Shown: positions 1 to 64,000 of the stretch, piece by piece | How positions within the stretch are numbered: the stretch's first letter is position 1 | Layout of the letters: each line of letters starts with the position of its first letter | NCBI GenBank assembly: GCA_963665115.1 | Contig: OY762007.1 | Location: 4,352,001-4,416,000, forward strand | DNA: 64,000 nt | From: an uncultured Rivularia sp. | GTDB lineage: Bacteria; Cyanobacteriota; Cyanobacteriia; Cyanobacteriales; Nostocaceae | Direction of reading: 5' to 3' | The notes under the pieces: model-generated | Seen by the model: only the letters and a program-made list of their open reading frames with translations | What the model was told of the DNA's origin: nothing | Databases searched by the model: none | Translations under genes and position numbers: made by a program

Positions 1-190
1 TAATAAGGGTTATTTTCAACCCTCGTGTAATAGCGAACCGGAAGAATTAAAATAAATTATTCATATATCCACCAACATCAGAAATTTTAGAGCTATTCCC
101 AAGTCAATAATGTAGAACTACAAAATATTGTCAATGAGTGTTGGTGAATTACAACTTTGGAAATTGTACTAACAATCAGAATATTTACGC

Positions 191-999
191 TTATTCGATG
201 AGTGAGTAGAGGTAAAGTACTCGCTCCCAAACAATTTGAGCAAGCCGTACATCTAAACAATTTCCAAGGGCTGCTCGACGAGTGCGAGTAATTCCGTTGC
301 CGCTCGGTGTTCCTGTGGGGATGTCCATCTGATTGGCAGCCCGAACTGTAGTTCTAGCCATTCTGGATTGAACACTTGCTTCTTGCCAATTAACCCCAAT
401 TTCTTGGCTTTGGCTTCTGACGCGGGTATTTCCAGGAGGGTCGTCCTTTTCCACTCCAACTCAAAGCTCCTGGACGCGGCAACGAGCAAGAGCCTTTCTC
501 CCGACCATTTAGTTCCAAACCTCGATGTTCCGACAACAATCCATTCCGAATCATACCCACATTCATAAAGCTGCTGGAGCATCTGTTGAAAATATGATCC
601 GGGTTTGTCTCCTGGGTATTGGGGAGCCGACAATAATCCGGGTACATTTTCGAGACAGAAGAATTTGGGTTGGATTCTAGCAACAAGTCGCAAAACTGCG
701 GGAATACAGTCTCGTTCATCGGCTCCTCCCCTTCGATGCCCTTCAATGCTAAACGGTTGACATGGTGGTGATGCGGTAATCGTGTCGATTTCTCCCTTGT
801 GAATTCGGAGGTCGCGCACCGAGTTGTAGATTGGCACACCGGGGAATCGTTTTTGCAAGATTTCTTTACAAAACGAGTCGATTTCACAGAGTCCGCATAG
901 TTGGACTTTTCCTGTGATAATTCCCGAGAGGGGGAAACCGGCTCCAACTCCGCTGCACAAGTCAAGCACTCGGAGTTTTCTTGTTCCCATTTCTCCCAT
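191..999 (-). CDS. C5 DNA cytosine methyltransferase, catalytic (alpha-like) chain; apparent frameshift near 425-440
   Basis: Motifs DLCSGVG (I), CEID (II), ASPPCQPFS (IV) and ENVPG (VI) in ORF 253..999. A motif X-like RRAALGNC lies in ORF 191..454. Removing one base from each of two homopolymer triplets (minus-strand CCC, nt 438-440 and 424-426) joins them. Confidence 0.75.
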
Positions 1000-1157
1000 G
1001 CCTCCTCGTATTCAGCTAAGGTGTCATAATCATCCGGTTCTGGTGGTTCAATACTGTCATCCCAAAAAATCAAAGGATTTCCATCCGAGTCAAGTTTACG
1101 CGGCATTTCTCCAAAATGCGCCGGATTCCAACGGTCAGACTGAGAAATTTCTTTCAC
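253..1157 (-). CDS. Overprinted alternative-frame ORF, putative beta chain of the methyltransferase (motif IX-like tail)
   Basis: A 255-codon frame overlaps the MTase by ~600 nt. It has an acidic N-terminus (PPEPDDYDTLAEYEEAWEKWE) and SLPRPGA. The same two-base correction joins it to FNPEWLELQFGLPIRWT. Confidence 0.6.
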
Positions 1158-1211
1158 TCCTGTTCTCCCATCTGTATTTGTTATGAAACTTTTGCACCCA
1201 TTTAAACTTGT

Positions 1212-2849
1212 TTAGTTAGCCGAGCAAGATATATTTTCTCGCCATTTACGAAGCTGGTGATATATTTCAATCTCGTGGAAGGCTCGGTTTTCCCATATTA
1301 ACGTACCTGGAAGCTTGATCTTATATACCCCATTCGCTATCTCCTTATACTCCTCTATTACACCCTCTTTCTTAGCCTTATTTAATACCCTGATACTATC
1401 CGGAGTAATATCAATCACCCTCCGCTTTTGCTCCTTAGAAAGCGTATTCCAAGCTTGTTCCTTAATTTCTGGGTATTGGCTAAATATGTTTCTAATATCT
1501 TCCCAATCTCCGTGTATTAAAACATCGATTCCCTTGTCAAGTGGTGTCGGCTCCAACTCTGAATCCGATTCTTCTGGCTCCTCTAAATATTGTTCTTCTA
1601 CTTCTTCAGCACTTGTATAAAACCTAGACCTAGTTGTTTCTTTAACTACTTCCAACTCAGTCCAATGAAAATAATGATTGAATCCATCAATCTTGACCAA
1701 AATGGGATTAATATTCTCGCCATTTAATCCGATTACCTTACCTTGTTTATTTTGAAGATTCCCTGTCTTTATTTCTACCGTAGCGGGTATGTCGAAGCCC
1801 ATCGATACCAGAGCATCGTTACGAACATCGGTGTCTACCCATGCTAACTCTTGCTCAAAGTTGTGGTAATTTGCAAGAGTCGCACCCCAAGTTTCTCTCC
1901 ATTGTGGATTGTGGTTAAAAGCATAATTAGAAAGATGCTTGAGCGATGTTGTATCATGCCGAACTATATTCGATATGGCATCCCATCTTTTATCTTGAGG
2001 AACTGCTGCTTCCCAACGTTGGCAATTCTCTACTATCAATTGACCACAATTGGGACTGATTCTACCAATTTCAATGACCGAGGTGATTAGTTGCTCTGAT
2101 AATTCTTCCCATTTCTGCTCGACTGTTTGAGTTGTGCCGGTTGGTGGGGTTTGTTGATTATAACTGTCGTCCACTTCTTGAGTGCTATTTTCTTCTATAT
2201 CATCTACATTTTTGTCAGCACTGTCAACAACTTCATCAAGCTCTTCTGCTTCTGTGACTTTTCGATATAAATCAGCGATCGCACTTCTAATGATATCTTG
2301 AGGTATTAGCCCGAAATTATCCATCAATTTCTGAGTTAATAAGCCCGTTTGTTCGTCAAATTCATACATAGGTGGGAATTGTGCGTAGCGCTCCCCTCTA
2401 CAATTTCTGCGCCATATAGAAGGCTTACTTGGTAGTGCTGACTCTCTTTCCTTTTTAAGTTGTGCTTGCCTTTCCTTAATTAGTGAATCTACGTAAGCAC
2501 AAGTTAAATCCTCTTCGACTTCAGATAGCTGCTCAATTATTGGCTGATATTTTTCCGAACACAATCTTAGTAGCTTTGTCACGGGTAATTGAATTAGAGC
2601 ATTGGGACGATATGCGAAATCTTGAAAATTCTCTGCTAGTTTGAGCGCTCGTTTCTCTTCTGTGCTGCCTTTATCCCAGGCGTAATCATCGAGCAGTTCT
2701 CGATATTCCTTCTTACTGTAAGACCTCTTGTACTCCCACAACAAGAAACTAGCATGAAGGTATTCTACGGTGCTTGTTTCAAGATGCTTTACGGGTGAGG
2801 CATCTATGTTGTGAGTCTCTTGATACGTTGATTTTTCAACTAATTGCAT
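1212..2849 (-). CDS. Hypothetical element protein, 545 aa, acidic, possible KOW-like segment
   Basis: Long ORF with ATG start, co-oriented with the MTase. Segment TVEIKTGNLQNKQGKVIG resembles KOW. Confidence 0.7.
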   Translation of the reverse strand: MQLVEKSTYQETHNIDASPVKHLETSTVEYLHASFLLWEYKRSYSKKEYRELLDDYAWDKGSTEEKRALKLAENFQDFAYRPNALIQLPVTKLLRLCSEKYQPIIEQLSEVEEDLTCAYVDSLIKERQAQLKKERESALPSKPSIWRRNCRGERYAQFPPMYEFDEQTGLLTQKLMDNFGLIPQDIIRSAIADLYRKVTEAEELDEVVDSADKNVDDIEENSTQEVDDSYNQQTPPTGTTQTVEQKWEELSEQLITSVIEIGRISPNCGQLIVENCQRWEAAVPQDKRWDAISNIVRHDTTSLKHLSNYAFNHNPQWRETWGATLANYHNFEQELAWVDTDVRNDALVSMGFDIPATVEIKTGNLQNKQGKVIGLNGENINPILVKIDGFNHYFHWTELEVVKETTRSRFYTSAEEVEEQYLEEPEESDSELEPTPLDKGIDVLIHGDWEDIRNIFSQYPEIKEQAWNTLSKEQKRRVIDITPDSIRVLNKAKKEGVIEEYKEIANGVYKIKLPGTLIWENRAFHEIEIYHQLRKWRENISCSAN

Positions 2850-2926
2850 GATATTATGTCAGCTCGTTTTATTTGACTTTGGTCTTCTTTCAAGACCAAT
2901 TTTTATTTATTCGACTAAATAGAATA

Positions 2927-3553
2927 CTAAGCAGCACTTTGCTTTGTGATACTCTGCTGCTCCCTTTTGCGATGTGCTGCGAGTGCATATGCCAAAGTAT
3001 GTTGGTGATATAAAGGCATCTTCGGAAGTTCGATGTCTCTTCCCCATTCGTATATTGTGCGTTTGGATATTTTTAAGGTTTCAGATAGTAAGGTGAGGTA
3101 TTGTCCCCGAAATTTGGTAGAAGTTACTATTTTTAATTTTTCACTATGCGATAACCCCCTTAAAAGTGTCTCTTCGATGAACTGCATTGCGGCTATTCTT
3201 GGCGCTGTGTAATCACGGCAAGCGATTCTCCTCAATTCGTCTGGGGATAGAGCAATCTGTGCGTAACTACAAGTTTTTCTCGCGTGTTGTGGCATACCTT
3301 CAAAATTTGGATTATCACCCCACTCCCTCACTGTCTTTTTTTGCATCCCTAACAATTTGGAAATCAGGTTCATGCATCTTGTACTATATCCGAACCTAAT
3401 TTCCTCATCTATTATTGCTTCGGGCATTAATTTGTCTATGCCGAAGCAATAACGTAGAAATTCTCTAGGCTCTATGCTTTCGGTTGGTAGGTGTTGGAAA
3501 ATTTGGTAGTTTTGCATTTTTTTACTCATTACAGTTTTACGAATAATTTGCAA
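2927..3553 (-). CDS. Putative DNA-binding protein with two tandem HTH-like repeats, divergent from repressor
   Basis: Internal repeat ISKLLGMQKKTVREWG...MPQHARKTCSYA / LSETLKISKRTIYEWG...MPLYHQHTLAYA. Start codon uncertain. Confidence 0.65.
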   Translation of the reverse strand: MQIIRKTVMSKKMQNYQIFQHLPTESIEPREFLRYCFGIDKLMPEAIIDEEIRFGYSTRCMNLISKLLGMQKKTVREWGDNPNFEGMPQHARKTCSYAQIALSPDELRRIACRDYTAPRIAAMQFIEETLLRGLSHSEKLKIVTSTKFRGQYLTLLSETLKISKRTIYEWGRDIELPKMPLYHQHTLAYALAAHRKREQQSITKQSAA

Positions 3554-3677
3554 CTAATTAGATATTAATACTGTATTGCATAAAACACCATACAATTTTG
3601 TAAATATATGTTCCAGGCATTAGTTTGTAAACTCTTGAAATGCCTGTGGTATCTTTAAAGTAAACGTAGATTAATTT

Positions 3678-4338
3678 ATGTCAAGTGGTGATAACGAACG
3701 CAGACAACGGCTTTCCGTTTTATGTAAGCGACTTCGTGGTAATGAGTCGCTGCGTTCGTTTACCAAAAAGCGGAGTCATGAGCTTAAAGGTATTAGTCAT
3801 GCTTCTTGGAGTTCTTGGGAAAGCAAGAGAGCAGGACTTAGTACGGACTCTTTGGATCGGTTGGCAAGTTTTATTGGTTGTTCGCATCAATCTCTTTTCG
3901 CGTACTTAGACGGCTCCATAACTTTAAGAGAATTGCTTCAACCAACTTCAACGAGTGATATTAAGGTAAACAAGGACTCGCTTTCGGCTCTTTCTCCAGA
4001 TGCCGCTGCTGTATGGATGAAGTCGCTTTCCCTAAAAGACAAATTGCTTGTTGCTTCTCAAGGCTTTCAATTATTCCAAGATCAACTTGACGAGCTTGTT
4101 GAACAAAAAGCCAAAGAATTAGTTGAGCAAGAAGCTCAAGAAACTCATCACTAAAAGAGCTAAAGAGCTAGTTGAAAAAGAACGATTAGAACCAATTGAG
4201 CAAAAAGTCAAATTACTGATAAATTTACTATCTGCCGATGATTATCCCCCATTATCTGAGATTACAAGAGTAGCAGATAAATTAAATTTAAAAATTGAGG
4301 ACTTGATTGAATTATGCAATCGTATTTACGAGGGATAG
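3678..4338 (+). CDS. XRE-like HTH repressor, copy 1 (extra A at ~4141 splits it into ORFs 3678..4154 and 4123..4338)
   Basis: HTH-like SLRSFTKKR...ISHASWSSWE. Deleting one A in GAAACTC restores EAQELI and the C-terminus matching copy 2. Confidence 0.75.
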
Positions 4339-4674
4339 CAAGCAATTTGGGCATGGTAATTGATATTTCTCTACGGAGATTATATCCAGCAGGAAATCTC
4401 CGGGTGGAATACGGTTCCTCAGTTGTTAGAGTGCTAATTTCTAAGCAATAACCTAGAAATCACTGCATTTTCTAGCTTGATGCGATGGGTGACGTAAAAT
4501 TTCGTATTTTTGCATTTTTATCAAGAGTCGATTTTTACGGTTAATTTGCTATTGATTAGATATTAATACTTTTTGGTTTGAAAGGCAACACAAATAGTGA
4601 TGTCTTTTCACATATTTTTAGTTAGAAACTCTTGAAAGGCTTGTGGTATCTTGGAAAAAAAAGTAAATTCGTTT

Positions 4675-5280
4675 ATGCCAAGCGGTGATGATGAACGCAA
4701 GCTACGCCTCTCTATTTTGTGTAAGCGACTTCGTGGTGAAGAGTCGCTACGTGCGTTCACCAAAAAGCGAAGCCAAGAACTTGGAGGTATTAGCTACGCC
4801 GCTTGGGGCGTTTGGGAAAGGGCACAAGGAGATTTGAGTAGTGCTTCTTTAGCTAGGTTGGTAAATTTTCTTGGTTGTTCCTACCAATCTTTTTATGCAT
4901 ACTTAGATGGCTTCATCACTTTGGAGGAGTTAATTCAACCAACTTCAACTTCGGATGTTGAATCAAGCAAGCAATTAGATTTTTCTCCCGATGCAGCTAC
5001 TGTATGGATAAAGTCGCTAGCTCCCGAGGAGCAACTATTTATACTATCTCAAGGTTTTCAAGCGTTTCAGGAACAACTAAATAAGCTTGTTGAACAAAAA
5101 GCCAAGCAATTATTTGAGCAAGAAGCTCAAGAATTGATAAGTTTGCTATCTGGTGATGATTATCCTCGTTTTTCTGAGATTGCAAGAGTCGCAGATAAAT
5201 TCAATTTAAAAACTGAAGACTTAATGGAATTATGTAGTCGTATTTACTCAAGGAGCAAAGAATACGGACATGGTAATTAA
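4675..5280 (+). CDS. XRE-like HTH repressor, copy 2
   Basis: Colinear paralogue of 3678..4338 (LCKRLRG.ESLR.FTKKRS.EL.GIS). The ATG at 4675 aligns with the ATG of copy 1. Confidence 0.8.
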   Translation: MPSGDDERKLRLSILCKRLRGEESLRAFTKKRSQELGGISYAAWGVWERAQGDLSSASLARLVNFLGCSYQSFYAYLDGFITLEELIQPTSTSDVESSKQLDFSPDAATVWIKSLAPEEQLFILSQGFQAFQEQLNKLVEQKAKQLFEQEAQELISLLSGDDYPRFSEIARVADKFNLKTEDLMELCSRIYSRSKEYGHGN

Positions 5281-5603
5281 TATTCCTCTGCGGGGATTAT
5301 ATCCGGCACGAAATCTCCGTTTGAACACTATTACTTTAGGTACGAGCCTCTAAGCATACTAATAAGTTAAATGCTTTCATAGTGCTAATGACTATATTAA
5401 ACAAAATAATTGTGTAATTTAATCGGTAATATTCTTATTAACCAAAAACCATAAACTTTAAGTTTATTCACTATCTTACTTGTAACACTTTTAATTTTGT
5501 GTCTAAATTGATCATGTAAATTGAAGCGCAAGTGCAATTCAATTATATTTGAGTTTTAATTGCACCTCATTGATAGTTGAAAAGCAATCTAACTAAAGAA
5601 GGC

Positions 5604-5996
5604 ATGAAAAATATTCAGCTACTTTATACCCAAAGTACATTAGCTAAACGGTGTAAAGTTAGCCTTCAAACAATTAAAAACTGGTGTTTGTGGGCTGGAC
5701 TTACACCACCGAAAAAAGCAACCTATTTCAGTTGTGATGAATTAGAAGCCTTAGCTGACTTTTATATCGCCTACAAATTTCTGCGCGTACAGCAAGATGC
5801 TTACATAGATACTGTTTTAGGTATGGGTGGCTTAAAAAAGTATATTACCTCAGTACGCCGTATGAGCTTACATCAATTCGTTACGGAGTTTTTAACGATA
5901 GAAGAAAAAGCTAACTTTTTAGTGCAAATTTTAGTTGATAAATTAGAAGAGGAAATTGAAGATGATGAATTTAACTTTGGTGGCACAGCAGCTTGA
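5604..5996 (+). CDS. Small HTH protein (MerR/excisionase-like N-terminus), first gene of element operon
   Basis: YTQSTLAKRCKVSLQTIKNW pattern; ATG at 5604 preceded by GAAGG. Confidence 0.6.
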   Translation: MKNIQLLYTQSTLAKRCKVSLQTIKNWCLWAGLTPPKKATYFSCDELEALADFYIAYKFLRVQQDAYIDTVLGMGGLKKYITSVRRMSLHQFVTEFLTIEEKANFLVQILVDKLEEEIEDDEFNFGGTAA

Positions 5997-6591
5997 AATT
6001 CCCTTAGAGCAACTCAAATCAATTTGTCAGGTATTGAAAATTGAAATTGTTAAAAACGCAATTACGCCAAATGAGAAAGAAAAGATTCAAGAGTTTATCA
6101 GAGCGTGTAAAAACCAAGAAATAACCATAGAACAAGGACTATTAGAGCTACAAGAATTATCTCTTGAAGCCAAAACTCAACAAAAAGCTTTAGGCGAAAG
6201 ATTCAACTTAGGCGAATTTTTCAAGCAACGTATCGGCACCTCCCCAGAAGAATTAAATCCTGGCAGCTACCATTATGATTTATATCAATTACTGTTGAAA
6301 TCCCAATCAATATCTCAAGTTGGTTACGCATTATTTCGAGAAGCTTTTTTACGTCAAACACAGGATTTAATTATGAATGGCACCGAGGAATCATCTATCA
6401 ATCAAAATCAAACAGTTGCTGGTTTTGATAAAGCTTTTGTGAGTATTGAAAATCAATTTGAGCAAAATTTTTTAGGAAATTCAATCAACTGGGAGGAAAA
6501 GCAACATCCGATGTTGAAAGCATCTCAAAAAACAGCGCTACCTTCAACGCAGAAAATCAATACACTAACATCCCCGTCGTCGAAGAAGTAA
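5956..6591 (+). CDS. Hypothetical protein
   Basis: 211-aa ORF overlapping the previous gene, preceded by GAGGA. Confidence 0.65.
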   Translation: MKMMNLTLVAQQLEIPLEQLKSICQVLKIEIVKNAITPNEKEKIQEFIRACKNQEITIEQGLLELQELSLEAKTQQKALGERFNLGEFFKQRIGTSPEELNPGSYHYDLYQLLLKSQSISQVGYALFREAFLRQTQDLIMNGTEESSINQNQTVAGFDKAFVSIENQFEQNFLGNSINWEEKQHPMLKASQKTALPSTQKINTLTSPSSKK

Positions 6592-6608
6592 TTGAGGTAG
6601 TCCCAGAG

Positions 6609-6935
6609 TTGGCAACCGCAACTGTAAAAGCAATCGCACCAACAGTTAATAAAGCTGTAGCTACCGACCGTCGAACCATAGCTGATTTCATGAGGGAAGG
6701 GGGATTTGTTGCAACTACTGCCGCAATCACAACAACAACTACCGTTGCAACAATAGCTGTTTGTGTTACCTCTCCACCAAAACCAGTTTTCTTCAAAATT
6801 ATGCTTGGTGGGATTAGCGGGACTATTTTGGGAGGACTTATTGCAGCACTTATCTTAAGGCACTATAGAAAGGAGGTTTTAAGGAACGATGCTTTCTTCA
6901 CATCAACAGCAGAATCATCAAAACAATCAACTTAG
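6609..6935 (+). CDS. Small membrane protein (two hydrophobic segments); start uncertain
   Basis: Hydrophobic stretches VATIAVCV and IMLGGISGTILGGLIAALIL. The frame is open further upstream. Confidence 0.55.
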   Translation: MATATVKAIAPTVNKAVATDRRTIADFMREGGFVATTAAITTTTTVATIAVCVTSPPKPVFFKIMLGGISGTILGGLIAALILRHYRKEVLRNDAFFTSTAESSKQST

Positions 6936-7854
6936 TAAAGATAATTTTGATGAAGTATGGGTGCCAAATCCTCATGGACAATTACAAGATAGTGCTGCGA
7001 CGCATGGGTTAATCAATGGTATTAAATCCGGAAACTTAGATTCGTTGTTAACTAACCCTTGGCTAATGTCGATTTTCGTTGCAACAGTAATTTTGGTTGT
7101 GATTGCTGCAATTGCAACAATACTCTCCGGTCAACGTTCTACAGAAATTAACCCATCCCAAGAAGCATACTCCGAACTTTTGCAAAAATCCCAGAAACTG
7201 AATGCAACCGATAGCAACTTCCGAGAATATTTGACTCGTAATGATTACAGTTCTGGCTTAGTCAGTAACCCTGGTTTATTACAAGCAGTAGTTTTGGAAG
7301 CGAGTGCAAGATATAGCAACTCCGTTATTGCCAACCAAAACAATCCCCAAAATCCAGCTTATAACCAACACGAGGAAGTAATTAATCACGGTTCTGAAAT
7401 TGAAGCATTGAAACGCATCAATCTCGGAGCATCTGGGAAAAAAGCGGAACTTAGATATGTTGACCCTAGTACAGGCTCTTGGGTCACTATTCCAATAGAT
7501 TCTGCCGAGTTAGCTGCAAGTGGTTTGGTCAAATTAAATATTATCTCTAATAGCAGAAGGGAGACAACACAGCGATTTAATTTGGTGACAATTGCTCAAA
7601 ATACGCGACTTCGCTTATCAGAGGTAAAAGCCGCTATGTTGGAAGCCTTGCGTGTCAAAGGGTTAAGTCCGGTTGCATCGGAACTTGAGAAGACTGATTG
7701 GTTCGGGAATAAAGCCAGCCCATCCGATGCCCAGATATCTGATTATCAGCCCTACCAAGCAGAACCGACTCCCGCAACTCCATTAAATAAACAAGAATCA
7801 TCTGATGAAAATAAACCCTCACCAAAACCAATAGGGGGCAAAAATGCCCAGTAA
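6889..7854 (+). CDS. Single-pass membrane protein
   Basis: TM segment WLMSIFVATVILVVIAAIATIL; RBS AAGGAGG upstream. Confidence 0.7.
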   Translation: MLSSHQQQNHQNNQLSKDNFDEVWVPNPHGQLQDSAATHGLINGIKSGNLDSLLTNPWLMSIFVATVILVVIAAIATILSGQRSTEINPSQEAYSELLQKSQKLNATDSNFREYLTRNDYSSGLVSNPGLLQAVVLEASARYSNSVIANQNNPQNPAYNQHEEVINHGSEIEALKRINLGASGKKAELRYVDPSTGSWVTIPIDSAELAASGLVKLNIISNSRRETTQRFNLVTIAQNTRLRLSEVKAAMLEALRVKGLSPVASELEKTDWFGNKASPSDAQISDYQPYQAEPTPATPLNKQESSDENKPSPKPIGGKNAQ

Positions 7855-9229
7855 ACTAATATTCGCACCCATAACTCTGCTAATAGGAGGTTGGATGTTT
7901 ACCAGTAGTTTTGGCACTAACACAATTCAACAATCAGCAACACCATATTCCACCCAGCAGCAAGTTGTAGAAGTGGAAATGCCTGAACCAGCAAAATCTT
8001 TTCTTCGATTTGGTGGTAGTGCGATCGCAGTATTGGGGACATCAAGTTTAGTGTTTTGGGAATTAGCGAGTAAAAAACATCGCTCCTCAAAACCTCAACT
8101 TTTATTAGCTGCGGGTCAAAACTTTGTCCCAAACACAGTTCAATTGGTCAATCATCCTCAAGGAATTTCATCGGTGCAAAATCATCAAGAGCCACCAGCA
8201 AGTACTAAAATTCCTAAGCAGATTCAAAAACCAAGTGTCTCTCCTGAAGTTGAAGAGTTTCCACCACAAGAAGTTGCAAATTTCTACTTTCCAGGTGGAT
8301 TACCCGACTCGCTATCAAATGATTACGATACACTAAGCAACTTGAAACCACAAAGCAGTTCTGAGGATAAATATGCCGAAGTTAAATCATTAGTTTACGA
8401 AAACACGGTAGGTATCGTTGGCAAGGAAAAAGGCAGCGGTAAAACCTCAAAATTAGGTTATTTAATTGCCGAACATATTAAGCTTGGTCATTTGGTTTGG
8501 ATGATAAACCCCTTCGCCAAAGGTCAGCAGTGGAAAGGTATTAAGGTTTTTGGACGCGGTTATAAATTTGTTGAAGCAACTAATGCCATACGCGAATTTA
8601 CTCGTATTGCATTTTGGAGAATCGCAGAAGCTGGCGATGAAACCAAAGAGTACGAGCCATTTGAAGATTATCACCTGCATCTATCACTCGATGAAATGTC
8701 CAACTACTCCAGCGAAATCGATGCGATTGATTCTACTGTGATGCCTAAATTTTGGGAAGCGGTAGTGCAATTTTTACGACAAGCAAATATGTCTGTTTCT
8801 TTTGCAAGTCATGGTGATACTCAAGCTATGTTAGGTGGAGCTAAGGCTCTAACTGGTAAATCGCAAACTATCAAAGATGCCATAGTTTGGCTTTATGCTC
8901 AAGCTATTACCGATACTAACGTAGAAGGTAATAAACGTTGTGCGGGTTGGGCTTATTTAATTCGTCCAGATGGAGGTGAAAGAGAGAAGACGAGAATTGA
9001 AATTCCTTCTTGGATGCAAGGACCACCTGCAACTCGAATTGATGGAAAGGATAAGTATAACTACATTCAACTTGTTCAAAAATACTGCCCCCAGTATCTG
9101 TATCTTCCAGAGAAGGCCAAAAAACCACCACCAGAAGAAACTTCATCTATACCCATAGATACCGAACAGTTTCGTCAAAAACTAATGGAGCAAGAAGATA
9201 TATGGGGTTCCGATGGAGATAAAACATGA
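7844..9229 (+). CDS. Membrane-anchored P-loop ATPase (FtsK/HerA/coupling-protein-like)
   Basis: Two N-terminal hydrophobic segments, Pro/Gln-rich linker, Walker A-like GKEKGSGKTS, Walker B LHLSLDE, and RQANMSVSFASH. Confidence 0.7.
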   Translation: MPSKLIFAPITLLIGGWMFTSSFGTNTIQQSATPYSTQQQVVEVEMPEPAKSFLRFGGSAIAVLGTSSLVFWELASKKHRSSKPQLLLAAGQNFVPNTVQLVNHPQGISSVQNHQEPPASTKIPKQIQKPSVSPEVEEFPPQEVANFYFPGGLPDSLSNDYDTLSNLKPQSSSEDKYAEVKSLVYENTVGIVGKEKGSGKTSKLGYLIAEHIKLGHLVWMINPFAKGQQWKGIKVFGRGYKFVEATNAIREFTRIAFWRIAEAGDETKEYEPFEDYHLHLSLDEMSNYSSEIDAIDSTVMPKFWEAVVQFLRQANMSVSFASHGDTQAMLGGAKALTGKSQTIKDAIVWLYAQAITDTNVEGNKRCAGWAYLIRPDGGEREKTRIEIPSWMQGPPATRIDGKDKYNYIQLVQKYCPQYLYLPEKAKKPPPEETSSIPIDTEQFRQKLMEQEDIWGSDGDKT

Positions 9230-9291
9230 ACCGTTAACGAGAAAGAGAATAATACAATTCCAATACTTTAATTCATTAATTAGGAGTAACA

Positions 9292-9951
9292 ATGACTAGA
9301 AAACAAGTGTACCGAAGAGATTTACCACAATTGGCTTCAAGCCATCAATTAGATACCAACGTGGTAGATACACGTTATGAAGAATTTGATGACGACCAAT
9401 ATTCTCGTAACAATCAGTGGCATAATCGTGCCTATAATGCCGGACGCTACGCTAAGGGTGCTTACAATTGGGGTCAAAAATGCAGCCGTGGCGTAACCCC
9501 AGCAATGGAAAATGGAGCGGGCGCTGCGATTGGAACTCTAGGCACTGTTGCTAATCATACAAATCCTTTCAAACCCTGGCGTTCATTTGCCTTTTGGAGC
9601 ATGAGTATCGGTACTTTAGTTGTTGGCTCCTGGGTGGCACAATTCTTTTTAGGTGGACTAATTGCAACTCGCAATCCTCGCCAATTACCTCAGAATACTT
9701 CCACTCCAGTCCGTTTTGGTCACGGCGTTATTAATGCTGGTAAGCCTGTCGCTAACGGTGTTTGGAATGGATTTGGTCAAGTTGCAACGGGAGCAGGAGA
9801 TAGTTTGGATAGAGCTGTACGTTTCCAAACTGTTGAATCGAATAATTGGCAACAATCACCTGCCAGTGTGCAGCAGCCAAAACAGACAACTACCTTACCT
9901 TTGACTACTTGGACGGGTGATGGTCAATATCAACCTGTAAGGAGAAAGTAG
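9292..9951 (+). CDS. Membrane protein, Gly-rich
   Basis: RBS AGGAG; TM segment FAFWSMSIGTLVVGSWVAQFFLGGLIA. Confidence 0.7.
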   Translation: MTRKQVYRRDLPQLASSHQLDTNVVDTRYEEFDDDQYSRNNQWHNRAYNAGRYAKGAYNWGQKCSRGVTPAMENGAGAAIGTLGTVANHTNPFKPWRSFAFWSMSIGTLVVGSWVAQFFLGGLIATRNPRQLPQNTSTPVRFGHGVINAGKPVANGVWNGFGQVATGAGDSLDRAVRFQTVESNNWQQSPASVQQPKQTTTLPLTTWTGDGQYQPVRRK

Positions 9952-10001
9952 AAGGGAGTGAGAGAGGGAGAGAAAAATAAAGTACTAAAGGTAAATTAGA
10001 A

Positions 10002-10370
10002 ATGTTCAAAAAATCCGATAAATTCCCTCACTCCCTCCCTCCTTCGCTCCCTCACTCCTGCTGGGTGAGGATTCCTACGTCGAGTTTTTTAATTACAAGT
10101 TCCGTGTTTATTGTATTAATTCTGGATATGGCAAGTCCTGGCTATGCTTCGTTTGCTTTAATCCCAAATATGCAACCATTAATTGCAACGCTGACTAACA
10201 ATATTCGTTCGGCAAATGAAAAGTTGACGCATTCACAATCCTTACCCAGTTCTACTCAAGAAATTCAACAACCTTTAGGACATGAAAATTGTCGAACATT
10301 ATTAGATGCTTACAACAAGAATGCTAAATGTCATTTCAACCTGAAGAATTACTCAAACATCTCCCAATAG
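10002..10370 (+). CDS. Hypothetical exported/membrane protein
   Basis: Hydrophobic segment FLITSSVFIVLILDMA; overlaps the next gene. Confidence 0.5.
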   Translation: MFKKSDKFPHSLPPSLPHSCWVRIPTSSFLITSSVFIVLILDMASPGYASFALIPNMQPLIATLTNNIRSANEKLTHSQSLPSSTQEIQQPLGHENCRTLLDAYNKNAKCHFNLKNYSNISQ

Positions 10371-11192
10371 AAATTCAGTATCAAGAAATAAAGGCATCTG
10401 AGGAAGCATATCGTAAATTTAGATTATCTCAAGCAAGAGGCCGTATTTGTTGTTTTGGATTATCTTTGGTTATGGCGATCGCCATTCTACATCCTTCAAT
10501 AAATCAATGGTTTGAGACTAAACTTCAATTAAACCGTATTGCTGTAATTAGTTTTTCAAAAAGCCTCAATAAACCAAAACAAGCTGATAAAATTGCTGTT
10601 GCACTTGTAAACTACGCACGCAGACAAAAGTGGGAAGTACGAACAGGGGAGCGTCATTACAACATTTTTTATGTTCAAGGTATGTTTCCATCAGGCATCA
10701 AAAATGATAACAAACCGAACCAGTTCAATGATTCCCGGTTTTTAGTAGAAGTAAATCCCACTCCCAGACTGATTAGTGCTTGGGAAGCGTCTATTGAACC
10801 GGGTAATTATTATACTAAGCAGCCTATGAATGCTTTGGGCGCTGCACAGATAAAAGTTCCCGGACAGTATAAAGCTTGGCGGATTGGAAAACACAAAGGG
10901 TCGTGAGATTGCATTAGTTCAAGTTGCACCAGTAAACATAATCCGGGACTTCAACCGTAATAGCAAAATTGATAAATATGATAAGAAGGAATATTCAATA
11001 ATTGGAGCGAATCAACATAGTGGAAACGACCAAAAGTTTGTTGATAATGCAAGCGCTGGATGTCCGGTAGGACGAACATCTAAAGGACATCAAGAATTTA
11101 TGAGTTATTTATACAAAGACGTGGGTTATCAAGCAAATAATAATTTCATATTTTCAACTACATTTATTTCAGCAAAAGAATTGAAATTTTAA
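10328..11192 (+). CDS. Membrane-anchored putative cell-wall enzyme with L,D-transpeptidase-like H...SAGC motif (extra G at ~10899 splits it)
   Basis: Removing one G from AAAGGGTCGTGAG gives HKGREIALVQ and joins ORFs 10328..10906 and 10884..11192. Motif NQHSGNDQKFVDNASAGCPVG; N-terminal TM segment. Confidence 0.6.
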
Positions 11193-11197
11193 CTTTT

Positions 11198-11626
11198 ATG
11201 CCCAGCAGGAAATTGAGAATGAAAACAAAAAAATATCTGTCTCCAAGCGATTATTATTCGTACATTAAATCTGATGCTTGGAGAAGTAAGCACTATCACT
11301 GGCTAAAACAATCTAGCAATAGATGTTCGATGTTTCCTTGGATAAGAATAGGCAAATATGCTACTAGAAAATATGGTAAATACAACATACATCATACAGG
11401 GGTTGGCTATCGACATTTGGGACATGAGGAATTAGGTAAAGATGTACTTCCGCTTTGCCCGTTTGCTCATTGGTTAATTCATGGTGGACATATGAAAGCT
11501 AAAGCTCCTTGGCAACCTAATGCTATTCAAAAAACTTTGCATTTATGGTGCAGTTTACCACTAATTATGAAACAACTATTTTTGTTGTTTAGTGGTTTAT
11601 TAATAATATTTTATTTAAGAGCATGA
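11198..11626 (+). CDS. HNH-endonuclease-like protein with hydrophobic C-terminus
   Basis: YIKSDAW, RCSM, IHH...YRHLGHE...DVLPLCPFAHWLIH pattern. Confidence 0.55.
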   Translation: MPSRKLRMKTKKYLSPSDYYSYIKSDAWRSKHYHWLKQSSNRCSMFPWIRIGKYATRKYGKYNIHHTGVGYRHLGHEELGKDVLPLCPFAHWLIHGGHMKAKAPWQPNAIQKTLHLWCSLPLIMKQLFLLFSGLLIIFYLRA

Positions 11627-11664
11627 ATAGAATTATTTAGTGGTGTTTTATTTCTATGTAGATA

Positions 11665-12462
11665 ATGAGAGATTCAATAAAGTTAGGATACAAATGGGAT
11701 TTACTCAATATACTATTACTATTTTTGATTACAAGTTTTGCATTAAGTAAACCCGCAATTAAATTTATTTCAAATGGGGTAAAAAGTATCTCTCCAACTC
11801 CTACTTCATATTCTGGAAGGTTAAACGATTTATTTGCTAACAACTCTTCTATAGGTGTATTAGCAATCTGTGCATCTGAAGGAAATTGTCAGCTTGATGG
11901 TAGCAGAACAAAGCTTTATTCAGGTCATGTTGACCCTGGTAATGGGGTTCTAAATAGAGGCTGGTGTAGCGACCAAGGTAGGGGAGGTAATAATTTAGAT
12001 AATGCTGATGCAGTATGTTTAAAGAGAACTATAAGCCGTATTCCTAGATTAGCTAACAAACTCAAAAATGTTGGCATAAATCCCGAAAAAAATATTGAAG
12101 CATTTATTAATAATTTAGACCAATGGAATCAAGCATCTCCTCGTGTCTCAGATGCTTTTGCAAAAAAATATGCTGATGCTTTGAAGAAAGGATTAACGGG
12201 TAAAGAAGCTATTTTATGGGCGAGGGTTGAGGCTTTTCGTAAAAGTAATGGAGAACTTGAAGCAGGTAATTCACGAGTAGGTCTATTTTCAATTTGTGCT
12301 AATCCTCAAAATACTTACTACATTACAAGGTTACGACAATATTCAATGTGGTCGGAACGATGGAGATGGAATTGTATTGCTTTAGATCAACAGCGAAGAC
12401 AAGAAGCTATTAATCAAGTTTTAATGAGAAACGAGAATAATTTCAACAATCAAAATAACTAA
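11665..12462 (+). CDS. Membrane-anchored putative lysozyme-like/cell-wall hydrolase
   Basis: N-terminal TM segment; ICASEGN...LYSGHVDPGNG..NRGWCSDQ resembles lysozyme-fold catalytic regions (inference). Confidence 0.55.
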   Translation: MRDSIKLGYKWDLLNILLLFLITSFALSKPAIKFISNGVKSISPTPTSYSGRLNDLFANNSSIGVLAICASEGNCQLDGSRTKLYSGHVDPGNGVLNRGWCSDQGRGGNNLDNADAVCLKRTISRIPRLANKLKNVGINPEKNIEAFINNLDQWNQASPRVSDAFAKKYADALKKGLTGKEAILWARVEAFRKSNGELEAGNSRVGLFSICANPQNTYYITRLRQYSMWSERWRWNCIALDQQRRQEAINQVLMRNENNFNNQNN

Positions 12463-12700
12463 TAATATTAATATAATTATGAAGCAATTATATTCCTGCT
12501 ATCAAGTCGAAGAAGTTTGAAAACATCACTGGTAATGCGTTAGCGAAGCTCACGCCCCGGCATCGCCCTCATTGAAGAACACTACATTCTATCGAAATGG
12601 TTACTCATAGCATCGGATTACGGTGTACCTCAAAAACGCTAAAGGGCGATTTGGTTTGGTTCTAAATTGGCTCCAGTTAATGCACTATCTCCAAGCGATA

Positions 12701-13832
12701 AGTGCCTAAGCAAAATTAATTGTATATTCTGAACCAAAATTTATAAGAATATTTTCGACAGCTTCAACTAAAGTAGAATAACTATCATAGGCATTCACTT
12801 CCAGCCATTTGTATTTAATAAATCGCCATAATATTTCTATAATATTCAAATGAGGGGAATAAGTAGGTAAAAAGAAAATATACAACCCTTTTTTTGACCA
12901 TTCTTCTTCTTTATCCCACAAAAAATTGTTTTGATGTATCGATGAATTATCCATGACTAAAACTGTTTTTTTTGTAATCTTTTTACAAAAATCATCGATA
13001 CAAGCTATAACAACATCACTATTGATACTACAATCAAAAGCATATGCTTCTAATTCGTTATTTCTAGTTAAAAATCCTAAAACGTTTAATCTTTTACTTT
13101 GTTGACTTTTTTCTGTTGTTTTTTGTTTACTTTCTTGCCAAGCATAAGGGATGTATGGAATTAAACAAAAGCCACTTTCATCTACATATCTAATTTCTAT
13201 TTCTCCAATAGATTCTTGTTCTTTTAATTTTTGTAATTCCTGGTATTTTTTATCGTAAAATGCAGGAATGGGAACACCTCCAACTATTCTCTTAATTCTA
13301 TACCAACCCATAGAGGCGATTTTTAACACTCTCTTAATTGTATCTTTGCTTGCTAAAATCCCCCATTCTTTTTCTATTCTATCTTGAACCTTTTCTAAAT
13401 TTTTTGGCGTTTCTTTTACCCATTCTTTAATCACTTTTTGTTGATTAATATTAAAGATTGTTTTACGACCACGACCTGGATTATTATATAATCCTGCCAA
13501 ACTCTCCAAATCCCAATTATTAAACCAGTTATAAATTGTGTTACGACTAACTTTAAATAATTTCATTAATTCTGATATTTTATATCCTTGAAAACTTAAT
13601 TTTATACAATGCGCCCTTTGTCTTACTTGGTAATATTTACTTTGATGATAGATTCTATCTAAAATTTTTAATGTTTCCTTACTTAATCCTTTTATATATC
13701 TCATCTGTTAAAAAATCTATATTACTCTCTCATACTATTTTTTCACAAAGTAGGAGATAACAAGATTTTTTATACCTCGAAGTAATAATTTTAATATTTT
13801 TTTAAATATACAATTAATTTTGCACTAGTACT
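12701..13832 (-). mobile_element. Complete IS630-family insertion sequence with TA target duplication
   Basis: TIRs AGTGCCTAAGCAAAATTAATTGTATATT and AGTACTAGTGCAAAATTAATTGTATATT (reverse complement of the right end), flanked by TA at 12699-12700 and 13833-13834. Confidence 0.92.
12706..13704 (-). CDS. IS630-family transposase
   Basis: N-terminal HTH; DDE motifs YVDESGF, VMDN and PTYSPHLNIIE; uninterrupted single ORF. Confidence 0.95.
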   Translation of the reverse strand: MRYIKGLSKETLKILDRIYHQSKYYQVRQRAHCIKLSFQGYKISELMKLFKVSRNTIYNWFNNWDLESLAGLYNNPGRGRKTIFNINQQKVIKEWVKETPKNLEKVQDRIEKEWGILASKDTIKRVLKIASMGWYRIKRIVGGVPIPAFYDKKYQELQKLKEQESIGEIEIRYVDESGFCLIPYIPYAWQESKQKTTEKSQQSKRLNVLGFLTRNNELEAYAFDCSINSDVVIACIDDFCKKITKKTVLVMDNSSIHQNNFLWDKEEEWSKKGLYIFFLPTYSPHLNIIEILWRFIKYKWLEVNAYDSYSTLVEAVENILINFGSEYTINFA

Positions 13833-14043
13833 TAGAAGGTCCAGTGTGGGAGATGCAATTTCTGACCTTAAAGATATCCCTATTAATTTTTACATTGAAT
13901 ACTTGGGAATGCAGTGAAAAAGGAAAATATGCTTGCTATCTAGAGAATATATTTGCTTTGAAATCAAGAATAAGAACAAACGTTTGTAGTGATTGTAGGG
14001 CAGCCATCAGTCCCGTTCCTAAAATCAAATCAATCCCCGCTTT

Positions 14044-14400
14044 TTGGCAGATGATTCAAATACCAAAGTAAGTAATCAGAACCAGGTGCTAGGGGAAAAT
14101 ATATCACTGCCGATTTCCCTTAGCACCCAATTAGAAGGTGAGAGCCAAAACCATGAAGACACTTCATTATTATCAACTGATTCAAATACCCAAGTAAGTA
14201 ATGACGATCAAGTGCTAGGGGAAAACATATTACATTTAAATTCCCCGCTTCTCCCATCGTAAACGTGGTGAGGGCAGTGGTAATATTTTCTTGAGTTACG
14301 CCCATGCTAATAGCAATAACAAGAAACCAGTCAAACAGCTTTACTTCGAGTGGGAATATGGGGGTAAAAGAGGAAAGACTTATGTGCGTTTAGCTGAGTC
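14044..14400 (+). pseudogene. Fragmented element gene with ~50-bp internal direct repeat and basic C-terminal domain
   Basis: gattcaaatacc.aagtaagtaat...gtgctaggggaaaa at ~14053 and ~14179. A shifted frame reads HRKRGEGSGNIF...QLYFEWEYGGKRGKTYVR. Confidence 0.45.
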
Positions 14401-14628
14401 CCAAGGGGACACGCTGCGCGAACGCTAATTGCCTGCATGTCTAACGCACTTAACCTAGTATTTTCGAGACACCAAAGTTATCTGTATTAGACATCTCCGA
14501 AAACAGCCAAAGTCTTACTATAACTACTTTTTAAATTACGATTACCTATATGTTGCATCTTGTATTAGATAAGTTTGAAAGTTGTTAGTATTTGCAATTT
14601 CCTTAAAATACCACATCGTACATAAAAC

Positions 14629-15468
14629 TTGAGTCTTAAACACGGTTCCTGGTTTGAGGTCGTAAAAAGGAAATTCTGGTTCGGTGCATCCCAAACAAGG
14701 TACTCCGGCGCGTGTTTTTGATGAGACGCGATTCCATAAGATGCGATTGCAGGAAGAATGAGTCATTGGCCCGCGACATCCGATGTCGTAAAATAAGCAT
14801 CCTTTACGTTGAGCAAATTCTGTGGTGGATGCTTTATAAGCAAAGTGGATATTGCGAGTACAACCAGTTTGCGTAAACGTGTTGAAGAAAGTTTGGGGAC
14901 GATGCAAGTCATCGAGGACAATATCGCCGATTCTGCCAGTTGCGATCGCCACCAATATTTGAGTTATCCAGTCCGGGTGGGCTGGGCAGCCGGGAATATT
15001 AATTACGGGTAAACCAGATTTCGACCGAAAGTCTTTACCTAAAAATCCGCCTTCTTCTCGCTTGAGATATTGCAATCCGGTTGAATCGGTGGGGTTTGGT
15101 GCCATCGCGGGAATTCCTCCCCAGCAAGCACAGTCTCCCACCGCTACGACAAAATTGGCAACGTGAGCCAAATCGCTTAACCAATCTTTCATCGGGCGAT
15201 CGGCAAATCTATTCCATTCGCCGGTACCGTTGGGAGCATTAATTACAGAGCCTTCAAATACGAGAATATCGAGGGGCTTTTTACCCAAAAGACATTCCCA
15301 TAGCATCGTCTGTAAATCAATACCCAACTCCATTCCTAGAGATGGATGCCATAGGACGTTAACGCCAAAGTCAGTTACTAAATCAACTGCTGTGGGTTCT
15401 TCGGCGTTTAGGAATGACATGGTGTTGCCACTACAGGCACCACCTTGTAACCATAGTAAATTAGCCAT
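14629..15468 (-). CDS. hupS: Uptake [NiFe]-hydrogenase small subunit, 5' portion (280 codons), interrupted; frame runs on to a stop at 14542
   Basis: MANLLWLQGGACSGNTMSFLNAEEP, GDCA, PGCPAHPDW, FTQTGCTRN, CLFYDIGCRGP, CLGCTEPEFP; no Tat leader, as in cyanobacterial HupS. Confidence 0.95.
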
Positions 15469-15763
15469 CTATTAGTTATCAAATATCATTAATTGAGAAT
15501 TAGCACTAAGGGTTTAACCTTTGATTTCTAATCCTTTACCTTTATTACACACTCTAATAATCTTAATATCAATTAGTTTTTTATTTAGTTGTTCGTCTGT
15601 TTACATAACTTTTTGTTACTTACTGCAAAATTGTTTTATTAAGACCGATAAAACGGTTGTTTTAAATACAAAATAATTTAAATTATCTAGTAAATAATAT
15701 ATAAGTAATTTTATATTTTTCTTTGTTACTTATTGATTCAAACCAGAATATAATTTAATGTCT

Positions 15764-15777
15764 GTACAAGTTATTAC
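15764..15777. promoter_or_regulatory. Candidate NtcA-binding site in the hupS / hyp-upstream divergent region
   Basis: GTAcaagttatTAC = GTA-N8-TAC. A weaker TGT-N10-ACA lies at 15590-15605. The AT-rich background allows chance matches. Confidence 0.45.
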
Positions 15778-16146
15778 TTGTAAACTACTTATAACATAGA
15801 CAATATTATACAGCAAAAATTATTTTCTAAAGACAAATAGATTGTGGCTTGATGTTATTAAATTAACTCTTTGTATTCTATTAATTGTAGATAAATATTA
15901 CAAATAAACTATTTTAAAAAATAAATAAATGAAATAATTTTTGTTTGTATTGCTTTCTTGGAAATATAATATAATCAATAGGGTAGTAAATGTTGAATAT
16001 TCAAAAAAAAGTTGACAGGCTATAAACCATTAAAATTGCAGTTGAAGGGTTTATCTACCATCCAAACTTATAGATAATACTGCTTAATGGTTCTTGTATT
16101 AAAAATAGGAAATAAGCATCTATTTGCAGTCTATTCCAGGATATAG

Positions 16147-17112
16147 ATGGTAATGAACAATAGCATCACGGATTCTGCTGTGAAAGCGGCGATGGAAGCA
16201 ATTGCTGACTCTTCAGCCACAGCACAAGAAAAAATAGAGATGCTGATTGAGGTTGCACAAGGTTTTCTTAAAAAGCCTAAAACTGCTCAAGATTTATACA
16301 ATGCTATTTTTCTGTACGACAAGGCACAAGAGTTGTATGGTGAAGATTTTCCACTCTACCAAGCCCGTGCTAAAGTCGGTAAGGGTGGAGCATTACAAGC
16401 GATTCCTGAAGAAAACGTAGAGTTGCTTTTACAAGCGAAAAGCCTATACGAACAAGCCCTACCGATACTTCAAGAATTAGCCTCACCCGAAGAGATAGCG
16501 GAAGCACAGATGAATTTGGGTTTGGTGCTGCAATCATTAGCATCGTCTAATATGGTGCGGATGACTGACTGCATTCAAACTTACCAAGAAGCTTTACAGG
16601 TGTTTGATTGGGACAAATACCCGCAGGAATACGCAATATTGCACAATAATATTTCTATTGCTTATCTGTCAATGTCTGCGGGTTCGCAAGAACAGTATTT
16701 ATTTGAAGGTTTAGCGGTACAGTCATTTGAAGTAGCTTTAAAGCGAATTAACCTCATCGAACATCCGAGGGAATATGCAATGTTGCAAAACAACTTAGGA
16801 AACGCATTGCAATATTTACCTTCTTCTCATCCCTTTGAAAACAATTCGCGGGCTGTTATAGCTTATGACGAAGCGTTGAAAGTACGTAACCCCAGAGATA
16901 CACCTATCGAATACGCTAATACTATCGCTAATAAAGCTAACGCTTTAATTAACCTACCAGATAAACTCCGCAGACCGGAAGCTGGAAATCAGCAAAATCT
17001 CTTAAAAGCCCATGATTACTATCAACAAGCTTTAGATATATTTACTCAACACGGACAGATTGGACAAGCACAAGCTGTATCTCAGGTATTAGAAGAATTG
17101 GAAATAGGTTAA
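16147..17112 (+). CDS. TPR-repeat protein of the extended hyp cluster
   Basis: Repeated helical motifs (AEAQMNLG, YAILHNNI, YAMLQNNLGNA, YANTIANKANA); position between hupS and hypF. Confidence 0.85.
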   Translation: MVMNNSITDSAVKAAMEAIADSSATAQEKIEMLIEVAQGFLKKPKTAQDLYNAIFLYDKAQELYGEDFPLYQARAKVGKGGALQAIPEENVELLLQAKSLYEQALPILQELASPEEIAEAQMNLGLVLQSLASSNMVRMTDCIQTYQEALQVFDWDKYPQEYAILHNNISIAYLSMSAGSQEQYLFEGLAVQSFEVALKRINLIEHPREYAMLQNNLGNALQYLPSSHPFENNSRAVIAYDEALKVRNPRDTPIEYANTIANKANALINLPDKLRRPEAGNQQNLLKAHDYYQQALDIFTQHGQIGQAQAVSQVLEELEIG

Positions 17113-17232
17113 AGGTCAAAGGTTAGAGATTAAAGGTATTTTTTCTTACTATTCACAGTGATTGGTAATTGAAAAGTAATTAAATTGTATTAGTGTTTTC
17201 TAAAAAATCAAAAATCTAAAATCTAAAATAGA

Positions 17233-17499
17233 ATGGCTGATATTTTAACGAATTATGACTTAAGTGGAATGGTAAATAGTTTAATGGCTGGTGACTTAAA
17301 TTTACTGACGGGTTTTATCTGGTTTATTATCGCAACCCTTGTATCAATGGTTGGTGGTGCGATTGGGGGAATGCTGTTAGCAGGAGAAGAATTAGGATAT
17401 AATTTCGCTGCTATTTTAGGCGGATTATTTGGTCCTGCTGGAGTGATTCCCGGAGCAATTTTAGGGCTAATAGTTTTAAATTTATTAAGTAGTTTCTAG
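17233..17499 (+). CDS. Small Gly-rich membrane protein (hyp-upstream conserved ORF)
   Basis: Two TM segments with GxxxG motifs. Confidence 0.75.
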   Translation: MADILTNYDLSGMVNSLMAGDLNLLTGFIWFIIATLVSMVGGAIGGMLLAGEELGYNFAAILGGLFGPAGVIPGAILGLIVLNLLSSF

Positions 17500-17507
17500 G
17501 TGTAATT

Positions 17508-17732
17508 ATGTTAGAGATAGGTTGGTTTTCCGCAAAATTATTTTTAAAAGGAAAGCTAATGCGGGATGGTATGTATTATGTAAGACAAACATCAATTGGC
17601 ATTAGCATAACTTTCGGAATACTATTTGTACTCGCACAAACAAACATTCCTTTTTGGGTACCGGTAGTATTATCTAGCTTCGTCGGTGGTGTATTTATGC
17701 CATTTTTACTCAAAGATTTGAAAATGAAATGA
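17508..17732 (+). CDS. Small membrane protein (hyp-upstream conserved ORF)
   Basis: Two TM segments; ends MPFLLKDLKMK. Confidence 0.75.
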   Translation: MLEIGWFSAKLFLKGKLMRDGMYYVRQTSIGISITFGILFVLAQTNIPFWVPVVLSSFVGGVFMPFLLKDLKMK

Positions 17733-17910
17733 GTTAGTTGTTAGTGGATAGTTGTTAGTTGGTAGCGATATATTAATATATTGTATTCAAATTGATTTCC
17801 AAGCCCGTATTTCATTTGGGATACTCCCGTTTAATTTTGCTTCAACATTTCTATATTATTAAAAAAAATCCACTAACAACTATCTACTAACAACTAAGAA
17901 CTATCTTCTA

Positions 17911-18384
17911 ATGAACATAAAAGAATTAGTAGAAGAAATCAACCGTTTTGAAGCAATAGTCTCAGAATGGGATGAAAGTCAGCGATGTGTTGCCGCAGGT
18001 TTAAAGCGAGCAATTGAGGATTTACATAAAGAAGCTTTAACGCGGATGATCAAAAGCTTAAAAAAAGATTCGATGTCAGCTTTAAAAAATGCCGTTAAAG
18101 ATGAAGTTGTTTATGGATTGCTTGTATATCACGAATTAGTGAAACCACCGACACCAACTTTAATAAAACGAATTGAAACTGCTCTCGATGCAATTCGCCC
18201 TAGCTTACAAACTCATTCCGGGGATGTGGAATTAATAGGTGTTAAAGAAGCAGATACTGTAGAAGTTAAGTTAATTGGAACTTGTGGTAATTGCCCATCT
18301 TCGACATTAACTTTATCCCAACTCGTTGAAACCGCAATTAAAGAATATTGTCCGGAAATCAAACAGGTTGTATCAGTCAAATAA
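17911..18384 (+). CDS. NifU C-terminal-domain (Nfu) protein
   Basis: IRPSLQTHSGDVEL and GTCGNCPSS. Confidence 0.9.
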   Translation: MNIKELVEEINRFEAIVSEWDESQRCVAAGLKRAIEDLHKEALTRMIKSLKKDSMSALKNAVKDEVVYGLLVYHELVKPPTPTLIKRIETALDAIRPSLQTHSGDVELIGVKEADTVEVKLIGTCGNCPSSTLTLSQLVETAIKEYCPEIKQVVSVK

Positions 18385-18459
18385 ATTTGATTTATTAAAA
18401 GTTCGTATTAAGGATTTTAGCCCTTACTACAAAGCTATAAAAAATACTATTAAACATCA

Positions 18460-19602
18460 ATGTCAAAAATATTGAAAGCAAATGCAGAAATTATTTTAGG
18501 AAAAAGTCTAAAACCAAATGAATTAGCTGTACCTCTAGCACCAAGCAATATAGAAATGTTTGGTCCTCGTGCTGCTTGTTTAATTTCAGAAACTGGCCCT
18601 TTATGGGTATCAGATACGGGACATCATCGATTATTAGGATGGCGAAATTTACCAACTATAGATAGTCAACCTGCTGATTGGGTAATTGGACAACCAAATT
18701 TTAATTCGGAAGGACAAAATGCTAAAGGTAAAACTGGAAAAAACACTTTAAATGTTCCCACTGGAATCTGTGGCTGTGGTGAAGGATTGGCTGTTGCTGA
18801 TGCTTGGAATCACCGGGTTTTAATTTGGAAGACTTTACCTGAAGATAGTAATGTTCCGGCAGATTTAGTATTAGGACAAGCTGATTTTAACAACAATCAA
18901 CCCAATCGCGGAAGTTCAACAGCAGCAGCAAATACTTTAAACTGGTGTTATGGAGTTTTCTATCATCAAGAAAAGCTATTTGTTGCCGATACGGGAAATC
19001 GTCGTCTGCTAATTTGGCATCAGTTACCTGAAGAAAACGGACAGCCAGCGGATGTGGTTTTAGGACAAACCGATATGGAATCACGCGATGAAAACGGTGG
19101 TGGTAATCCTACTGCTTCTACTATGCGTTGGTGTCACGATATTACCGTTTGGGATAATAATTTGGTTGTCACCGATGCGGGTAATAATCGTGTGATGATT
19201 TGGCAAGGAATACCTACAGAAAACAATGCTCCTTGTACGGTAGTTACAGGGCAAAAAACTTTTGATTTAGTAGAAATGAATCAAGGAGTTTATTTTCCCA
19301 AAGCAGATAGTTTAAGTATGCCTTATGGTGTTGCTGCTACTCAAGATTGGTTATTAGTTAGCGATACAGCTAATTCTCGCTTATTAGCCTGGAAAAAACC
19401 ATCATCAATTTTATCGTTACAAGGTGCTGATGCTGATTTAGTAATTGGACAAAATAATTTTCATAGCAAAGGAGAAAATCGTGATTATGGATTACCAAGC
19501 CGTGATAGTTTAAATTGGTCTTATGGCGTTAATGTGCATAATAATACAGCAGTTATAGCCGATTCTGGAAATAATAGAGTTTTATTGTGGAAAATTAGTT
19601 AG
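18460..19602 (+). CDS. NHL-repeat protein
   Basis: Repeats VSDTGHHRLL, VADAWNHRVL, VADTGNRRLL, VTDAGNNRVM, VSDTANSRLL, IADSGNNRVL. Confidence 0.9.
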   Translation: MSKILKANAEIILGKSLKPNELAVPLAPSNIEMFGPRAACLISETGPLWVSDTGHHRLLGWRNLPTIDSQPADWVIGQPNFNSEGQNAKGKTGKNTLNVPTGICGCGEGLAVADAWNHRVLIWKTLPEDSNVPADLVLGQADFNNNQPNRGSSTAAANTLNWCYGVFYHQEKLFVADTGNRRLLIWHQLPEENGQPADVVLGQTDMESRDENGGGNPTASTMRWCHDITVWDNNLVVTDAGNNRVMIWQGIPTENNAPCTVVTGQKTFDLVEMNQGVYFPKADSLSMPYGVAATQDWLLVSDTANSRLLAWKKPSSILSLQGADADLVIGQNNFHSKGENRDYGLPSRDSLNWSYGVNVHNNTAVIADSGNNRVLLWKIS

Positions 19603-19742
19603 CAATACCCTATAAGGGTATCGCTACATGAACAAAGCCTGCCTTCGCAGGCTGTAACTTCTTTAGCCTGTGGAAGCAGGCTTGGTAATTGTAGCCCCAG
19701 GCTTATAGCCCTATGGCTGTCGTTTTGCTAAAAGCTTCAACC

Positions 19743-22103
19743 ATGTATACTGAAGAAATTAGAATTCGCGGTACAGTTCAAGGAGTCGGTTTTCGTCCTA
19801 CAGTTTACCGTATTGCTAAAGATTTAAAATTAAACGGTGATGTTTGTAATGACGGTGAAGGTGTATTAATAAGAGTATGTGGTAATAAGGAATCTATAGA
19901 CGAATTTATCAAAAAAATACAGCAACAATCTCCTCGTTTAGCAAATATAAATCGATTAACGCGAACTCATTTTCAACAAGAATTAGTATTTAATGATTTC
20001 GTAATTTCTGATAGTATTGATACCGCAATAAAAACACAAATTGTCCCCGATGCTGCTACTTGTGAGGATTGCAAACAAGAAGTTTTCGACCCTTTAAGTC
20101 GTTATTATCGCTACCCTTTTACAAACTGCACTCATTGCGGTCCCCGACTTAGTATCATTAACGCTATTCCTTACGACCGTCATAACACCAGCATGAGGAT
20201 GTTTGCAATGTGTCCGCAATGCAGCGAGGAATACGCAGACATAGAAAATCGTCGCTTTCACGCACAACCAGTAGCTTGCTATACTTGCGGTCCTCAAGCA
20301 TGGTTAGAGCGTGCTGATGGAAAACCCATTACAGCTGCGATGTTTTCGATGTTAGATGATGTCGATGCTGTCTGTACTTTATTACAAAAAGGTGAAATAG
20401 TAGCAATTAAAGGTTTAGGTGGATTCCATCTTGCTTGCGATGCTACCAATCATCAAGCTGTAGAAAAACTTCGTCAAAGGAAGCAGCGTGACGATAAACC
20501 CTTCGCCTTGATGGCAAGAGATATAGAAATAATCGAAAAATACTGCAAACCAACACCCAAAGAAAAAGAACTACTCGAAAGCGCGATCGCACCAATTGTC
20601 TTAATTAATTCCCCCTCTCCCCCTCTTTCCCCCTCAATCGCACCAAGACAAAACACTTTAGGGTTCATGCTACCTTATACACCTTTGCATCACTTAATTC
20701 TCAGGAGAATGAATCGTCCAATTGTGTTAACTAGCGGTAATATTTCCGACGAGCCGCAATGTATTGATAATAATGAAGCACGAGAAAAATTAAGCAAAAT
20801 CGCTGATTATTTTCTGTTTCATAATAGAGACATTATTAACCAAGTTGATGATTCGGTGGTAAGAGTTGTAGGAGAGAAATTACAAATTATTCGCAGGGCT
20901 AGAGGATACGCACCAGCACCAATTAATTTACCATTAGGCTTTGAAAATATTCCGCAAATTTTAGCAATGGGTAGCGAGTTAAAAAATACCTTTTGTTTAT
21001 TGCGAGATGGAAAAGCAATTTTATCTCAACACTTAGGAGATTTAGCAAGCTCTACAGTTTTTGAAAACTATCAAGATACGCTTAATTTATATTTAAATTT
21101 ATTTGAACATCAACCGGAAGCTATCGCTGTAGATAAACATCCGGAATATTTATCAACCAAATTGGGTAAAGAATTAGCAGTTGCAAATCAAATAAAACTC
21201 TATAATATTCAACATCACCACGCCCATATAGCAGCCTGTATGTTAGAAAACAGCTTACCTTTAGACTCTGCGCCTGTTTTAGGTATTGGATTAGACGGCT
21301 TGGGTTACGGTGAAGATAATACCCTGTGGGGAGGAGAATTTTTATTAGCTGATTATCATAACTTTACCAGATTAGCTACATTTAAACCCGTTCCTTTAAT
21401 AGGAAGCGAACAAGCTACTAATCAACCTTGGCGTAATACCTACGCGCAATTGAGTTCGGCATTTGATTGGTTAGATATAAAACAAAAATATGGCAACTTA
21501 GAAATAGTAAAATACCTAGAGCAAAAACCACTTCAGCTTCTGAAAGAATTAAAAGAAAAATCATTAAATACACCCTTAACATCATCCACGGGAAGATTGT
21601 TTGATGCAGTAGCAGCAGCCATCGGAATTTGCCGAGAACAATGTAGCTACGAAGGACAAGCAGCAATAGAAATGGAAGCATTAATAGATGAAAAGCTATT
21701 AAATCAACGTAAAGAAACGCTAACTTATCCATTTAAACTTAACTTTTTAGATAGCATTCATTATATAGACCCACATCCCATGTGGAAAGCACTCCTTAAA
21801 GATTTACAGCAACAAACCTCTAAAAAAATCATCGCTGAAAAATTTCATGTAGGATTAGCGATCGCCATTGTCGAAACAGTAAATACTCTCCGTAAAAAAC
21901 ACTCAATCAAGCAAGTAGCCCTCACCGGAGGAGTATTTCAAAATCGTATTTTGCTAACACAAGTAACCAACCGCTTGCAAGCATCCGGAATCAAAGTACT
22001 CACCCACAGCTTAGTTCCCTGCAACGACGGCGGATTATCACTAGGGCAAGCCGTAATTGCAGCAGCGAGATGGGGAGAAGGGAAGAGGGGGAAGAGGGGG
22101 TAG
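19743..22103 (+). CDS. hypF: Carbamoyltransferase HypF
   Basis: GTVQGVGFRP, two Zn fingers, KGLGGFHLACDA, QHHHAH, PCNDGGLSLGQ. Likely start MYTEEI at 19743. Confidence 0.97.
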   Translation: MYTEEIRIRGTVQGVGFRPTVYRIAKDLKLNGDVCNDGEGVLIRVCGNKESIDEFIKKIQQQSPRLANINRLTRTHFQQELVFNDFVISDSIDTAIKTQIVPDAATCEDCKQEVFDPLSRYYRYPFTNCTHCGPRLSIINAIPYDRHNTSMRMFAMCPQCSEEYADIENRRFHAQPVACYTCGPQAWLERADGKPITAAMFSMLDDVDAVCTLLQKGEIVAIKGLGGFHLACDATNHQAVEKLRQRKQRDDKPFALMARDIEIIEKYCKPTPKEKELLESAIAPIVLINSPSPPLSPSIAPRQNTLGFMLPYTPLHHLILRRMNRPIVLTSGNISDEPQCIDNNEAREKLSKIADYFLFHNRDIINQVDDSVVRVVGEKLQIIRRARGYAPAPINLPLGFENIPQILAMGSELKNTFCLLRDGKAILSQHLGDLASSTVFENYQDTLNLYLNLFEHQPEAIAVDKHPEYLSTKLGKELAVANQIKLYNIQHHHAHIAACMLENSLPLDSAPVLGIGLDGLGYGEDNTLWGGEFLLADYHNFTRLATFKPVPLIGSEQATNQPWRNTYAQLSSAFDWLDIKQKYGNLEIVKYLEQKPLQLLKELKEKSLNTPLTSSTGRLFDAVAAAIGICREQCSYEGQAAIEMEALIDEKLLNQRKETLTYPFKLNFLDSIHYIDPHPMWKALLKDLQQQTSKKIIAEKFHVGLAIAIVETVNTLRKKHSIKQVALTGGVFQNRILLTQVTNRLQASGIKVLTHSLVPCNDGGLSLGQAVIAAARWGEGKRGKRG

Positions 22104-22259
22104 AGGGGGTAGAGGGGGTAGAAAAAATCATTTTGTAGTGGGGGCATCTTGCTCCCTAGCTGCTCTCAATACCCAATACCCAATCCCCCATGCCCGATGC
22201 CCAATGCCCCATTCCCAATTAACAATTACCAATTACCAATTACCAATTACCAATAAAAT

Positions 22260-22514
22260 ATGTGTCTAGGAATACCAGGAAAAATAATAGAAATAAACGA
22301 CGTAACAAACAAACTTGCAACAGTTGAAGTTAGCGGAGTAAAACGTCAAGTTAACATTGCCTGCATCGTAGACGAACAACATCCCCCCGAATCATGCATT
22401 GGAGATTGGGTATTAGTTCACGTTGGTTTTGCAATGAATCGAATTAACGAAAAAGACGCAAAAGAAACGCTACAGCTACTTCAAGAAATAGCCGAATTAA
22501 TGGTTGATTACTAA
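22260..22514 (+). CDS. hypC: Hydrogenase maturation chaperone HypC
   Basis: MCLGIPG and GDWVLVHVGFA. Confidence 0.97.
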   Translation: MCLGIPGKIIEINDVTNKLATVEVSGVKRQVNIACIVDEQHPPESCIGDWVLVHVGFAMNRINEKDAKETLQLLQEIAELMVDY

Positions 22515-22600
22515 GCTTAAAGGTCAAAGGTCAAAAGTCAAAGGTTAAAGATTATAATTCTCCTTGTCTCCCCAATTACCAATTACCAATTACCCCTGCG

Positions 22601-23701
22601 ATGAAATACGTAGACGAATTCCGAGACATTTACAAAGCCGAAGCCTTAGAATGGCAAATTCAAAAGTTAGGAAACTTACTTAAAAAACCCGTCAAAATCA
22701 TGGAAGTTTGCGGGGGACATACGCATTCAATTTTCAAATATGGCATTGAAGAACTTTTACCCTCTTCAGTTGAATTGATACATGGTCCCGGTTGTCCTGT
22801 ATGCGTAATGCCAAAAGGTAGAATAGATGATGCTATTTATATTGCCCAGAATCCAAACGTCATTTTAACAACTTTTGGCGATACAATGCGGGTTCCTGGT
22901 TCAAAATTCAGCTTGCTGCAAGCCAGAGCAAGTGGTGCTGATATTCGCATGGTTTATTCGCCATTAGATTGTTTGCAAATTGCCAAAAATAACCCCGAAA
23001 AAGAAGTTGTATTCTTTGCAATTGGCTTTGAAACCACCGCACCAAGTACGGCTTTTACAATATTGCAAGCAGCGGCAGAAAACATTAATAATTTTAGTAT
23101 GTTTTGCAATCACGTCTTAGTGATTCCGGCATTAAAAGCATTATTAGATAATCCTGACTTGCAGTTAGATGGTTTTGTAGGACCAGGTCATGTCAGTATG
23201 GTAATTGGGACAAATCCTTATGAGTTTATTTCCCAAGAATATAAAAAACCAATCGTGATTTCCGGCTTTGAACCTTTAGATATTTTACAATCGATTTGGA
23301 TGCTATTGTGGCAACTTGTAGAAAATCGCTGCGAAGTTGAAAATCAATATAGCCGTTTAGTTGAAACAGAAGGAAATCAACAAGCAATCGAAGCTATAAA
23401 TAAAGTATTTGAAGTAAGAAAAACTTTTGAATGGAGAGGTTTAGACGAAATACCATACTCCGGCTTAAAAATTAGTTCCGAATATGCCAAATTCGACGCT
23501 GAAACAAAATTTACCATTCCCAATCTTAAAATATCCGATCATAAAGCCTGTCAATGTGGAGAAATCCTCAAAGGAGTTTTAAAACCTTGGGAATGCAAAG
23601 TATTTGGAACAGCTTGCACCCCAGAAAAACCAATTGGTTCCTGTATGGTTTCTTCCGAAGGTGCCTGTGCAGCTTATTACAAATACGGTAAAAATCAGTG
23701 A
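22601..23701 (+). CDS. hypD: Hydrogenase maturation protein HypD
   Basis: MEVCGGHTH, GPGCPVC, GFETT, PGHVS, CMVSSEGACAA. Confidence 0.97.
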   Translation: MKYVDEFRDIYKAEALEWQIQKLGNLLKKPVKIMEVCGGHTHSIFKYGIEELLPSSVELIHGPGCPVCVMPKGRIDDAIYIAQNPNVILTTFGDTMRVPGSKFSLLQARASGADIRMVYSPLDCLQIAKNNPEKEVVFFAIGFETTAPSTAFTILQAAAENINNFSMFCNHVLVIPALKALLDNPDLQLDGFVGPGHVSMVIGTNPYEFISQEYKKPIVISGFEPLDILQSIWMLLWQLVENRCEVENQYSRLVETEGNQQAIEAINKVFEVRKTFEWRGLDEIPYSGLKISSEYAKFDAETKFTIPNLKISDHKACQCGEILKGVLKPWECKVFGTACTPEKPIGSCMVSSEGACAAYYKYGKNQ

Positions 23702-23768
23702 ACAGTGAGCAGTGAACAGTGAACAGTTATCATTCATTCACCTTTGACCTTTAACCTTTAACCTAATT

Positions 23769-23984
23769 ATGCCATTCATTACTATTCAAATTGCAAAAGG
23801 ACATTCCATCGAAAAGAAACGAGAATTAGCCAAAGCTATTACCGAGGCAATGGTTTCTACAATGGGTACAAAACCCGAATGGGTAACGATTCATATCGAT
23901 GAATTTGAACGCGATAATTGGTCAGTTGGAGGTACTTTACATTCCGATAAACATAAAGGAAGACACGTAGAGAAAGGTGTGTAA
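23769..23984 (+). CDS. 4-oxalocrotonate tautomerase family protein
   Basis: N-terminal catalytic Pro (MPFITIQI), 71 aa, WSVGG; located between hypD and hypE. Confidence 0.9.
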   Translation: MPFITIQIAKGHSIEKKRELAKAITEAMVSTMGTKPEWVTIHIDEFERDNWSVGGTLHSDKHKGRHVEKGV

Positions 23985-24102
23985 TAAACAATTTATTACT
24001 AATGTAGAGACGGCGTAGACAGTGCAACGTCTCCCTCCCTATGTTTAAATTTATATCAATAATTTTGTATAGCAAATATTTATAACTTATCAAATATAAA
24101 AA

Positions 24103-25194
24103 ATGCCAACCTCTCCACAAAACAAATTTTTTAAAAATCTCGAAAAAAACCGGCAACGAAAAGCCAAAGTAACAGATACTCATATCACACTGGCGCATGG
24201 TAGCGGTGGAAAAGCCATGCGGGATTTGATTGATGATATTTTTGTTACTACTTTTAATAATCCCACTTTATCTCAATTAGAAGATCAAGCAAAATTTTAT
24301 TTAGCAACCTTGATGCAGCTTGGAGATAAATTAGCTTTTACAACTGATTCTTATGTTGTAGATCCTTTATTTTTTCCCGGCAGCAACATTGGTGAATTAG
24401 CTATTAATGGTACTGTCAATGACTTAGCCGTTGGTGGTGCTAAACCTTTATATTTAACCTGTAGCGTAATTTTAGAAGAAGGTTTATCTGTTGAAACATT
24501 GCGGCAAGTTGCTCAAAGTATGCAAGCAGCAGCACAAAAAGCAAACGTACAAATTGTCACTGGAGATACAAAAGTTGTTCAACGAGGTGCTGTAGATAAA
24601 CTGTTTATCAACACAACTGGAATTGGCGTTATTCGTTCTAATATTTGTATCTCTGTTAGCAATATAAAACCCGGAGATGCGATAATTATTAATGGTGAAA
24701 TAGGAAATCATGGTACGGCAATTTTAATTGCTCGTGGGGAATTAGCGTTAGAATCCGAGATTAAAAGCGATTGTCAGCCATTGCACGATTTAGTTGCAAA
24801 AATACTCGATGTTTGTCCCCATATTCATGCAATGCGAGATGCAACCAGAGGTGGTTTAGCTACTGTTTTAAATGAATTTGCCTTAACTTCAAATGTAGGA
24901 ATCCGTCTTAAAGAAGAATCGATTCCCATTCGCGAAGAAGTCAAAGGAGTTTGCGAAATCTTAGGTTTAGAACCATATTATTTAGCAAACGAAGGTAAAT
25001 TAGTAGTAGTTTTAGCCAGCGAAAATGCATCCAAAGTATTATCAGCAATGAAATCGCATCCAGCAGGAAAAAATGCTGCAATTATCGGAGAAGTAACCGA
25101 CTCACCTCAAGGAATAGTATCTTTAAAAACCGGCTTCGGTGCCGAAAGAATAATTGATATGTTAGTTGGCGAGCAATTACCAAGAATTTGCTAA
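24103..25194 (+). CDS. hypE: Hydrogenase maturation protein HypE
   Basis: HGSGG, TTDSYVV, GDTKVV, MRDATRGG and C-terminal PRIC. Confidence 0.97.
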   Translation: MPTSPQNKFFKNLEKNRQRKAKVTDTHITLAHGSGGKAMRDLIDDIFVTTFNNPTLSQLEDQAKFYLATLMQLGDKLAFTTDSYVVDPLFFPGSNIGELAINGTVNDLAVGGAKPLYLTCSVILEEGLSVETLRQVAQSMQAAAQKANVQIVTGDTKVVQRGAVDKLFINTTGIGVIRSNICISVSNIKPGDAIIINGEIGNHGTAILIARGELALESEIKSDCQPLHDLVAKILDVCPHIHAMRDATRGGLATVLNEFALTSNVGIRLKEESIPIREEVKGVCEILGLEPYYLANEGKLVVVLASENASKVLSAMKSHPAGKNAAIIGEVTDSPQGIVSLKTGFGAERIIDMLVGEQLPRIC

Positions 25195-25269
25195 TAAATT
25201 GGGGATTGGGCATTGGGCATTGGTAATTGGGCATGGGTAGTGCAATTTTGTAGTGCGGGCATCTTGCCC

Positions 25270-25612
25270 GCTATTAAAACCAGGGAGTAAGATTTTCTGC
25301 TATTAAAACTAGGGAGTAAGATTTTCTGCTATTAAAACCAGGGAGTAAGATTTTCTGCTATTAAAACCAGGGAGTAAGATTTTCTGCTATTAAAACCAGG
25401 GAGTAAGATTTTCTGCTATTAAAACCAGGGAGTAAGATTTTCTGCTATTAAAACCAGGGAGTAAGATTTTCTGCTATTAAAACCAGGGAGTAAGATTTTC
25501 TGCTATTAAAACCAGGGAGTAAGATTTTCTGCTATTAAAACTAGGGAGTAAGATTTTCTGCTATTAAAACTAGGGAGCAAGATTTTCTGCTATTAAAACC
25601 AGGGAGCAAGAT
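25270..25612. repeat. Tandem array of a 29-bp unit (11 full + 1 partial) inside an inverted REP pair
   Basis: GCTATTAAAACCAGGGAGTAAGATTTTCT starts at 25270, 25299 ... 25589; REP palindromes at 25249-25272 and 25601-25624. Confidence 0.95.
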
Positions 25613-25679
25613 GCTCCCACTACAAATATTTTCGAGCATTGATAATTGATAATTGATAATTGTTCACTGGTAACTGAAA

Positions 25680-26021
25680 ATGCACGAACTTGGAGTTACT
25701 CAAAATATAGTATCAATTGTTGTCGAACACGCTGAAGGTAAAAAAGTCCAGCGAGTTTTGTTAGAAATTGGCAAATTATCGGCAATTATGCCGGATGCCG
25801 TAGAATTTTGTTTTGATATTTGTTCTCAAGGAACGGTTTTAGAAAAGGCAAAGTTAGAAATTATTGAAATTCCCGGTTTGGCTGTTTGTCGTCAATGCGG
25901 TACGAAAATTCCTTTGGAAAAACCTTTTGGAAAATGTAATTGTGGCAGTCAGCAGTTAGATTTAATCGCTGGGGAAGAATTGAAAATCAAGGAAATAGAA
26001 GTAGAAGAATTATGTGTGTAA
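25680..26021 (+). CDS. hypA: Nickel metallochaperone HypA
   Basis: MHE start; CRQC and CNCG. Confidence 0.96.
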   Translation: MHELGVTQNIVSIVVEHAEGKKVQRVLLEIGKLSAIMPDAVEFCFDICSQGTVLEKAKLEIIEIPGLAVCRQCGTKIPLEKPFGKCNCGSQQLDLIAGEELKIKEIEVEELCV

Positions 26022-26849
26022 CCTGCGGTTGTTCGGATGATAGCGCTAAAATTACTCATCCTCAAACGGGTGAAGTTGTAGCCGTTAATTCTCATAATGA
26101 TGGACATCATACTCATACCTTACCCGATGGTACGATAATCAATCATTCTCATAGCCACGAGAAGTTTAACGATGCATCAATTCACGCCAAAATACATAAT
26201 ACAACGATATCTTTAGAACAAAATATTTTAGCTAAAAATGATTTGATAGCAGCCCAAAATCGCGGATGGTTTAAGGGTAGAAATATTTTAGCTTTAAATT
26301 TGATGAGTTCTCCCGGCTCTGGAAAAACAACTTTATTAACTCGCACTATTAACGATTTAAAAAGTAAACTAACTATTAGTGTAATTGAAGGCGATCAAGA
26401 AACAATCAACGATGCCAAAAAAATAGAAGCAACTGGCTGTAAAGTTGTACAAATAAATACCGGAAACTGGCTGTCATCTCGATGCATTGATGGTAGAAAA
26501 AGGTTTACAACAGCTTAATCCCAGCATTGATTCGGTAGTAGCGATCGAAAATGTCGGAAATTTAGTTTGTCCGGCTTTATTTGATTTAGGAGAACAAGCA
26601 AAAGTGGTCATTCTTTCCGTTACCGAAGGAGAAGATAAACCAATCAAATATCCTCATATTTTCCGCGCTAGTAATGTAATGATAATTACGAAAATAGATT
26701 TATTACCTTACGTACAATTTGATGTAGAAAAATGTATCGAATATGCACGACAAGTTAATCCTGATATGCGGATTTTTCAAGTTTCCGCAGTCACGGAAGA
26801 TGGGTTAAAAGATTGGTATGAATGGTTAGAAATGCAAGTTAGAAGTTAA
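26012..26849 (+). CDS. hypB: Nickel GTPase HypB (extra A at ~26465)
   Basis: MCVTCGC, His-rich tract, SSPGSGKTT, ENVGNLVCP. Deleting one A in GGAAACTGGC restores NTGTGCHLDA. Confidence 0.93.
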
Positions 26850-26986
26850 TAATCAAGTTCGATAGTAAGCAACAATACTCGATTTACTAACTGCATCACT
26901 ACGCGGAATGAAACTAATAATATCGCCGCAAAAATCGCGAACAGTGGCATTAAAAAGTACCACGTACTAATACCTAATATTTCCAT
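26846..26986 (-). CDS. Candidate 46-aa single-TM peptide not in ORF track
   Basis: MEILGISTWYFLMPLFAIFAAILLVSFRVVMQLVNRVLLLTIELDY*; its stop overlaps the hypB stop. Confidence 0.4.
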   Translation of the reverse strand: MEILGISTWYFLMPLFAIFAAILLVSFRVVMQLVNRVLLLTIELDY

Positions 26987-27556
26987 AATTATTTATTGTC
27001 AATTCTGTTTGTCAAAATTTATCTTCTCAATCTAAGCTTAGATTAGATAATAAAAAGAGTTAAAAAGCTACAAAATAAATAATTTTATAGTTAGTTTATA
27101 CAATTATCTAAACTATTTATATTAAATTATCAGATAAATAGTTGTGTCCTGGTTATTTAAATACAGGTAAATAAACCCATCTTAAGTATTTTTTTGAATA
27201 ATACATACATAAATCTGTCACAATATTTCTACACAAACAACAGTCTTTTTACTTATTTAAAATATTTGGAATCAGATAATATAATTTGCTAAGTAGGTTG
27301 GGTTTGAAAATTTTAATGAAATAAGGGAGTAGGAATTGGGGAGTAGGCTATTAGTACTCCACCAGATCGGTGTTGCGAGTTAATCATATTAAAACATGAT
27401 GAAATAACAGCCCACACAAGTGGGCTTTGTTTGTGTAGCCGAGGCAGTACGAGCAACTGCCGTCTAGACTTCCAGTCTGAGGGTATTTTTATAATTCCCC
27501 AACAACTTGCAAAAAATGCTAAAACCGTGGTACCTTTTTACACCCTTTCCAGAAAT

Positions 27557-28705
27557 ATGGTTAGTCGCATCGGTTACTGGTTTGAATCTCGTTTTAGTGC
27601 CCCTGCATATGGTGGTTTGGTTTTAGCGGGAATTGCAATTTGCTTTTTTGGGGCAGCTATGAATACTATGGCTGGCTGGTTGTATGTTATCAGCGGGTTG
27701 AGTTTTGCTTTGCTGGGTTATTCTGCTGTTTTATCCCCCAAGTCTCTGGGGGGTTTGGTACTTAAACGAAAGAATATTCAACCAGTTACTGCTGGAGACG
27801 ATTTAACTGTTGAATTGGAAATTTTCAATCAAACCAAGAAGCCGGTTTCTTTATTACAAGTAGAAGATAAATTACCTTTCATTTTAGATAAACCACGCTT
27901 ACAGCCCATTGAAACTATCTCGCCACAAACAACTTATAACTGGGTATATTATCAGCCTACCGAACGTAGAGGTATTTACCGTTGGCAGAATGTAGAATTA
28001 GCTACCGCCGCACCTCTCGGATTATTTTGGAGTCGCCGTCAACGTCAACTAAGCGCGATCGCAATTGTTTATCCGAAAGTCTTGCCGCTCAAATCTTGTC
28101 CTTTAGTAGACGATATGGGCAAGGAAGATAGCAGCAAAGGACAACCTCGCGGCAATCCCTTACAGACTGCTAGTCAAGGATTGACACGTTCCCTACGTCC
28201 CTATCGGATGGGCGATCCGTTGCGGTTGATTCACTGGCGTAGTAGCGCCCGTTATGGAGATTTACGAGTACGTGAATTGGAAATGATTACCAGCGGACAG
28301 GAAATTATTATTGCTTTAGATAATGGTGAGTGGGAAGAAAACAACTTTGAGCAAGCAGTAATTGCCGCAGCTTCAATGTACTTTTATTCACAAAAAAATT
28401 ATATGCAGGTGCAGTTATGGACGGCTGCTACAGGATTAATTAACAAAAAAAGAGATGTTCTCGAAGCCTTAGCGGCAATTCATCCCCAAGATGAAGTAAT
28501 TAAACCGCAGCCTACCGACAAACCTTTGATTTGGCTAACTCAAAATCCATCAACCTTTGCTTCTCTTCCTTACAGCAGTCGTTGGATGTTGTGGCAAAAT
28601 ATTTCTGACTCGCAGCCACAATTTGTGATTAATAGAGATACACCAGGTATTGTTATCGACTCCGAACAAACTTTGCAACCCCAGATGCAAAAACCATTGA
28701 ATTGA
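27557..28705 (+). CDS. DUF58 (vWA-like, MoxR-associated) membrane protein
   Basis: Two N-terminal TM segments; LRPYRMGDPLRLIHWRSSAR. Start uncertain because the upstream extension runs through a REP-like repeat. Confidence 0.85.
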   Translation: MVSRIGYWFESRFSAPAYGGLVLAGIAICFFGAAMNTMAGWLYVISGLSFALLGYSAVLSPKSLGGLVLKRKNIQPVTAGDDLTVELEIFNQTKKPVSLLQVEDKLPFILDKPRLQPIETISPQTTYNWVYYQPTERRGIYRWQNVELATAAPLGLFWSRRQRQLSAIAIVYPKVLPLKSCPLVDDMGKEDSSKGQPRGNPLQTASQGLTRSLRPYRMGDPLRLIHWRSSARYGDLRVRELEMITSGQEIIIALDNGEWEENNFEQAVIAAASMYFYSQKNYMQVQLWTAATGLINKKRDVLEALAAIHPQDEVIKPQPTDKPLIWLTQNPSTFASLPYSSRWMLWQNISDSQPQFVINRDTPGIVIDSEQTLQPQMQKPLN

Positions 28706-28933
28706 CAAGAGCAAGGGGATAGGGATAGCGATATCTAAGAGGAGCATCCCAATTTTGAAAAATATATCGTAGTGGAAGCATCTTGCTCCTATATGTATCG
28801 AGCGAGCAAGATGCTCGCACTACGAAGTTGAAGATTCGCGATGCTTCCTATCTAAGTTTTATTTCCATAATCTACGGAGTTATGAACTACGTGTAGCCGT
28901 CTATGACTGAGCTACACGTTTCTGACGCTTCAT

Positions 28934-30194
28934 CTAAGCAACTTGCTTGAAGCTTCCGCACCAAGTAGAGGTTGACCCATCATCGTCTGTAGAGGCACGT
29001 TCCATACCCCTTGCGTAAGACAGCATTACCATTGCTGCGGCTACATCTCTACCACATCGATAGCTGCACTTCTCACAATGGTGTTCCCTTTGTGCTAACG
29101 TTTTCTTTTTCTGATGACCACAGTTAGGGCAAGTTTGGGAAGGTTTTACTTTCTTGGTTGGAACCTCAATATAAAATCCTCCGGCTTCGGTAACTTTATA
29201 TTTGATTAAATCCTTTAAGTTACCAATCCCAACGTCAAGAAGTGACCGATTTAAACCGGACTTTTGACGTTTATTTTTACCTTTTGACTTGCGAGTCATT
29301 CCTTTTAGGTTTAACTTTTCAGTCGCTACCAAGCTATTACAGCTAACTATTTGTGTAGAGACTTTGTGTTGCCAATCTTGTCTTTGACGAGCAACTTTTG
29401 AATGAATTTTGGCTATTGCTTTATTGACTTTCTTCCAACGTCGTGAAGCGCGGAATGCGCCCCGCTTTCCACTCTGAATGCATTCAGAGTGGGTCGGGGC
29501 TTTAACTTTTTTTCTAAAGTTAGGTGGACGTTTGCGGCGACTAGTTTTAGCAATTTTATTGAGTTTGGATTGAGCAGTCCTAACAAATCTAGGATTGTCT
29601 ACCACATCACCGCTAGAATCAGCGATTGCATGGTGAATACCAAAATCCAGTCCAATAGCGCCAGTATTGGTAGTTGGTCTAGTTGGAGCGCAATCAACGG
29701 TAATCGAGGCATACCATTTACCTTGTTTGAAAATAATTGTACAAGTTTTAGGTGTACCCCAATCACGCGCCTGACCGCGCATTTTAATATTACCTAAATT
29801 GCTAATTTTCAGATAACCATTTTTACCTTCAGTGCAAGCTTTCCAACCAGATTTACAAGGATAAGTCCACCCTTTATATCTGCGACTAGCTTTAAATTTT
29901 GGGTATCCAGATTTTAGTTTGAAAAACCGCTTAAAAGCAAAATAAACACGTTTTATTGTGTCTTGCAATGCATGGCTACCAAGTTCTTTATATTCTTCCC
30001 ATTCTTCTTTAAAGTCAGGTAAACAATTTTGTTGGTCATAATAACTAATTGATTTGCCAAACTTTTTATATGAAGTTTTGCGATGTTCTACGCAAGCGTT
30101 ATACAAATCTTTGTGTAATCTACGCTCTTTTGTGCATCTTATCGTTTTGAATTTTTGACGGGTAAAGTCTAAAAGTAATTCTTTTGGTAGCCAT
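28934..30194 (-). CDS. tnpB: RNA-guided endonuclease TnpB (extra A near 30128; 51-bp in-frame insertion)
   Basis: MATKRITFRLYP start at 30194; RuvC residues IGLDFG, VATEKL, RDVAAA; Zn finger CPNC...CEKC. Confidence 0.9.
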
Positions 30195-30243
30195 AACAAT
30201 CGACCTGTATGTTACTTTAATATAGTAGCATATTGGTAGCATT

Positions 30244-30402
30244 ATGGTAAAAAAGATGAAGCAAATTAGTATAAGAATTTCGGATAGAGAACAAGAACAT
30301 ATATCTAGATTTTGCGAGATAACGGAAAGAACACAATCCGATGTTATTCGTGAAATCATAAGAAAATTGTCAATCAAAGGGACATTGAATCCCCTTGATT
30401 GA
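30244..30402 (+). CDS. Ribbon-helix-helix (CopG-like) protein, 52 aa, not in ORF track
   Basis: MVKKMKQISIRISDREQEHISRFCEITERTQSDVIREIIRKLSIKGTLNPLD*: beta strand (ISIRI) plus two helices (QSDVIR). Confidence 0.8.
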   Translation: MVKKMKQISIRISDREQEHISRFCEITERTQSDVIREIIRKLSIKGTLNPLD

Positions 30403-30695
30403 CGCGCTATCCTTCCCTAATCTCAGCGAAGCGGATTAGGGAAGGATAGCGCTATACGTTCAATATTTATAGAGACACTGGTGCAAGATATGGATTAACA
30501 ATATTAATGTTTCATACTCCCAACTTTCTACTTTCTACTTTTTACTCCCTACTCCCTTCTTTTCAAGGCATCAAATAACAATTGTAAATGTTTGTTAACT
30601 AATACCAAGTTTAAATTAAGGGTAAATTCCCCCAGTAATAGCTTACAGATGGTGCGGTACAATGCATACATATTAAATTAAACAAGCCGTTCCTT

Positions 30696-31061
30696 ATGAT
30701 TTCATCAGAAGCAAATACTACATCTACAGATAAAAATCTAGAAGCAATGCGGCATTTTTCGGAACAATACGCAAAGCGTACCGGAACTTACTTTTGCTCC
30801 GAACCTTCCGTGACTGCCGTTGTGATCGAAGGACTTGCCAAGCATAAAGATGATTTAGGTGCCCCTTTGTGTCCCTGTCGTCATTATGAAGACAAAGAAG
30901 CCGAAGTCAGCGCCACTTTTTGGAATTGCCCCTGCGTACCAATGCGCGAACGTAAGGAGTGTCACTGTATGCTGTTTTTAACTCCAGATAATGAATTTGC
31001 TGGGGAACAGCAGGAAATTTCTTTAGAAACGATTAAAGAAGTAAGAGATAGCATGGGTTAA
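30696..31061 (+). CDS. ftrC: Ferredoxin-thioredoxin reductase catalytic subunit
   Basis: CPCRHY, CPCVPM, CHCMLF motifs. Confidence 0.95.
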   Translation: MISSEANTTSTDKNLEAMRHFSEQYAKRTGTYFCSEPSVTAVVIEGLAKHKDDLGAPLCPCRHYEDKEAEVSATFWNCPCVPMRERKECHCMLFLTPDNEFAGEQQEISLETIKEVRDSMG

Positions 31062-31071
31062 TGCATCTCTT

Positions 31072-31461
31072 ATGAGTGAAACTATTCCCCCAGAATTTTG
31101 GCAAGGTGTAGAGTTGTTTAATACAGGACAATTCTACGCCTGCCACGATATATTAGAGGCTTTGTGGATGGAATCCACCGAGCCAGACAAAAGTTTTTAT
31201 CAAGGAATTTTACAAATTTCAGTAGCGCTATATCACTTGGGTAACGGTAATTTAAAGGGTGCGATAATTTTACTTGGTGAAGGTAGCAACCGTCTCGCTA
31301 GTTACCCATCTATATATAGTCAAGTTGATGTTGATCAATTATTAGAGCAAAGCATAGCTTTATTAAAAGCACTACAGCAAAAACAACTTGAACAAAGCGA
31401 TTCTTCTTCCTTTGAAGCAGATACTTTACCCCTGCCGAGAGTTGTGCGAGTTGAAGAGTGA
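31072..31461 (+). CDS. DUF309 family protein
   Basis: LFNTGQFYACHDILEALW and YQGILQISVALYH. Confidence 0.88.
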   Translation: MSETIPPEFWQGVELFNTGQFYACHDILEALWMESTEPDKSFYQGILQISVALYHLGNGNLKGAIILLGEGSNRLASYPSIYSQVDVDQLLEQSIALLKALQQKQLEQSDSSSFEADTLPLPRVVRVEE

Positions 31462-31742
31462 TATTGGGAATTGGGCATTGGGCATTGGGAATTGGGCATT
31501 GGGCATTGGGCATTGGGGAGATAAGGAGATGGAGAGACAATCAAAATTTGACCTTTAACCTTTAACCTTTAACCTTTAACCTTAATTACTGCTCACTGCT
31601 AAGCGAAACTTTGGGAGTTATTGAAGCGTCAGGTATTGTGGAGATTATTTGTAATCAAATAGTCAATAAGCTATCTATAACGTTTTTATATAGTACTTGA
31701 GATAATTAAAGTACGAGTCAAAATTATCACTCCTACACTGCT

Positions 31743-32228
31743 ATGACATACAACTACCGATTGCCTAAATTTCAATTGCGCCGCCTCGGTTTCGCTTTAA
31801 TGTTGCCGGTTGCACTATGTGGCGCGGTAGTTTTTCCTACTCAGCTACAAACTGCGATCGCACAGACGGCAGATAATGGTCCTCTCAGTATTCGTGCGGA
31901 TGTGCAAGAGTACAATTCCAATACTCAGGTTGTTACGGCGCGAGGTAACGTGCAGCTTTCATATCCCGCTCGTCAGATAAAAGCAACAGCATCCCAAGCT
32001 CAATTTTTCAATCGGGAACGCCGGATTATTCTCAGTGGTGGCGTGTATATTTTGCAAGGTGGTACTAATAGCATTAAGGGAGAGACTGTTACCTACTTAA
32101 TTGATGAAGGACGATTTGTTGCTACACCAAAAAGTGGTCGTCAAGTTGAGTCTATATACGTTGTAGAGGATGCTCCTGCTCAATCAAATCAAGCCCCTTC
32201 AACACCAAGATTAAGACGTTCTAATTAG
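31743..32228 (+). CDS. lptA: LptA/OstA-like protein
   Basis: Signal peptide; VVTARGNVQ beta-jellyroll pattern; upstream of lptB. Confidence 0.8.
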   Translation: MTYNYRLPKFQLRRLGFALMLPVALCGAVVFPTQLQTAIAQTADNGPLSIRADVQEYNSNTQVVTARGNVQLSYPARQIKATASQAQFFNRERRIILSGGVYILQGGTNSIKGETVTYLIDEGRFVATPKSGRQVESIYVVEDAPAQSNQAPSTPRLRRSN

Positions 32229-32232
32229 AAAA

Positions 32233-32961
32233 GTGAAAATTGTTTTAGAAAATATTCACAAGTCTTACGGTAAGCGGACTATTGTGAATCGCGTTAACTT
32301 AACAGTATCTCAAGGTGAAATCGTCGGTTTATTAGGGCCTAATGGTGCTGGTAAAACGACGACTTTTTATATTGCTACTGGTTTAGAAAGACCAGATAGA
32401 GGAACCGTTTGGCTTGATAACCGCGACATTACTAGTATTCCGATGCATGGAAGGGCACGTCTTGGTGTTGGTTATTTAGCGCAAGAAGCAAGTGTTTTTC
32501 GTCAATTAACCGTCCGCGAAAATATTTTATTAGTATTCGAGCAAACCAACGTACCCCGCCCAGAATGGGGAATTCGCGTTAATAACCTATTACAGGAATT
32601 CAGTTTAGAGAAAGTTGCTAACAGCAAAGGAATTCAACTTTCCGGAGGAGAAAGACGCAGAACCGAATTAGCTAGAGCCTTAGCATCTGGAAAGAATGGC
32701 CCCTCATTTTTATTTTTAGATGAACCCTTTGCTGGAGTCGATCCCATAGCAGTTTACGAAATTCAGGAAATTATTGCAGGGCTTCGCGATCGCAACATGG
32801 GAATATTGATTACAGATCACAACGTGCGCGAAACCCTTGACATTACCGATAGGGGTTATATCATGCGCGAAGGAGAAATACTAGCCTCCGGTTCCTCCAA
32901 CGAACTTTACGATAATCCTCTTGTAAGGCAATATTATTTGGGTGATAATTTTCAAGTTTAG
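32233..32961 (+). CDS. lptB: LPS export ABC ATPase
   Basis: GLLGPNGAGKTT, LSGGERRR, LDEPFAGVDP, ITDHNVRETL. Confidence 0.93.
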   Translation: MKIVLENIHKSYGKRTIVNRVNLTVSQGEIVGLLGPNGAGKTTTFYIATGLERPDRGTVWLDNRDITSIPMHGRARLGVGYLAQEASVFRQLTVRENILLVFEQTNVPRPEWGIRVNNLLQEFSLEKVANSKGIQLSGGERRRTELARALASGKNGPSFLFLDEPFAGVDPIAVYEIQEIIAGLRDRNMGILITDHNVRETLDITDRGYIMREGEILASGSSNELYDNPLVRQYYLGDNFQV

Positions 32962-33214
32962 TATGAAGGGGAATTGGGCATTGGGCATTGGGCATTTGGG
33001 ATGGGGAGACAAGGGGACAAGGGGACAAGGAGATGGGGAGGAAATAAAAATTTCTAACTATTCATAAAAGATTATTAATCCAAAATTAAAAATCTAAAAT
33101 CTAAAATTCCATAACTCCTAACTCCCTACTCCCTACTCCTAACTCCCTACTCCCTACTCCCTACTCCCTACTCCCTACTTCCTCCTAACTGTTCACCGTT
33201 CACTGTTCACTGAA

Positions 33215-34345
33215 ATGCCAATGTCAATTATGGATCGCTATCTCACCAGGGAAATGGTGCCGCCATTTTTATTTGGTGTTGCTGCTTTTTCTTCGCTGGG
33301 AGTATCAATTGGTGCGGTTTTTGAATTAGTACGTAAAGTTGTTGAATCTGGATTGCCTATAGGGATAGCTGCTAGAGTTTTTGTCTTAAATTTTCCCGAA
33401 TTTATAGTTTTAGCTTTTCCTATGTCTACGCTATTGGCTACTTTGATGACTTACAGTCGTCTTTCTAGTCAAAGCGAACTGACAGCATTGCGTAGCTGTG
33501 GGGTTAGCGTTTATCGAATGGTGGCTACAGCAATATGTTTAAGTTGTCTGGTAACTGGATTAACATTTGTATTTAACGAACAAATTGCCCCAGCGGCAAA
33601 GTACGAAGCTACTCTTACGATGAGAAAAGCTTTAAAAACCGAACAGCCTTCTTTTAAAAGAGAAAATTTAATTTATCCTGAATTCAAAAAAGTTAAACGA
33701 GAAGACGGAAGTAAAGAAAAAGTTTTATCGCGGCTATTTTATGCCGATAAATTTGATGGTAAGACGATGAGAGGTCTAACAATTATAGACCGTTCTCAAG
33801 ACGATTTTAGTCAAATTCTTCAGGCCGAATCGGGAGAATGGAACGTTAAGGATAATGTTTGGGATTTTTACAACGGTACCATTTATTTGGTTGCTCCAGA
33901 CCGCTCTTATCGCAATATTGTCCGCTTTGAACGTCAACAGTTAAAGTTACCCCGCACTGCATTAGATTTAGCCAAAGAAAGCCGCGATTACGGGGAAATG
34001 AATATTCTCCAAGCATTAGAACAATTAGAAGTAGAAAAGCTTCGTGGTGACGACCGAAAAATTCGCAAACTTCAAGTTAGGATTCAGCAAAAATTCGCTT
34101 TACCATTCGTTTGCGTGGTTTTTGGCTTAGTTGGTGCGACAATGGGAAGTGTACCTGGAAGAACTGGTTCCGCAAAAAGTTTTGGTATCAGCGTAATAAT
34201 TATTTTTGGCTACTATTTATTCAGCTTTATTAGTGGTGGATTAGCGCAAGCTGGTGTTTTTTCTCCTTTTATTGGTGCTTGGTTTCCCAACTTCTTAGGA
34301 TTGGGAATCGGTTTATTTTTATTAGGAAGGGTTGCAAAACGGTAG
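33215..34345 (+). CDS. LptF/LptG family permease
   Basis: MDRYLTRE, SELTALRSCGVS, multiple TM segments, GAWFPN. Confidence 0.9.
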   Translation: MPMSIMDRYLTREMVPPFLFGVAAFSSLGVSIGAVFELVRKVVESGLPIGIAARVFVLNFPEFIVLAFPMSTLLATLMTYSRLSSQSELTALRSCGVSVYRMVATAICLSCLVTGLTFVFNEQIAPAAKYEATLTMRKALKTEQPSFKRENLIYPEFKKVKREDGSKEKVLSRLFYADKFDGKTMRGLTIIDRSQDDFSQILQAESGEWNVKDNVWDFYNGTIYLVAPDRSYRNIVRFERQQLKLPRTALDLAKESRDYGEMNILQALEQLEVEKLRGDDRKIRKLQVRIQQKFALPFVCVVFGLVGATMGSVPGRTGSAKSFGISVIIIFGYYLFSFISGGLAQAGVFSPFIGAWFPNFLGLGIGLFLLGRVAKR

Positions 34346-34621
34346 GAGTTAGGAGTGAGTAGAGAGTTGGGAGTTGGGAGTAGAGAGTAGAGAGTTGGGA
34401 GTTGGGAGTTGGGAATATAAAATCATTTGTAGTGGGAGCATCTTGCTTCCTTGTTGTTTTCCGTACTGCAAAAAATTCCTCATGCCCCATGCCCAATTCC
34501 CAAAAACTTCAGTGTAAAAATACTGACATTCGTCAAAAATTTAACAATAATCTACATAGGAATTATGACGCAGCACTCTTAAAACGTTAGGATTAAGGAA
34601 TAATCTAATTTTGGGTTTCTC

Positions 34622-36058
34622 ATGTCACGTTTCCGTTACCGTTCCCCCCGTTTACGCTACTTGAGAGCTAGGTTATCGATTTTTACTCGTCCTAGTTTTT
34701 TAGCCGCGCTGGTTTTTTTATCATGTTTAGGATTTGTAGTTAAAGAATACTGGACTAATCCTGATTTTCTGAAATTTGCCCAAAATCAAGAAGCACCGTC
34801 ACAGACATCATCAAGTTCTGATTCCTCGCTTTCTGATGAAGATAGAGCTATTGCTGCCGATATTGATAATTTATCGGTGCTTGATTTCGATAAACAACAG
34901 GCAAATATACCTATAACCACAAATATTAATGATGGTAAGAAAATTAAACAGCAAAACGAAACTCAACTAACAAAGATATTAGATTTAGCTGAAAAGAATC
35001 AGAAAGCAAACAAAATTAAGCCAAATACGACTAAATCACAAACAACTAATACTCCATCAACATCGCAGCAAAATCCGTTTTTAAAGCAAGCTAAAGATTT
35101 ATTAAATTTCAAGTTTGATACTGGTAATATTAACGGTAATGTTAATAGCTTGTCTCCATTTTCTACTGATTTACAAACATCTCAAAACTCATTTAATTTA
35201 GGTATTAATAAGAGTCAATCAGTTAATCCTGAAAGTGCTTTGCAAAAATCAATAAATGACTCTAATAATAAACAAATTCAAGAAAATTTAGCAGAAAATA
35301 GTTCGACTGACAAAAATACTTTTGGACAACTACTCCAAAATGGTCAAAAAGCACCTTCATCTAATTCATCAAATAATCAAAATCTGCGGCAAAGTCAAAC
35401 TGATTCCCTTGTTAATACAAATCTTTTTAATCAACCTTTAAATAATCAATCTCAAAATCCCTACGGTAACTTTAACAATAATCAATTACCCGCAAATAAT
35501 TACACTCAACCGGGATTAAATAATCAACCTCAAAATCCCTACGGCAACTTTAACAATAATCAATTACCCGCGAATAATTACACTCAACCGGGATTAAATA
35601 ATCAACCTCAAAATCCCTACGGCAACTTTAACAATAATCAATTACCTGGAAATAATTACACTCAACCGGGATTAAATAATCAATCTCAAAATCCCTACGG
35701 CAACTTTAACAATAATCAATTACCTGGAAACAACAATTTCAACAATAATCCACAGCAAAATCCTTACAGCAACTTTAATCGGAATCAACTACCTGCAAAT
35801 CAGGTACAAAATCCCTATAACAATTTTAATAATACTCAAACAAGGAATAATGGATATAGTCCGCAAACACAAACAAGAATTAATAATGCTTACAATCGAT
35901 TAATTAATCGAGATTTTCCTGGTGCAGCTACTCGTAATAATTACACAGCACCAAATAACAATATAAATACAGTCCAACAACCCAACGTGCAGCAGTTTAA
36001 TTCAACCTATTCACCACAAACCCCCATTCAGTATCCGAATAATGGGTATCGTTATTAA
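34622..36058 (+). CDS. Membrane-anchored Asn/Gln-rich protein with 26-aa tandem repeats
   Basis: N-terminal TM segment; NNQ(S/P)QNPYGNFNNNQLP(A/G)NNYTQPGL repeated about 3.7 times plus degenerate copies. Confidence 0.8.
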   Translation: MSRFRYRSPRLRYLRARLSIFTRPSFLAALVFLSCLGFVVKEYWTNPDFLKFAQNQEAPSQTSSSSDSSLSDEDRAIAADIDNLSVLDFDKQQANIPITTNINDGKKIKQQNETQLTKILDLAEKNQKANKIKPNTTKSQTTNTPSTSQQNPFLKQAKDLLNFKFDTGNINGNVNSLSPFSTDLQTSQNSFNLGINKSQSVNPESALQKSINDSNNKQIQENLAENSSTDKNTFGQLLQNGQKAPSSNSSNNQNLRQSQTDSLVNTNLFNQPLNNQSQNPYGNFNNNQLPANNYTQPGLNNQPQNPYGNFNNNQLPANNYTQPGLNNQPQNPYGNFNNNQLPGNNYTQPGLNNQSQNPYGNFNNNQLPGNNNFNNNPQQNPYSNFNRNQLPANQVQNPYNNFNNTQTRNNGYSPQTQTRINNAYNRLINRDFPGAATRNNYTAPNNNINTVQQPNVQQFNSTYSPQTPIQYPNNGYRY

Positions 36059-36091
36059 CTTATGCTTTTGTCAACACATACCATATTTAGG

Positions 36092-36180
36092 TAATTGGTA
36101 ATTGGTAATTGGTAATTGGTAATTGGTAATTGGTAATTGGTAATTGGTAATTGGTAATTGGTAATTGGTAATTGGTAATT
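36092..36180. repeat. STRR heptamer tract (TGGTAAT)n
   Basis: About 13 perfect copies between convergent genes. Similar tracts at ~22170-22255, 25199-25237, 31463-31517, 33113-33180 and 53131-53215. Confidence 0.9.
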
Positions 36181-36206
36181 AAAGAAGCATTCTTTATCTT
36201 CTAGAA

Positions 36207-36608
36207 TCAGTTAATTACTTCGGCAACTTTCGCAGTATCTTGATAAAAAGGTAAGATTTCAACTACTTTGCCATCTTTAACTTTGATGAATTCCGTTATC
36301 GGCATTTCAATTTTTTTTGATGTATTTCTGGCTGTAGCTTTGAGGGTGAATCTTGCCACCACTTCAGAACCTATATCAAAGAATTCTAAACCTTGCATAA
36401 GCGGATTCTTCCATACTTTCATAAAAGTATCAAAATATTCTTTCGCTCCGGTGTATCCTTCCCAAGTTCCTTTGTACGGAAGTGATTGAACTTCATGTAG
36501 CTTGAATTCAGGATGCAAAGTAGCAAGAATATTTTCTAAATTACCTGTACTTTTAGCTTGATAATAAGCCTCAACGATTTGAACATTATCTTCAGAAGAA
36601 ACAGCCAT
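36207..36608 (-). CDS. SnoaL/NTF2-like protein
   Basis: NVQIVEAYY, LPYKGTWEG, KVKDGKVVEILPFYQDT. Confidence 0.85.
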   Translation of the reverse strand: MAVSSEDNVQIVEAYYQAKSTGNLENILATLHPEFKLHEVQSLPYKGTWEGYTGAKEYFDTFMKVWKNPLMQGLEFFDIGSEVVARFTLKATARNTSKKIEMPITEFIKVKDGKVVEILPFYQDTAKVAEVIN

Positions 36609-36636
36609 TTTTTATCCTTCCTGTACTTTCTAATTG

Positions 36637-37528
36637 CTAACTTATATGAAATTCTTTTAAAAGAGACTCTCGTGCAAAAACTACACGTGGATGTCTTAAA
36701 TTACCACGATTCCAAACCAGATACAATTTATTAGTTGGTGGATTCAAAGGTTGATGAAGCAATGTTAAGGAGCCATCCTTCAACTGATTTTTACATAAAT
36801 ATTTTGGTAATACAGAATATCCCTGTTCTTCTAAAATGAGAGCTAATACCATTCTTAAGTCTCCAACTATTGCTGCTGGTTGCACATCAATTTGAATGCT
36901 GAAGACTTGCTCAAAATATTGCCGAATCAAAGGTAAATCTTCGTCATAAGCTATCAAAGATTGAGTTAATAATTGAGTCGGTAATATAGGTTTAGTTAAA
37001 TGACGTTTTACCCAACTTGGTGCTGCTACCAAAACAAACGTCTCTTTCTCAATTTCTGCATATCCTAAAGCACGACTTGAAGGTTGTGAAGCGGTAATTG
37101 CTAAATCAATCGCACCATCATCAAGAAGCGAGTAAATTGTTTCCTTTCCTCCAGGGTGAATGCGAACTTTTATACCATGATTTATTAAAACAGCCAAAGC
37201 AGGAGCTAAACGAGCATTTAAAAATTCTCCTGGTGCAGCCATATGAATCGTTCCTGCAATACTAGAAGCTCTTGCCTGTACTTTATTAAAGCCAATTTCA
37301 ATACTATCAATATGAGAACCGATAGAACGAGCCAAATCATGTGCGATCGCCGTTGGGTCAATTCCTCTTGCATGTCTTGTAAACAGCTTTTTTTTGAGTT
37401 GAACTTCTAAAGTCCGAATATGACTCGATACCGCAGGTTGAGTAATACCAAGACTTTCCGCTGCTTTTGTCAGCGACCCCCAAGCGATAAGCTTCTATAA
37501 ATGTCCGTAGTTGGGCTAAATAAGACAT
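36637..37528 (-). CDS. LysR-family regulator (extra base in G5 run at ~37477-37481)
   Basis: MSYLAQLRTFIEAYRLG then SLTKAAESLGITQPAVSSHIRTLE after removing one G; continues into ORF 36637..37335. Confidence 0.88.
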
Positions 37529-37569
37529 TTGATTTTAGATTTTAGATTTGTAAAGAGTTCCGCAACTGT

Positions 37570-38062
37570 GTAGAGACGTTATACATAACGTCTCCCAGGG
37601 TTTACCGAACAAAACGGACCCGTCAAAAATTATGAAAAGGACTACTAGTGGTCCTTTGCATAAATTCTGAGGGGTTCGTTTTCGACCTAACGTCGGGAGA
37701 CGTAGCATTGCTACGTCTCTACAACCCATCAAAACAAATGAAAAGGACTACTAGTACTCCACCACATAAGTTTTGCAGGGTAATCAAAATGTAGTGGGAG
37801 CGTCTCGCTCCCTCGTGACAATCAGTGAGCTTTCCGGCTCGCACTCCCGGAACCCCGCAGAATTAATGTGACAGACTACTAGTAGTCCTTTGCATAAATT
37901 CTGACGGGTTCGTTTTCGACCTAACGTCGGGAGACGTAGCACTGCTACGTCTCTACAACCCATCAAAACAAATGAAAAGGACTACTAGTAGTCGATTGTA
38001 TTAAATTTAACGGATTCGTGTTCTCGGAACCGTTGGGAGACGTTATGTATAACGTCTCTACA
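37570..38062. mobile_element. Stack of MITE-like units joined at CTAG, each carrying a REP palindrome, inside an outer inverted REP pair
   Basis: ACTACTAGT junctions with CTAG at 37645, 37751, 37879 and 37985. Units 37647-37752 and 37881-37986 are near-identical 106-bp copies with imperfect TIRs. Confidence 0.7.
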
Positions 38063-38194
38063 ATCCGTCGGAATAAATCAAATAGACCATTAGCTATAAA
38101 TTATATTATGGCTGCACTAATAAATACATACTTCTCTTATAGCTACATCGCAATTATATTGAGAGATGTAAAGCGAAACGACACTATAACAACA

Positions 38195-38894
38195 ATGTCC
38201 AAAATATTAATCGTCACAACTTCTCATGCTCAAATAGAAGCAAATAACAAAGCAACTGGTTTATGGCTGGAAGAATTAACAACACCTTATTATGTATTTG
38301 TTGATGCGGGATTATCGGTGACTATTGCTTCTATCAAAGGTGGTGAAATTCCTGTAGACCCCCACGAGTAAAAAAGCATCTGGGGAAAATTCTTCCAGCG
38401 TTGAGCGATTCCTTAAAGATTCCCAAGCTGTGGAAGCAATAAAGAATTCAGTTTCAGTCGAAGAAATAGACTCTTCTGAATACGATGCTATTTTTCTACC
38501 AGGTGGTCATGGGACAATGTGGGATTTACCAAATAACCAAAAATTATCTCAAATTATCTCGGAGACTTTAGAACAGAACCGAATTGTTTCTGCTGTTTGT
38601 CACGGACCAGCAGGATTGGTATCTGCGAAAAAAGCAGATGGGACTCCGATTGTTGAGGGGTATAAATTGAGCGGGTTTACTAATTCTGAGGAAGAAATTG
38701 TAGGTTTGAGCGAAACTGTACCTTTTCTATTAGAAACAAAACTTCGTCAACTTGGTGCTGATTTTCAAAGTACCGAAAACTTTCAAGCATTTGTGACAGT
38801 AGACCGAAATTTAATTACGGGTCAAAATCCAGCTTCATCGCGTTTAGTCGCAGAAAAAGTTCTTGATAAATTAGCTGTTTTAACTTCAAAATAA
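38195..38894 (+). CDS. DJ-1/PfpI (Hsp31-like) protein (extra C at ~38360)
   Basis: MSKILIVTTSH, TGLWLEEL, PGGHGTMWD, AVCHGP, TGQNPAS. Deleting one C from GACCCCCACG joins the two ORFs. Confidence 0.88.
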
Positions 38895-38927
38895 CTGGTT
38901 GTACAAGTAATCAAAGGTATTAAACAA

Positions 38928-39770
38928 ATGTTAAATCGTAAAATCAGCTTCTTCGTTTTAGCGGGATTACTTGCTTCTGCTTGCATTCCTCCCGCTTTCG
39001 GAATTTTAAAGTCTTCTTTTATCGATGATTCAGCAAAGCAAATTACCCAAAATTCTTCTGAAACACGAATTATCAAATCCCAAGCTACTCAAAATTCCCA
39101 GAAAATTTTAATTGTTCTAACCAATCATAATAAATTGGGAAATACTGGTAAGAAAACAGGTTTTTATCTCGATGAAGTTGCTCATCCCTATGCTGTTTTT
39201 ACTAAAGCTGGATTTGAAGTAGATTTTGTTAGTCCAACTGGAGAAGAAGCACCGATTGACCCCAAAAGTTATAACCTTAATGACCCATTAAATAAACAGT
39301 TTGTCAATGATAAAAGTATCATGAATCGAATCAAAGATACTTTATCACCCAAAGAAATTGATTCTAATAAATATAGTGCAATTTTCTTTGCTGGTGGACA
39401 TGGTGTGATGTGGGATTTACCAAACAACAAAGAATTATCAAAAATAACTGCTGCGATTTATGAAAAAGGAGGAGTTGTAGGTGCAGTTTGTCACGGTCCT
39501 GCTGGTTTAGTTAATGTTAAATTAAGCAATGGAAATTATTTAGTAGCTGGTAAAGAAGTTGCTGCTTTTACGAATGAGGAAGAGGAAGCGGTTAAGTTAA
39601 CTGAAGAAATGCCGTTTTTATTAGAAACAAAATTAATTAAACGTGGTGCAAAGCATACCGAAGCCGCTAATTTTCAATCTCATGTTGTAGTTAGCGGAAA
39701 TCTCGTCACCGGACAAAATCCTGCTTCTGCTACTAAAACCGCTGAAGAAATGGTGAAGATTTTGGAATAA
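38928..39770 (+). CDS. DJ-1/PfpI (Hsp31-like) protein with N-terminal signal-like peptide
   Basis: TGFYLDEV, AGGHGVMWD, AVCHGP, TGQNPAS; hydrophobic leader ending LASAC. Confidence 0.9.
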   Translation: MLNRKISFFVLAGLLASACIPPAFGILKSSFIDDSAKQITQNSSETRIIKSQATQNSQKILIVLTNHNKLGNTGKKTGFYLDEVAHPYAVFTKAGFEVDFVSPTGEEAPIDPKSYNLNDPLNKQFVNDKSIMNRIKDTLSPKEIDSNKYSAIFFAGGHGVMWDLPNNKELSKITAAIYEKGGVVGAVCHGPAGLVNVKLSNGNYLVAGKEVAAFTNEEEEAVKLTEEMPFLLETKLIKRGAKHTEAANFQSHVVVSGNLVTGQNPASATKTAEEMVKILE

Positions 39771-39995
39771 ATAATTAGAAGGTTTATCATCCTGGCACAA
39801 AAAAAATTGTAGTAACGCACCGTACACCAAAGACAAGCGGTGCGTTAAAACGTTCCGTTTATAACGCACCCTACGAAGAAAGAAATTACTTTTTTTCCGG
39901 TGGAAAATTACGGATAAAAAAAACCGCAGAGAACGCTGAGGAAGAGGTAAAGAGAGATAGGAGTTAATAATTTTATCCCCTATCTCCCTATCCCT

Positions 39996-42900
39996 CTATC
40001 TCCTCCCATTCCCAACCGCAACAGCTTCTCTTTCTTCTTTGGCTTGTTGCTTTTCTGGAGACAAGCTTTGACAGTCGTTTTTAAAGTTACAGAAAAGTGT
40101 GGAAATTACGATGTAAAGCACTGGAACGATAAACAAACTCAATACCGTTGAAACTACCATTCCACCGAATACCGCTGTACCCAAGGATTGACGAGAAGCA
40201 GCACCCGCACCAGTTGCAATTACTAGGGGGAAGATTCCCAATAATGTGGAAATCGCTGTCATGATAATTGGTCTTAAACGCTGTTCGGATGCTTGAATTG
40301 CTGCTCTAGTTATAGATAATCCCTGTTCTCTTAGCTGGTTGGCGAATTCAACAATCAAAATGGCGTTTTTACTAGCCAAACCAATCAACATTACTAAACC
40401 AACTTGACAATAAACATCATTGGGTAAACCCCTTACTGATTGAGCTAATAATGCTCCTAAAATTGCTAGGGGAACTGCTAACAAAATAATAATCGGGTCA
40501 ACGAAGTTCTCGTATTGTGCTGCTAAAACCAAGAACACAAATAAGATACCCAAACCAAAAATTATTGGTGCTTGTCCCCCAGATTGAATTTCTTCTAAAG
40601 TAATCCCCGACCATTCAAAGTCCATGTTTTGGGGTAGTACTTCTTCAGCGATTTCCTCCATCGCTGCGATTGCTTGTCCGGAACTGTAACCGTCTGCTGG
40701 GGAACCGTTGATTTCTATGGAAGGGAACAAATTATAGTGGTTTACTGTTTGGGGTCCGGTAAGGTTTTTGACTTCTACTAAGTCACCCAGGGGAATCATT
40801 GTACCTTGTTGGGAACGAACGTAGAACTGATTAATATCTTTGGGATTGGAACGAAATTCTTTGTCTGCTTGGACGTATACCCGATAAGTGCGTCCAAAAG
40901 CGTTGAAATCATTAACGTAATTGGAACCAATCAAAGTTCCTACAGTTGTCAGCACATCATCAACAGATACTTGTAATGAATTAGCTCTGTCTCGATTAAC
41001 TTCTAGCAATAATTGCGGAGCGTTAGCAGAATAAGTACTAAAAACACCTTGCAATTCCGGTCTTTGATTGGCTTTTTGAATCAACTCGTCTTTAATTTTA
41101 ATAAAAGTTCCAATATCACTATTTCCTTTATCTTGCAGTTGAAAGACAAAACCACCAATACTACCCAAACCTTGAATTGCTGGAGGGTTAAAAGCAATTA
41201 CCCTAGCTTGAGAAATATTTGCTAATCCTCCCCTTACCCGATTCAAAATACTTGCAGCCGATTTTTCGGGGTCTTTTCGCTCTCCCCAAGGTTCAAAGGG
41301 AACAAAAGAAATGCCGTAATTAGCTGCTCTTCCGCTAAAACTAAATCCTCCCAAAGAAAACGTTCCCCTAACTTCAGGAATATCAAGATATTGTTTATCA
41401 ACCTGCTCCATAACTTCCCCGGTATATTCTAAAGAAGTTCCTTCGGGACCTTGAATTAAATTAATTACATAACCTTGGTCTTCATCTGGAAGAAATGCTG
41501 TGGGAACTGTTTGGTACATCCAAACTGTGATTGCAAGTAAAAATGCAAATATTCCTAAAACTATCAATTTAAAATTTGTCAGTAACCCAAGGGCACTTTT
41601 ATACCCCGAACGCATCAAATCAATACCGCGATTTACTACATCAAATATTTTCGCTAACCATCCCGTAGGTTCTTGTCCGGGACGCAATAATAATGATGAA
41701 AGAGCGGGAGTTAATGTTAAAGCATTGAAAGTCGAAATAACAACTGCAAAACTAATAGTTAATGCAAATTGCTGGTAAAGTTGTCCGGTAGTTCCGGGAA
41801 AAAACGCTACAGGAATAAACACCGCTAACAACACCAAAGAAGTTGCAATTACTGCTCCCGAAAGTTCTCCCATCGCTTCAATTGCAGCTAAATGCGGACG
41901 CATTCCTTGTTCTTGTACCTTACCCCCAATATCTTCAACCACCACAATCGCATCATCAACCACCATTCCGGTAGCTAATGTCAAACCGAACAAAGTCAAG
42001 CTATTAATTGAAAAATCAAATACCTTAATAAAAGCAAACGTTCCCACCAAAGCAACTGGAATTACCACTGCTGGAACAATAGTAGCTCGCCAATTTTGCA
42101 AAAACAAAAACAGTACCAAAACCACCAGCAATATTGCTTGAATTAATGTAGTTACTACTTCCTTACTTGATTCCTCAACAAACAAAGTAGGGTCATAAGG
42201 TACCGCATAACTTAATCCAGGGGGAAAATCTTCTGCTAATTCCTTCATTCTCGCTTTCACAGCTGTAGCAGCAGCCAAAGCATTACTACCAGGTGTCTGC
42301 AATACTCGATAACCAATTGCTCCTTGACCTCTATACCGAGCAAAAGTATCGTAATTTTCTGCTCCCAACTCAGCCCTACCAACATCCTTTAACTTAACCA
42401 GCGCTCCATCTTCCCCAGTTTTGAGAACAATTTCCTCAAACTCAGCGACTTCCCTTAAACGACCGGCAGCACGTATAGTTAATTGATACCTTTGTCCATC
42501 ATTCGTTGGTGGTTGACCGATACGTCCAGCACCTATCTGAACATTTTGGGTTTGTAAAGCAGCAACAACATCTCGTGCAGTCACTCCCCGACTCGCCAAA
42601 CGGCTGGGGTCAAGCCACAACCGCATCGCATAACGACGCTCACCAAATGGCTGCATATCGCTAACACCATCAATTCTCTTTATGCTATCGACTACGTATA
42701 AATCTGCATAGTTACTCACAAAGTTGTCATCATAAAGACCTTCTTCTTCACTGAAGATGGACATTCCCACAACAACACTACTCGACTGCTTAAATACATT
42801 AACACCAGTTCTTTGTACAGCCTGCGGTAACTGAGCTTCAGCAATAGATACCCGATTCAAAACATCAACAGCGGCAATATCAAGGTCATAACCCTGCTCA

Positions 42901-43184
42901 AAAGTAACCGTAATACTGCTAGAACCATCATCGCTGCTAGTAGAACTGATGTATCTCATACCCTTGATACCATTAATCTGTCTTTCCAAAACAGTAGTAA
43001 CGGTATCTTCAACAACTTCAGCACTAGCACCAATATAGTTAGCAGAAACAACTACCTGCACCGGACTAACATCGGGATACTGTTCAACAGCCAAAGTCGG
43101 AATACTAACCGCTCCCACCAACAAAATGATGATAGAGCAAACAATTGTTAAAACTGGTCTGCGGATAAAGTTTTCTACAAACAT
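39996..43184 (-). CDS. RND efflux permease (HAE1/AcrB family)
   Basis: FIRRPV, GMVVDDAIVVVE, KNAILIVEFA, RLRPIIMT; 1062 aa. Confidence 0.96.
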   Translation of the reverse strand: MFVENFIRRPVLTIVCSIIILLVGAVSIPTLAVEQYPDVSPVQVVVSANYIGASAEVVEDTVTTVLERQINGIKGMRYISSTSSDDGSSSITVTFEQGYDLDIAAVDVLNRVSIAEAQLPQAVQRTGVNVFKQSSSVVVGMSIFSEEEGLYDDNFVSNYADLYVVDSIKRIDGVSDMQPFGERRYAMRLWLDPSRLASRGVTARDVVAALQTQNVQIGAGRIGQPPTNDGQRYQLTIRAAGRLREVAEFEEIVLKTGEDGALVKLKDVGRAELGAENYDTFARYRGQGAIGYRVLQTPGSNALAAATAVKARMKELAEDFPPGLSYAVPYDPTLFVEESSKEVVTTLIQAILLVVLVLFLFLQNWRATIVPAVVIPVALVGTFAFIKVFDFSINSLTLFGLTLATGMVVDDAIVVVEDIGGKVQEQGMRPHLAAIEAMGELSGAVIATSLVLLAVFIPVAFFPGTTGQLYQQFALTISFAVVISTFNALTLTPALSSLLLRPGQEPTGWLAKIFDVVNRGIDLMRSGYKSALGLLTNFKLIVLGIFAFLLAITVWMYQTVPTAFLPDEDQGYVINLIQGPEGTSLEYTGEVMEQVDKQYLDIPEVRGTFSLGGFSFSGRAANYGISFVPFEPWGERKDPEKSAASILNRVRGGLANISQARVIAFNPPAIQGLGSIGGFVFQLQDKGNSDIGTFIKIKDELIQKANQRPELQGVFSTYSANAPQLLLEVNRDRANSLQVSVDDVLTTVGTLIGSNYVNDFNAFGRTYRVYVQADKEFRSNPKDINQFYVRSQQGTMIPLGDLVEVKNLTGPQTVNHYNLFPSIEINGSPADGYSSGQAIAAMEEIAEEVLPQNMDFEWSGITLEEIQSGGQAPIIFGLGILFVFLVLAAQYENFVDPIIILLAVPLAILGALLAQSVRGLPNDVYCQVGLVMLIGLASKNAILIVEFANQLREQGLSITRAAIQASEQRLRPIIMTAISTLLGIFPLVIATGAGAASRQSLGTAVFGGMVVSTVLSLFIVPVLYIVISTLFCNFKNDCQSLSPEKQQAKEEREAVAVGNGRR

Positions 43185-43375
43185 TTTTTAAAGTTAGGAG
43201 TTAGGAGTTAGGAGTTGGGGAGAGCGGGAAGATGGGGTAGAGGGGGGAGAGGGGGAAGAGGGGGAAGAGGGGGTAGATTAAATAAACTATTTGTAGTGGG
43301 AGCATCTTGCTCCCTGGTTATTTAATAAACAATACCTAATGCCCAATCCCCAATCCCCAATTCCCCATTCCCCAT

Positions 43376-44053
43376 TTAATTTATTTCGCAATTCATTAAT
43401 CTAGCTAGAAAATAATTTGTCATTTTGGAGCCGAAGGGGGAATTCCACCAGCGAGCGGGATGACTGCCGAGGGGAGCGTTTAAACTCCAATCGAGTTCGT
43501 CACATTTTTTCCAACGGTTGTTTTCACGCCATCCCAAGCGTTTTCCCCATTCCTGGATAATCTTGCTGTCTTGTTCGATGGTGGTTTCTAGGCTTCCCCC
43601 TACTTCCTGATAAATACGAGCTTGGATACTAAAACCAAAACGTCGATCGCTGTAGGTAAGCCACAAGTTATCGATTACCTGTAATTGAACACAAGGGAAA
43701 TGCTGTACTTCAGCAGGACGAAAATCTTCTAAATCAGTATGTCCGGCAATATCAGCTATTAAACGTATGGTTTCTGTATCAGCATCTTCCCATTTTTTAG
43801 CAGCAAGCATATCCCTTAATGGCTGGTAGCGTACTATGTCGCTGACTAATTGAAGGCTGTTTTCTATATTAGATATTTTGTCAGATGCATTTTGATTTTG
43901 ATTTTGATTTTTTGTTTCTTGTGCAGGTGAGCGATTATTTTGATTGATTTGTTGCTGTAATTCCGCTACCTGAGCTTTTAATTCATCTAATTGCTTTTGT
44001 ATTTCCAAAAGCTGGGGAGAATCTCTGTTAGTTAATTGTGGAAAGTCAGTCAT
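43376..44053 (-). CDS. GUN4-domain protein with N-terminal coiled coil
   Basis: LRDMLAAKKWEDADTET, FPCVQLQVIDNLW...FGFSIQARIY, APLGSHP. Confidence 0.88.
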   Translation of the reverse strand: MTDFPQLTNRDSPQLLEIQKQLDELKAQVAELQQQINQNNRSPAQETKNQNQNQNASDKISNIENSLQLVSDIVRYQPLRDMLAAKKWEDADTETIRLIADIAGHTDLEDFRPAEVQHFPCVQLQVIDNLWLTYSDRRFGFSIQARIYQEVGGSLETTIEQDSKIIQEWGKRLGWRENNRWKKCDELDWSLNAPLGSHPARWWNSPFGSKMTNYFLARLMNCEIN

Positions 44054-44554
44054 ATCAATTTTGGATTTTAGATTTTAGATTTTGGATTTGTAACTTACTG
44101 TTTCAGTTCAATTTATATCTCGCACAATTTTCAATAAAATCAATTTCTTATTTAAATACATTTTCAAAATACAAAAAAACATATTCAACTTTAAATATTT
44201 TATTAGTCCTATTCATAGGACTTTTGCTATTAGCTTGGGATTTGCAATCCCAAGTGGTTTTGAGAATGGTGCAAGATGTAATTTGAATTAGTTTAAATGA
44301 ACTAATTAGTTGTTTAGATTTAGACTTATATTTATATTTTTTCATTATCAAAAATATAAATAATTCCCTAAAACCATTTATTTATATTTATTTGACTTCG
44401 TTTTAACCCACCTGGGGTTGCAAACCCCAGGCTAATAGCAGAAGTCCTATAAATAGGACTAAAAGTTTTGTAGTTAGGAGATTTACATTTTGTTTTTTGC
44501 ATATCATAATTATTACTGCTAACTGTTCACTGTTCACTGCTAACTGCTCACTGT

Positions 44555-45958
44555 TCACTGTTCCGGTGCGATCGCCGCACCATCTGATAAATTCAAAATA
44601 CCTGTGGTTGCGATTGTTTCCCCGGCTTTCAATCCTTCAATAACTCGATAACTATTACCTTGAATTTGTCCTAATTGAACTGGTCTTTGCTTAACAATTT
44701 GCTGCATTTCGCCAGATTCTGCATTTTTCTCGTTTTCGGCGACAAATACAAATGCTTGATTGCCAACTCTAGATATTGCAACTGTGGGAACTAGTACTGC
44801 TGGGGTTAAATCCCAAATCACCCTAGCTCTAACAAATTGGTCGGAACGCAATCTACCTTCGGGATTGTCAAAGATGGCTTTGGCTGTAATTGCTTGGGTT
44901 GTGGGATTTGCTTCTGGTGAAATAAAGCTGATTCTTCCTGTAACTAATGGTTTGCGTGCCTGTTTGTCAACTCTCAACTGCACTGGAAGTCCGATTCTAA
45001 GTTGAGTTGCTTTTTCTGCTGGTACCGAAAATCGTACTTCTAAGGCTCTATTTGATGTCAAAGTGGTTAATGCATCTCCGGTATTTACATAGTCTCCAAC
45101 TTTGAGGGTAATATCTCCTACTATTCCAGCTACGGGAGCTAAAACTCTGGTATCTTCTAAATCCTCGCTTTCTACCTTTGCTTGAGCCTGGGCTTGACTT
45201 AGTGCAGCGTTTTCTCGATCTAAATTGGCTCTTGCTGCTTCTATCTCTTGTTGAGTTGCGATAACGGTAGCTTGAGCGGCATTCAAATCTTTTTGTGCTG
45301 AATTCCGAGCGGCGATTGCGGTATCTAAGTTACGCTTCTGTACGTCTAAGGCTTGTCGCGCTTGTGCCCCTTGATTTACTAAGGTTTGCGTGCGCTTGAA
45401 TTCTGCTTGCTGTAAGGTAACTTCGGCATTTTGACGCTCAACTCCAGCAGCAGCAGATTCTCTTCTTTCTTGGGATTCCCTCAAACGAGCTTGGGATGTT
45501 TTTAATGCTGCTTCGGCATTAGCGCGAGCCGCTCTTTGCACATTAATATTTGCTGTGGCTGCATTTAACTGCGCTCTAGAACGGTCGAGACGCAGTTGCA
45601 TTATCGGCGTACCCGCTCTCACTTGCTGCCCCGAACGTGCCAAAATTTGCTCTATTCGTCCGGGTATTTCCGGTCTGAGGGTAACTTTTTGTTCTGCTGT
45701 TAAATTCCCTACATAATCAGAACTATCCTCAAATTGCCCTGTTTCTATCTGTTGGAGGGTGACATTAACAGCTTGAGGTGCTGGTGGTGCGGAATCGGAA
45801 TCATTGCGTAGAAAAAAGTACCAAATTAATCCACCACCTGTTAATAGTGCTAGAAGAATTAATAACCATAACCATTTTCTTTTCTTTTGCGGTTTTTCTG
45901 ATTCTAACGGTTGAGAATCATCAACAACTGAGCCTGGAGTTTGGGAGGAGGAAGTCAT
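44555..45958 (-). CDS. RND efflux periplasmic adaptor (MFP)
   Basis: N-terminal TM segment, lipoyl-like halves, long coiled coil, VLAPVAGIVG. Confidence 0.93.
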   Translation of the reverse strand: MTSSSQTPGSVVDDSQPLESEKPQKKRKWLWLLILLALLTGGGLIWYFFLRNDSDSAPPAPQAVNVTLQQIETGQFEDSSDYVGNLTAEQKVTLRPEIPGRIEQILARSGQQVRAGTPIMQLRLDRSRAQLNAATANINVQRAARANAEAALKTSQARLRESQERRESAAAGVERQNAEVTLQQAEFKRTQTLVNQGAQARQALDVQKRNLDTAIAARNSAQKDLNAAQATVIATQQEIEAARANLDRENAALSQAQAQAKVESEDLEDTRVLAPVAGIVGDITLKVGDYVNTGDALTTLTSNRALEVRFSVPAEKATQLRIGLPVQLRVDKQARKPLVTGRISFISPEANPTTQAITAKAIFDNPEGRLRSDQFVRARVIWDLTPAVLVPTVAISRVGNQAFVFVAENEKNAESGEMQQIVKQRPVQLGQIQGNSYRVIEGLKAGETIATTGILNLSDGAAIAPEQ

Positions 45959-46009
45959 TGGTATTAGGTAATAGGGAATGGGTAATGGCTAAGAGGGAAG
46001 AGATAACAA

Positions 46010-47458
46010 TTAATTAAATTTAGAAATTGGTACGCAATCTGTCTCGGAGTTTTCTTCGGATTCCTCTACTTTTGGAGAACTTGTAAATACGAATCTGAGC
46101 ATAATCGGTGCAATTAAAGTTGTGACAATCACCATAATAATTATTGCTGCATCTAAAGAATTTGATAAAGCTCCTGTTGTCGCACCTAAGCCAGCAAATA
46201 CTAATCCAACCTCACCTCTGGGAATCATTCCGGTACCAATTGCCAGTCTATTTATCGGTTTATCTGTAAATACTGCAAAGCCTGCGATGATTTTACCAAG
46301 TATTGCAATGACAATTAAACAAGCTGCAATTATCAAGCCTTTTTGATTGGCTGCAACTGTAGGATTTAAAACGCTTAAGTCAACTTTTGCGCCAATTGTG
46401 ACAAAAAATATCGTTGTGTAAACAAATATAAACGGCTCAAATAAACTCTGCAATTTTTCTTGAAATTCTGTTTCTCCTAAAACTAAACCTGCTGCAAATG
46501 CTCCTAAAATTGCCTCTAAACCGACAGCGGTTGCTAGTAAAGCGCAGGAATTTAGAAATATAACTGCTAAGAGCATCAAAGCCGCAGGATTCTTAATTTT
46601 ATTGATTGCAGCTACGAAAATAGAACCGAAAAACTGATTGAGAAAAACTGCACCGAGAACAAATAAAGTAGCGCTAGTAAGTAAATAGATGATGTTGCCA
46701 ATTTCAACTTCCCCGGTTTGTACTAAACTCAGCACGACTGCTAATATTACAATTCCGAGAATGTCGTCTAAAATTGCCGCTCCGAGAATTATTTGTCCTT
46801 CATCAGAGTTCAGACTACCAATATCTTGCAATACTTTGGCTGTAATACCGATACTTGTCGCAGTCAGAGCCGCACCAGCAAATAAAGCGGGTATAGTTGC
46901 AATCCCAAAAAATTTAATCAGTACAAAAGTTCCCAAAACAAAAGGAACTGCTACCCCAGTGAATGCCACAGTTGCAGCTTGAGTACCCACCCGAATCAAT
47001 TCTTTGAGATCCGATTCTAATCCGGTGGTAAACAACAGGGTTAAAAGTCCGATATTGGCGCTTGCTTCCAGAAAATCCCTCATCTGGAATTTGTAAGCTT
47101 GTTCAACAACTTCGGCAGAAGCACCCGTTACTAATTCCAAACCTCGAAGCAAAATACCGTTAGCTTCTATTCCTTCAGGGGAGAAGATTAAAAATCCTAA
47201 TATTGAACCTCCGAGCAACATCCCCGCAACCAAATCTCCTAAGACAGTAGGTAGTTTAAGACGGGTACAAATTTCTCCTAAAACAAGGCTAAAAATAAAA
47301 ATAATTCCAGCAGTACCGACTAAAGCGGCAATAGCGGCTTTTTCTTCTCCTCCAGAGCCACTAGCTTCTGCTAACAAGCAATTATGTACAGGGTACAACA
47401 GGGAGGTAATCGGTAAATCTAATAGCTCCAAACTGTTTGTAGTTATTGCATTAAGCAT
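46010..47458 (-). CDS. Cation:proton antiporter (CPA2, NhaS3-like)
   Basis: ATSIGITAKVL, AAILDDILG, GMIPRGEVGL. Confidence 0.92.
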   Translation of the reverse strand: MLNAITTNSLELLDLPITSLLYPVHNCLLAEASGSGGEEKAAIAALVGTAGIIFIFSLVLGEICTRLKLPTVLGDLVAGMLLGGSILGFLIFSPEGIEANGILLRGLELVTGASAEVVEQAYKFQMRDFLEASANIGLLTLLFTTGLESDLKELIRVGTQAATVAFTGVAVPFVLGTFVLIKFFGIATIPALFAGAALTATSIGITAKVLQDIGSLNSDEGQIILGAAILDDILGIVILAVVLSLVQTGEVEIGNIIYLLTSATLFVLGAVFLNQFFGSIFVAAINKIKNPAALMLLAVIFLNSCALLATAVGLEAILGAFAAGLVLGETEFQEKLQSLFEPFIFVYTTIFFVTIGAKVDLSVLNPTVAANQKGLIIAACLIVIAILGKIIAGFAVFTDKPINRLAIGTGMIPRGEVGLVFAGLGATTGALSNSLDAAIIIMVIVTTLIAPIMLRFVFTSSPKVEESEENSETDCVPISKFN

Positions 47459-48014
47459 TTAAAGAAGACCTTTAATTTAATAAATAAGATCGAACATCAG
47501 AGAATGTTGGTAAAGCTTAAATTATTACTTTGACTTAATCATCAATTACGAAAGTTTATTCTATAATCTCATTTTTTACGATTAATGCTCATCATCAAGC
47601 TTTAAATAGAGCAAGTATTATTTTTACTTATCTTTAGTATTTAAAATAATCTTTTTACAGCTATTTTTTACAGCTATTTAATTACTTGAAGATTATAACC
47701 TCAACTATAGCATTCATATCTTTTTAACCTCCTACTAATATCAAGGCTAATTGTATGTACAGATTATACGAACTAATAATTTGTAAATATACCAGCTTTT
47801 GGTATTTTGTAACAGAAATTTGCTATTTCTGAAAACATTTCTTTATGATTGCGTAATTTTCAGCAAGATTTTCACAAAATAGCAATATCTTGATATACTT
47901 TTTTATCCGATTAGTTTTGATACAGTAATTCTCAGTATTTAAAAAGCAAATTTTCAAATAATCACTCTATAATCTAAACAAATAAAAAATTAGTAATTTT
48001 ACACTTATTATGGT

Positions 48015-48972
48015 TTAAATATCTCGTGCAGCTTCAAGTAACTGAGTACGCAACCACCGATGGGATAAACTATTTGTATTGCGTTGATGCCATACCATCG
48101 AAACCGTAAATCCTTTTATTTCAATCGGTGGCTGTAATAGTTTTAAACCTAATGTTTTAGCGCAATTTTGAGCAATACGGTTAGGAAGCAAGGTAACGCA
48201 ATCTGAATTAGCAATTAGAAAGGGGATCGGCATAAAATGAGGAGTTGACCAAATTACTCGTCGTTGAAGCTGAAGTTGAGCTAAAATTTTATCCCCAGAG
48301 CCTTGAAAATCATCTCGCATTGATACTAGCAAGTGCGATAGCGAAGCGCTGCTGCAAGCAGAAACGCCCTACATAATCTTCCACAGATAATTCTGTCAGA
48401 GGACAATCACTTTTGACTACACAGACAAATTCTTCCTCGTACAAATCCTCGCGAAGATGCCAGCGTTTCACAGGTAATTCAGCATCAACAACCAAATCAA
48501 TTTGGTTATTATCTAAAGCATCCATTGCTTGTTCTTTGTTCAAATTACAAATACGAATGCGGATATTTGGTGCATGATTGATTAGCTGTTGCAGCAAGCT
48601 GACTCCTAAAGTGGTTTCAATATAGTCGCTAGCAGCAATTTTAAAATCTTCGCGAGCGGTAGCTGGCTCGAAACTTTCTTTGTCTAATAAAGTTGACTGA
48701 ATTTCCGCCAAAATTTGATGTACCCGGAAGCTGATTTCCCTAGCTAATGGAGTTACTTCCATATCTCGCGAGGTTCTAATCAAGATTTCATCATCCAAAA
48801 CAGTCCGCAGTCTTTTTAAAGCATGGCTCATGGAAGACTGACTCATATTAAGCTTTTCGGCAGCTTTGGTAACGCTGGCTTCTTCAATCAAAACATCGAG
48901 GGCAATCAGTAGATTGAGATCGAGTTTTCGCAAGTTTGTGTAATCGATATTCACAGAGGAAGATGTTGTCAT
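48015..48972 (-). CDS. LysR-family regulator frameshifted by a 25-nt insertion at a HIP1 site
   Basis: LDLNLLIALD...SVTKAAEKL HTH. Removing 48340-48364 restores GCGATCGC and DYVGRSHLLVSMRDD, joining both ORFs. Confidence 0.88.
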
Positions 48973-49383
48973 CGATGTCGTCGATATCTATTATCTATGA
49001 TATTTGTTTGACTAATACGACCAATTTCATTAGTCTACAGATATAAGTTTAAAGTCGCAATTTAATTGAAAAAAAGATTTGTGTCGCTTTATTTATCGAC
49101 TCATTGATGCATAGTACTTATTTATTGATTAAAGGATGGAAATTCTTTAGCTGTAAAAAATTTATTTGCTTACATCTCGTACCTTTTTACAAACCCAGTT
49201 TTTTTCGTTAAAACAAGATTTTTACGTTGGTAAACCAGTAAAAATTAGGTTTTTTTGGGCTATTTTAGAATCGCACAATAAGTTATTTGTTAAATATTGC
49301 TATCTCATAGGAAATCACTGAAGATTTACATCTTACTTGCTTGAATAATTCAGTTAATTATTAAAGGTGTCATAGGTAAAATT

Positions 49384-50016
49384 ATGAAAATCGGCATTAT
49401 TGGATCGGGAAATATTGGTGGGAATTTAGGTAAACATTGGGCTACATCTGGACATGAGGTGATGTTTAGTTCTCGAAATCCCGAAAAACTAAAATCAATG
49501 GCAGATGAGGTAGGTGCAAAAACTGGAACTCCTCAAGAAGCTGCTGATTTTGGCGAAGTTATTTTACTGGCAATTCCCTTTGGTAAAGTTCCTCAATTAG
49601 CTCAACAAATCGGCAGTTTAGACAATAAAATTCTCGTCGATGCAGGTAATCCATATCCTCAAAGAGACGGTGATGTTGCACAGAAAGTGATTGATGATGA
49701 TTCTCAAACCGCAACGGGTTATGTTGCCAGTCAATTTCCCAAAGCAAAAACCGTCAAAGCATTTAATTCTGTTTTTTATAAAGTCTTTGCCGAAAAAGCT
49801 TTTTTAGAAGGTGATGAAAGAATTGCCGTACAAATTTGTAGCGATGATGAGCAAGCAAAGGAAACGGTAAAGCAGCTTATAAAAGATATTGGTTTTGCTC
49901 CTCAAGATTTAGGTGGATTAAACAAAGGCGTTCTTTTTGAACCCGATGCTCCTCTCTATAATCAAAATCTCAAAATTGGTGAAGCGGAGAAACTTTTGAG
50001 TGAAATTCAAAAATAG
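49384..50016 (+). CDS. NADP-dependent oxidoreductase (F420-dependent NADP reductase-like)
   Basis: MKIGIIGSGNIG, VDAGNP, VKAFN; divergent from the LysR gene. Confidence 0.88.
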   Translation: MKIGIIGSGNIGGNLGKHWATSGHEVMFSSRNPEKLKSMADEVGAKTGTPQEAADFGEVILLAIPFGKVPQLAQQIGSLDNKILVDAGNPYPQRDGDVAQKVIDDDSQTATGYVASQFPKAKTVKAFNSVFYKVFAEKAFLEGDERIAVQICSDDEQAKETVKQLIKDIGFAPQDLGGLNKGVLFEPDAPLYNQNLKIGEAEKLLSEIQK

Positions 50017-50380
50017 GGAGTGGGGAGTAAGTAGGGAGTAAGTAGGGAGTAGGGAGTAGGGAGTAGGGAGTAGGGAGTAGGGAGTAGGGAGTAGGGAGTA
50101 GGAAGTAGGAAGTAGGGAGTAGGGAGTAGGGAGTAGGGAGTAGGGAGTAGGGAGTAGGGAGTAGGGAGTAGGGAGTAGGGAGTAGGGAGTAGGGAGTAGG
50201 GAGTAAGTATGGAGTAGGGAGTAGGGAGTAAGTATGGAGTAGGGAGTAGGGAGTAGGGAGTAGGGAGTAGGAAGTAGGGAGTAGGGAGTAGGGAGTAGGA
50301 AGTAGGGAGTAGGGAGTAGGGAGTAGGGAGTAGGGAGTAAGTAGGGAGTAAGTATGGAGTAGGGAGTAGGGAGTAGGGAA
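50016..50380. repeat. Long STRR heptamer tract (GGGAGTA)n
   Basis: About 365 bp of GGGAGTA with GGAAGTA and AGTA/TGGAGTA variants. Confidence 0.95.
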
Positions 50381-50488
50381 TAGAGATTAAAAGCTGATCT
50401 AATCGATCGATCCTACCTAAAGGATATTAAAAGATATTACAATTGATGCGATAATATTGATTCTGGATCAATCTCAGCTTTTATCTCA

Positions 50489-51136
50489 ATGTCCCAAATC
50501 ATCTGGATAGCCAGACACGCTAATCGTCTTGACTTTGTAAACCCCGACTGGTTTTTAACAGCCGAAAGACGTTACGATCCACCGCTATCAGATGATGGTA
50601 TGGTACAGGCACAGCAATTAGCGAATCGTCTGAAGACAGAAAAAATTGATCGTATTTTTGCTTCTCCATTTTTACGTACCGTACAAACAGCAAGTGCGAT
50701 CGCCGAAGTTCTAGATTTACCGATAAAATTGGAAACGGGATTGAGTGAATGGTTGAATCCTGAGTGGATGACTGAAGAGCCAGAAAGAGCTTCAATAAAA
50801 GAATTAAAAGAGTTATATCCTTATATTGACGTTAGCTATACGCCACAAATAGCAGTCAAATATCCCGAAACTCGCCAACAAATGCGCCGACGCTCCGCAC
50901 AAACTGCCAGATGTTTGGCAACAGAATATTCTCCAGACAATATTTTATTAGTCGCTCATGGTGCATCGGTACTAGGTGCGGCTATGGGATTTGTAGGGGA
51001 TTTCGCCATAGGTAAAGTCATAGCTTCCCTCTGTAGCTTAGTAAAAATAGTCCGTCAAGAGCCAGAATGGTTTTTAGAACTCACGGGAGATACTTCTCAT
51101 TTGACAGAAGTTGAAGAAGTGGTGAGGTTTAATTAA
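50489..51136 (+). CDS. Histidine phosphatase (phosphoglycerate mutase superfamily)
   Basis: IARHAN, ASPFLRTVQTA, LVAHG. Confidence 0.9.
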   Translation: MSQIIWIARHANRLDFVNPDWFLTAERRYDPPLSDDGMVQAQQLANRLKTEKIDRIFASPFLRTVQTASAIAEVLDLPIKLETGLSEWLNPEWMTEEPERASIKELKELYPYIDVSYTPQIAVKYPETRQQMRRRSAQTARCLATEYSPDNILLVAHGASVLGAAMGFVGDFAIGKVIASLCSLVKIVRQEPEWFLELTGDTSHLTEVEEVVRFN

Positions 51137-51223
51137 TTATTAGGGATGGGGCATTGGGGATTGGGAATGACTTTTGAAAGGGTTCCCAATCTTCTTGTTT
51201 GCAAGTAAAAAATTAATTTTTAA

Positions 51224-51398
51224 TTGTAGTGCGAGCATCTTGCTCGCTGATTGTGATATATGCTCGCTGATTGTGATATATGCTCGCTAATTATGATATA
51301 TCTTGCTCGCTGGTTAGGAGATAAAAAATTAATTTTTAATTGTAGTGGGAGCGTCTCGCTCCCTTAAGATATATAGCGAGCGAGACGCTCGCACTACG
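51224..51398. repeat. REP cluster with 20-bp tandem copies of a REP half plus spacer
   Basis: TGTAGTGCGAGCATCTTGCTCGCT, then TGCTCGCTGATTGTGATATA x3, then an inverted REP pair at 51341-51398. Confidence 0.8.
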
Positions 51399-51468
51399 AA
51401 ATTAGAACCAGCTTATACTTACTGCAACTAACAACTAACCACTAACCACTAACCACTAACAACTAACA

Positions 51469-52491
51469 ATGACATTACTATTAGCAGGAGATATCGGCGG
51501 TACGAAAACTATTTTGCGCTTGGTGGAAGCGTCGGAAAAGCCTGTATTGCGTACTTTGCATGAAGAACGTTATTCCAGTAAAGATTTTCCCGATTTAGTA
51601 CCGATAGTACAGCAGTTTCTAGCAGCCGCAAATGCAGGGACACCTCAAAAGGCTTGTTTTGCGATAGCTGGCCCTGTAGTCAACAATACTGCCAAATTGA
51701 CCAATTTAGCTTGGTTTCTCGATAGTTCGCGTTTGGAAGAACAATTGGGTATTGCTCACGTTACTTTAATCAACGATTTCGCGGCGGTTGGTTATGGTAT
51801 TTTAGGTTTGAAAAAGGAAGATGTACTAACTTTGCAAGAAGGGAAACTAAACCCCGAAGCACCTATTGGTATTCTTGGTGCGGGTACTGGTTTGGGACAG
51901 GGATTTTTAATTAAAGCCGGAGATATGTATCAGATATTTCCTTCAGAAGGGGGACATTCTGACTTTGCACCGCGTAAAGAATTGGAATTTCAACTGTTGA
52001 AATATCTGCTGGATAAACACGATATCCAACGGGTATCGGTAGAAAGAGTAGTTTCCGGTATGGGAATTGTATCAATTTACGAATTTTTGCGAGATCGAAA
52101 ATTTGCAGTAGAATCGCCAGAAATTGCTCAAGTGGTAATGACTTGGGAAAGAGAAGCAGGAAAAGAAAAAAGCGTCGATCCAGGTGCAGCAATTGGTACG
52201 GCTGCTGTGGCAAAGAGCGATCGCCTTTCCGAACAAACTATGCAGTTATTCGTAGAAATATACGGAGCCGAAGCCGGAAACTTAGCGTTAAAACTATTAC
52301 CCTACGGTGGTTTATACGTCGCTGGTGGAATCGCAGCCAAAATACTTCCTTTGATGCAAGAGGGTAGTTTTATGCTGAACTTCAGTAGTAAGGGTAGAAT
52401 GCGAAGCATTTTGGAAAACATACCCGTACATATAATTCTTAATTCGCAAGTTGGTTTAATAGGTGCTGCTATTAGTGCTTCTAGGTTATAA
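51469..52491 (+). CDS. glk: Glucokinase
   Basis: GDIGGTKT, LINDFAA, GAGTGLG, SEGGH, AGGIA. Confidence 0.95.
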   Translation: MTLLLAGDIGGTKTILRLVEASEKPVLRTLHEERYSSKDFPDLVPIVQQFLAAANAGTPQKACFAIAGPVVNNTAKLTNLAWFLDSSRLEEQLGIAHVTLINDFAAVGYGILGLKKEDVLTLQEGKLNPEAPIGILGAGTGLGQGFLIKAGDMYQIFPSEGGHSDFAPRKELEFQLLKYLLDKHDIQRVSVERVVSGMGIVSIYEFLRDRKFAVESPEIAQVVMTWEREAGKEKSVDPGAAIGTAAVAKSDRLSEQTMQLFVEIYGAEAGNLALKLLPYGGLYVAGGIAAKILPLMQEGSFMLNFSSKGRMRSILENIPVHIILNSQVGLIGAAISASRL

Positions 52492-52539
52492 CGGGAGCGA
52501 ACTAGATAAGTAATATCAGCATCTTCTTAAGCAACAACT

Positions 52540-53124
52540 ATGACAAAAAAAGCTTTCTTACCCCTAATCGCCGCCGGTTTGGTATTCAGCAGCTTTGCAG
52601 CAGTCGAAGTTAACCAACAGCAAACAGCTACAGCGCAAGCAGCCAAGAAATCACAATGGAAAGTCTTTAATTCCCCTGATGGCAGTTTCAAGGTATTAAT
52701 GCCGGGAATGCCTAAATCCATGAGTGAAACTAAAAAGACATTTATGGGGGAAATTAACTTAAACATATTTCTTGCCAAACCTCCCAAACAGCAAGTAGCA
52801 TACGTCGTCGCTTACAATGACTTTCCTCATAGTTACGGTAAACTGGCAGATCCTCAAGTAGTGCTGAATAATGCGCGGGATATGGCACTAAAAACCACGA
52901 AATCCAGATTAGTCAGTCAAAAAAACATTCGTAGCTACAACAATCAGCCAGGGCAAGAAATCGAGTACGTCAACTCAGCCGGAAAAATTACCAGAAACCG
53001 GATGTTTTTCGCTGAAGGGCGTTTGTATCAAGCAATGGTAATCACCACCAGAGAACAAGAAAAATATCTTGGTAAAAGCATTCGAGGATATTTGAATTCT
53101 TTTCAAGTGGTTTTGAGAAGGTAA
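52540..53124 (+). CDS. Secreted hypothetical protein
   Basis: Signal peptide; WKVFNSPDGSFKVLMPG. Confidence 0.8.
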   Translation: MTKKAFLPLIAAGLVFSSFAAVEVNQQQTATAQAAKKSQWKVFNSPDGSFKVLMPGMPKSMSETKKTFMGEINLNIFLAKPPKQQVAYVVAYNDFPHSYGKLADPQVVLNNARDMALKTTKSRLVSQKNIRSYNNQPGQEIEYVNSAGKITRNRMFFAEGRLYQAMVITTREQEKYLGKSIRGYLNSFQVVLRR

Positions 53125-53342
53125 TTAAATAGGTAATGGGTAATTGGTAGTTGGTAATTGGTAATTGGTAATTGGTAATTGGTAATTGGTAATTGGGGAT
53201 TGGGGATTGGGCATGGGTATTAAAAATAATCAGGGAGCAAGATGCTCCCACTACACAATGTTTGATCGCTCCTCCTCCTCTACCCCTTCTACCCCCTCTA
53301 CCCCCTCTACCTCCTCTACCCCCTCTACCCCCTCTACCCCCT

Positions 53343-54845
53343 CTACCCTCTCTCCCTTACCACTTGCAAAGTACACAAACTCGCATCCGCACAATTACTG
53401 ATAAACCCTCCCATCGCTTTTACATTTAATAAATGTTCCACAACTGCGGAAGTTATGATTTCTCCGGGGATTAACAAAGGAATTCCAGGTGGATAGGGAC
53501 AAACGGTTTCAGCACTGATACGATTAATTGCTTGTTTGATGGGTATGGTTTCTGTTGAACTAAAAAATGCTTGACGAGGAGATAGTTGTAAAGTATTTAA
53601 TTCAGGAAAATTATTCCATAATAACCTCTTCTTATTTTTGAGAAGGGGTTTTCTATATTCTTTCGCTAGAGTTTTGAAGGCTTTTATTAATTGTGCTATA
53701 TCTTCTGCGGTGTTTCCTAAGCTAATTATAAATGCGACAGTTTTCAATGAGGCGAATTCGGGGGTTACGTTGAATTTCTCATCTAATATTTCTTCTGCTT
53801 CAAACCCGGTTATTCCTAATTCAGAAATTGTTACGGTTAAGCGGGTTTTGTCTAAAGAGGGGGAAGAGGGGGTAGATGGGGGAGAGGGGGAAGAGGGGGT
53901 GGAGGGGGTAGAGGGGGGGAAAGATAAAGTTGATAATCCTGGAATTTTGTCAATACGGTTTTTGGCTTCTTCTGATAGTTGTAAGGTTTGGGTGAGTAAT
54001 TCTTTGGCTTGGAGTGCTATTTGTTGCCGTGCTGCGTCTAAGGAAGCTAGTAGTATATAGCTGGGACTTGTTGACTGAGTGAGTTGTAGGGCTTTGTTGA
54101 CGAGGTTAATATTTATCCTTTCACCTTGTACGTGGAGCATCGATGCTTGAGTCATGGCTCCGAGGGTTTTGTGAATTGACTGTACGGTTAAATCGGCTCC
54201 TGCACTTAATGCTGAGATGGGGAATTCGGGATGGAAGGCAAAATGTGCGCCGTGGGCTTCGTCTACTAATAAGGGAATATTGTATTCGTGGGTGAGTTTG
54301 GCGATCGCCTTAATATCTCCGCATACTCCGTAATATGTGGGATAAACCATCATCACGGCTTTTGCATCGGGATGTTTTTCTAATGCTTTTTCTAAACTTT
54401 CAACGGTGATGCTATGGGCAATTTCTAAATTTGCATCGTATTCTGGGTTGATAAAAATTGGTATTGCACCGCAAAGAATTAAGCCTGAAATTACCGAAGA
54501 ATGAATGTTACGGGGAAGGATGATTTTATCGCCGTCGTTGCAGGTTGCCAGAATTGCCGCTTCTATTCCGCAGGTGGAGCCATTAACTAAAAACCAAGTT
54601 TGCGAACTACCAAATGCTTCAGCGGCGAGTTGTTGGGCTTGTTGAATAACGCCTTCGGGTGCGAAAAGACAATCTAGTTGGGTTAATTCGGTTAAATCGG
54701 CGGTAAATACAGCTTTACCGAAATATTCTAGAAGTTTTGGTGAAATTCCTTTTCCTTGCTTGTGTCCCGGTGTATAAAAAGGTGCATGGGGACGATTGGC
54801 GTTGGATATTATTGCATCGAGTAAAGGAGTTTGGTTTTGATTCAT
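53343..54845 (-). CDS. Orn/Lys/Arg decarboxylase (PLP fold type I)
   Basis: FYTPGHK, LVNGST, VDEAHG, QSIHKT, PYPPGIP. Confidence 0.93.
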   Translation of the reverse strand: MNQNQTPLLDAIISNANRPHAPFYTPGHKQGKGISPKLLEYFGKAVFTADLTELTQLDCLFAPEGVIQQAQQLAAEAFGSSQTWFLVNGSTCGIEAAILATCNDGDKIILPRNIHSSVISGLILCGAIPIFINPEYDANLEIAHSITVESLEKALEKHPDAKAVMMVYPTYYGVCGDIKAIAKLTHEYNIPLLVDEAHGAHFAFHPEFPISALSAGADLTVQSIHKTLGAMTQASMLHVQGERININLVNKALQLTQSTSPSYILLASLDAARQQIALQAKELLTQTLQLSEEAKNRIDKIPGLSTLSFPPSTPSTPSSPSPPSTPSSPSLDKTRLTVTISELGITGFEAEEILDEKFNVTPEFASLKTVAFIISLGNTAEDIAQLIKAFKTLAKEYRKPLLKNKKRLLWNNFPELNTLQLSPRQAFFSSTETIPIKQAINRISAETVCPYPPGIPLLIPGEIITSAVVEHLLNVKAMGGFISNCADASLCTLQVVRERG

Positions 54846-54957
54846 TTTAAATCAGGGAACAATGTAAAGACTATTATTTTACGTCTCCAATATTTTAGTT
54901 AGTAACGAAAAAACTATATATTATTTATAGATATTTAAGGTGCATCATAACTAAATA

Positions 54958-55404
54958 ATGATTCCGGATTTTGATAATAATGGTAATTTACCTCCCGGTA
55001 TTTATTTCTGCAATTGGAATGAGTTTGAAGAGAGATTTGGGTACAATATTCGTCGTCAAACATTAATACGTGGAATTGAGGAAGTCTTAACTCAACTTAA
55101 AAATGCTGGCTGTCGGACTGCGTATTTAAATGGAAGTTTCGTTACAATAAAAACAAAGCCGAAAGATTTTGATTTGTGTTGGGATGGTAATGGTGTTGTT
55201 AACATAGATTATTTAAGAAAAAATGCTCCACTAATCTTGAATTTGTACAATAGTAATGCTCAAAAAGCTAGATACGGGGGTGAAATTTATCCATCAGACC
55301 AACCTGTAAACGAATCTACAACTTCATTTGAGTTTTTTCAACAAGACAGAGAAGAAAACCGCAAAGGTATCATTGCTATAAATCTATTAGAGTGGGATTT
55401 ATGA
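54958..55404 (+). CDS. Predicted pol-beta-like nucleotidyltransferase (DUF6932-like), candidate toxin
   Basis: IPDFDNNGNLPPG, NGSFVT...PKDFD (GS plus DxD), RKGII. Confidence 0.65.
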   Translation: MIPDFDNNGNLPPGIYFCNWNEFEERFGYNIRRQTLIRGIEEVLTQLKNAGCRTAYLNGSFVTIKTKPKDFDLCWDGNGVVNIDYLRKNAPLILNLYNSNAQKARYGGEIYPSDQPVNESTTSFEFFQQDREENRKGIIAINLLEWDL

Positions 55405-55925
55405 TTAAAAACGAGCATCAATATCGAACAACTAAATCTTGGGTAGAAAAGTTTCAACAATCAATAATTAGTTTGTATCGTAATCAAGAAAAAAAACAAA
55501 AAGACCTAGATGGTTGGAAATTGATTCTTGATTCTTACTTTTCTCAGATCCAAAATTTATTAGATGAAATTTCGGAATATGAATATTTAATAAATCACAA
55601 TTATAAAAAGCCTTTAATCTTATCAAATAGTGATGTACGTTTAGATGATATAGGTAGAATTTTAATCAAAGTAAGGATTGCAAAAAAGATTACAGAGAAA
55701 GAGCTAGCGATACTGACTAAATTGACTGAAGAACAGATAAAAGAATGCGAACAAAAAGATTATCAAAATGCTAGTTTTGATACGGTGATAGAAATTGCTG
55801 AAGCTTTGGGTGTAAAGTTGCAGCATTGCGTTGTGGTAGCAGAAACAAACGATTTGGTAAATGAGGAATTAATCAAAATAAGACAAGCACAACATACCGA
55901 TCGTGTAAGTCAGGTTAAAGGTTAA
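55401..55925 (+). CDS. XRE-HTH protein coupled to the upstream gene
   Basis: MIKNEHQY start overlaps the upstream stop (ATGA); C-terminal RIAKKITEKELA...IAEALG HTH. Confidence 0.75.
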   Translation: MIKNEHQYRTTKSWVEKFQQSIISLYRNQEKKQKDLDGWKLILDSYFSQIQNLLDEISEYEYLINHNYKKPLILSNSDVRLDDIGRILIKVRIAKKITEKELAILTKLTEEQIKECEQKDYQNASFDTVIEIAEALGVKLQHCVVVAETNDLVNEELIKIRQAQHTDRVSQVKG

Positions 55926-55979
55926 AGGTAGAATAACTCTTAACTCTTCACTCCTCACTTCTAATTTCTTTGGTTCATA

Positions 55980-56306
55980 CTAACCTTTATTTTCTTCTGA
56001 AAAATTTACTGTTAATGAAAAACCGAGTGTATTTAATAGCGCTACCAACTGATAAATTTCCGCACCACCGCTCAAAACCAATATTTGCTTAAGCCTTTCC
56101 CAATTAAGTTGTGCTGCTTCGGAAAGATTGTTCATCCTTAATCGTGCGTCAATCACATCATTAAGTGCTGATGATAGCAATTGAGGCTCAGGGTTTTCTA
56201 CTTCTAATATTGCTTCAATATAAGCAGCAGCTTCTTCACTATCTTTGAGAGATTCTACTAAATAATTTTGGTAACTATCACTGGTTGCCATTTTTACTTT
56301 CTTCAT
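55980..56306 (-). CDS. Addiction-module antidote-like DNA-binding protein
   Basis: SYQNYLVESLKDSEEAAAYIEAIL...LLNTLG; no cognate toxin ORF seen upstream. Confidence 0.7.
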   Translation of the reverse strand: MKKVKMATSDSYQNYLVESLKDSEEAAAYIEAILEVENPEPQLLSSALNDVIDARLRMNNLSEAAQLNWERLKQILVLSGGAEIYQLVALLNTLGFSLTVNFSEENKG

Positions 56307-56403
56307 AGTCTACCTAATACTCTCTTGCTCTAAGAATATCTTTGCCCTATTAGTGAATATACTGATATATTTATGTATAAGGTTTTAATTCTAAGTAAGT
56401 TTT

Positions 56404-56955
56404 ATGCGAATAACAAATATTTTGATGCTAGGCTCTTTAATTGCAATTGCTTTACCTAGTGTTTCCGCACGGGCAATTGAATTGGATGGTTCTTTTGACT
56501 GGAACGCTAAAGGTATAGAATTTTTAGATAATGGCGAAAGAAATCCATTAGTTGAAGGTAATACGTTTTCCGGTTCGGCAATATTTAACTTTGAAAAAGA
56601 ACCTTTCAAAATAGGTGATGTTACTTTCACAATCGAGGAATTTAATAATCAAACAGTTCCTCCAATTTTAGAAGAATTTGATGTTACAAGTGCGAACTTT
56701 GCAGAAGACGGAGACTTAGTAAGTTTTGTTTTTAGTAGAGACAGCGATACGTCTAACGGAATAGTTGATTTTAGCAACCCTACAGATAGTAGTAAGTCGT
56801 TTTTCGTAAATAATGATGGAAGAGATTCTTTAAAGCCAAGTAATCTTCAAGTTACTTACAAAAGCAAAACTATCCCCGAACCTTCTACCATTTTTGGCTT
56901 AACGACAGCTTTAGTCGGAGCAATATTCACAAGAAAAAAACTGATTAACTCTTAA
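56404..56955 (+). CDS. PEP-CTERM exported protein
   Basis: Signal peptide; C-terminal IPEPSTIFGL, TM segment and RKK. Confidence 0.88.
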   Translation: MRITNILMLGSLIAIALPSVSARAIELDGSFDWNAKGIEFLDNGERNPLVEGNTFSGSAIFNFEKEPFKIGDVTFTIEEFNNQTVPPILEEFDVTSANFAEDGDLVSFVFSRDSDTSNGIVDFSNPTDSSKSFFVNNDGRDSLKPSNLQVTYKSKTIPEPSTIFGLTTALVGAIFTRKKLINS

Positions 56956-57064
56956 ATCTCGTCCTCCTAACTTTCTCCTCAAATCGATATAGTCTGTTAG
57001 GAGGATGTTTAAAGTAGTAATTATTATTTAAGTTGGAACAGAATAATTTATCAACGAATTATCA

Positions 57065-57220
57065 ATGATTTCTCCCCAACTAATTGCCATACCAGGGCCA
57101 AATCCGACACCAGCACCCGCACCACCTCCGATGCCCGAGCCTACACCAACGCCAACACCGAATCCTACTCCTCAACCTGTTCCTTCTCCGCAACCCCAAC
57201 CGATGCCCAAACCGATTTGA
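57065..57220 (+). CDS. Candidate 51-aa proline-rich peptide not in ORF track
   Basis: MISPQLIAIPGPNPTPAPAPPPMPEPTPTPTPNPTPQPVPSPQPQPMPKPI*; varied Pro codons argue against a simple DNA repeat. Confidence 0.55.
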   Translation: MISPQLIAIPGPNPTPAPAPPPMPEPTPTPTPNPTPQPVPSPQPQPMPKPI

Positions 57221-57272
57221 AACAATTTGCTCTTAGCTTTAAGATATGCTGTGATTACAAATCCAAAATCTC

Positions 57273-57315
57273 GTACACTTGCTACAACGGAGGGAACCTC
57301 CGCAACGCAGTGTAC
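57273..57315. repeat. Small dispersed repeat (SDR-like hairpin)
   Basis: GTACAC...CGGAGG-GAA-CCTCCG...GTGTAC nested hairpin just upstream of ychF. Confidence 0.55.
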
Positions 57316-57334
57316 TTAAAATCTAAAATCCAAA

Positions 57335-58423
57335 ATGCTAAGAGCCGGGATTGTCGGACTTCCTAATGTAGGAAAATCAACTTTATTTAATGCTGTGGTG
57401 GCGAATGCTAAGGCTGAAGCTGCTAATTTTCCTTTTTGCACCATTGAGCCGAATGTCGGCATTGTTTCGGTACCTGACGATCGCCTGCAAGTTTTAGCGA
57501 AGATTTCTTCTGCAAAGCAAATTGTCCCCGCTCGTGTGGAATTTGTGGATATTGCTGGTTTGGTGAAGGGTGCAAGTAAAGGTGAGGGATTGGGAAACCA
57601 GTTTTTATCGAATATTCGGGAAACTGATGCGATCGTTCATGTGGTACGTTGTTTTGAAGATGATGACGTAATTCACGTTTCTGGCTCGGTGGGGCCAGCA
57701 AGAGATATTGAAGTGATTAATTTGGAGCTTGTTTTAGCGGATTTATCGCAAGTTGAGCGTCGCATGGATCGTACTCGCAAGCAAGCAAGAGCTAATAAAG
57801 ATGCTCAGTACGAAATGACGGTATTAGAAAAAGTTGCAGCAGACTTAAACGAAGGTAAATCTGTTCGTCAGATGAAGTTAAGCGAAGAAGAAGCAGAATT
57901 AATTAAACCTTTGACATTGTTGAGTGCAAAAAAGATTATTTATGCTGCCAATGTTTCCGAAGATGACTTATCTACTGGGAATAAATATGTAGAGCAAGTG
58001 CGAGAAATTGCAGCGCAAGAAGATGCTCAGGTAGTGATAGTTTCCGCACAGGTAGAAGCGGAATTAGTGGAATTATCTGATGAAGAAAGAAAGGATTTTC
58101 TTGAAGCTTTGGGTGTAGAAGAAGGTGGTTTAAAATCTTTGATTCGCGCTACTTATGACTTATTAGGTTTGCGGACATATTTCACATCAGGAGAAAAAGA
58201 AACACGAGCTTGGACAATTAAAGCTGGAATGTCAGCACCGCAAGCAGCAGGAGTAATTCATAGCGACTTTGAAAAAGGATTTATTCGTGCAGAAACAGTT
58301 AGTTATGATGATTTAGTTTCTTGTGGTTCGTTAAGTTCAGCAAAAGAAAAAGGCTTAGTTCGCGCTGAAGGGAAAGCTTATGTTGTAAAAGAAGGCGATG
58401 TGATGTTATTCCTAACTAATTAA
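57335..58423 (+). CDS. ychF: Redox-regulated ATPase YchF
   Basis: [38 protein letters not shown]. Confidence 0.97.
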
Positions 58424-58790
58424 TATGAGTTTGTAGTAAGCGATTAATCGCTTTTGATAAGGAATAAATTCCTTACTACGAACTTAATTCTTTTTGTAGG
58501 GTGTGTGACGCTGCGACAAATTTTGTTAGTAATTACAAGTTTGAAAATAGCGTCACGCACCATCTTCTATTTATTCACCAACCTTGTATTCATCAATTAG
58601 TATAAATACGGAGCATTTTTGTTCGTAGTAAGCGATTTATCGCTTTCTTGCTCCTACCTCTCTATATTTTCTTCCTCAGCGCTCTGTGCGGTTTTTATCT
58701 CCGTAATCTTAAGAGCGTAAAAAGATAAGAATAAGGAATAAATTCCTTACTACAAACAAAATGTCTCAATTACAAATTACCAATTATTAA

Positions 58791-59945
58791 ATGAAAACCT
58801 ACGATATTATTGTTATCGGTGCTGGTATTGCGGGTGCTGCACTTAGCTATGAATTAGTTATAAAAGGCTTTTCGGTACTTTTAATTGAACAAAATACTAC
58901 ACCACAAAACGCGACTCGCTACAGTTATGGTGGCTTGGCTTTTTGGAGCGGTACAACTTCTTTAACTCGTCAATTGTGCGAGGAATCAAAAAAACTTTAT
59001 CAAAGTCTGTCAGAAGAATTAAACACCGATATTCAATTTCGCGAGTTAGATTTATTATTAACTATTCCTCAAGAGAATAATCCAGAAGAAATTGCTGCTA
59101 ATTACCAACGCTTTGCAACACCTCCGCAATTATTAAGCGTCAATCAAGCTTGTGAATTGGAACCTTTATTAAATAGAGATGTAATATCTGGAGCTTTAAC
59201 AGTAAAACACGGGCATATTCATCCAGAAAAAACAGCGCAAGCTTATATCAAAGCTTTTTTGCTGACTGGAGGAAAGATGCTTATTGCCGAAGTTTTGGAA
59301 ATAGAGCAAGAATTATTAGTTAAAACAAATAGCGATACATTTAGCTGCAAAAACGTTGTGGTTTGTGCTGGTGGATTTAGCCGAAAGTTGCTGCAAACAT
59401 CGAGTATTCCCATCCAAGTATATTTTACTCATGCAGAAATTATAGAAACTCCACCCGTAGACTTGAAATTAAATACATTAATAATGCCAGCGAATTTAAA
59501 ACGTTCTCAATTAGAAGCTGACACTAGTAAAAACGATAAATTATGGGATGAAACCAATAAACTCGGTTGGATTTTGGATCTAGGTGCAGTTCAATTTAAA
59601 GATAATAGTTTATGCTTGGGACAAATTAGTTTTGTCAACACGAATCCTGATGCCGATTTTGATGCTGAAAAAAGTGAAGCTGTATTACGAGAAAATATCG
59701 GTAAAATATTACCTGAATTAGAAAATATTCAAGGAACTTGTCATCATTGTTTAGTCACTTTTAGTAAAGATAATTTACCTTTGATTGGTACAGTTACTCA
59801 AAGCAATAATATTCATATTTTTTCGGGTTTTAGCAATCCTTTAGTATTTATTCCACCTTTAGCACGACGTTTCGCTAACTATTTAGCCGGGAATGAAGAT
59901 GAAATTATTGCTGGATTGTCTCCGCAAAGGTTTGCTGGTTTGTAG
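58791..59945 (+). CDS. FAD-dependent oxidoreductase (DAO family)
   Basis: IVIGAGIAG Rossmann motif, VVCAGGFS, DNLPLIG. Confidence 0.88.
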   Translation: MKTYDIIVIGAGIAGAALSYELVIKGFSVLLIEQNTTPQNATRYSYGGLAFWSGTTSLTRQLCEESKKLYQSLSEELNTDIQFRELDLLLTIPQENNPEEIAANYQRFATPPQLLSVNQACELEPLLNRDVISGALTVKHGHIHPEKTAQAYIKAFLLTGGKMLIAEVLEIEQELLVKTNSDTFSCKNVVVCAGGFSRKLLQTSSIPIQVYFTHAEIIETPPVDLKLNTLIMPANLKRSQLEADTSKNDKLWDETNKLGWILDLGAVQFKDNSLCLGQISFVNTNPDADFDAEKSEAVLRENIGKILPELENIQGTCHHCLVTFSKDNLPLIGTVTQSNNIHIFSGFSNPLVFIPPLARRFANYLAGNEDEIIAGLSPQRFAGL

Positions 59946-60005
59946 TAAGGAATTTATTCCTTGGATTAAGAGGACTAAAGTCCTTACTACTAACTTTTGT
60001 TCAGA

Positions 60006-60389
60006 TCAAATCCCTAATATTTCTCGCGACTTTTGCAACACAGCTTTGGGACGAAAAGGTTTAGTCATATATAAATCGGCACCTACTTTTAAACCTTTTT
60101 CTTTATCTTCTTCTTGCCCTTTGGCTGTCAACATGATTATATAAATATCTTGAATTTTTAATTCTTGTTTTACGGCTTTACATACATCTAAACCATTCAT
60201 TTTCGGCATCATAATATCTAGAAAAACTAAGTCTGGCTTTTCCTCTTCGATAGTTTCTAATGCTTCTTTTCCATTTTCCGCAATCAGTAATTCAACACCT
60301 TCATCTTCTAACTTTTCTAAAACTTGTTCCATTAAAATGCGAATGTTTGCTTCGTCGTCTGCAATTAAAATTTTCTTATCCAAGTTCAT
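60006..60389 (-). CDS. Single-domain response regulator
   Basis: ILIADDE, FLDIMMP, MLTAK, KPF. Confidence 0.93.
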   Translation of the reverse strand: MNLDKKILIADDEANIRILMEQVLEKLEDEGVELLIAENGKEALETIEEEKPDLVFLDIMMPKMNGLDVCKAVKQELKIQDIYIIMLTAKGQEEDKEKGLKVGADLYMTKPFRPKAVLQKSREILGI

Positions 60390-60502
60390 AATCTCCTCTT
60401 ATTTTAAGCTATTTGATAATGATTTGTAATATGTAGTTTTAGAAAATCTCAACCCGCCGTACTGCTCCCCTCTCCTTAGTAAGGAGAAAGGAAAAGGTGA
60501 GG

Positions 60503-63217
60503 TTAATTTTTTTCGCTGTCACCAAGCAATATAAAAAAGAAGTTTTCTAATCCTTTTTCAAAACGCAATGTCTTAACTAAATCGTGTTCTTGAGACAAAA
60601 CTGAATCCACGATAATCATGTCGGGTTTAACAGAGATAGCTTTTTCGATACATTCTTCACCATTCGATGCTTCTACAACATTGTAACCTTGGGCTTTGAG
60701 TATTTCGGATAAAGTTAATAAAGTTGAAGCAGTTGTATCTACCACTAAAACTTTTTTAGCCGACGTTCCCTGAGATAGCAAAAAACCAATTTCTTTCATT
60801 AATTTATTGCTTTCAATAGGTTTAGTCATATATTTATCAACACCCAACTGATATCCTCTTTTTTTATCTTCAAATATAGATAGCATAATAATAGGAATAT
60901 CCATTTTAGTCGGGTCATTTTTGATAATTGCAGCCGTATCAAATCCATTAATTTGAGGCATCATCACATCAAGAATAATTAAATCTGGTTTCTTCACTTT
61001 AATTTGATAAATTGCATCTAAACCATCTTTAGCCTCTTGAACTGCATAACCTTGATTTTGTAAAGACTGTCTGAGTAATTCACGAATATTTGCATCATCA
61101 TCAACTACTAAAATTGTTTTTTGAGTATCGGAAGTAGGAATATTGTTAGTAGAGTGTTCTTGTAACTGTTTGACAAGACTATCTAAGTTGACAATTTGAT
61201 TAAATTGGTTTACTTCACTAATTATTTGAATCGGGATAGAAAAAGAGAAAGTACTGCCTTTAGTTAATTCGCTTTCTACCCAAATTTTACCACCGTGATG
61301 TTCAATAATTTGTTTGCAAATTGGTAATCCTAATCCCGTACCTTGAGGTTTGTCAGTAAATATTTCTCCTACTTGTTTGAATTTCTCAAATACTTGCAGA
61401 CAATCTTCTTGAGATATACCGCTACCTGTATCGGTAACGCTGATGATAATATTGCTATTGATTAATTTAGCACTACAGATAATAGAACCCTCATCAGTAA
61501 ATTTAACAGCATTTGATATCAGATTAATTAATACTTGAATCAGACGATCTTCATCACCAATAATTTTCGGTAGTGCTGGTTCTATATTTTTAATTAGTTC
61601 TAAATTTTTAGCATCAAATATAGTAGATGTAGCAGCTAAGGAACGCTCAATTACTTTTTGAATGTTAATTTCTTCTTGCTTCCAATCAAACTTTCCTGCT
61701 TCCATTTTGGCAATATCTAATACGTCATTAATTAAGGTGGTAAGACGTTCTGCTTCGGAGATAATAATATTAATATTATCCTTGACTCTTCTAATGGTTT
61801 TTTTAGTTTTGCGATTGTCATCAGGTAACAAAGGAAAAACATCTTCTTCTAGTTTTTCTTGAATAATCGATGCAAATCCTAATACCGAAGTTAGAGGAGT
61901 TCTTAATTCATGAGAAACAGTTGAAATAAAATCTGTTTTCATCCGATCGACTTCTTTTTCCTGAGTAATATCTCGGAGAAGAATCACCGAACCCAAACAG
62001 CTACAATACGAACCGATACAATTAGCTTCTATAATAGCGGTAACAGATGCTTTCACAAATTGGTTATCGTTTGGCTGTATTTCTGTTGTCAAAACTGCTG
62101 TAGGATTTTCCTGAGTTTTGTTTACTAATTCAACTACTTCAGGAATAAATTCCTGACAATAAAGTCCTTCAATATCTACATCTCCCAAGCCGAACATCCT
62201 TGTAATAGCAGGATTATAGTTGATTATCTTACCATCGGTATCGCTTACCAATAAACCATCTGCAAGGTTATCAATAATTGCTCTCAAATGTGCTGTATTG
62301 GCTGTTTGTTCTTCTAAAAGTTGCTTTACTCGGTTAATCAGATGGTTAAAAGAAGATGCTAAACTACCAACTTCATCTTCTGTTGTGACGGGAACTTGTA
62401 AATCAAAATTTTCTGAATCAGTTACTTTTTTTGCAACATTGTTAAGTTCAAGAATTGGAAATGATATCGCGTTGCTTATTTTTCTAGCTAGTATAATCGC
62501 AATTATAATAGATATAAAAATACCGCTAAAAGTAATATTATTACGGAATATTATGGCTTGCCTGACATTTAGTTTAGCTTCTTTAGCTTCCTGATTAAAT
62601 ACTTTAACTATTTCTGTCAAATCATCGGAAATATTATCAAATTTAATCGCTAAGTCACTATTGGTAAATTCTAAAAGTTTAAGTTGGGCATCTGTAATCT
62701 TATCACTCGAATCTAAGTTGAGAAGACGAACTTCTTTTACTAGCTGGTTCAGCGATTGTAAATAATTTTCTGGTATTCCTTCATACGCTTTGACAAAATA
62801 TTGTAATTTTAATATTTCTTCTTCCGAGTGCTTTTCTTCTTCCTGCATGATTAATTTAATTTGCAACCAACCTTTTTGAATTGTTTCTGAATGTTGAATA
62901 ATATGAGAATACTCATCATCAAAATCTGCTGGCTGCTTACTTAAAGGAATTAACTGTTGTTGATGGGTTCGTACTTGTAAAACTCCTGTTTGCAAACGAT
63001 ATAAAGCATTAACTTCAGCTAAAGCCTGTTCCTTTTGCTGTAGCGCTTTTGCTTCTAAATAATTTCCAGTTGTTACTCCTAAGACAGTTCCAAAAACAGA
63101 AATTCCCAGAGCTACAGCATATCCAATCGCTATTTTTTGATTAACTTTCATGCTACCTAACCATTGATAGCTTGGTTTTTTTATAGATTTTGTAGTTAAT
63201 AAACTATTTAAACTCAT
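60503..63217 (-). CDS. Hybrid sensor histidine kinase (TM-HAMP-PAS-HisKA-HATPase-REC-REC)
   Basis: VSHELRTPL, NLISNAVKF, DTGSGI, GTGLGL and two receiver domains. Confidence 0.95.
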   Translation of the reverse strand: MSLNSLLTTKSIKKPSYQWLGSMKVNQKIAIGYAVALGISVFGTVLGVTTGNYLEAKALQQKEQALAEVNALYRLQTGVLQVRTHQQQLIPLSKQPADFDDEYSHIIQHSETIQKGWLQIKLIMQEEEKHSEEEILKLQYFVKAYEGIPENYLQSLNQLVKEVRLLNLDSSDKITDAQLKLLEFTNSDLAIKFDNISDDLTEIVKVFNQEAKEAKLNVRQAIIFRNNITFSGIFISIIIAIILARKISNAISFPILELNNVAKKVTDSENFDLQVPVTTEDEVGSLASSFNHLINRVKQLLEEQTANTAHLRAIIDNLADGLLVSDTDGKIINYNPAITRMFGLGDVDIEGLYCQEFIPEVVELVNKTQENPTAVLTTEIQPNDNQFVKASVTAIIEANCIGSYCSCLGSVILLRDITQEKEVDRMKTDFISTVSHELRTPLTSVLGFASIIQEKLEEDVFPLLPDDNRKTKKTIRRVKDNINIIISEAERLTTLINDVLDIAKMEAGKFDWKQEEINIQKVIERSLAATSTIFDAKNLELIKNIEPALPKIIGDEDRLIQVLINLISNAVKFTDEGSIICSAKLINSNIIISVTDTGSGISQEDCLQVFEKFKQVGEIFTDKPQGTGLGLPICKQIIEHHGGKIWVESELTKGSTFSFSIPIQIISEVNQFNQIVNLDSLVKQLQEHSTNNIPTSDTQKTILVVDDDANIRELLRQSLQNQGYAVQEAKDGLDAIYQIKVKKPDLIILDVMMPQINGFDTAAIIKNDPTKMDIPIIMLSIFEDKKRGYQLGVDKYMTKPIESNKLMKEIGFLLSQGTSAKKVLVVDTTASTLLTLSEILKAQGYNVVEASNGEECIEKAISVKPDMIIVDSVLSQEHDLVKTLRFEKGLENFFFILLGDSEKN

Positions 63218-63295
63218 GTTTTAAGGTAGAAATACAGCAATGGTAAAATATAGTTTTCCCATTATTTTGCGATAAATAACAGAGAAACATAAAAG

Positions 63296-64000
63296 TTATT
63301 TTTTAATTTCCGAATCAACCTGCAATGTAACTTGAATTGGTTCAACTGGTATCTGAATCTTAAATTCCGTACCTTTATTTATTTCCGATACACATTTAAT
63401 AGTTCCACCATGCTTTTCTACTACAATCTGATAGCTAATTGCCATTCCCAAACCCGTTCCTTTCCCAATTTCTTTAGTTGTAAAAAATGGGTCATATAGC
63501 TTCTTTTGAATATCTTCAGCTATTCCCGAACCGTTATCTATAATAGAAATGTTGACCCAATTATCTTTCACCATTTGAGTGCGAATTATAATCAAATCTC
63601 CCTTTTCTTGTAAAGCATCGATCGCATTACTAAGGATATTCATAAATACTTGATTTAATTGCCCTGCATAACAATTTACTAAAGGTAGAACGCCGTATTC
63701 TTTCACTATTTCAATGGATTTTCGTTCTTTATTAGCACTTAAACGATGTCTTAGAATCATTAAAGTCCCATCAATACCTTCATGAATATTAACCGCTTTA
63801 ATTTCTGCTTTATCAAGATGCGAAAAAATGCCCAATGAACGCACAATATCTTTAATCCTGTTAACACCTACTTTCATAGAATTAAGTAAATCGAGAAAAT
63901 CATCTTTCATGAAATCAAGATTAATATCTTCTATTTTTTCTTCAATCTCTGATATTGGTTGTGGATAATTTTCTTGATATAGGTTTATCAATTCAATTAA
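63296..64000 (-). CDS. Histidine kinase, C-terminal part (runs off window)
   Basis: QLNQVFMNILSNAID, DNGSGI, PFFTTKEIGKGTGLG. Confidence 0.92.
   Translation of the reverse strand, partial: LIELINLYQENYPQPISEIEEKIEDINLDFMKDDFLDLLNSMKVGVNRIKDIVRSLGIFSHLDKAEIKAVNIHEGIDGTLMILRHRLSANKERKSIEIVKEYGVLPLVNCYAGQLNQVFMNILSNAIDALQEKGDLIIIRTQMVKDNWVNISIIDNGSGIAEDIQKKLYDPFFTTKEIGKGTGLGMAISYQIVVEKHGGTIKCVSEINKGTEFKIQIPVEPIQVTLQVDSEIKK

What the first reader, a model, noticed from the sequence alone, without database searches (positions are those of the whole stretch)
1..14640. hupS is split by a >14.6 kb cargo-rich element: candidate developmentally excised element
Seen: HupS is canonical up to ...LKPGTVFKTQ (codon 280, nt 14629), then reads unrelated VLCTMWYFKE..., and there is no hupL in the next 14.6 kb. 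The hupS promoter region and hyp cluster look otherwise intact. Known: cyanobacterial HupS is about 320 aa and directly followed by hupL. Heterocyst formers carry elements in nifD (xisA), fdxN (xisF) and hupL (xisC) that are excised during differentiation. I recall hupS interruptions also being reported, so the class is probably not new but this cargo may be. Inference: the crossover lies at ~14620-14635 (minus strand TTTAAGACTCAAGTTTTATG), and the other junction, recombinase, hupS 3' end and hupL lie left of the window.
Basis: partly seen in the sequence, partly recalled or inferred. Interest (0 to 1): 0.85.

Follow-up and report, generated by a model that had tools for sequence, protein, structure and literature searches.

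The report
Conjugative element splits cyanobacterial hydrogenase gene
In this cyanobacterium, which carries nitrogen-fixation genes, the hydrogen-recycling gene hupS is cut in two by a 139-kb stretch holding a full set of conjugation genes, many metal-resistance genes and one recombinase, which likely cuts the stretch out in nitrogen-fixing cells and likely also moves it to new sites, tying these developmental gene switches to conjugative elements.

Summary
Confirmed and extended. hupS breaks inside codon 280 (window 14631-14630). Its last 40 codons, hupL and hupW lie 139,430 bp to the left. The two sides share only a 2-bp core (CA), flanked by inverted-repeat arms: large-serine-recombinase att sites, not a long direct repeat. 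The element's only recombinase is XisF-family; its frameshift is an assembly error (contigs of 4 of 4 runs lack the extra base). The element is an integrative conjugative element (ICE): cyanobacterial MPF_C transfer operon, coupling protein, MobV relaxase, about 70 kb of mostly metal-resistance cargo. The same site is split in other heterocyst formers (1.7-110 kb inserts), and the orphan 3' half is under purifying selection. A 98%-identical element sits at an unrelated site in another genome. Related ICEs occupy nifE, nifH, another hupS site and tRNA genes with different recombinases. hupS elements are known at other positions; this site and the ICE link were not found in my searches. The scan earlier noted a hupS element only at the known site. 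Excision and conjugation were not observed. New variant of a known kind; interest 0.62.

The parts
14630..15468 (-). hupS 5' part: codons 1-279 plus the CA of codon 280
   Evidence: Pfam Oxidored_q6 and NiFe_hyd_SSU_C. Against unsplit G007, codons 16-279 differ by 21 synonymous and 1 non-synonymous change.
14605..14656 (-). attL: host arm 14656-14632, core CA 14631-14630, element arm P' 14629-14605
   Evidence: CA in 12 of 12 attL junctions of relatives. P' matches the reverse complement of the far element end at 18 of 25 positions.
1..14629 (.). In-window end of the 139,430-bp element (genome C1:4227200-4366629; window position = genome position minus 4,352,000). Parts left of the window, in genome C1 coordinates: restriction-modification pair 4345491-4351485 (-); metal-resistance cargo 4270691-4342093 (four P-type ATPases, two RND systems, two multicopper oxidases, CopB, ars-type genes, MntP, MerR/ArsR regulators, three two-component pairs, two sigma-70 factors); MobV relaxase 4254144-4255749 (-); MPF_C transfer operon with VirB4, VirB10 and coupling protein 4235286-4248138 (+); antirepressor and primase-like gene 4230281-4234197 (+); XisF-family serine recombinase 4227262-4228579 (+); attR with core CA 4227201-4227200. 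Beyond the element: hupS 3' part 4227076-4227199 (-); hupL 4216675-4226947 (-), split by an ~8.7-kb element with a tyrosine recombinase 4218031-4219347 (+); maturation protease (hupW, name recalled) 4212886-4213395 (-).
   Evidence: Length; GC 37.7% against 37.9% for the genome. Cargo ('ars-type' is my reading of LMWPc, FMN_red, SBF and ArsR hits). Relaxase. Ten consecutive pCC7120alpha transfer genes matched in order, 30-56% identical. Antirepressor; primase weak, E 9e-4. Recombinase. attR. hupS 3', hupL and protease.
12706..13704 (-). IS630-family transposase inside the element
   Evidence: NCBIfam over cut-off. Single copy in the genome; present in G018's copy, not matched in G026's or G005's element end.
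5577..12462 (+). Conserved operon of the ICE family, eleven ORFs here (probably ten genes), function mostly unknown. Includes a 461-aa FtsK/coupling-protein-like ATPase (7844-9229) and a candidate cell-wall hydrolase (10328-11192, in two frames here)
   Evidence: ESM Atlas features 0.97 to clusters, one named T4SS DNA-transfer family; lead only. PHROGs endolysin E 4e-10 for the unsplit G026 orthologue. Stretch matched in 18 of 26 genus relatives.
253..5280 (.). C5 DNA methyltransferase (253-999, with overlapping ORF 390-1157), unknown 545-aa protein, three probable HTH regulators
   Evidence: Pfam DNA_methylase; HTH hits are below cut-off. Same genes in G026 and G003 elements.
15764..15777 (-). 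GTA-N8-TAC (NtcA-type, consensus recalled) site 309 bp upstream of hupS
   Evidence: pattern match only.

Best explanation
hupS is split inside codon 280 by a 139,430-bp element that carries an MPF_C conjugation operon, a MobV relaxase, metal-resistance cargo and one XisF-family serine recombinase, which likely recombines the two CA-core att sites to excise the element in heterocysts and restore hupSL, and likely also excises and re-inserts it in vegetative cells as an ICE. Shown: the anatomy, both att sites, the intact recombinase, the in-frame rejoin, and one integration of the same element at another site. Inferred: the recombinase binds the inverted-repeat arms, cuts at CA and releases a circle. 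The rejoined gene gives 320-aa HupS and puts hupL back behind the hupS promoter (hupL also needs its own tyrosine-type excision). Timing would come from a directionality factor supplied in trans or not yet recognised, since xisH is not on the element. The ICE backbone likely gained this recombination module by replacing its usual tRNA-targeting tyrosine integrase.
For: Both halves present, same orientation, rejoin in frame. CA core in 15 of 15 attR and 12 of 12 attL junctions, with symmetric element arms. No other resolvase or phage-integrase match inside the element. Recombinase intact by reads, pN/pS 0.13-0.19 against 11 orthologues. The orphan 3' half has no stop in 14 of 14 copies, and 16 synonymous to 1 non-synonymous change against L056. 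A 67%-identical recombinase is CnXisD2, whose nifD junction had 7 heterocyst-type against 134 vegetative-type reads (PMC11249958). hetR and split nif genes are in the genome. Transfer locus complete and in order. G005 has both element ends joined, at a CA, to the two halves of an oxidoreductase gene that is whole in G000. An 80-89% identical backbone sits at tRNA-Phe with a tyrosine integrase in G000 and inside nifE with another XisF-family enzyme in G003.
Against: No excised form was seen: the contigs laid on the attR side show no joint or loose end with hupS 5'; contigs drop rare forms and growth conditions are unknown. The attL junction has no read check. No xisH on the element and no directionality factor identified. 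In G000 the primase, VirB4, AAA ATPase and relaxase genes each carry an extra base relative to G018, and only the recombinase one was tested by reads. No oriT was sought. The middle of G005's copy is not assembled, and its insertion could be re-integration within a genome rather than transfer. Most elements at this site lack the ICE backbone. All 11 cysteines of the rejoined HupS lie before the break, so the truncated protein might not be useless.
Confidence: 0.7

Rival explanations
1. The hupS element is an old, domesticated excision cassette. The ICE is a passenger that landed inside it and lost its own integrase; it is removed in heterocysts but no longer transfers.
For: The recombinase alone forms a 1,673-bp element in G023, and other inserts are 4-55 kb with unrelated cargo. 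ICE-adjacent recombinases form one nested clade, 98/96 support. MPF_C loci are common: VirB4 matches in 101 of 121 family genomes, many of them a ~60% copy, so chance insertion into a tolerant site is plausible.
Against: G005 shows this recombinase and both ends moved together with the backbone to a new site. Transfer genes are intact in G018, and VirB4 differs from G026's by about 218 synonymous to 54 non-synonymous changes. The backbone starts at the same place after different integrases.
Confidence: 0.2
2. The ICE simply inactivated hupS; uptake hydrogenase is lost or works with a truncated small subunit, and there is no programmed excision.
For: No excised form was observed. The HupS cysteines all precede the break.
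Against: The 3' half stays conserved across split genomes from several genera. hupL, the maturation protease and hypF/D/E are intact. hupL is 139 kb from the hupS promoter.
Confidence: 0.07
3. The split is a misassembly.
For: The assembly has many single-base errors. The attL side has no read check.
Against: attR is crossed by single contigs in three runs, which may be this DNA's source. G018 matches the attL region at 99.5% over 2,457 bp. The same site is split in many independent genomes.
Confidence: 0.02

Closest known systems
hupS interruption elements of Hilton et al. 2016 (PMC4874684)
   Same: Same gene. Three of the four use a serine recombinase at the element's end, opposite to hupS, and are large (30, 91, 258 kb).
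   Different: Those lie at nt 49-51 (serine) and 610 (tyrosine, 1.8 kb); this one is at nt 838-839. 'conjug' does not occur in that paper's main text.
Calothrix sp. NIES-4101 elements, CnXisD2 (nifD) and hupS-I/II/III (PMC11249958)
   Same: CnXisD2 is the closest recombinase with read evidence of excision: 67% identical, sister clade. xisH-xisI are off the elements there too.
   Different: CnXisD2 targets nifD. Both hupS copies of that genome are continuous across codon 280. No conjugation genes are mentioned in the main text.
fdxN element with XisF, XisH, XisI of Nostoc PCC 7120
   Same: Recombinase passes the NCBIfam XisF model; same end position and orientation as listed in Hilton Table B.
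   Different: Other target gene; no xisH on the element.
MPF_C/MOBV conjugative locus of pCC7120alpha (PMC4027160)
   Same: Ten transfer genes in order, plus MobV and the AAA ATPase.
   Different: Chromosomal and bounded by att sites inside a heterocyst gene, not a plasmid.
Bacillus SPbeta (spsM), skin (sigK) and exchangeable recombination units (PMC6957869)
   Same: A mobile element whose serine recombinase also restores a gene in a terminal cell type; units swap between elements.
   Different: There the natural examples in the passages read are prophages, and the ICE chimera was built in the lab. Here a natural ICE backbone occurs with several units.

Membership tests
Heterocyst interruption (Xis) element | Both halves of a heterocyst-related gene flank it and rejoin in frame | tested here: met
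Heterocyst interruption (Xis) element | Recombinase gene close to one end | tested here: met
   Start codon 60 bp from the core, opposite strand.
Heterocyst interruption (Xis) element | Flanking direct repeat | tested here: inconclusive
   Only a 2-bp CA core is shared; Hilton's listed repeats go down to 3 bp.
Heterocyst interruption (Xis) element | Host has heterocyst and nif genes | tested here: met
   hetR family match; nif ORFs read.
Heterocyst interruption (Xis) element | Excision in heterocysts | tested here: inconclusive
   Contigs only, attR side only, no joint seen.
Known hupS variants (nt 49-51, nt 610) | Same insertion position | tested here: not met
   nt 838-839 here.
fdxN element (XisF/XisH/XisI) | XisF-family recombinase | tested here: met
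   468.9 bits against cut-off 375.
fdxN element (XisF/XisH/XisI) | xisH-xisI on the element; target fdxN | tested here: not met
   4 xisH matches in the genome, 0 inside the element; xisI was not searched; target is hupS.
ICE of class MPF_C | VirB4 and MPF_C operon | tested here: met
   (by homology to the model plasmid; CONJscan profiles not available).
ICE of class MPF_C | Coupling protein and relaxase | tested here: met
   The relaxase is split by one base in G000 and whole in G018.
ICE of class MPF_C | Integrase and att sites bounding the unit | tested here: met
ICE of class MPF_C | Integration at a new site | tested here: met
   G005, oxidoreductase gene, both junctions; one case.
ICE of class MPF_C | oriT | not tested
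   Not sought.
ICE of class MPF_C | Conjugative transfer | not testable with these tools
   Needs a mating assay.

The most novel reading that the evidence does not exclude
Many of the large heterocyst excision elements are live ICEs. One MPF_C backbone family swaps recombination modules (tRNA tyrosine integrases, or XisF-type enzymes for hupS, nifE and nifH), so a single recombinase both spreads the element between filaments and switches on nitrogen-fixation genes in heterocysts. The small elements are bare modules that ICEs pick up or leave behind.
Probability: 0.45. Interest if true: 0.8.

Novelty: new variant of a known kind. Interest (0 to 1): 0.62.

Why it matters
The origin of heterocyst interruption elements is open; PMC4874684 cites a virus or phage-remnant hypothesis and says their origin is hard to trace. 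Here large elements in hupS (two sites), nifE and nifH carry conjugation operons next to their Xis recombinase. That gives a concrete alternative source of their size and spread. PMC4027160 (2014) found no experimental study of MPF_C conjugation. This element offers defined att sites, an unsplit close relative as recipient (G007) and metal-resistance markers, so both questions become testable. It would also mean heterocysts delete about 70 kb of mostly metal-resistance genes from their chromosome. The recombinase and its att pair are a new large-serine-recombinase candidate.

Tried and rejected
Long direct repeat at the junctions: none; only CA is shared. Recombinase truncated or IS-disrupted: rejected, one extra base absent from read contigs. 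Second integrase nested in the element: none found. xisH on the element: none. Identity with the unresolved hupS-II/III junction of NIES-4101: rejected. NtcA-type GTA-N8-TAC in the element arms: exact in G000's P arm, in 5 of 15 P arms and 4 of 12 P' arms, against 59 of 20,000 random 25-mers; the arms are related and the motif overlaps the conserved recombinase arm, so it is a lead only, and the consensus is recalled. Sigma-70 promoter scan around hupS: 10 sites against 9.9 expected, uninformative. Excised form in public runs: not seen in contigs, uninformative. G005 'lacks nif and hup': not found in its assembly, but three of its contigs start in ICE-like sequence, so absence is not shown. 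The 265-aa ORF 11665-12462 stays unassigned (Atlas: hypothetical clusters; weak VgrG3-like hit 0.87).
Full report
Observation. The window lies at C1:4352001-4416000 of a one-contig 8.69-Mb genome. HupS starts at window 15468 (minus strand), carries both small-subunit domains and departs from intact homologues after ...PGTVFKTQ. A six-frame search of the genome found the missing end, TVLGVPKDLP...EEDFFTV, about 124.8 kb left of the window. hupL and a maturation protease follow on the same strand. hupL is itself split by an ~8.7-kb element with a tyrosine recombinase. Joining at the shared CA of codon 280 gives 320 residues whose end is identical to unsplit G007. The insert is 139,430 bp, with host-like GC.

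Junctions. The sides share only CA. The two element ends form an imperfect inverted repeat centred on it: 18 of 25 positions, 16 of the inner 21. A 16-of-21 match occurs at 46 places on both strands of the genome, the arms included. The host arms share a symmetric GGAAC/GTTCC. CA is kept in 15 of 15 attR junctions (14 hupS loci plus L055; L057 and the nifD group left out) and 12 of 12 attL junctions. This is the att anatomy of large serine recombinases (established knowledge, recalled).

Recombinase. It starts 60 bp inside attR, opposite to hupS, with resolvase, recombinase and zinc-ribbon domains. In G000 it ends at 378 aa through one extra base. Contigs of 4 of 4 runs laid lack that base (X1-X3 may be this DNA's source), and the eight closest relatives, 85-99% identical, encode 438 aa. 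The intact protein passes the NCBIfam XisF cut-off. None of the genome's 8 resolvase and 12 phage-integrase matches other than this gene lies inside the element, and none of 4 xisH matches does. An IS630 transposase is the only other recombination enzyme found there.

Cargo. After the recombinase come an antirepressor, a primase-like gene and an operon matching ten consecutive genes of the pCC7120alpha transfer locus in order, then an AAA ATPase and a MobV relaxase. That plasmid is the model of class MPF_C (PMC4027160, passages read). The primase, VirB4, ATPase and relaxase genes each carry an extra base in G000 and are single ORFs in G018's near-identical stretches; only the recombinase error was tested by reads. 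About 70 kb is mostly metal-resistance and regulatory genes. The part inside the window is the ICE's other conserved end: a methyltransferase, regulators and an operon of about ten genes matched in 18 of 26 genus relatives.

Spread of the site. A scan of species genomes returned 22 loci; 2 weak non-cyanobacterial hits were dropped. Of 16 at 80% identity or more, 14 have the hupS 3' fragment beside the recombinase, 1 an oxidoreductase and 1 is unresolved. The 4 at 56-67% lie beside a fragment I read as nifD, which the paper's table confirms for L068. These loci overlap those, so counts do not add. Among 201 family genomes, 195 had a HupS C-terminal match, and 10 had best scores typical of a break. 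Nine of these, G000 included, are split at codon 280, and G115 ends there unchecked; 71 match rows were not listed. Insert sizes: 1,673 bp (G023), about 4 and 5 kb (G108, G171), about 55 kb (G213, with VirB4/VirB10 remnants), 109,938 bp (G026, sharing 81 kb with G000). The start-less 3' half has no stop in 14 of 14 copies and pN/pS 0-0.40; the recombinase has 0.13-0.19. This is what rejoining predicts.

Mobility and module exchange. In G005 a copy 98% identical over 15.5 kb has both ends joined at a CA to the halves of a Gfo/Idh/MocA-type oxidoreductase gene that is whole in G000 (family name recalled); its middle is not assembled. Two named records whose titles share a sample code carry the identical recombinase at these two different targets (L053, L055). 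In G000 an 80-89% identical backbone follows tRNA-Phe and a tyrosine integrase, with a tRNA-end repeat 131 kb on; a more distant one lies beside tRNA-Cys. In G003 the backbone fills a 108.9-kb insert in nifE behind a 36%-identical XisF-family enzyme. In G106 a related transfer operon follows a XisF-family gene inside an ~189-kb nifH insert. In G003 and G013 a second MPF_C subtype follows the recombinase of the known hupS codon-16 site; far ends were not mapped. Against over-reading: in 10 near-complete genomes, partly chosen for known cases, only 4 of 21 VirB4 loci of this subfamily (one further partial match left out) lie next to an XisF-family gene. On a tree of 21 recombinases the ICE-adjacent copies form one nested clade (98/96), so the partnership at this site is derived.

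Mechanism. Shown: anatomy, att sites, intact enzyme, in-frame rejoin, one off-target integration. Inferred: excision in heterocysts restores hupSL (about 0.8); the unit transfers as an ICE (about 0.6). The 67%-identical CnXisD2 junction had 7 heterocyst-type against 134 vegetative-type reads. The host has hetR and many split nif genes. No excised form was seen in contigs on the attR side, and the attL side has no read check.

Comparison with what is known. PMC4874684 (passages, Results part 1 of 2, Table B part 2 of 3 and all four hupS rows) lists hupS elements at nt 49-51 and 610 only, and elements up to nearly 1 Mb, so neither the gene nor the size is new. PMC11249958 (passages, section 17, supplement rows) reports a three-part hupS, but that genome is unbroken at codon 280. 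'conjug' occurs 0 times in the main text of either. PMC6957869 (passages) shows exchange of recombination units in Bacillus. PMC8987985 (passages) treats such elements as immobilised. Searches listed no paper on this site or on ICEs inside heterocyst elements; I saw only the listings, 20 of 803. The library lacks most subscription journals, and genome papers on these strains may mention the site.

Verdict. A real, likely functional heterocyst excision element at a hupS site not found in the papers searched, and at the same time an apparently complete MPF_C ICE. New variant of a known kind; interest 0.62.

Noticed in passing
G004:C3:6870 and 139589-140017; G235:C1:3285321-3344374: hupS halves at the same codon-280 site point in opposite directions; in G235 the stretches read between them hold ordinary chromosomal genes. 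Restoration would need an inversion.
   Followed up: partly
L047, L048 (G008): The element at this site has NRPS/PKS-like genes at both ends instead of the ICE (read from ORFs, not scanned).
   Followed up: no
L095-L097 (G213): The ~55-kb insert holds a glycosyltransferase-rich cluster plus VirB4/VirB10 remnants.
   Followed up: partly
genome C1:4129759-4205351, left of the window: The nif cluster is split many times by tyrosine and serine recombinase elements.
   Followed up: no
genome C1:5882103-6013058: Sister ICE at tRNA-Phe, about 131 kb, followed by a second integrase; another tRNA-end copy at 6144457.
   Followed up: partly
window 25940-26849: hypB split in two frames, probably a single-base assembly error.
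   Followed up: no
window 14605-14629 and genome C1:4227202-4227226: Both element arms resemble an NtcA-type GTA-N8-TAC box; possibly coincidence with the recombinase arm.
   Followed up: partly
genome C1:2710034-2711354: Array of 11 tRNA genes; also a tRNA with CTA anticodon at 203200-203273.
   Followed up: no
genome C1:7648457-7651183: A ~60%-identical VirB4 copy recurs in most family genomes, perhaps a domesticated locus.
   Followed up: no
genome C1:4265127-4266061, inside the element: 126-bp tandem repeat inside a Dam-type methyltransferase gene; similar sequence recurs near window 14180-14390.
   Followed up: no
window 28934-30199: Transposase-like or TnpB-like ORF, judged by eye only.
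   Followed up: no

Follow-up and report, generated by a model that had tools for sequence, protein, structure and literature searches.

Two overlapping reading frames in a Rivularia element as probable chains of one dual-coded DNA cytosine-5 methyltransferase

Two long reading frames on the same strand overlap in the window, the 64,000-nucleotide stretch of uncultured Rivularia sp. DNA analysed here, and between them they carry the motifs of a DNA methyltransferase, which raises the question of whether this locus specifies one polypeptide or two and of whether this particular copy is still functional. We conclude, with a probability of about 0.8, that the gene is dual-coded, that the two frames specify two chains (alpha and beta) of one DNA cytosine-5 methyltransferase, and that a real frameshift inactivates the window copy.

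The initial annotation reported two long overlapping frames on one strand, and this is borne out by an overlap of 610 nt between frames A and B on the minus strand. As they stand in the window, the frames of interest are:

999-253, minus strand: frame A, 248 aa, running into FNPEWLELQFGLPIRWT at 372-322
1157-390, minus strand: frame B, 255 aa
454-191, minus strand: frame C, with RRAALGNC at 280-257

Residues 10-193 of frame A match PF00145 (E 2.8e-31). Motifs I-VI had been assigned to a single frame, and they do lie together in frame A, although the series extends to motif VIII rather than ending at VI; the IX-like and X-like motifs are, as had been described, in different frames, FNPEWLELQFGLPIRWT in frame A and RRAALGNC in frame C. 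When apportioned to the two proposed chains, the locus comprises the following parts:

439..999, minus strand: alpha catalytic chain with motifs I-VIII, matching PF00145; the model of the intact relative L021 resembles M.HhaI
963-943, 771-748, 660-643 and 498-478, minus strand: alpha motifs DLCSGVG, SPPCQPFS, FCLENV and ERLLLVA, respectively
999 or 990, minus strand: ATG start of alpha
191..424, minus strand: remainder of alpha, an unconstrained linker followed by motif X (RRAALGNC, 280-257) and the last helix
984..1157, minus strand: acidic N-terminal module of beta (DRWNPAHFGE...EYEEAWEKWE), with a GTG start at 1157
600..983, minus strand: beta linker above alpha motifs I-VI, stop-free, amino acids not conserved
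425..599, minus strand: first half of the beta core, with the GMIRNG strand (557-540), LPRPG (482-468) and GRPPG
253..423, minus strand: second half of the beta core, with the helix EAKAKK and motif IX (372-322)
255-253, minus strand: TAG stop of beta, within alpha
438..440, minus strand: extra base in a CC run, absent from short-read contigs
421..426, minus strand: +1 frameshift with two substitutions, breaking both frames at once

Approximately 750 nt of DNA is common to the two chains, the beta start lying 53 codons ahead of the alpha start in the window. The catalytic PC (motif IV) and ENV (motif VI) of a C5 methyltransferase (PF00145) are present in alpha, and the beta EEAW codons spell GAGGAGGC-ATG, a Shine-Dalgarno-like sequence together with the alpha start. 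The acidic module of beta gave no Pfam match and no usable Atlas match. At window positions 540-560 the same bases give alpha GYDSEW and beta GMIRNG, neighbouring strands that are predicted to pair. At this locus promoter and terminator scans remained at chance level and no tRNA was found.

The open +1 frame exceeds chance, as a stop-free +1 run of at least 200 codons occurs in 2 of 3455 long ORFs of the same genome, while five other C5-methylase-like ORFs of that genome have +1 stops close to expectation (30, 19, 12, 20 and 10 seen against 27.8, 24.5, 8.8, 18.9 and 11.2 expected, respectively). With expectations obtained by synonymous resampling, 32 cyanobacterial-type loci contain a total of 8 +1 stops against 288 expected, namely 7 against 102 over motifs I-IV, 0 against 62 over IV-VI and 1 against 124 over VI-IX, and 52 phage-type loci contain 154 against 184, 8 against 63 and 3 against 263 over the same three spans. 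These counts indicate that the phage-type beta begins near motif IV, whereas that of the cyanobacterial type stays open along the full length of alpha; ten loci of less than 62% identity have no +1 stop over motifs I-IV against 44 expected. Pairwise comparison of 14 related, and not independent, loci of the Rivularia/Calothrix branch gave an alpha pN/pS of 0.20-0.46 outside codons 165-228 (0.26 over motifs IV-VI) and of 1.61 inside them, while that of beta is 0.17 in alpha codons 165-228 and 0.72-1.23 elsewhere, with 0.96-1.23 in the linker at 600..983. Column entropies across 37 loci follow the same alternating constraint, in agreement with the pN/pS values. Wherever one frame is a free linker the other is constrained, and conservation examined in both frames thus places both under selection, in complementary stretches, as the two-chain proposal of the initial annotation would have it.

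A search of species genomes yielded 19 loci (Rivularia, Calothrix, Plectonema, Richelia and unnamed bins). Eleven are intact, with an alpha composed of motifs I-VIII, a linker of some 60 residues and X, and with a beta that continues in the +1 frame through LPRPG, GRPPG and motif IX; frameshifts, stops or truncation disrupt the remaining eight, from which it follows that selection on the close relatives is weak. Beyond these genomes, the alpha alignment was taken to the best 80 viral and best 80 metagenome loci, and a profile of the IX-like segment was run on all three frames. Matches in the +1 frame served to seed this profile, and a DLCSG pattern was the criterion for choosing loci, so that the counts hold for this subfamily only. 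Of the closed loci, 75 of 76 viral and 67 of 71 metagenome ones have the IX-like motif in the +1 frame; four viral and nine metagenome loci were open-ended and three closed loci scored below the cut. Setting aside 7 + 6 open-ended or weak cases, both instances of a frame-0 IX lack X. Stops in the second frame of homologues, or IX and X united in one polypeptide, had been named as observations that would tell against two chains; the +1 frame stays open, and no closed viral or metagenome alpha ORF was found to combine a beta-type IX with X.

The beta profile matches 22 of 301 cyanobacterial genomes, that of the window included, and reciprocally 22 of 23 new loci found through beta overlap a same-strand alpha, one frame off. 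The wider beta profile finds 36,581 clusters of proteins (50% identity), 15,448 of them at E 1e-10. The PHROG family phrog_1008 matches 51 of 86 beta cores, so that phage catalogues already include the beta family; the window-like beta of L021 is not matched. In Anabaena WA102 only the beta frame is annotated.

Concerning the structure of the chains, the AlphaFold model of the intact L021 alpha has a mean pLDDT of 81.7, with residues 190-224 below 50, and its best match is M.HhaI (TMq 0.59). The disordered alpha segment corresponds to the DNA where beta is conserved. The predicted complex of L021 alpha with the beta core scored 0.84 (median of three runs) against 0.36 for the best of three controls, with at least 85% contact agreement between runs and a partner pLDDT of no less than 71. 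Of 157 solved pairs 116 reached the mark, as did 2 of 215 mismatched ones; these figures apply only roughly to our own alignments, and the halves of a split enzyme can pass through likeness to solved single-chain methylases. In this prediction beta residues 82-113 (motif IX) contact the motif X helix and residues 39-46 of alpha, and beta 18-29 pairs with alpha 143-148, nearly the same bases encoding both. Beta had 0 matches among PDB sequences and its profile none by hhalign against one single-chain methylase of this genome, and the IX assignment therefore rests on a short motif (its likeness to M.HhaI), its position and the predicted contacts. Neither Pfam nor NCBIfam holds a family for the beta core. 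Motif VIII reads GxR in 20 of 37 cyanobacterial-type alphas, the window's clade included, and RxR in the other 17, as it does in all 50 of 50 phage-type alphas; the GxR form may lower activity.

Whether the window copy can still specify the two chains turns on two extra bases. When aligned as DNA with 18 genome loci (all 19 but L019), the window has exactly two, a +1 at 438-440 and a +1 at 424-426, and additional loci from 61 related genomes are in agreement with this. Among the 17 loci that span the junction, the 426 base is present in none and the 440 base in one (L006). Contigs from all seven of seven DNA-type runs (X1, X2, X3, X5, X6, X7 and X9; four studies) lack the 438-440 base, while those of X1, X2, X3, X6 and X9 keep the 424-426 base with no differing letter and a single gap, at 438; the contigs of X1, X2, X3 and X9 bridge both sites and that of X6 bridges 426. 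Study P2 possibly supplied the genome itself and would then not be independent, and X5 and X6, from one sample, also carry a divergent allele without the 424-426 base. The 438-440 base is likely an assembly error, though it could be a real strain variant or private mutation, as L006 also has it; the 424-426 base is a real frameshift. The earlier proposal that two single-C deletions restore alpha (999->191) and beta (1157->253) therefore describes the relatives, which (L006 apart) are without both bases, but not this copy, where inspection of 420-445 in the short-read contigs removed the first base and retained the second.

As a result of the 424-426 base, alpha ends without X and the beta start is joined to X without IX. 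In the window, 191..424 is consequently severed from motifs I-VIII, to which it is joined in 11 of the 19 genome loci, and the second half of the beta core (253..423) is out of frame with the beta start. The fusion of beta to X expected from this allele is represented by P0013 (321 aa; four members on three contigs, the independence of which is known from these counts only). Given the presence of the frameshift in short-read contigs from four studies and the occurrence of P0013, the window allele is probably a pseudogene, inactivated by the frameshift. Assembly error as the source of both extra bases is ruled out by the short-read contigs that contain the 424-426 base. Similarly, frame A, which unites I-VIII and IX, is ruled out as a natural single chain as it needs both extra bases and is represented by one member on one contig (P0036); chimeras of this kind in L001, L124 and L186 are without X. 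The GLPIRW sequence was rejected as a mark of decay since the intact L021 carries it. One RNA run (X19) has nothing on 300-620, which is no proof of absence.

Several further observations touch on the lesions and on related genes in this genome. The frameshift site (424-418, minus strand) makes CCGCGTC, which repeats a heptamer found 55 nt upstream (479-473), possibly through a templated mutation. A +2 at 545 recurs in L001 and L008, a +1 at 461 in L007, L008, P0017, P0018 and P0020, and the +1 at 426 is common to the window and P0020; the recurrence of indels in differing combinations suggests recombination among dead alleles. The same genome holds two further remnants of a two-frame methylase (C1:6119747-6120355 and C1:5953328-5953479) and two odd C5-methylase-like ORFs (C1:6198419, minus strand, and 5962747, plus strand) in which STVC replaces PPC at motif IV.

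The locus resides in an element of approximately 139 kb (C1:4,227,190-4,366,630), the right end of which is at the hupS break near 14621-14640. In the window this is seen as:

1212..14621: part of the host element, with regulators, an ATPase-like gene and an IS630-type transposase
14542-15468, minus strand: hupS, cut after KTQ

The last 40 codons of hupS lie about 139 kb away, adjoining hupL, and a serine-recombinase-like ORF of 378 aa (C1:4227262-4228398) is situated beside this distal end. The element also carries conjugation-like genes and metal-resistance-like cargo. The hupL gene is split as well, PF00374 occurring in two places with an integrase between them. Directly downstream of the methylase, outside the window, are a BPTD_3080-family restriction endonuclease and an adenine-type methylase (C1:4348333-4351500 and 4345491-4348274, minus strand), while in L002, L003, L004 and L005 this slot holds other cargo. 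Since the methylase of this pair is of the adenine type and the pair varies among relatives, it is probably not the C5 partner, and the presence of other genes downstream in relatives makes the C5 enzyme likely to be an orphan. The initial annotation had seen no restriction partner; this stands insofar as the conserved cognate endonuclease that defines a Type II restriction-modification system is absent beside the methylase, but a restriction-modification pair does lie immediately beyond the window.

A strong branch (100/99) separates the 37 cyanobacterial-type alphas from nine phage-type rows. Alpha lies wholly within the beta ORF (424-1351 codons between stops) in 25 of these 37 loci; in five, beta starts inside alpha and runs far beyond its end; and in the seven of the window's type beta begins upstream of alpha and terminates some 20 codons short of the alpha end. 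As these seven constitute one clade nested among the enclosing loci, their beta stop is likely derived. Pfam places a Dam domain (PF05869) in 4 of 6 and 13 of 22 scanned beta ORFs, and some contain ASCH, KilA-N or a D12-class methylase; the ancestral cyanobacterial beta was likely a module of a large Dam/ASCH/KilA-N protein. A 1351-codon beta ORF (L145:1577-5629) has D12-class and Dam-type adenine methylase domains and encloses alpha. The genome of the window also has leader-(ASCH)-Dam genes without a C5 module (C1:1742959, 4264493, 5919565 and 6051819), so that the dual-coded segment acts like an optional unit within an element gene of modular build. Among the latter genes one has about nine tandem repeats of about 35 residues, one is frameshifted and one is truncated.

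These data have to be weighed against other explanations. The layout may be real and the Rivularia/Calothrix branch nonetheless a decaying or catalytically weak relic, its intact-looking frames reflecting recent descent only. The GxR form of motif VIII in 20 of 37 alphas, the eight broken loci among 19, the recurrence of the same lesions among copies and the two further remnants in this genome are in keeping with such decay, whereas the pN/pS values across the 14 branch loci (0.26 for alpha IV-VI, 0.17 for the beta core) and the retention of PPC and ENV are not, and we regard a relic branch as unlikely. The window allele itself could be a functional rearranged form in which alpha I-VIII and a beta-X fusion are complemented by a motif IX peptide started independently at GTG 454, or both chains could be restored if ribosomes shift frame at 424-426. 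Its occurrence in samples of four studies and the AGGAG located 12 nt upstream of GTG 454 would fit; however, this AGGAG is a by-product of the beta PGA codons and is present in intact copies, the split is kept in no relative, the other lesions sit elsewhere, no conservation of a slippery site is seen and the base is absent from 17 of 17 aligned relatives, all of which makes a working rearrangement very improbable.

We give equally little credence to the +1 frame being an independent Dam/ASCH polyprotein gene that reads through alpha by chance and whose core does not bind alpha. Leader-(ASCH)-Dam genes do exist here without a C5 module, and beta is without a sequence match to solved methylases. 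Yet motif IX is missing from alpha, whose unstructured stretch coincides exactly with the conserved part of beta; phage loci whose beta has no extra domains retain the core; 22 of the 23 beta-found loci overlap an alpha; and the predicted complex scored 0.84 against 0.36.

On the preferred reading, that of a dual-coded gene for two chains of one enzyme, ribosomes in intact relatives would begin beta at the upstream start and alpha at an internal one, with GAGGAGGC within the beta codons as its putative ribosome site. Judging from the predicted contacts, beta would provide alpha with a strand that packs on the motif VII region, and motif IX of beta would pack on motif X of alpha. The conserved LPRPG...GRPPG segment of beta is likely the DNA recognition loop and would read the DNA sequence. 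In the window's lineage a stop follows directly on motif IX. As an orphan methylase of integrated elements and plasmids, the enzyme may protect the element from restriction or mark it. A bolder proposal, which we advance tentatively and rate somewhat below even odds, is that in cyanobacterial mobile elements alpha docks on a module of the Dam polyprotein, that one complex writes both 5mC and 6mA with the overprinted frame setting specificity, and that tens of thousands of clusters are concerned, one frame of which is missed by gene callers.

As the window copy is probably dead, the value of this locus lies in its intact relatives. If the two-chain reading is correct, a large class of methylases of phages, plasmids and integrated elements is annotated as single-chain, the determinant of specificity lies in a reading frame that annotation omits or labels hypothetical, and a single cloned ORF would yield no activity. 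The approximately 750 nt of dual coding with alternating constraint offers a clear-cut case in nature for studying how genes that overlap divide a common sequence, and the fusions found naturally in beta point to a possible scaffold for directing methylation.

It remains to compare this locus with known systems. Elements with a recombinase that interrupt hupS are known in heterocyst-forming cyanobacteria, according to PMC4874684 and PMC11249958, in the main texts of which "methyl" has 0 occurrences; the present element, of about 139 kb, likewise bears a recombinase and splits hupS. The family phrog_1008, which bears the label DNA methyltransferase, is the same beta family, and its label is silent on the two-frame layout. 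A search of a partial literature collection returned no survey of this layout; such papers as were returned name M.EcoHK31I or M.AquI as exceptions, in the texts consulted the two-frame layout is described for a single enzyme, and the portion consulted of PMC3711429 has nothing on it. With M.HhaI and the single-chain enzymes of PF00145 the locus shares the catalytic fold and the PC, ENV and X motifs; unlike them, alpha is without the small domain and motif IX, and in the window's clade motif VIII is GxR. M.AquI (CYCGRG), from a cyanobacterial host, is a two-chain C5 methyltransferase whose small chain carries IX and X, as described in part of PMC3404938, whereas X is here in the alpha frame.

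The closest counterpart is M.EcoHK31I of E. coli HK31 (YGGCCR), of which the excerpts consulted of PMC2836561 and PMC3404938 state that alpha comprises I-VIII, X and the target-recognition domain, that beta carries motif IX and is encoded wholly within the alpha gene in another frame, and that the beta N-terminus is dispensable and C-terminal fusions are tolerated. Judged from these published descriptions, the intact relatives resemble it in an alpha that holds I-VIII and X without IX, and in a motif IX on a second chain in the +1 frame of the same strand. The claim that the architecture is the same thus applies to the distribution of motifs and not to the nesting, as beta here starts upstream, usually encloses alpha and is often joined to Dam, ASCH or KilA-N; there is, furthermore, no cognate restriction gene, and the window copy is frameshifted. 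Whereas recognition is assigned to alpha in M.EcoHK31I, the conserved residues of the variable region are here in beta, and the pattern of selection points to beta, rather than alpha, as the recognition part. The two-frame layout itself was therefore already known from M.EcoHK31I, and what differs in the cyanobacterial-type loci is a beta that mostly encloses alpha and is often fused to a Dam-type or ASCH domain and, probably, the placement of recognition on beta.
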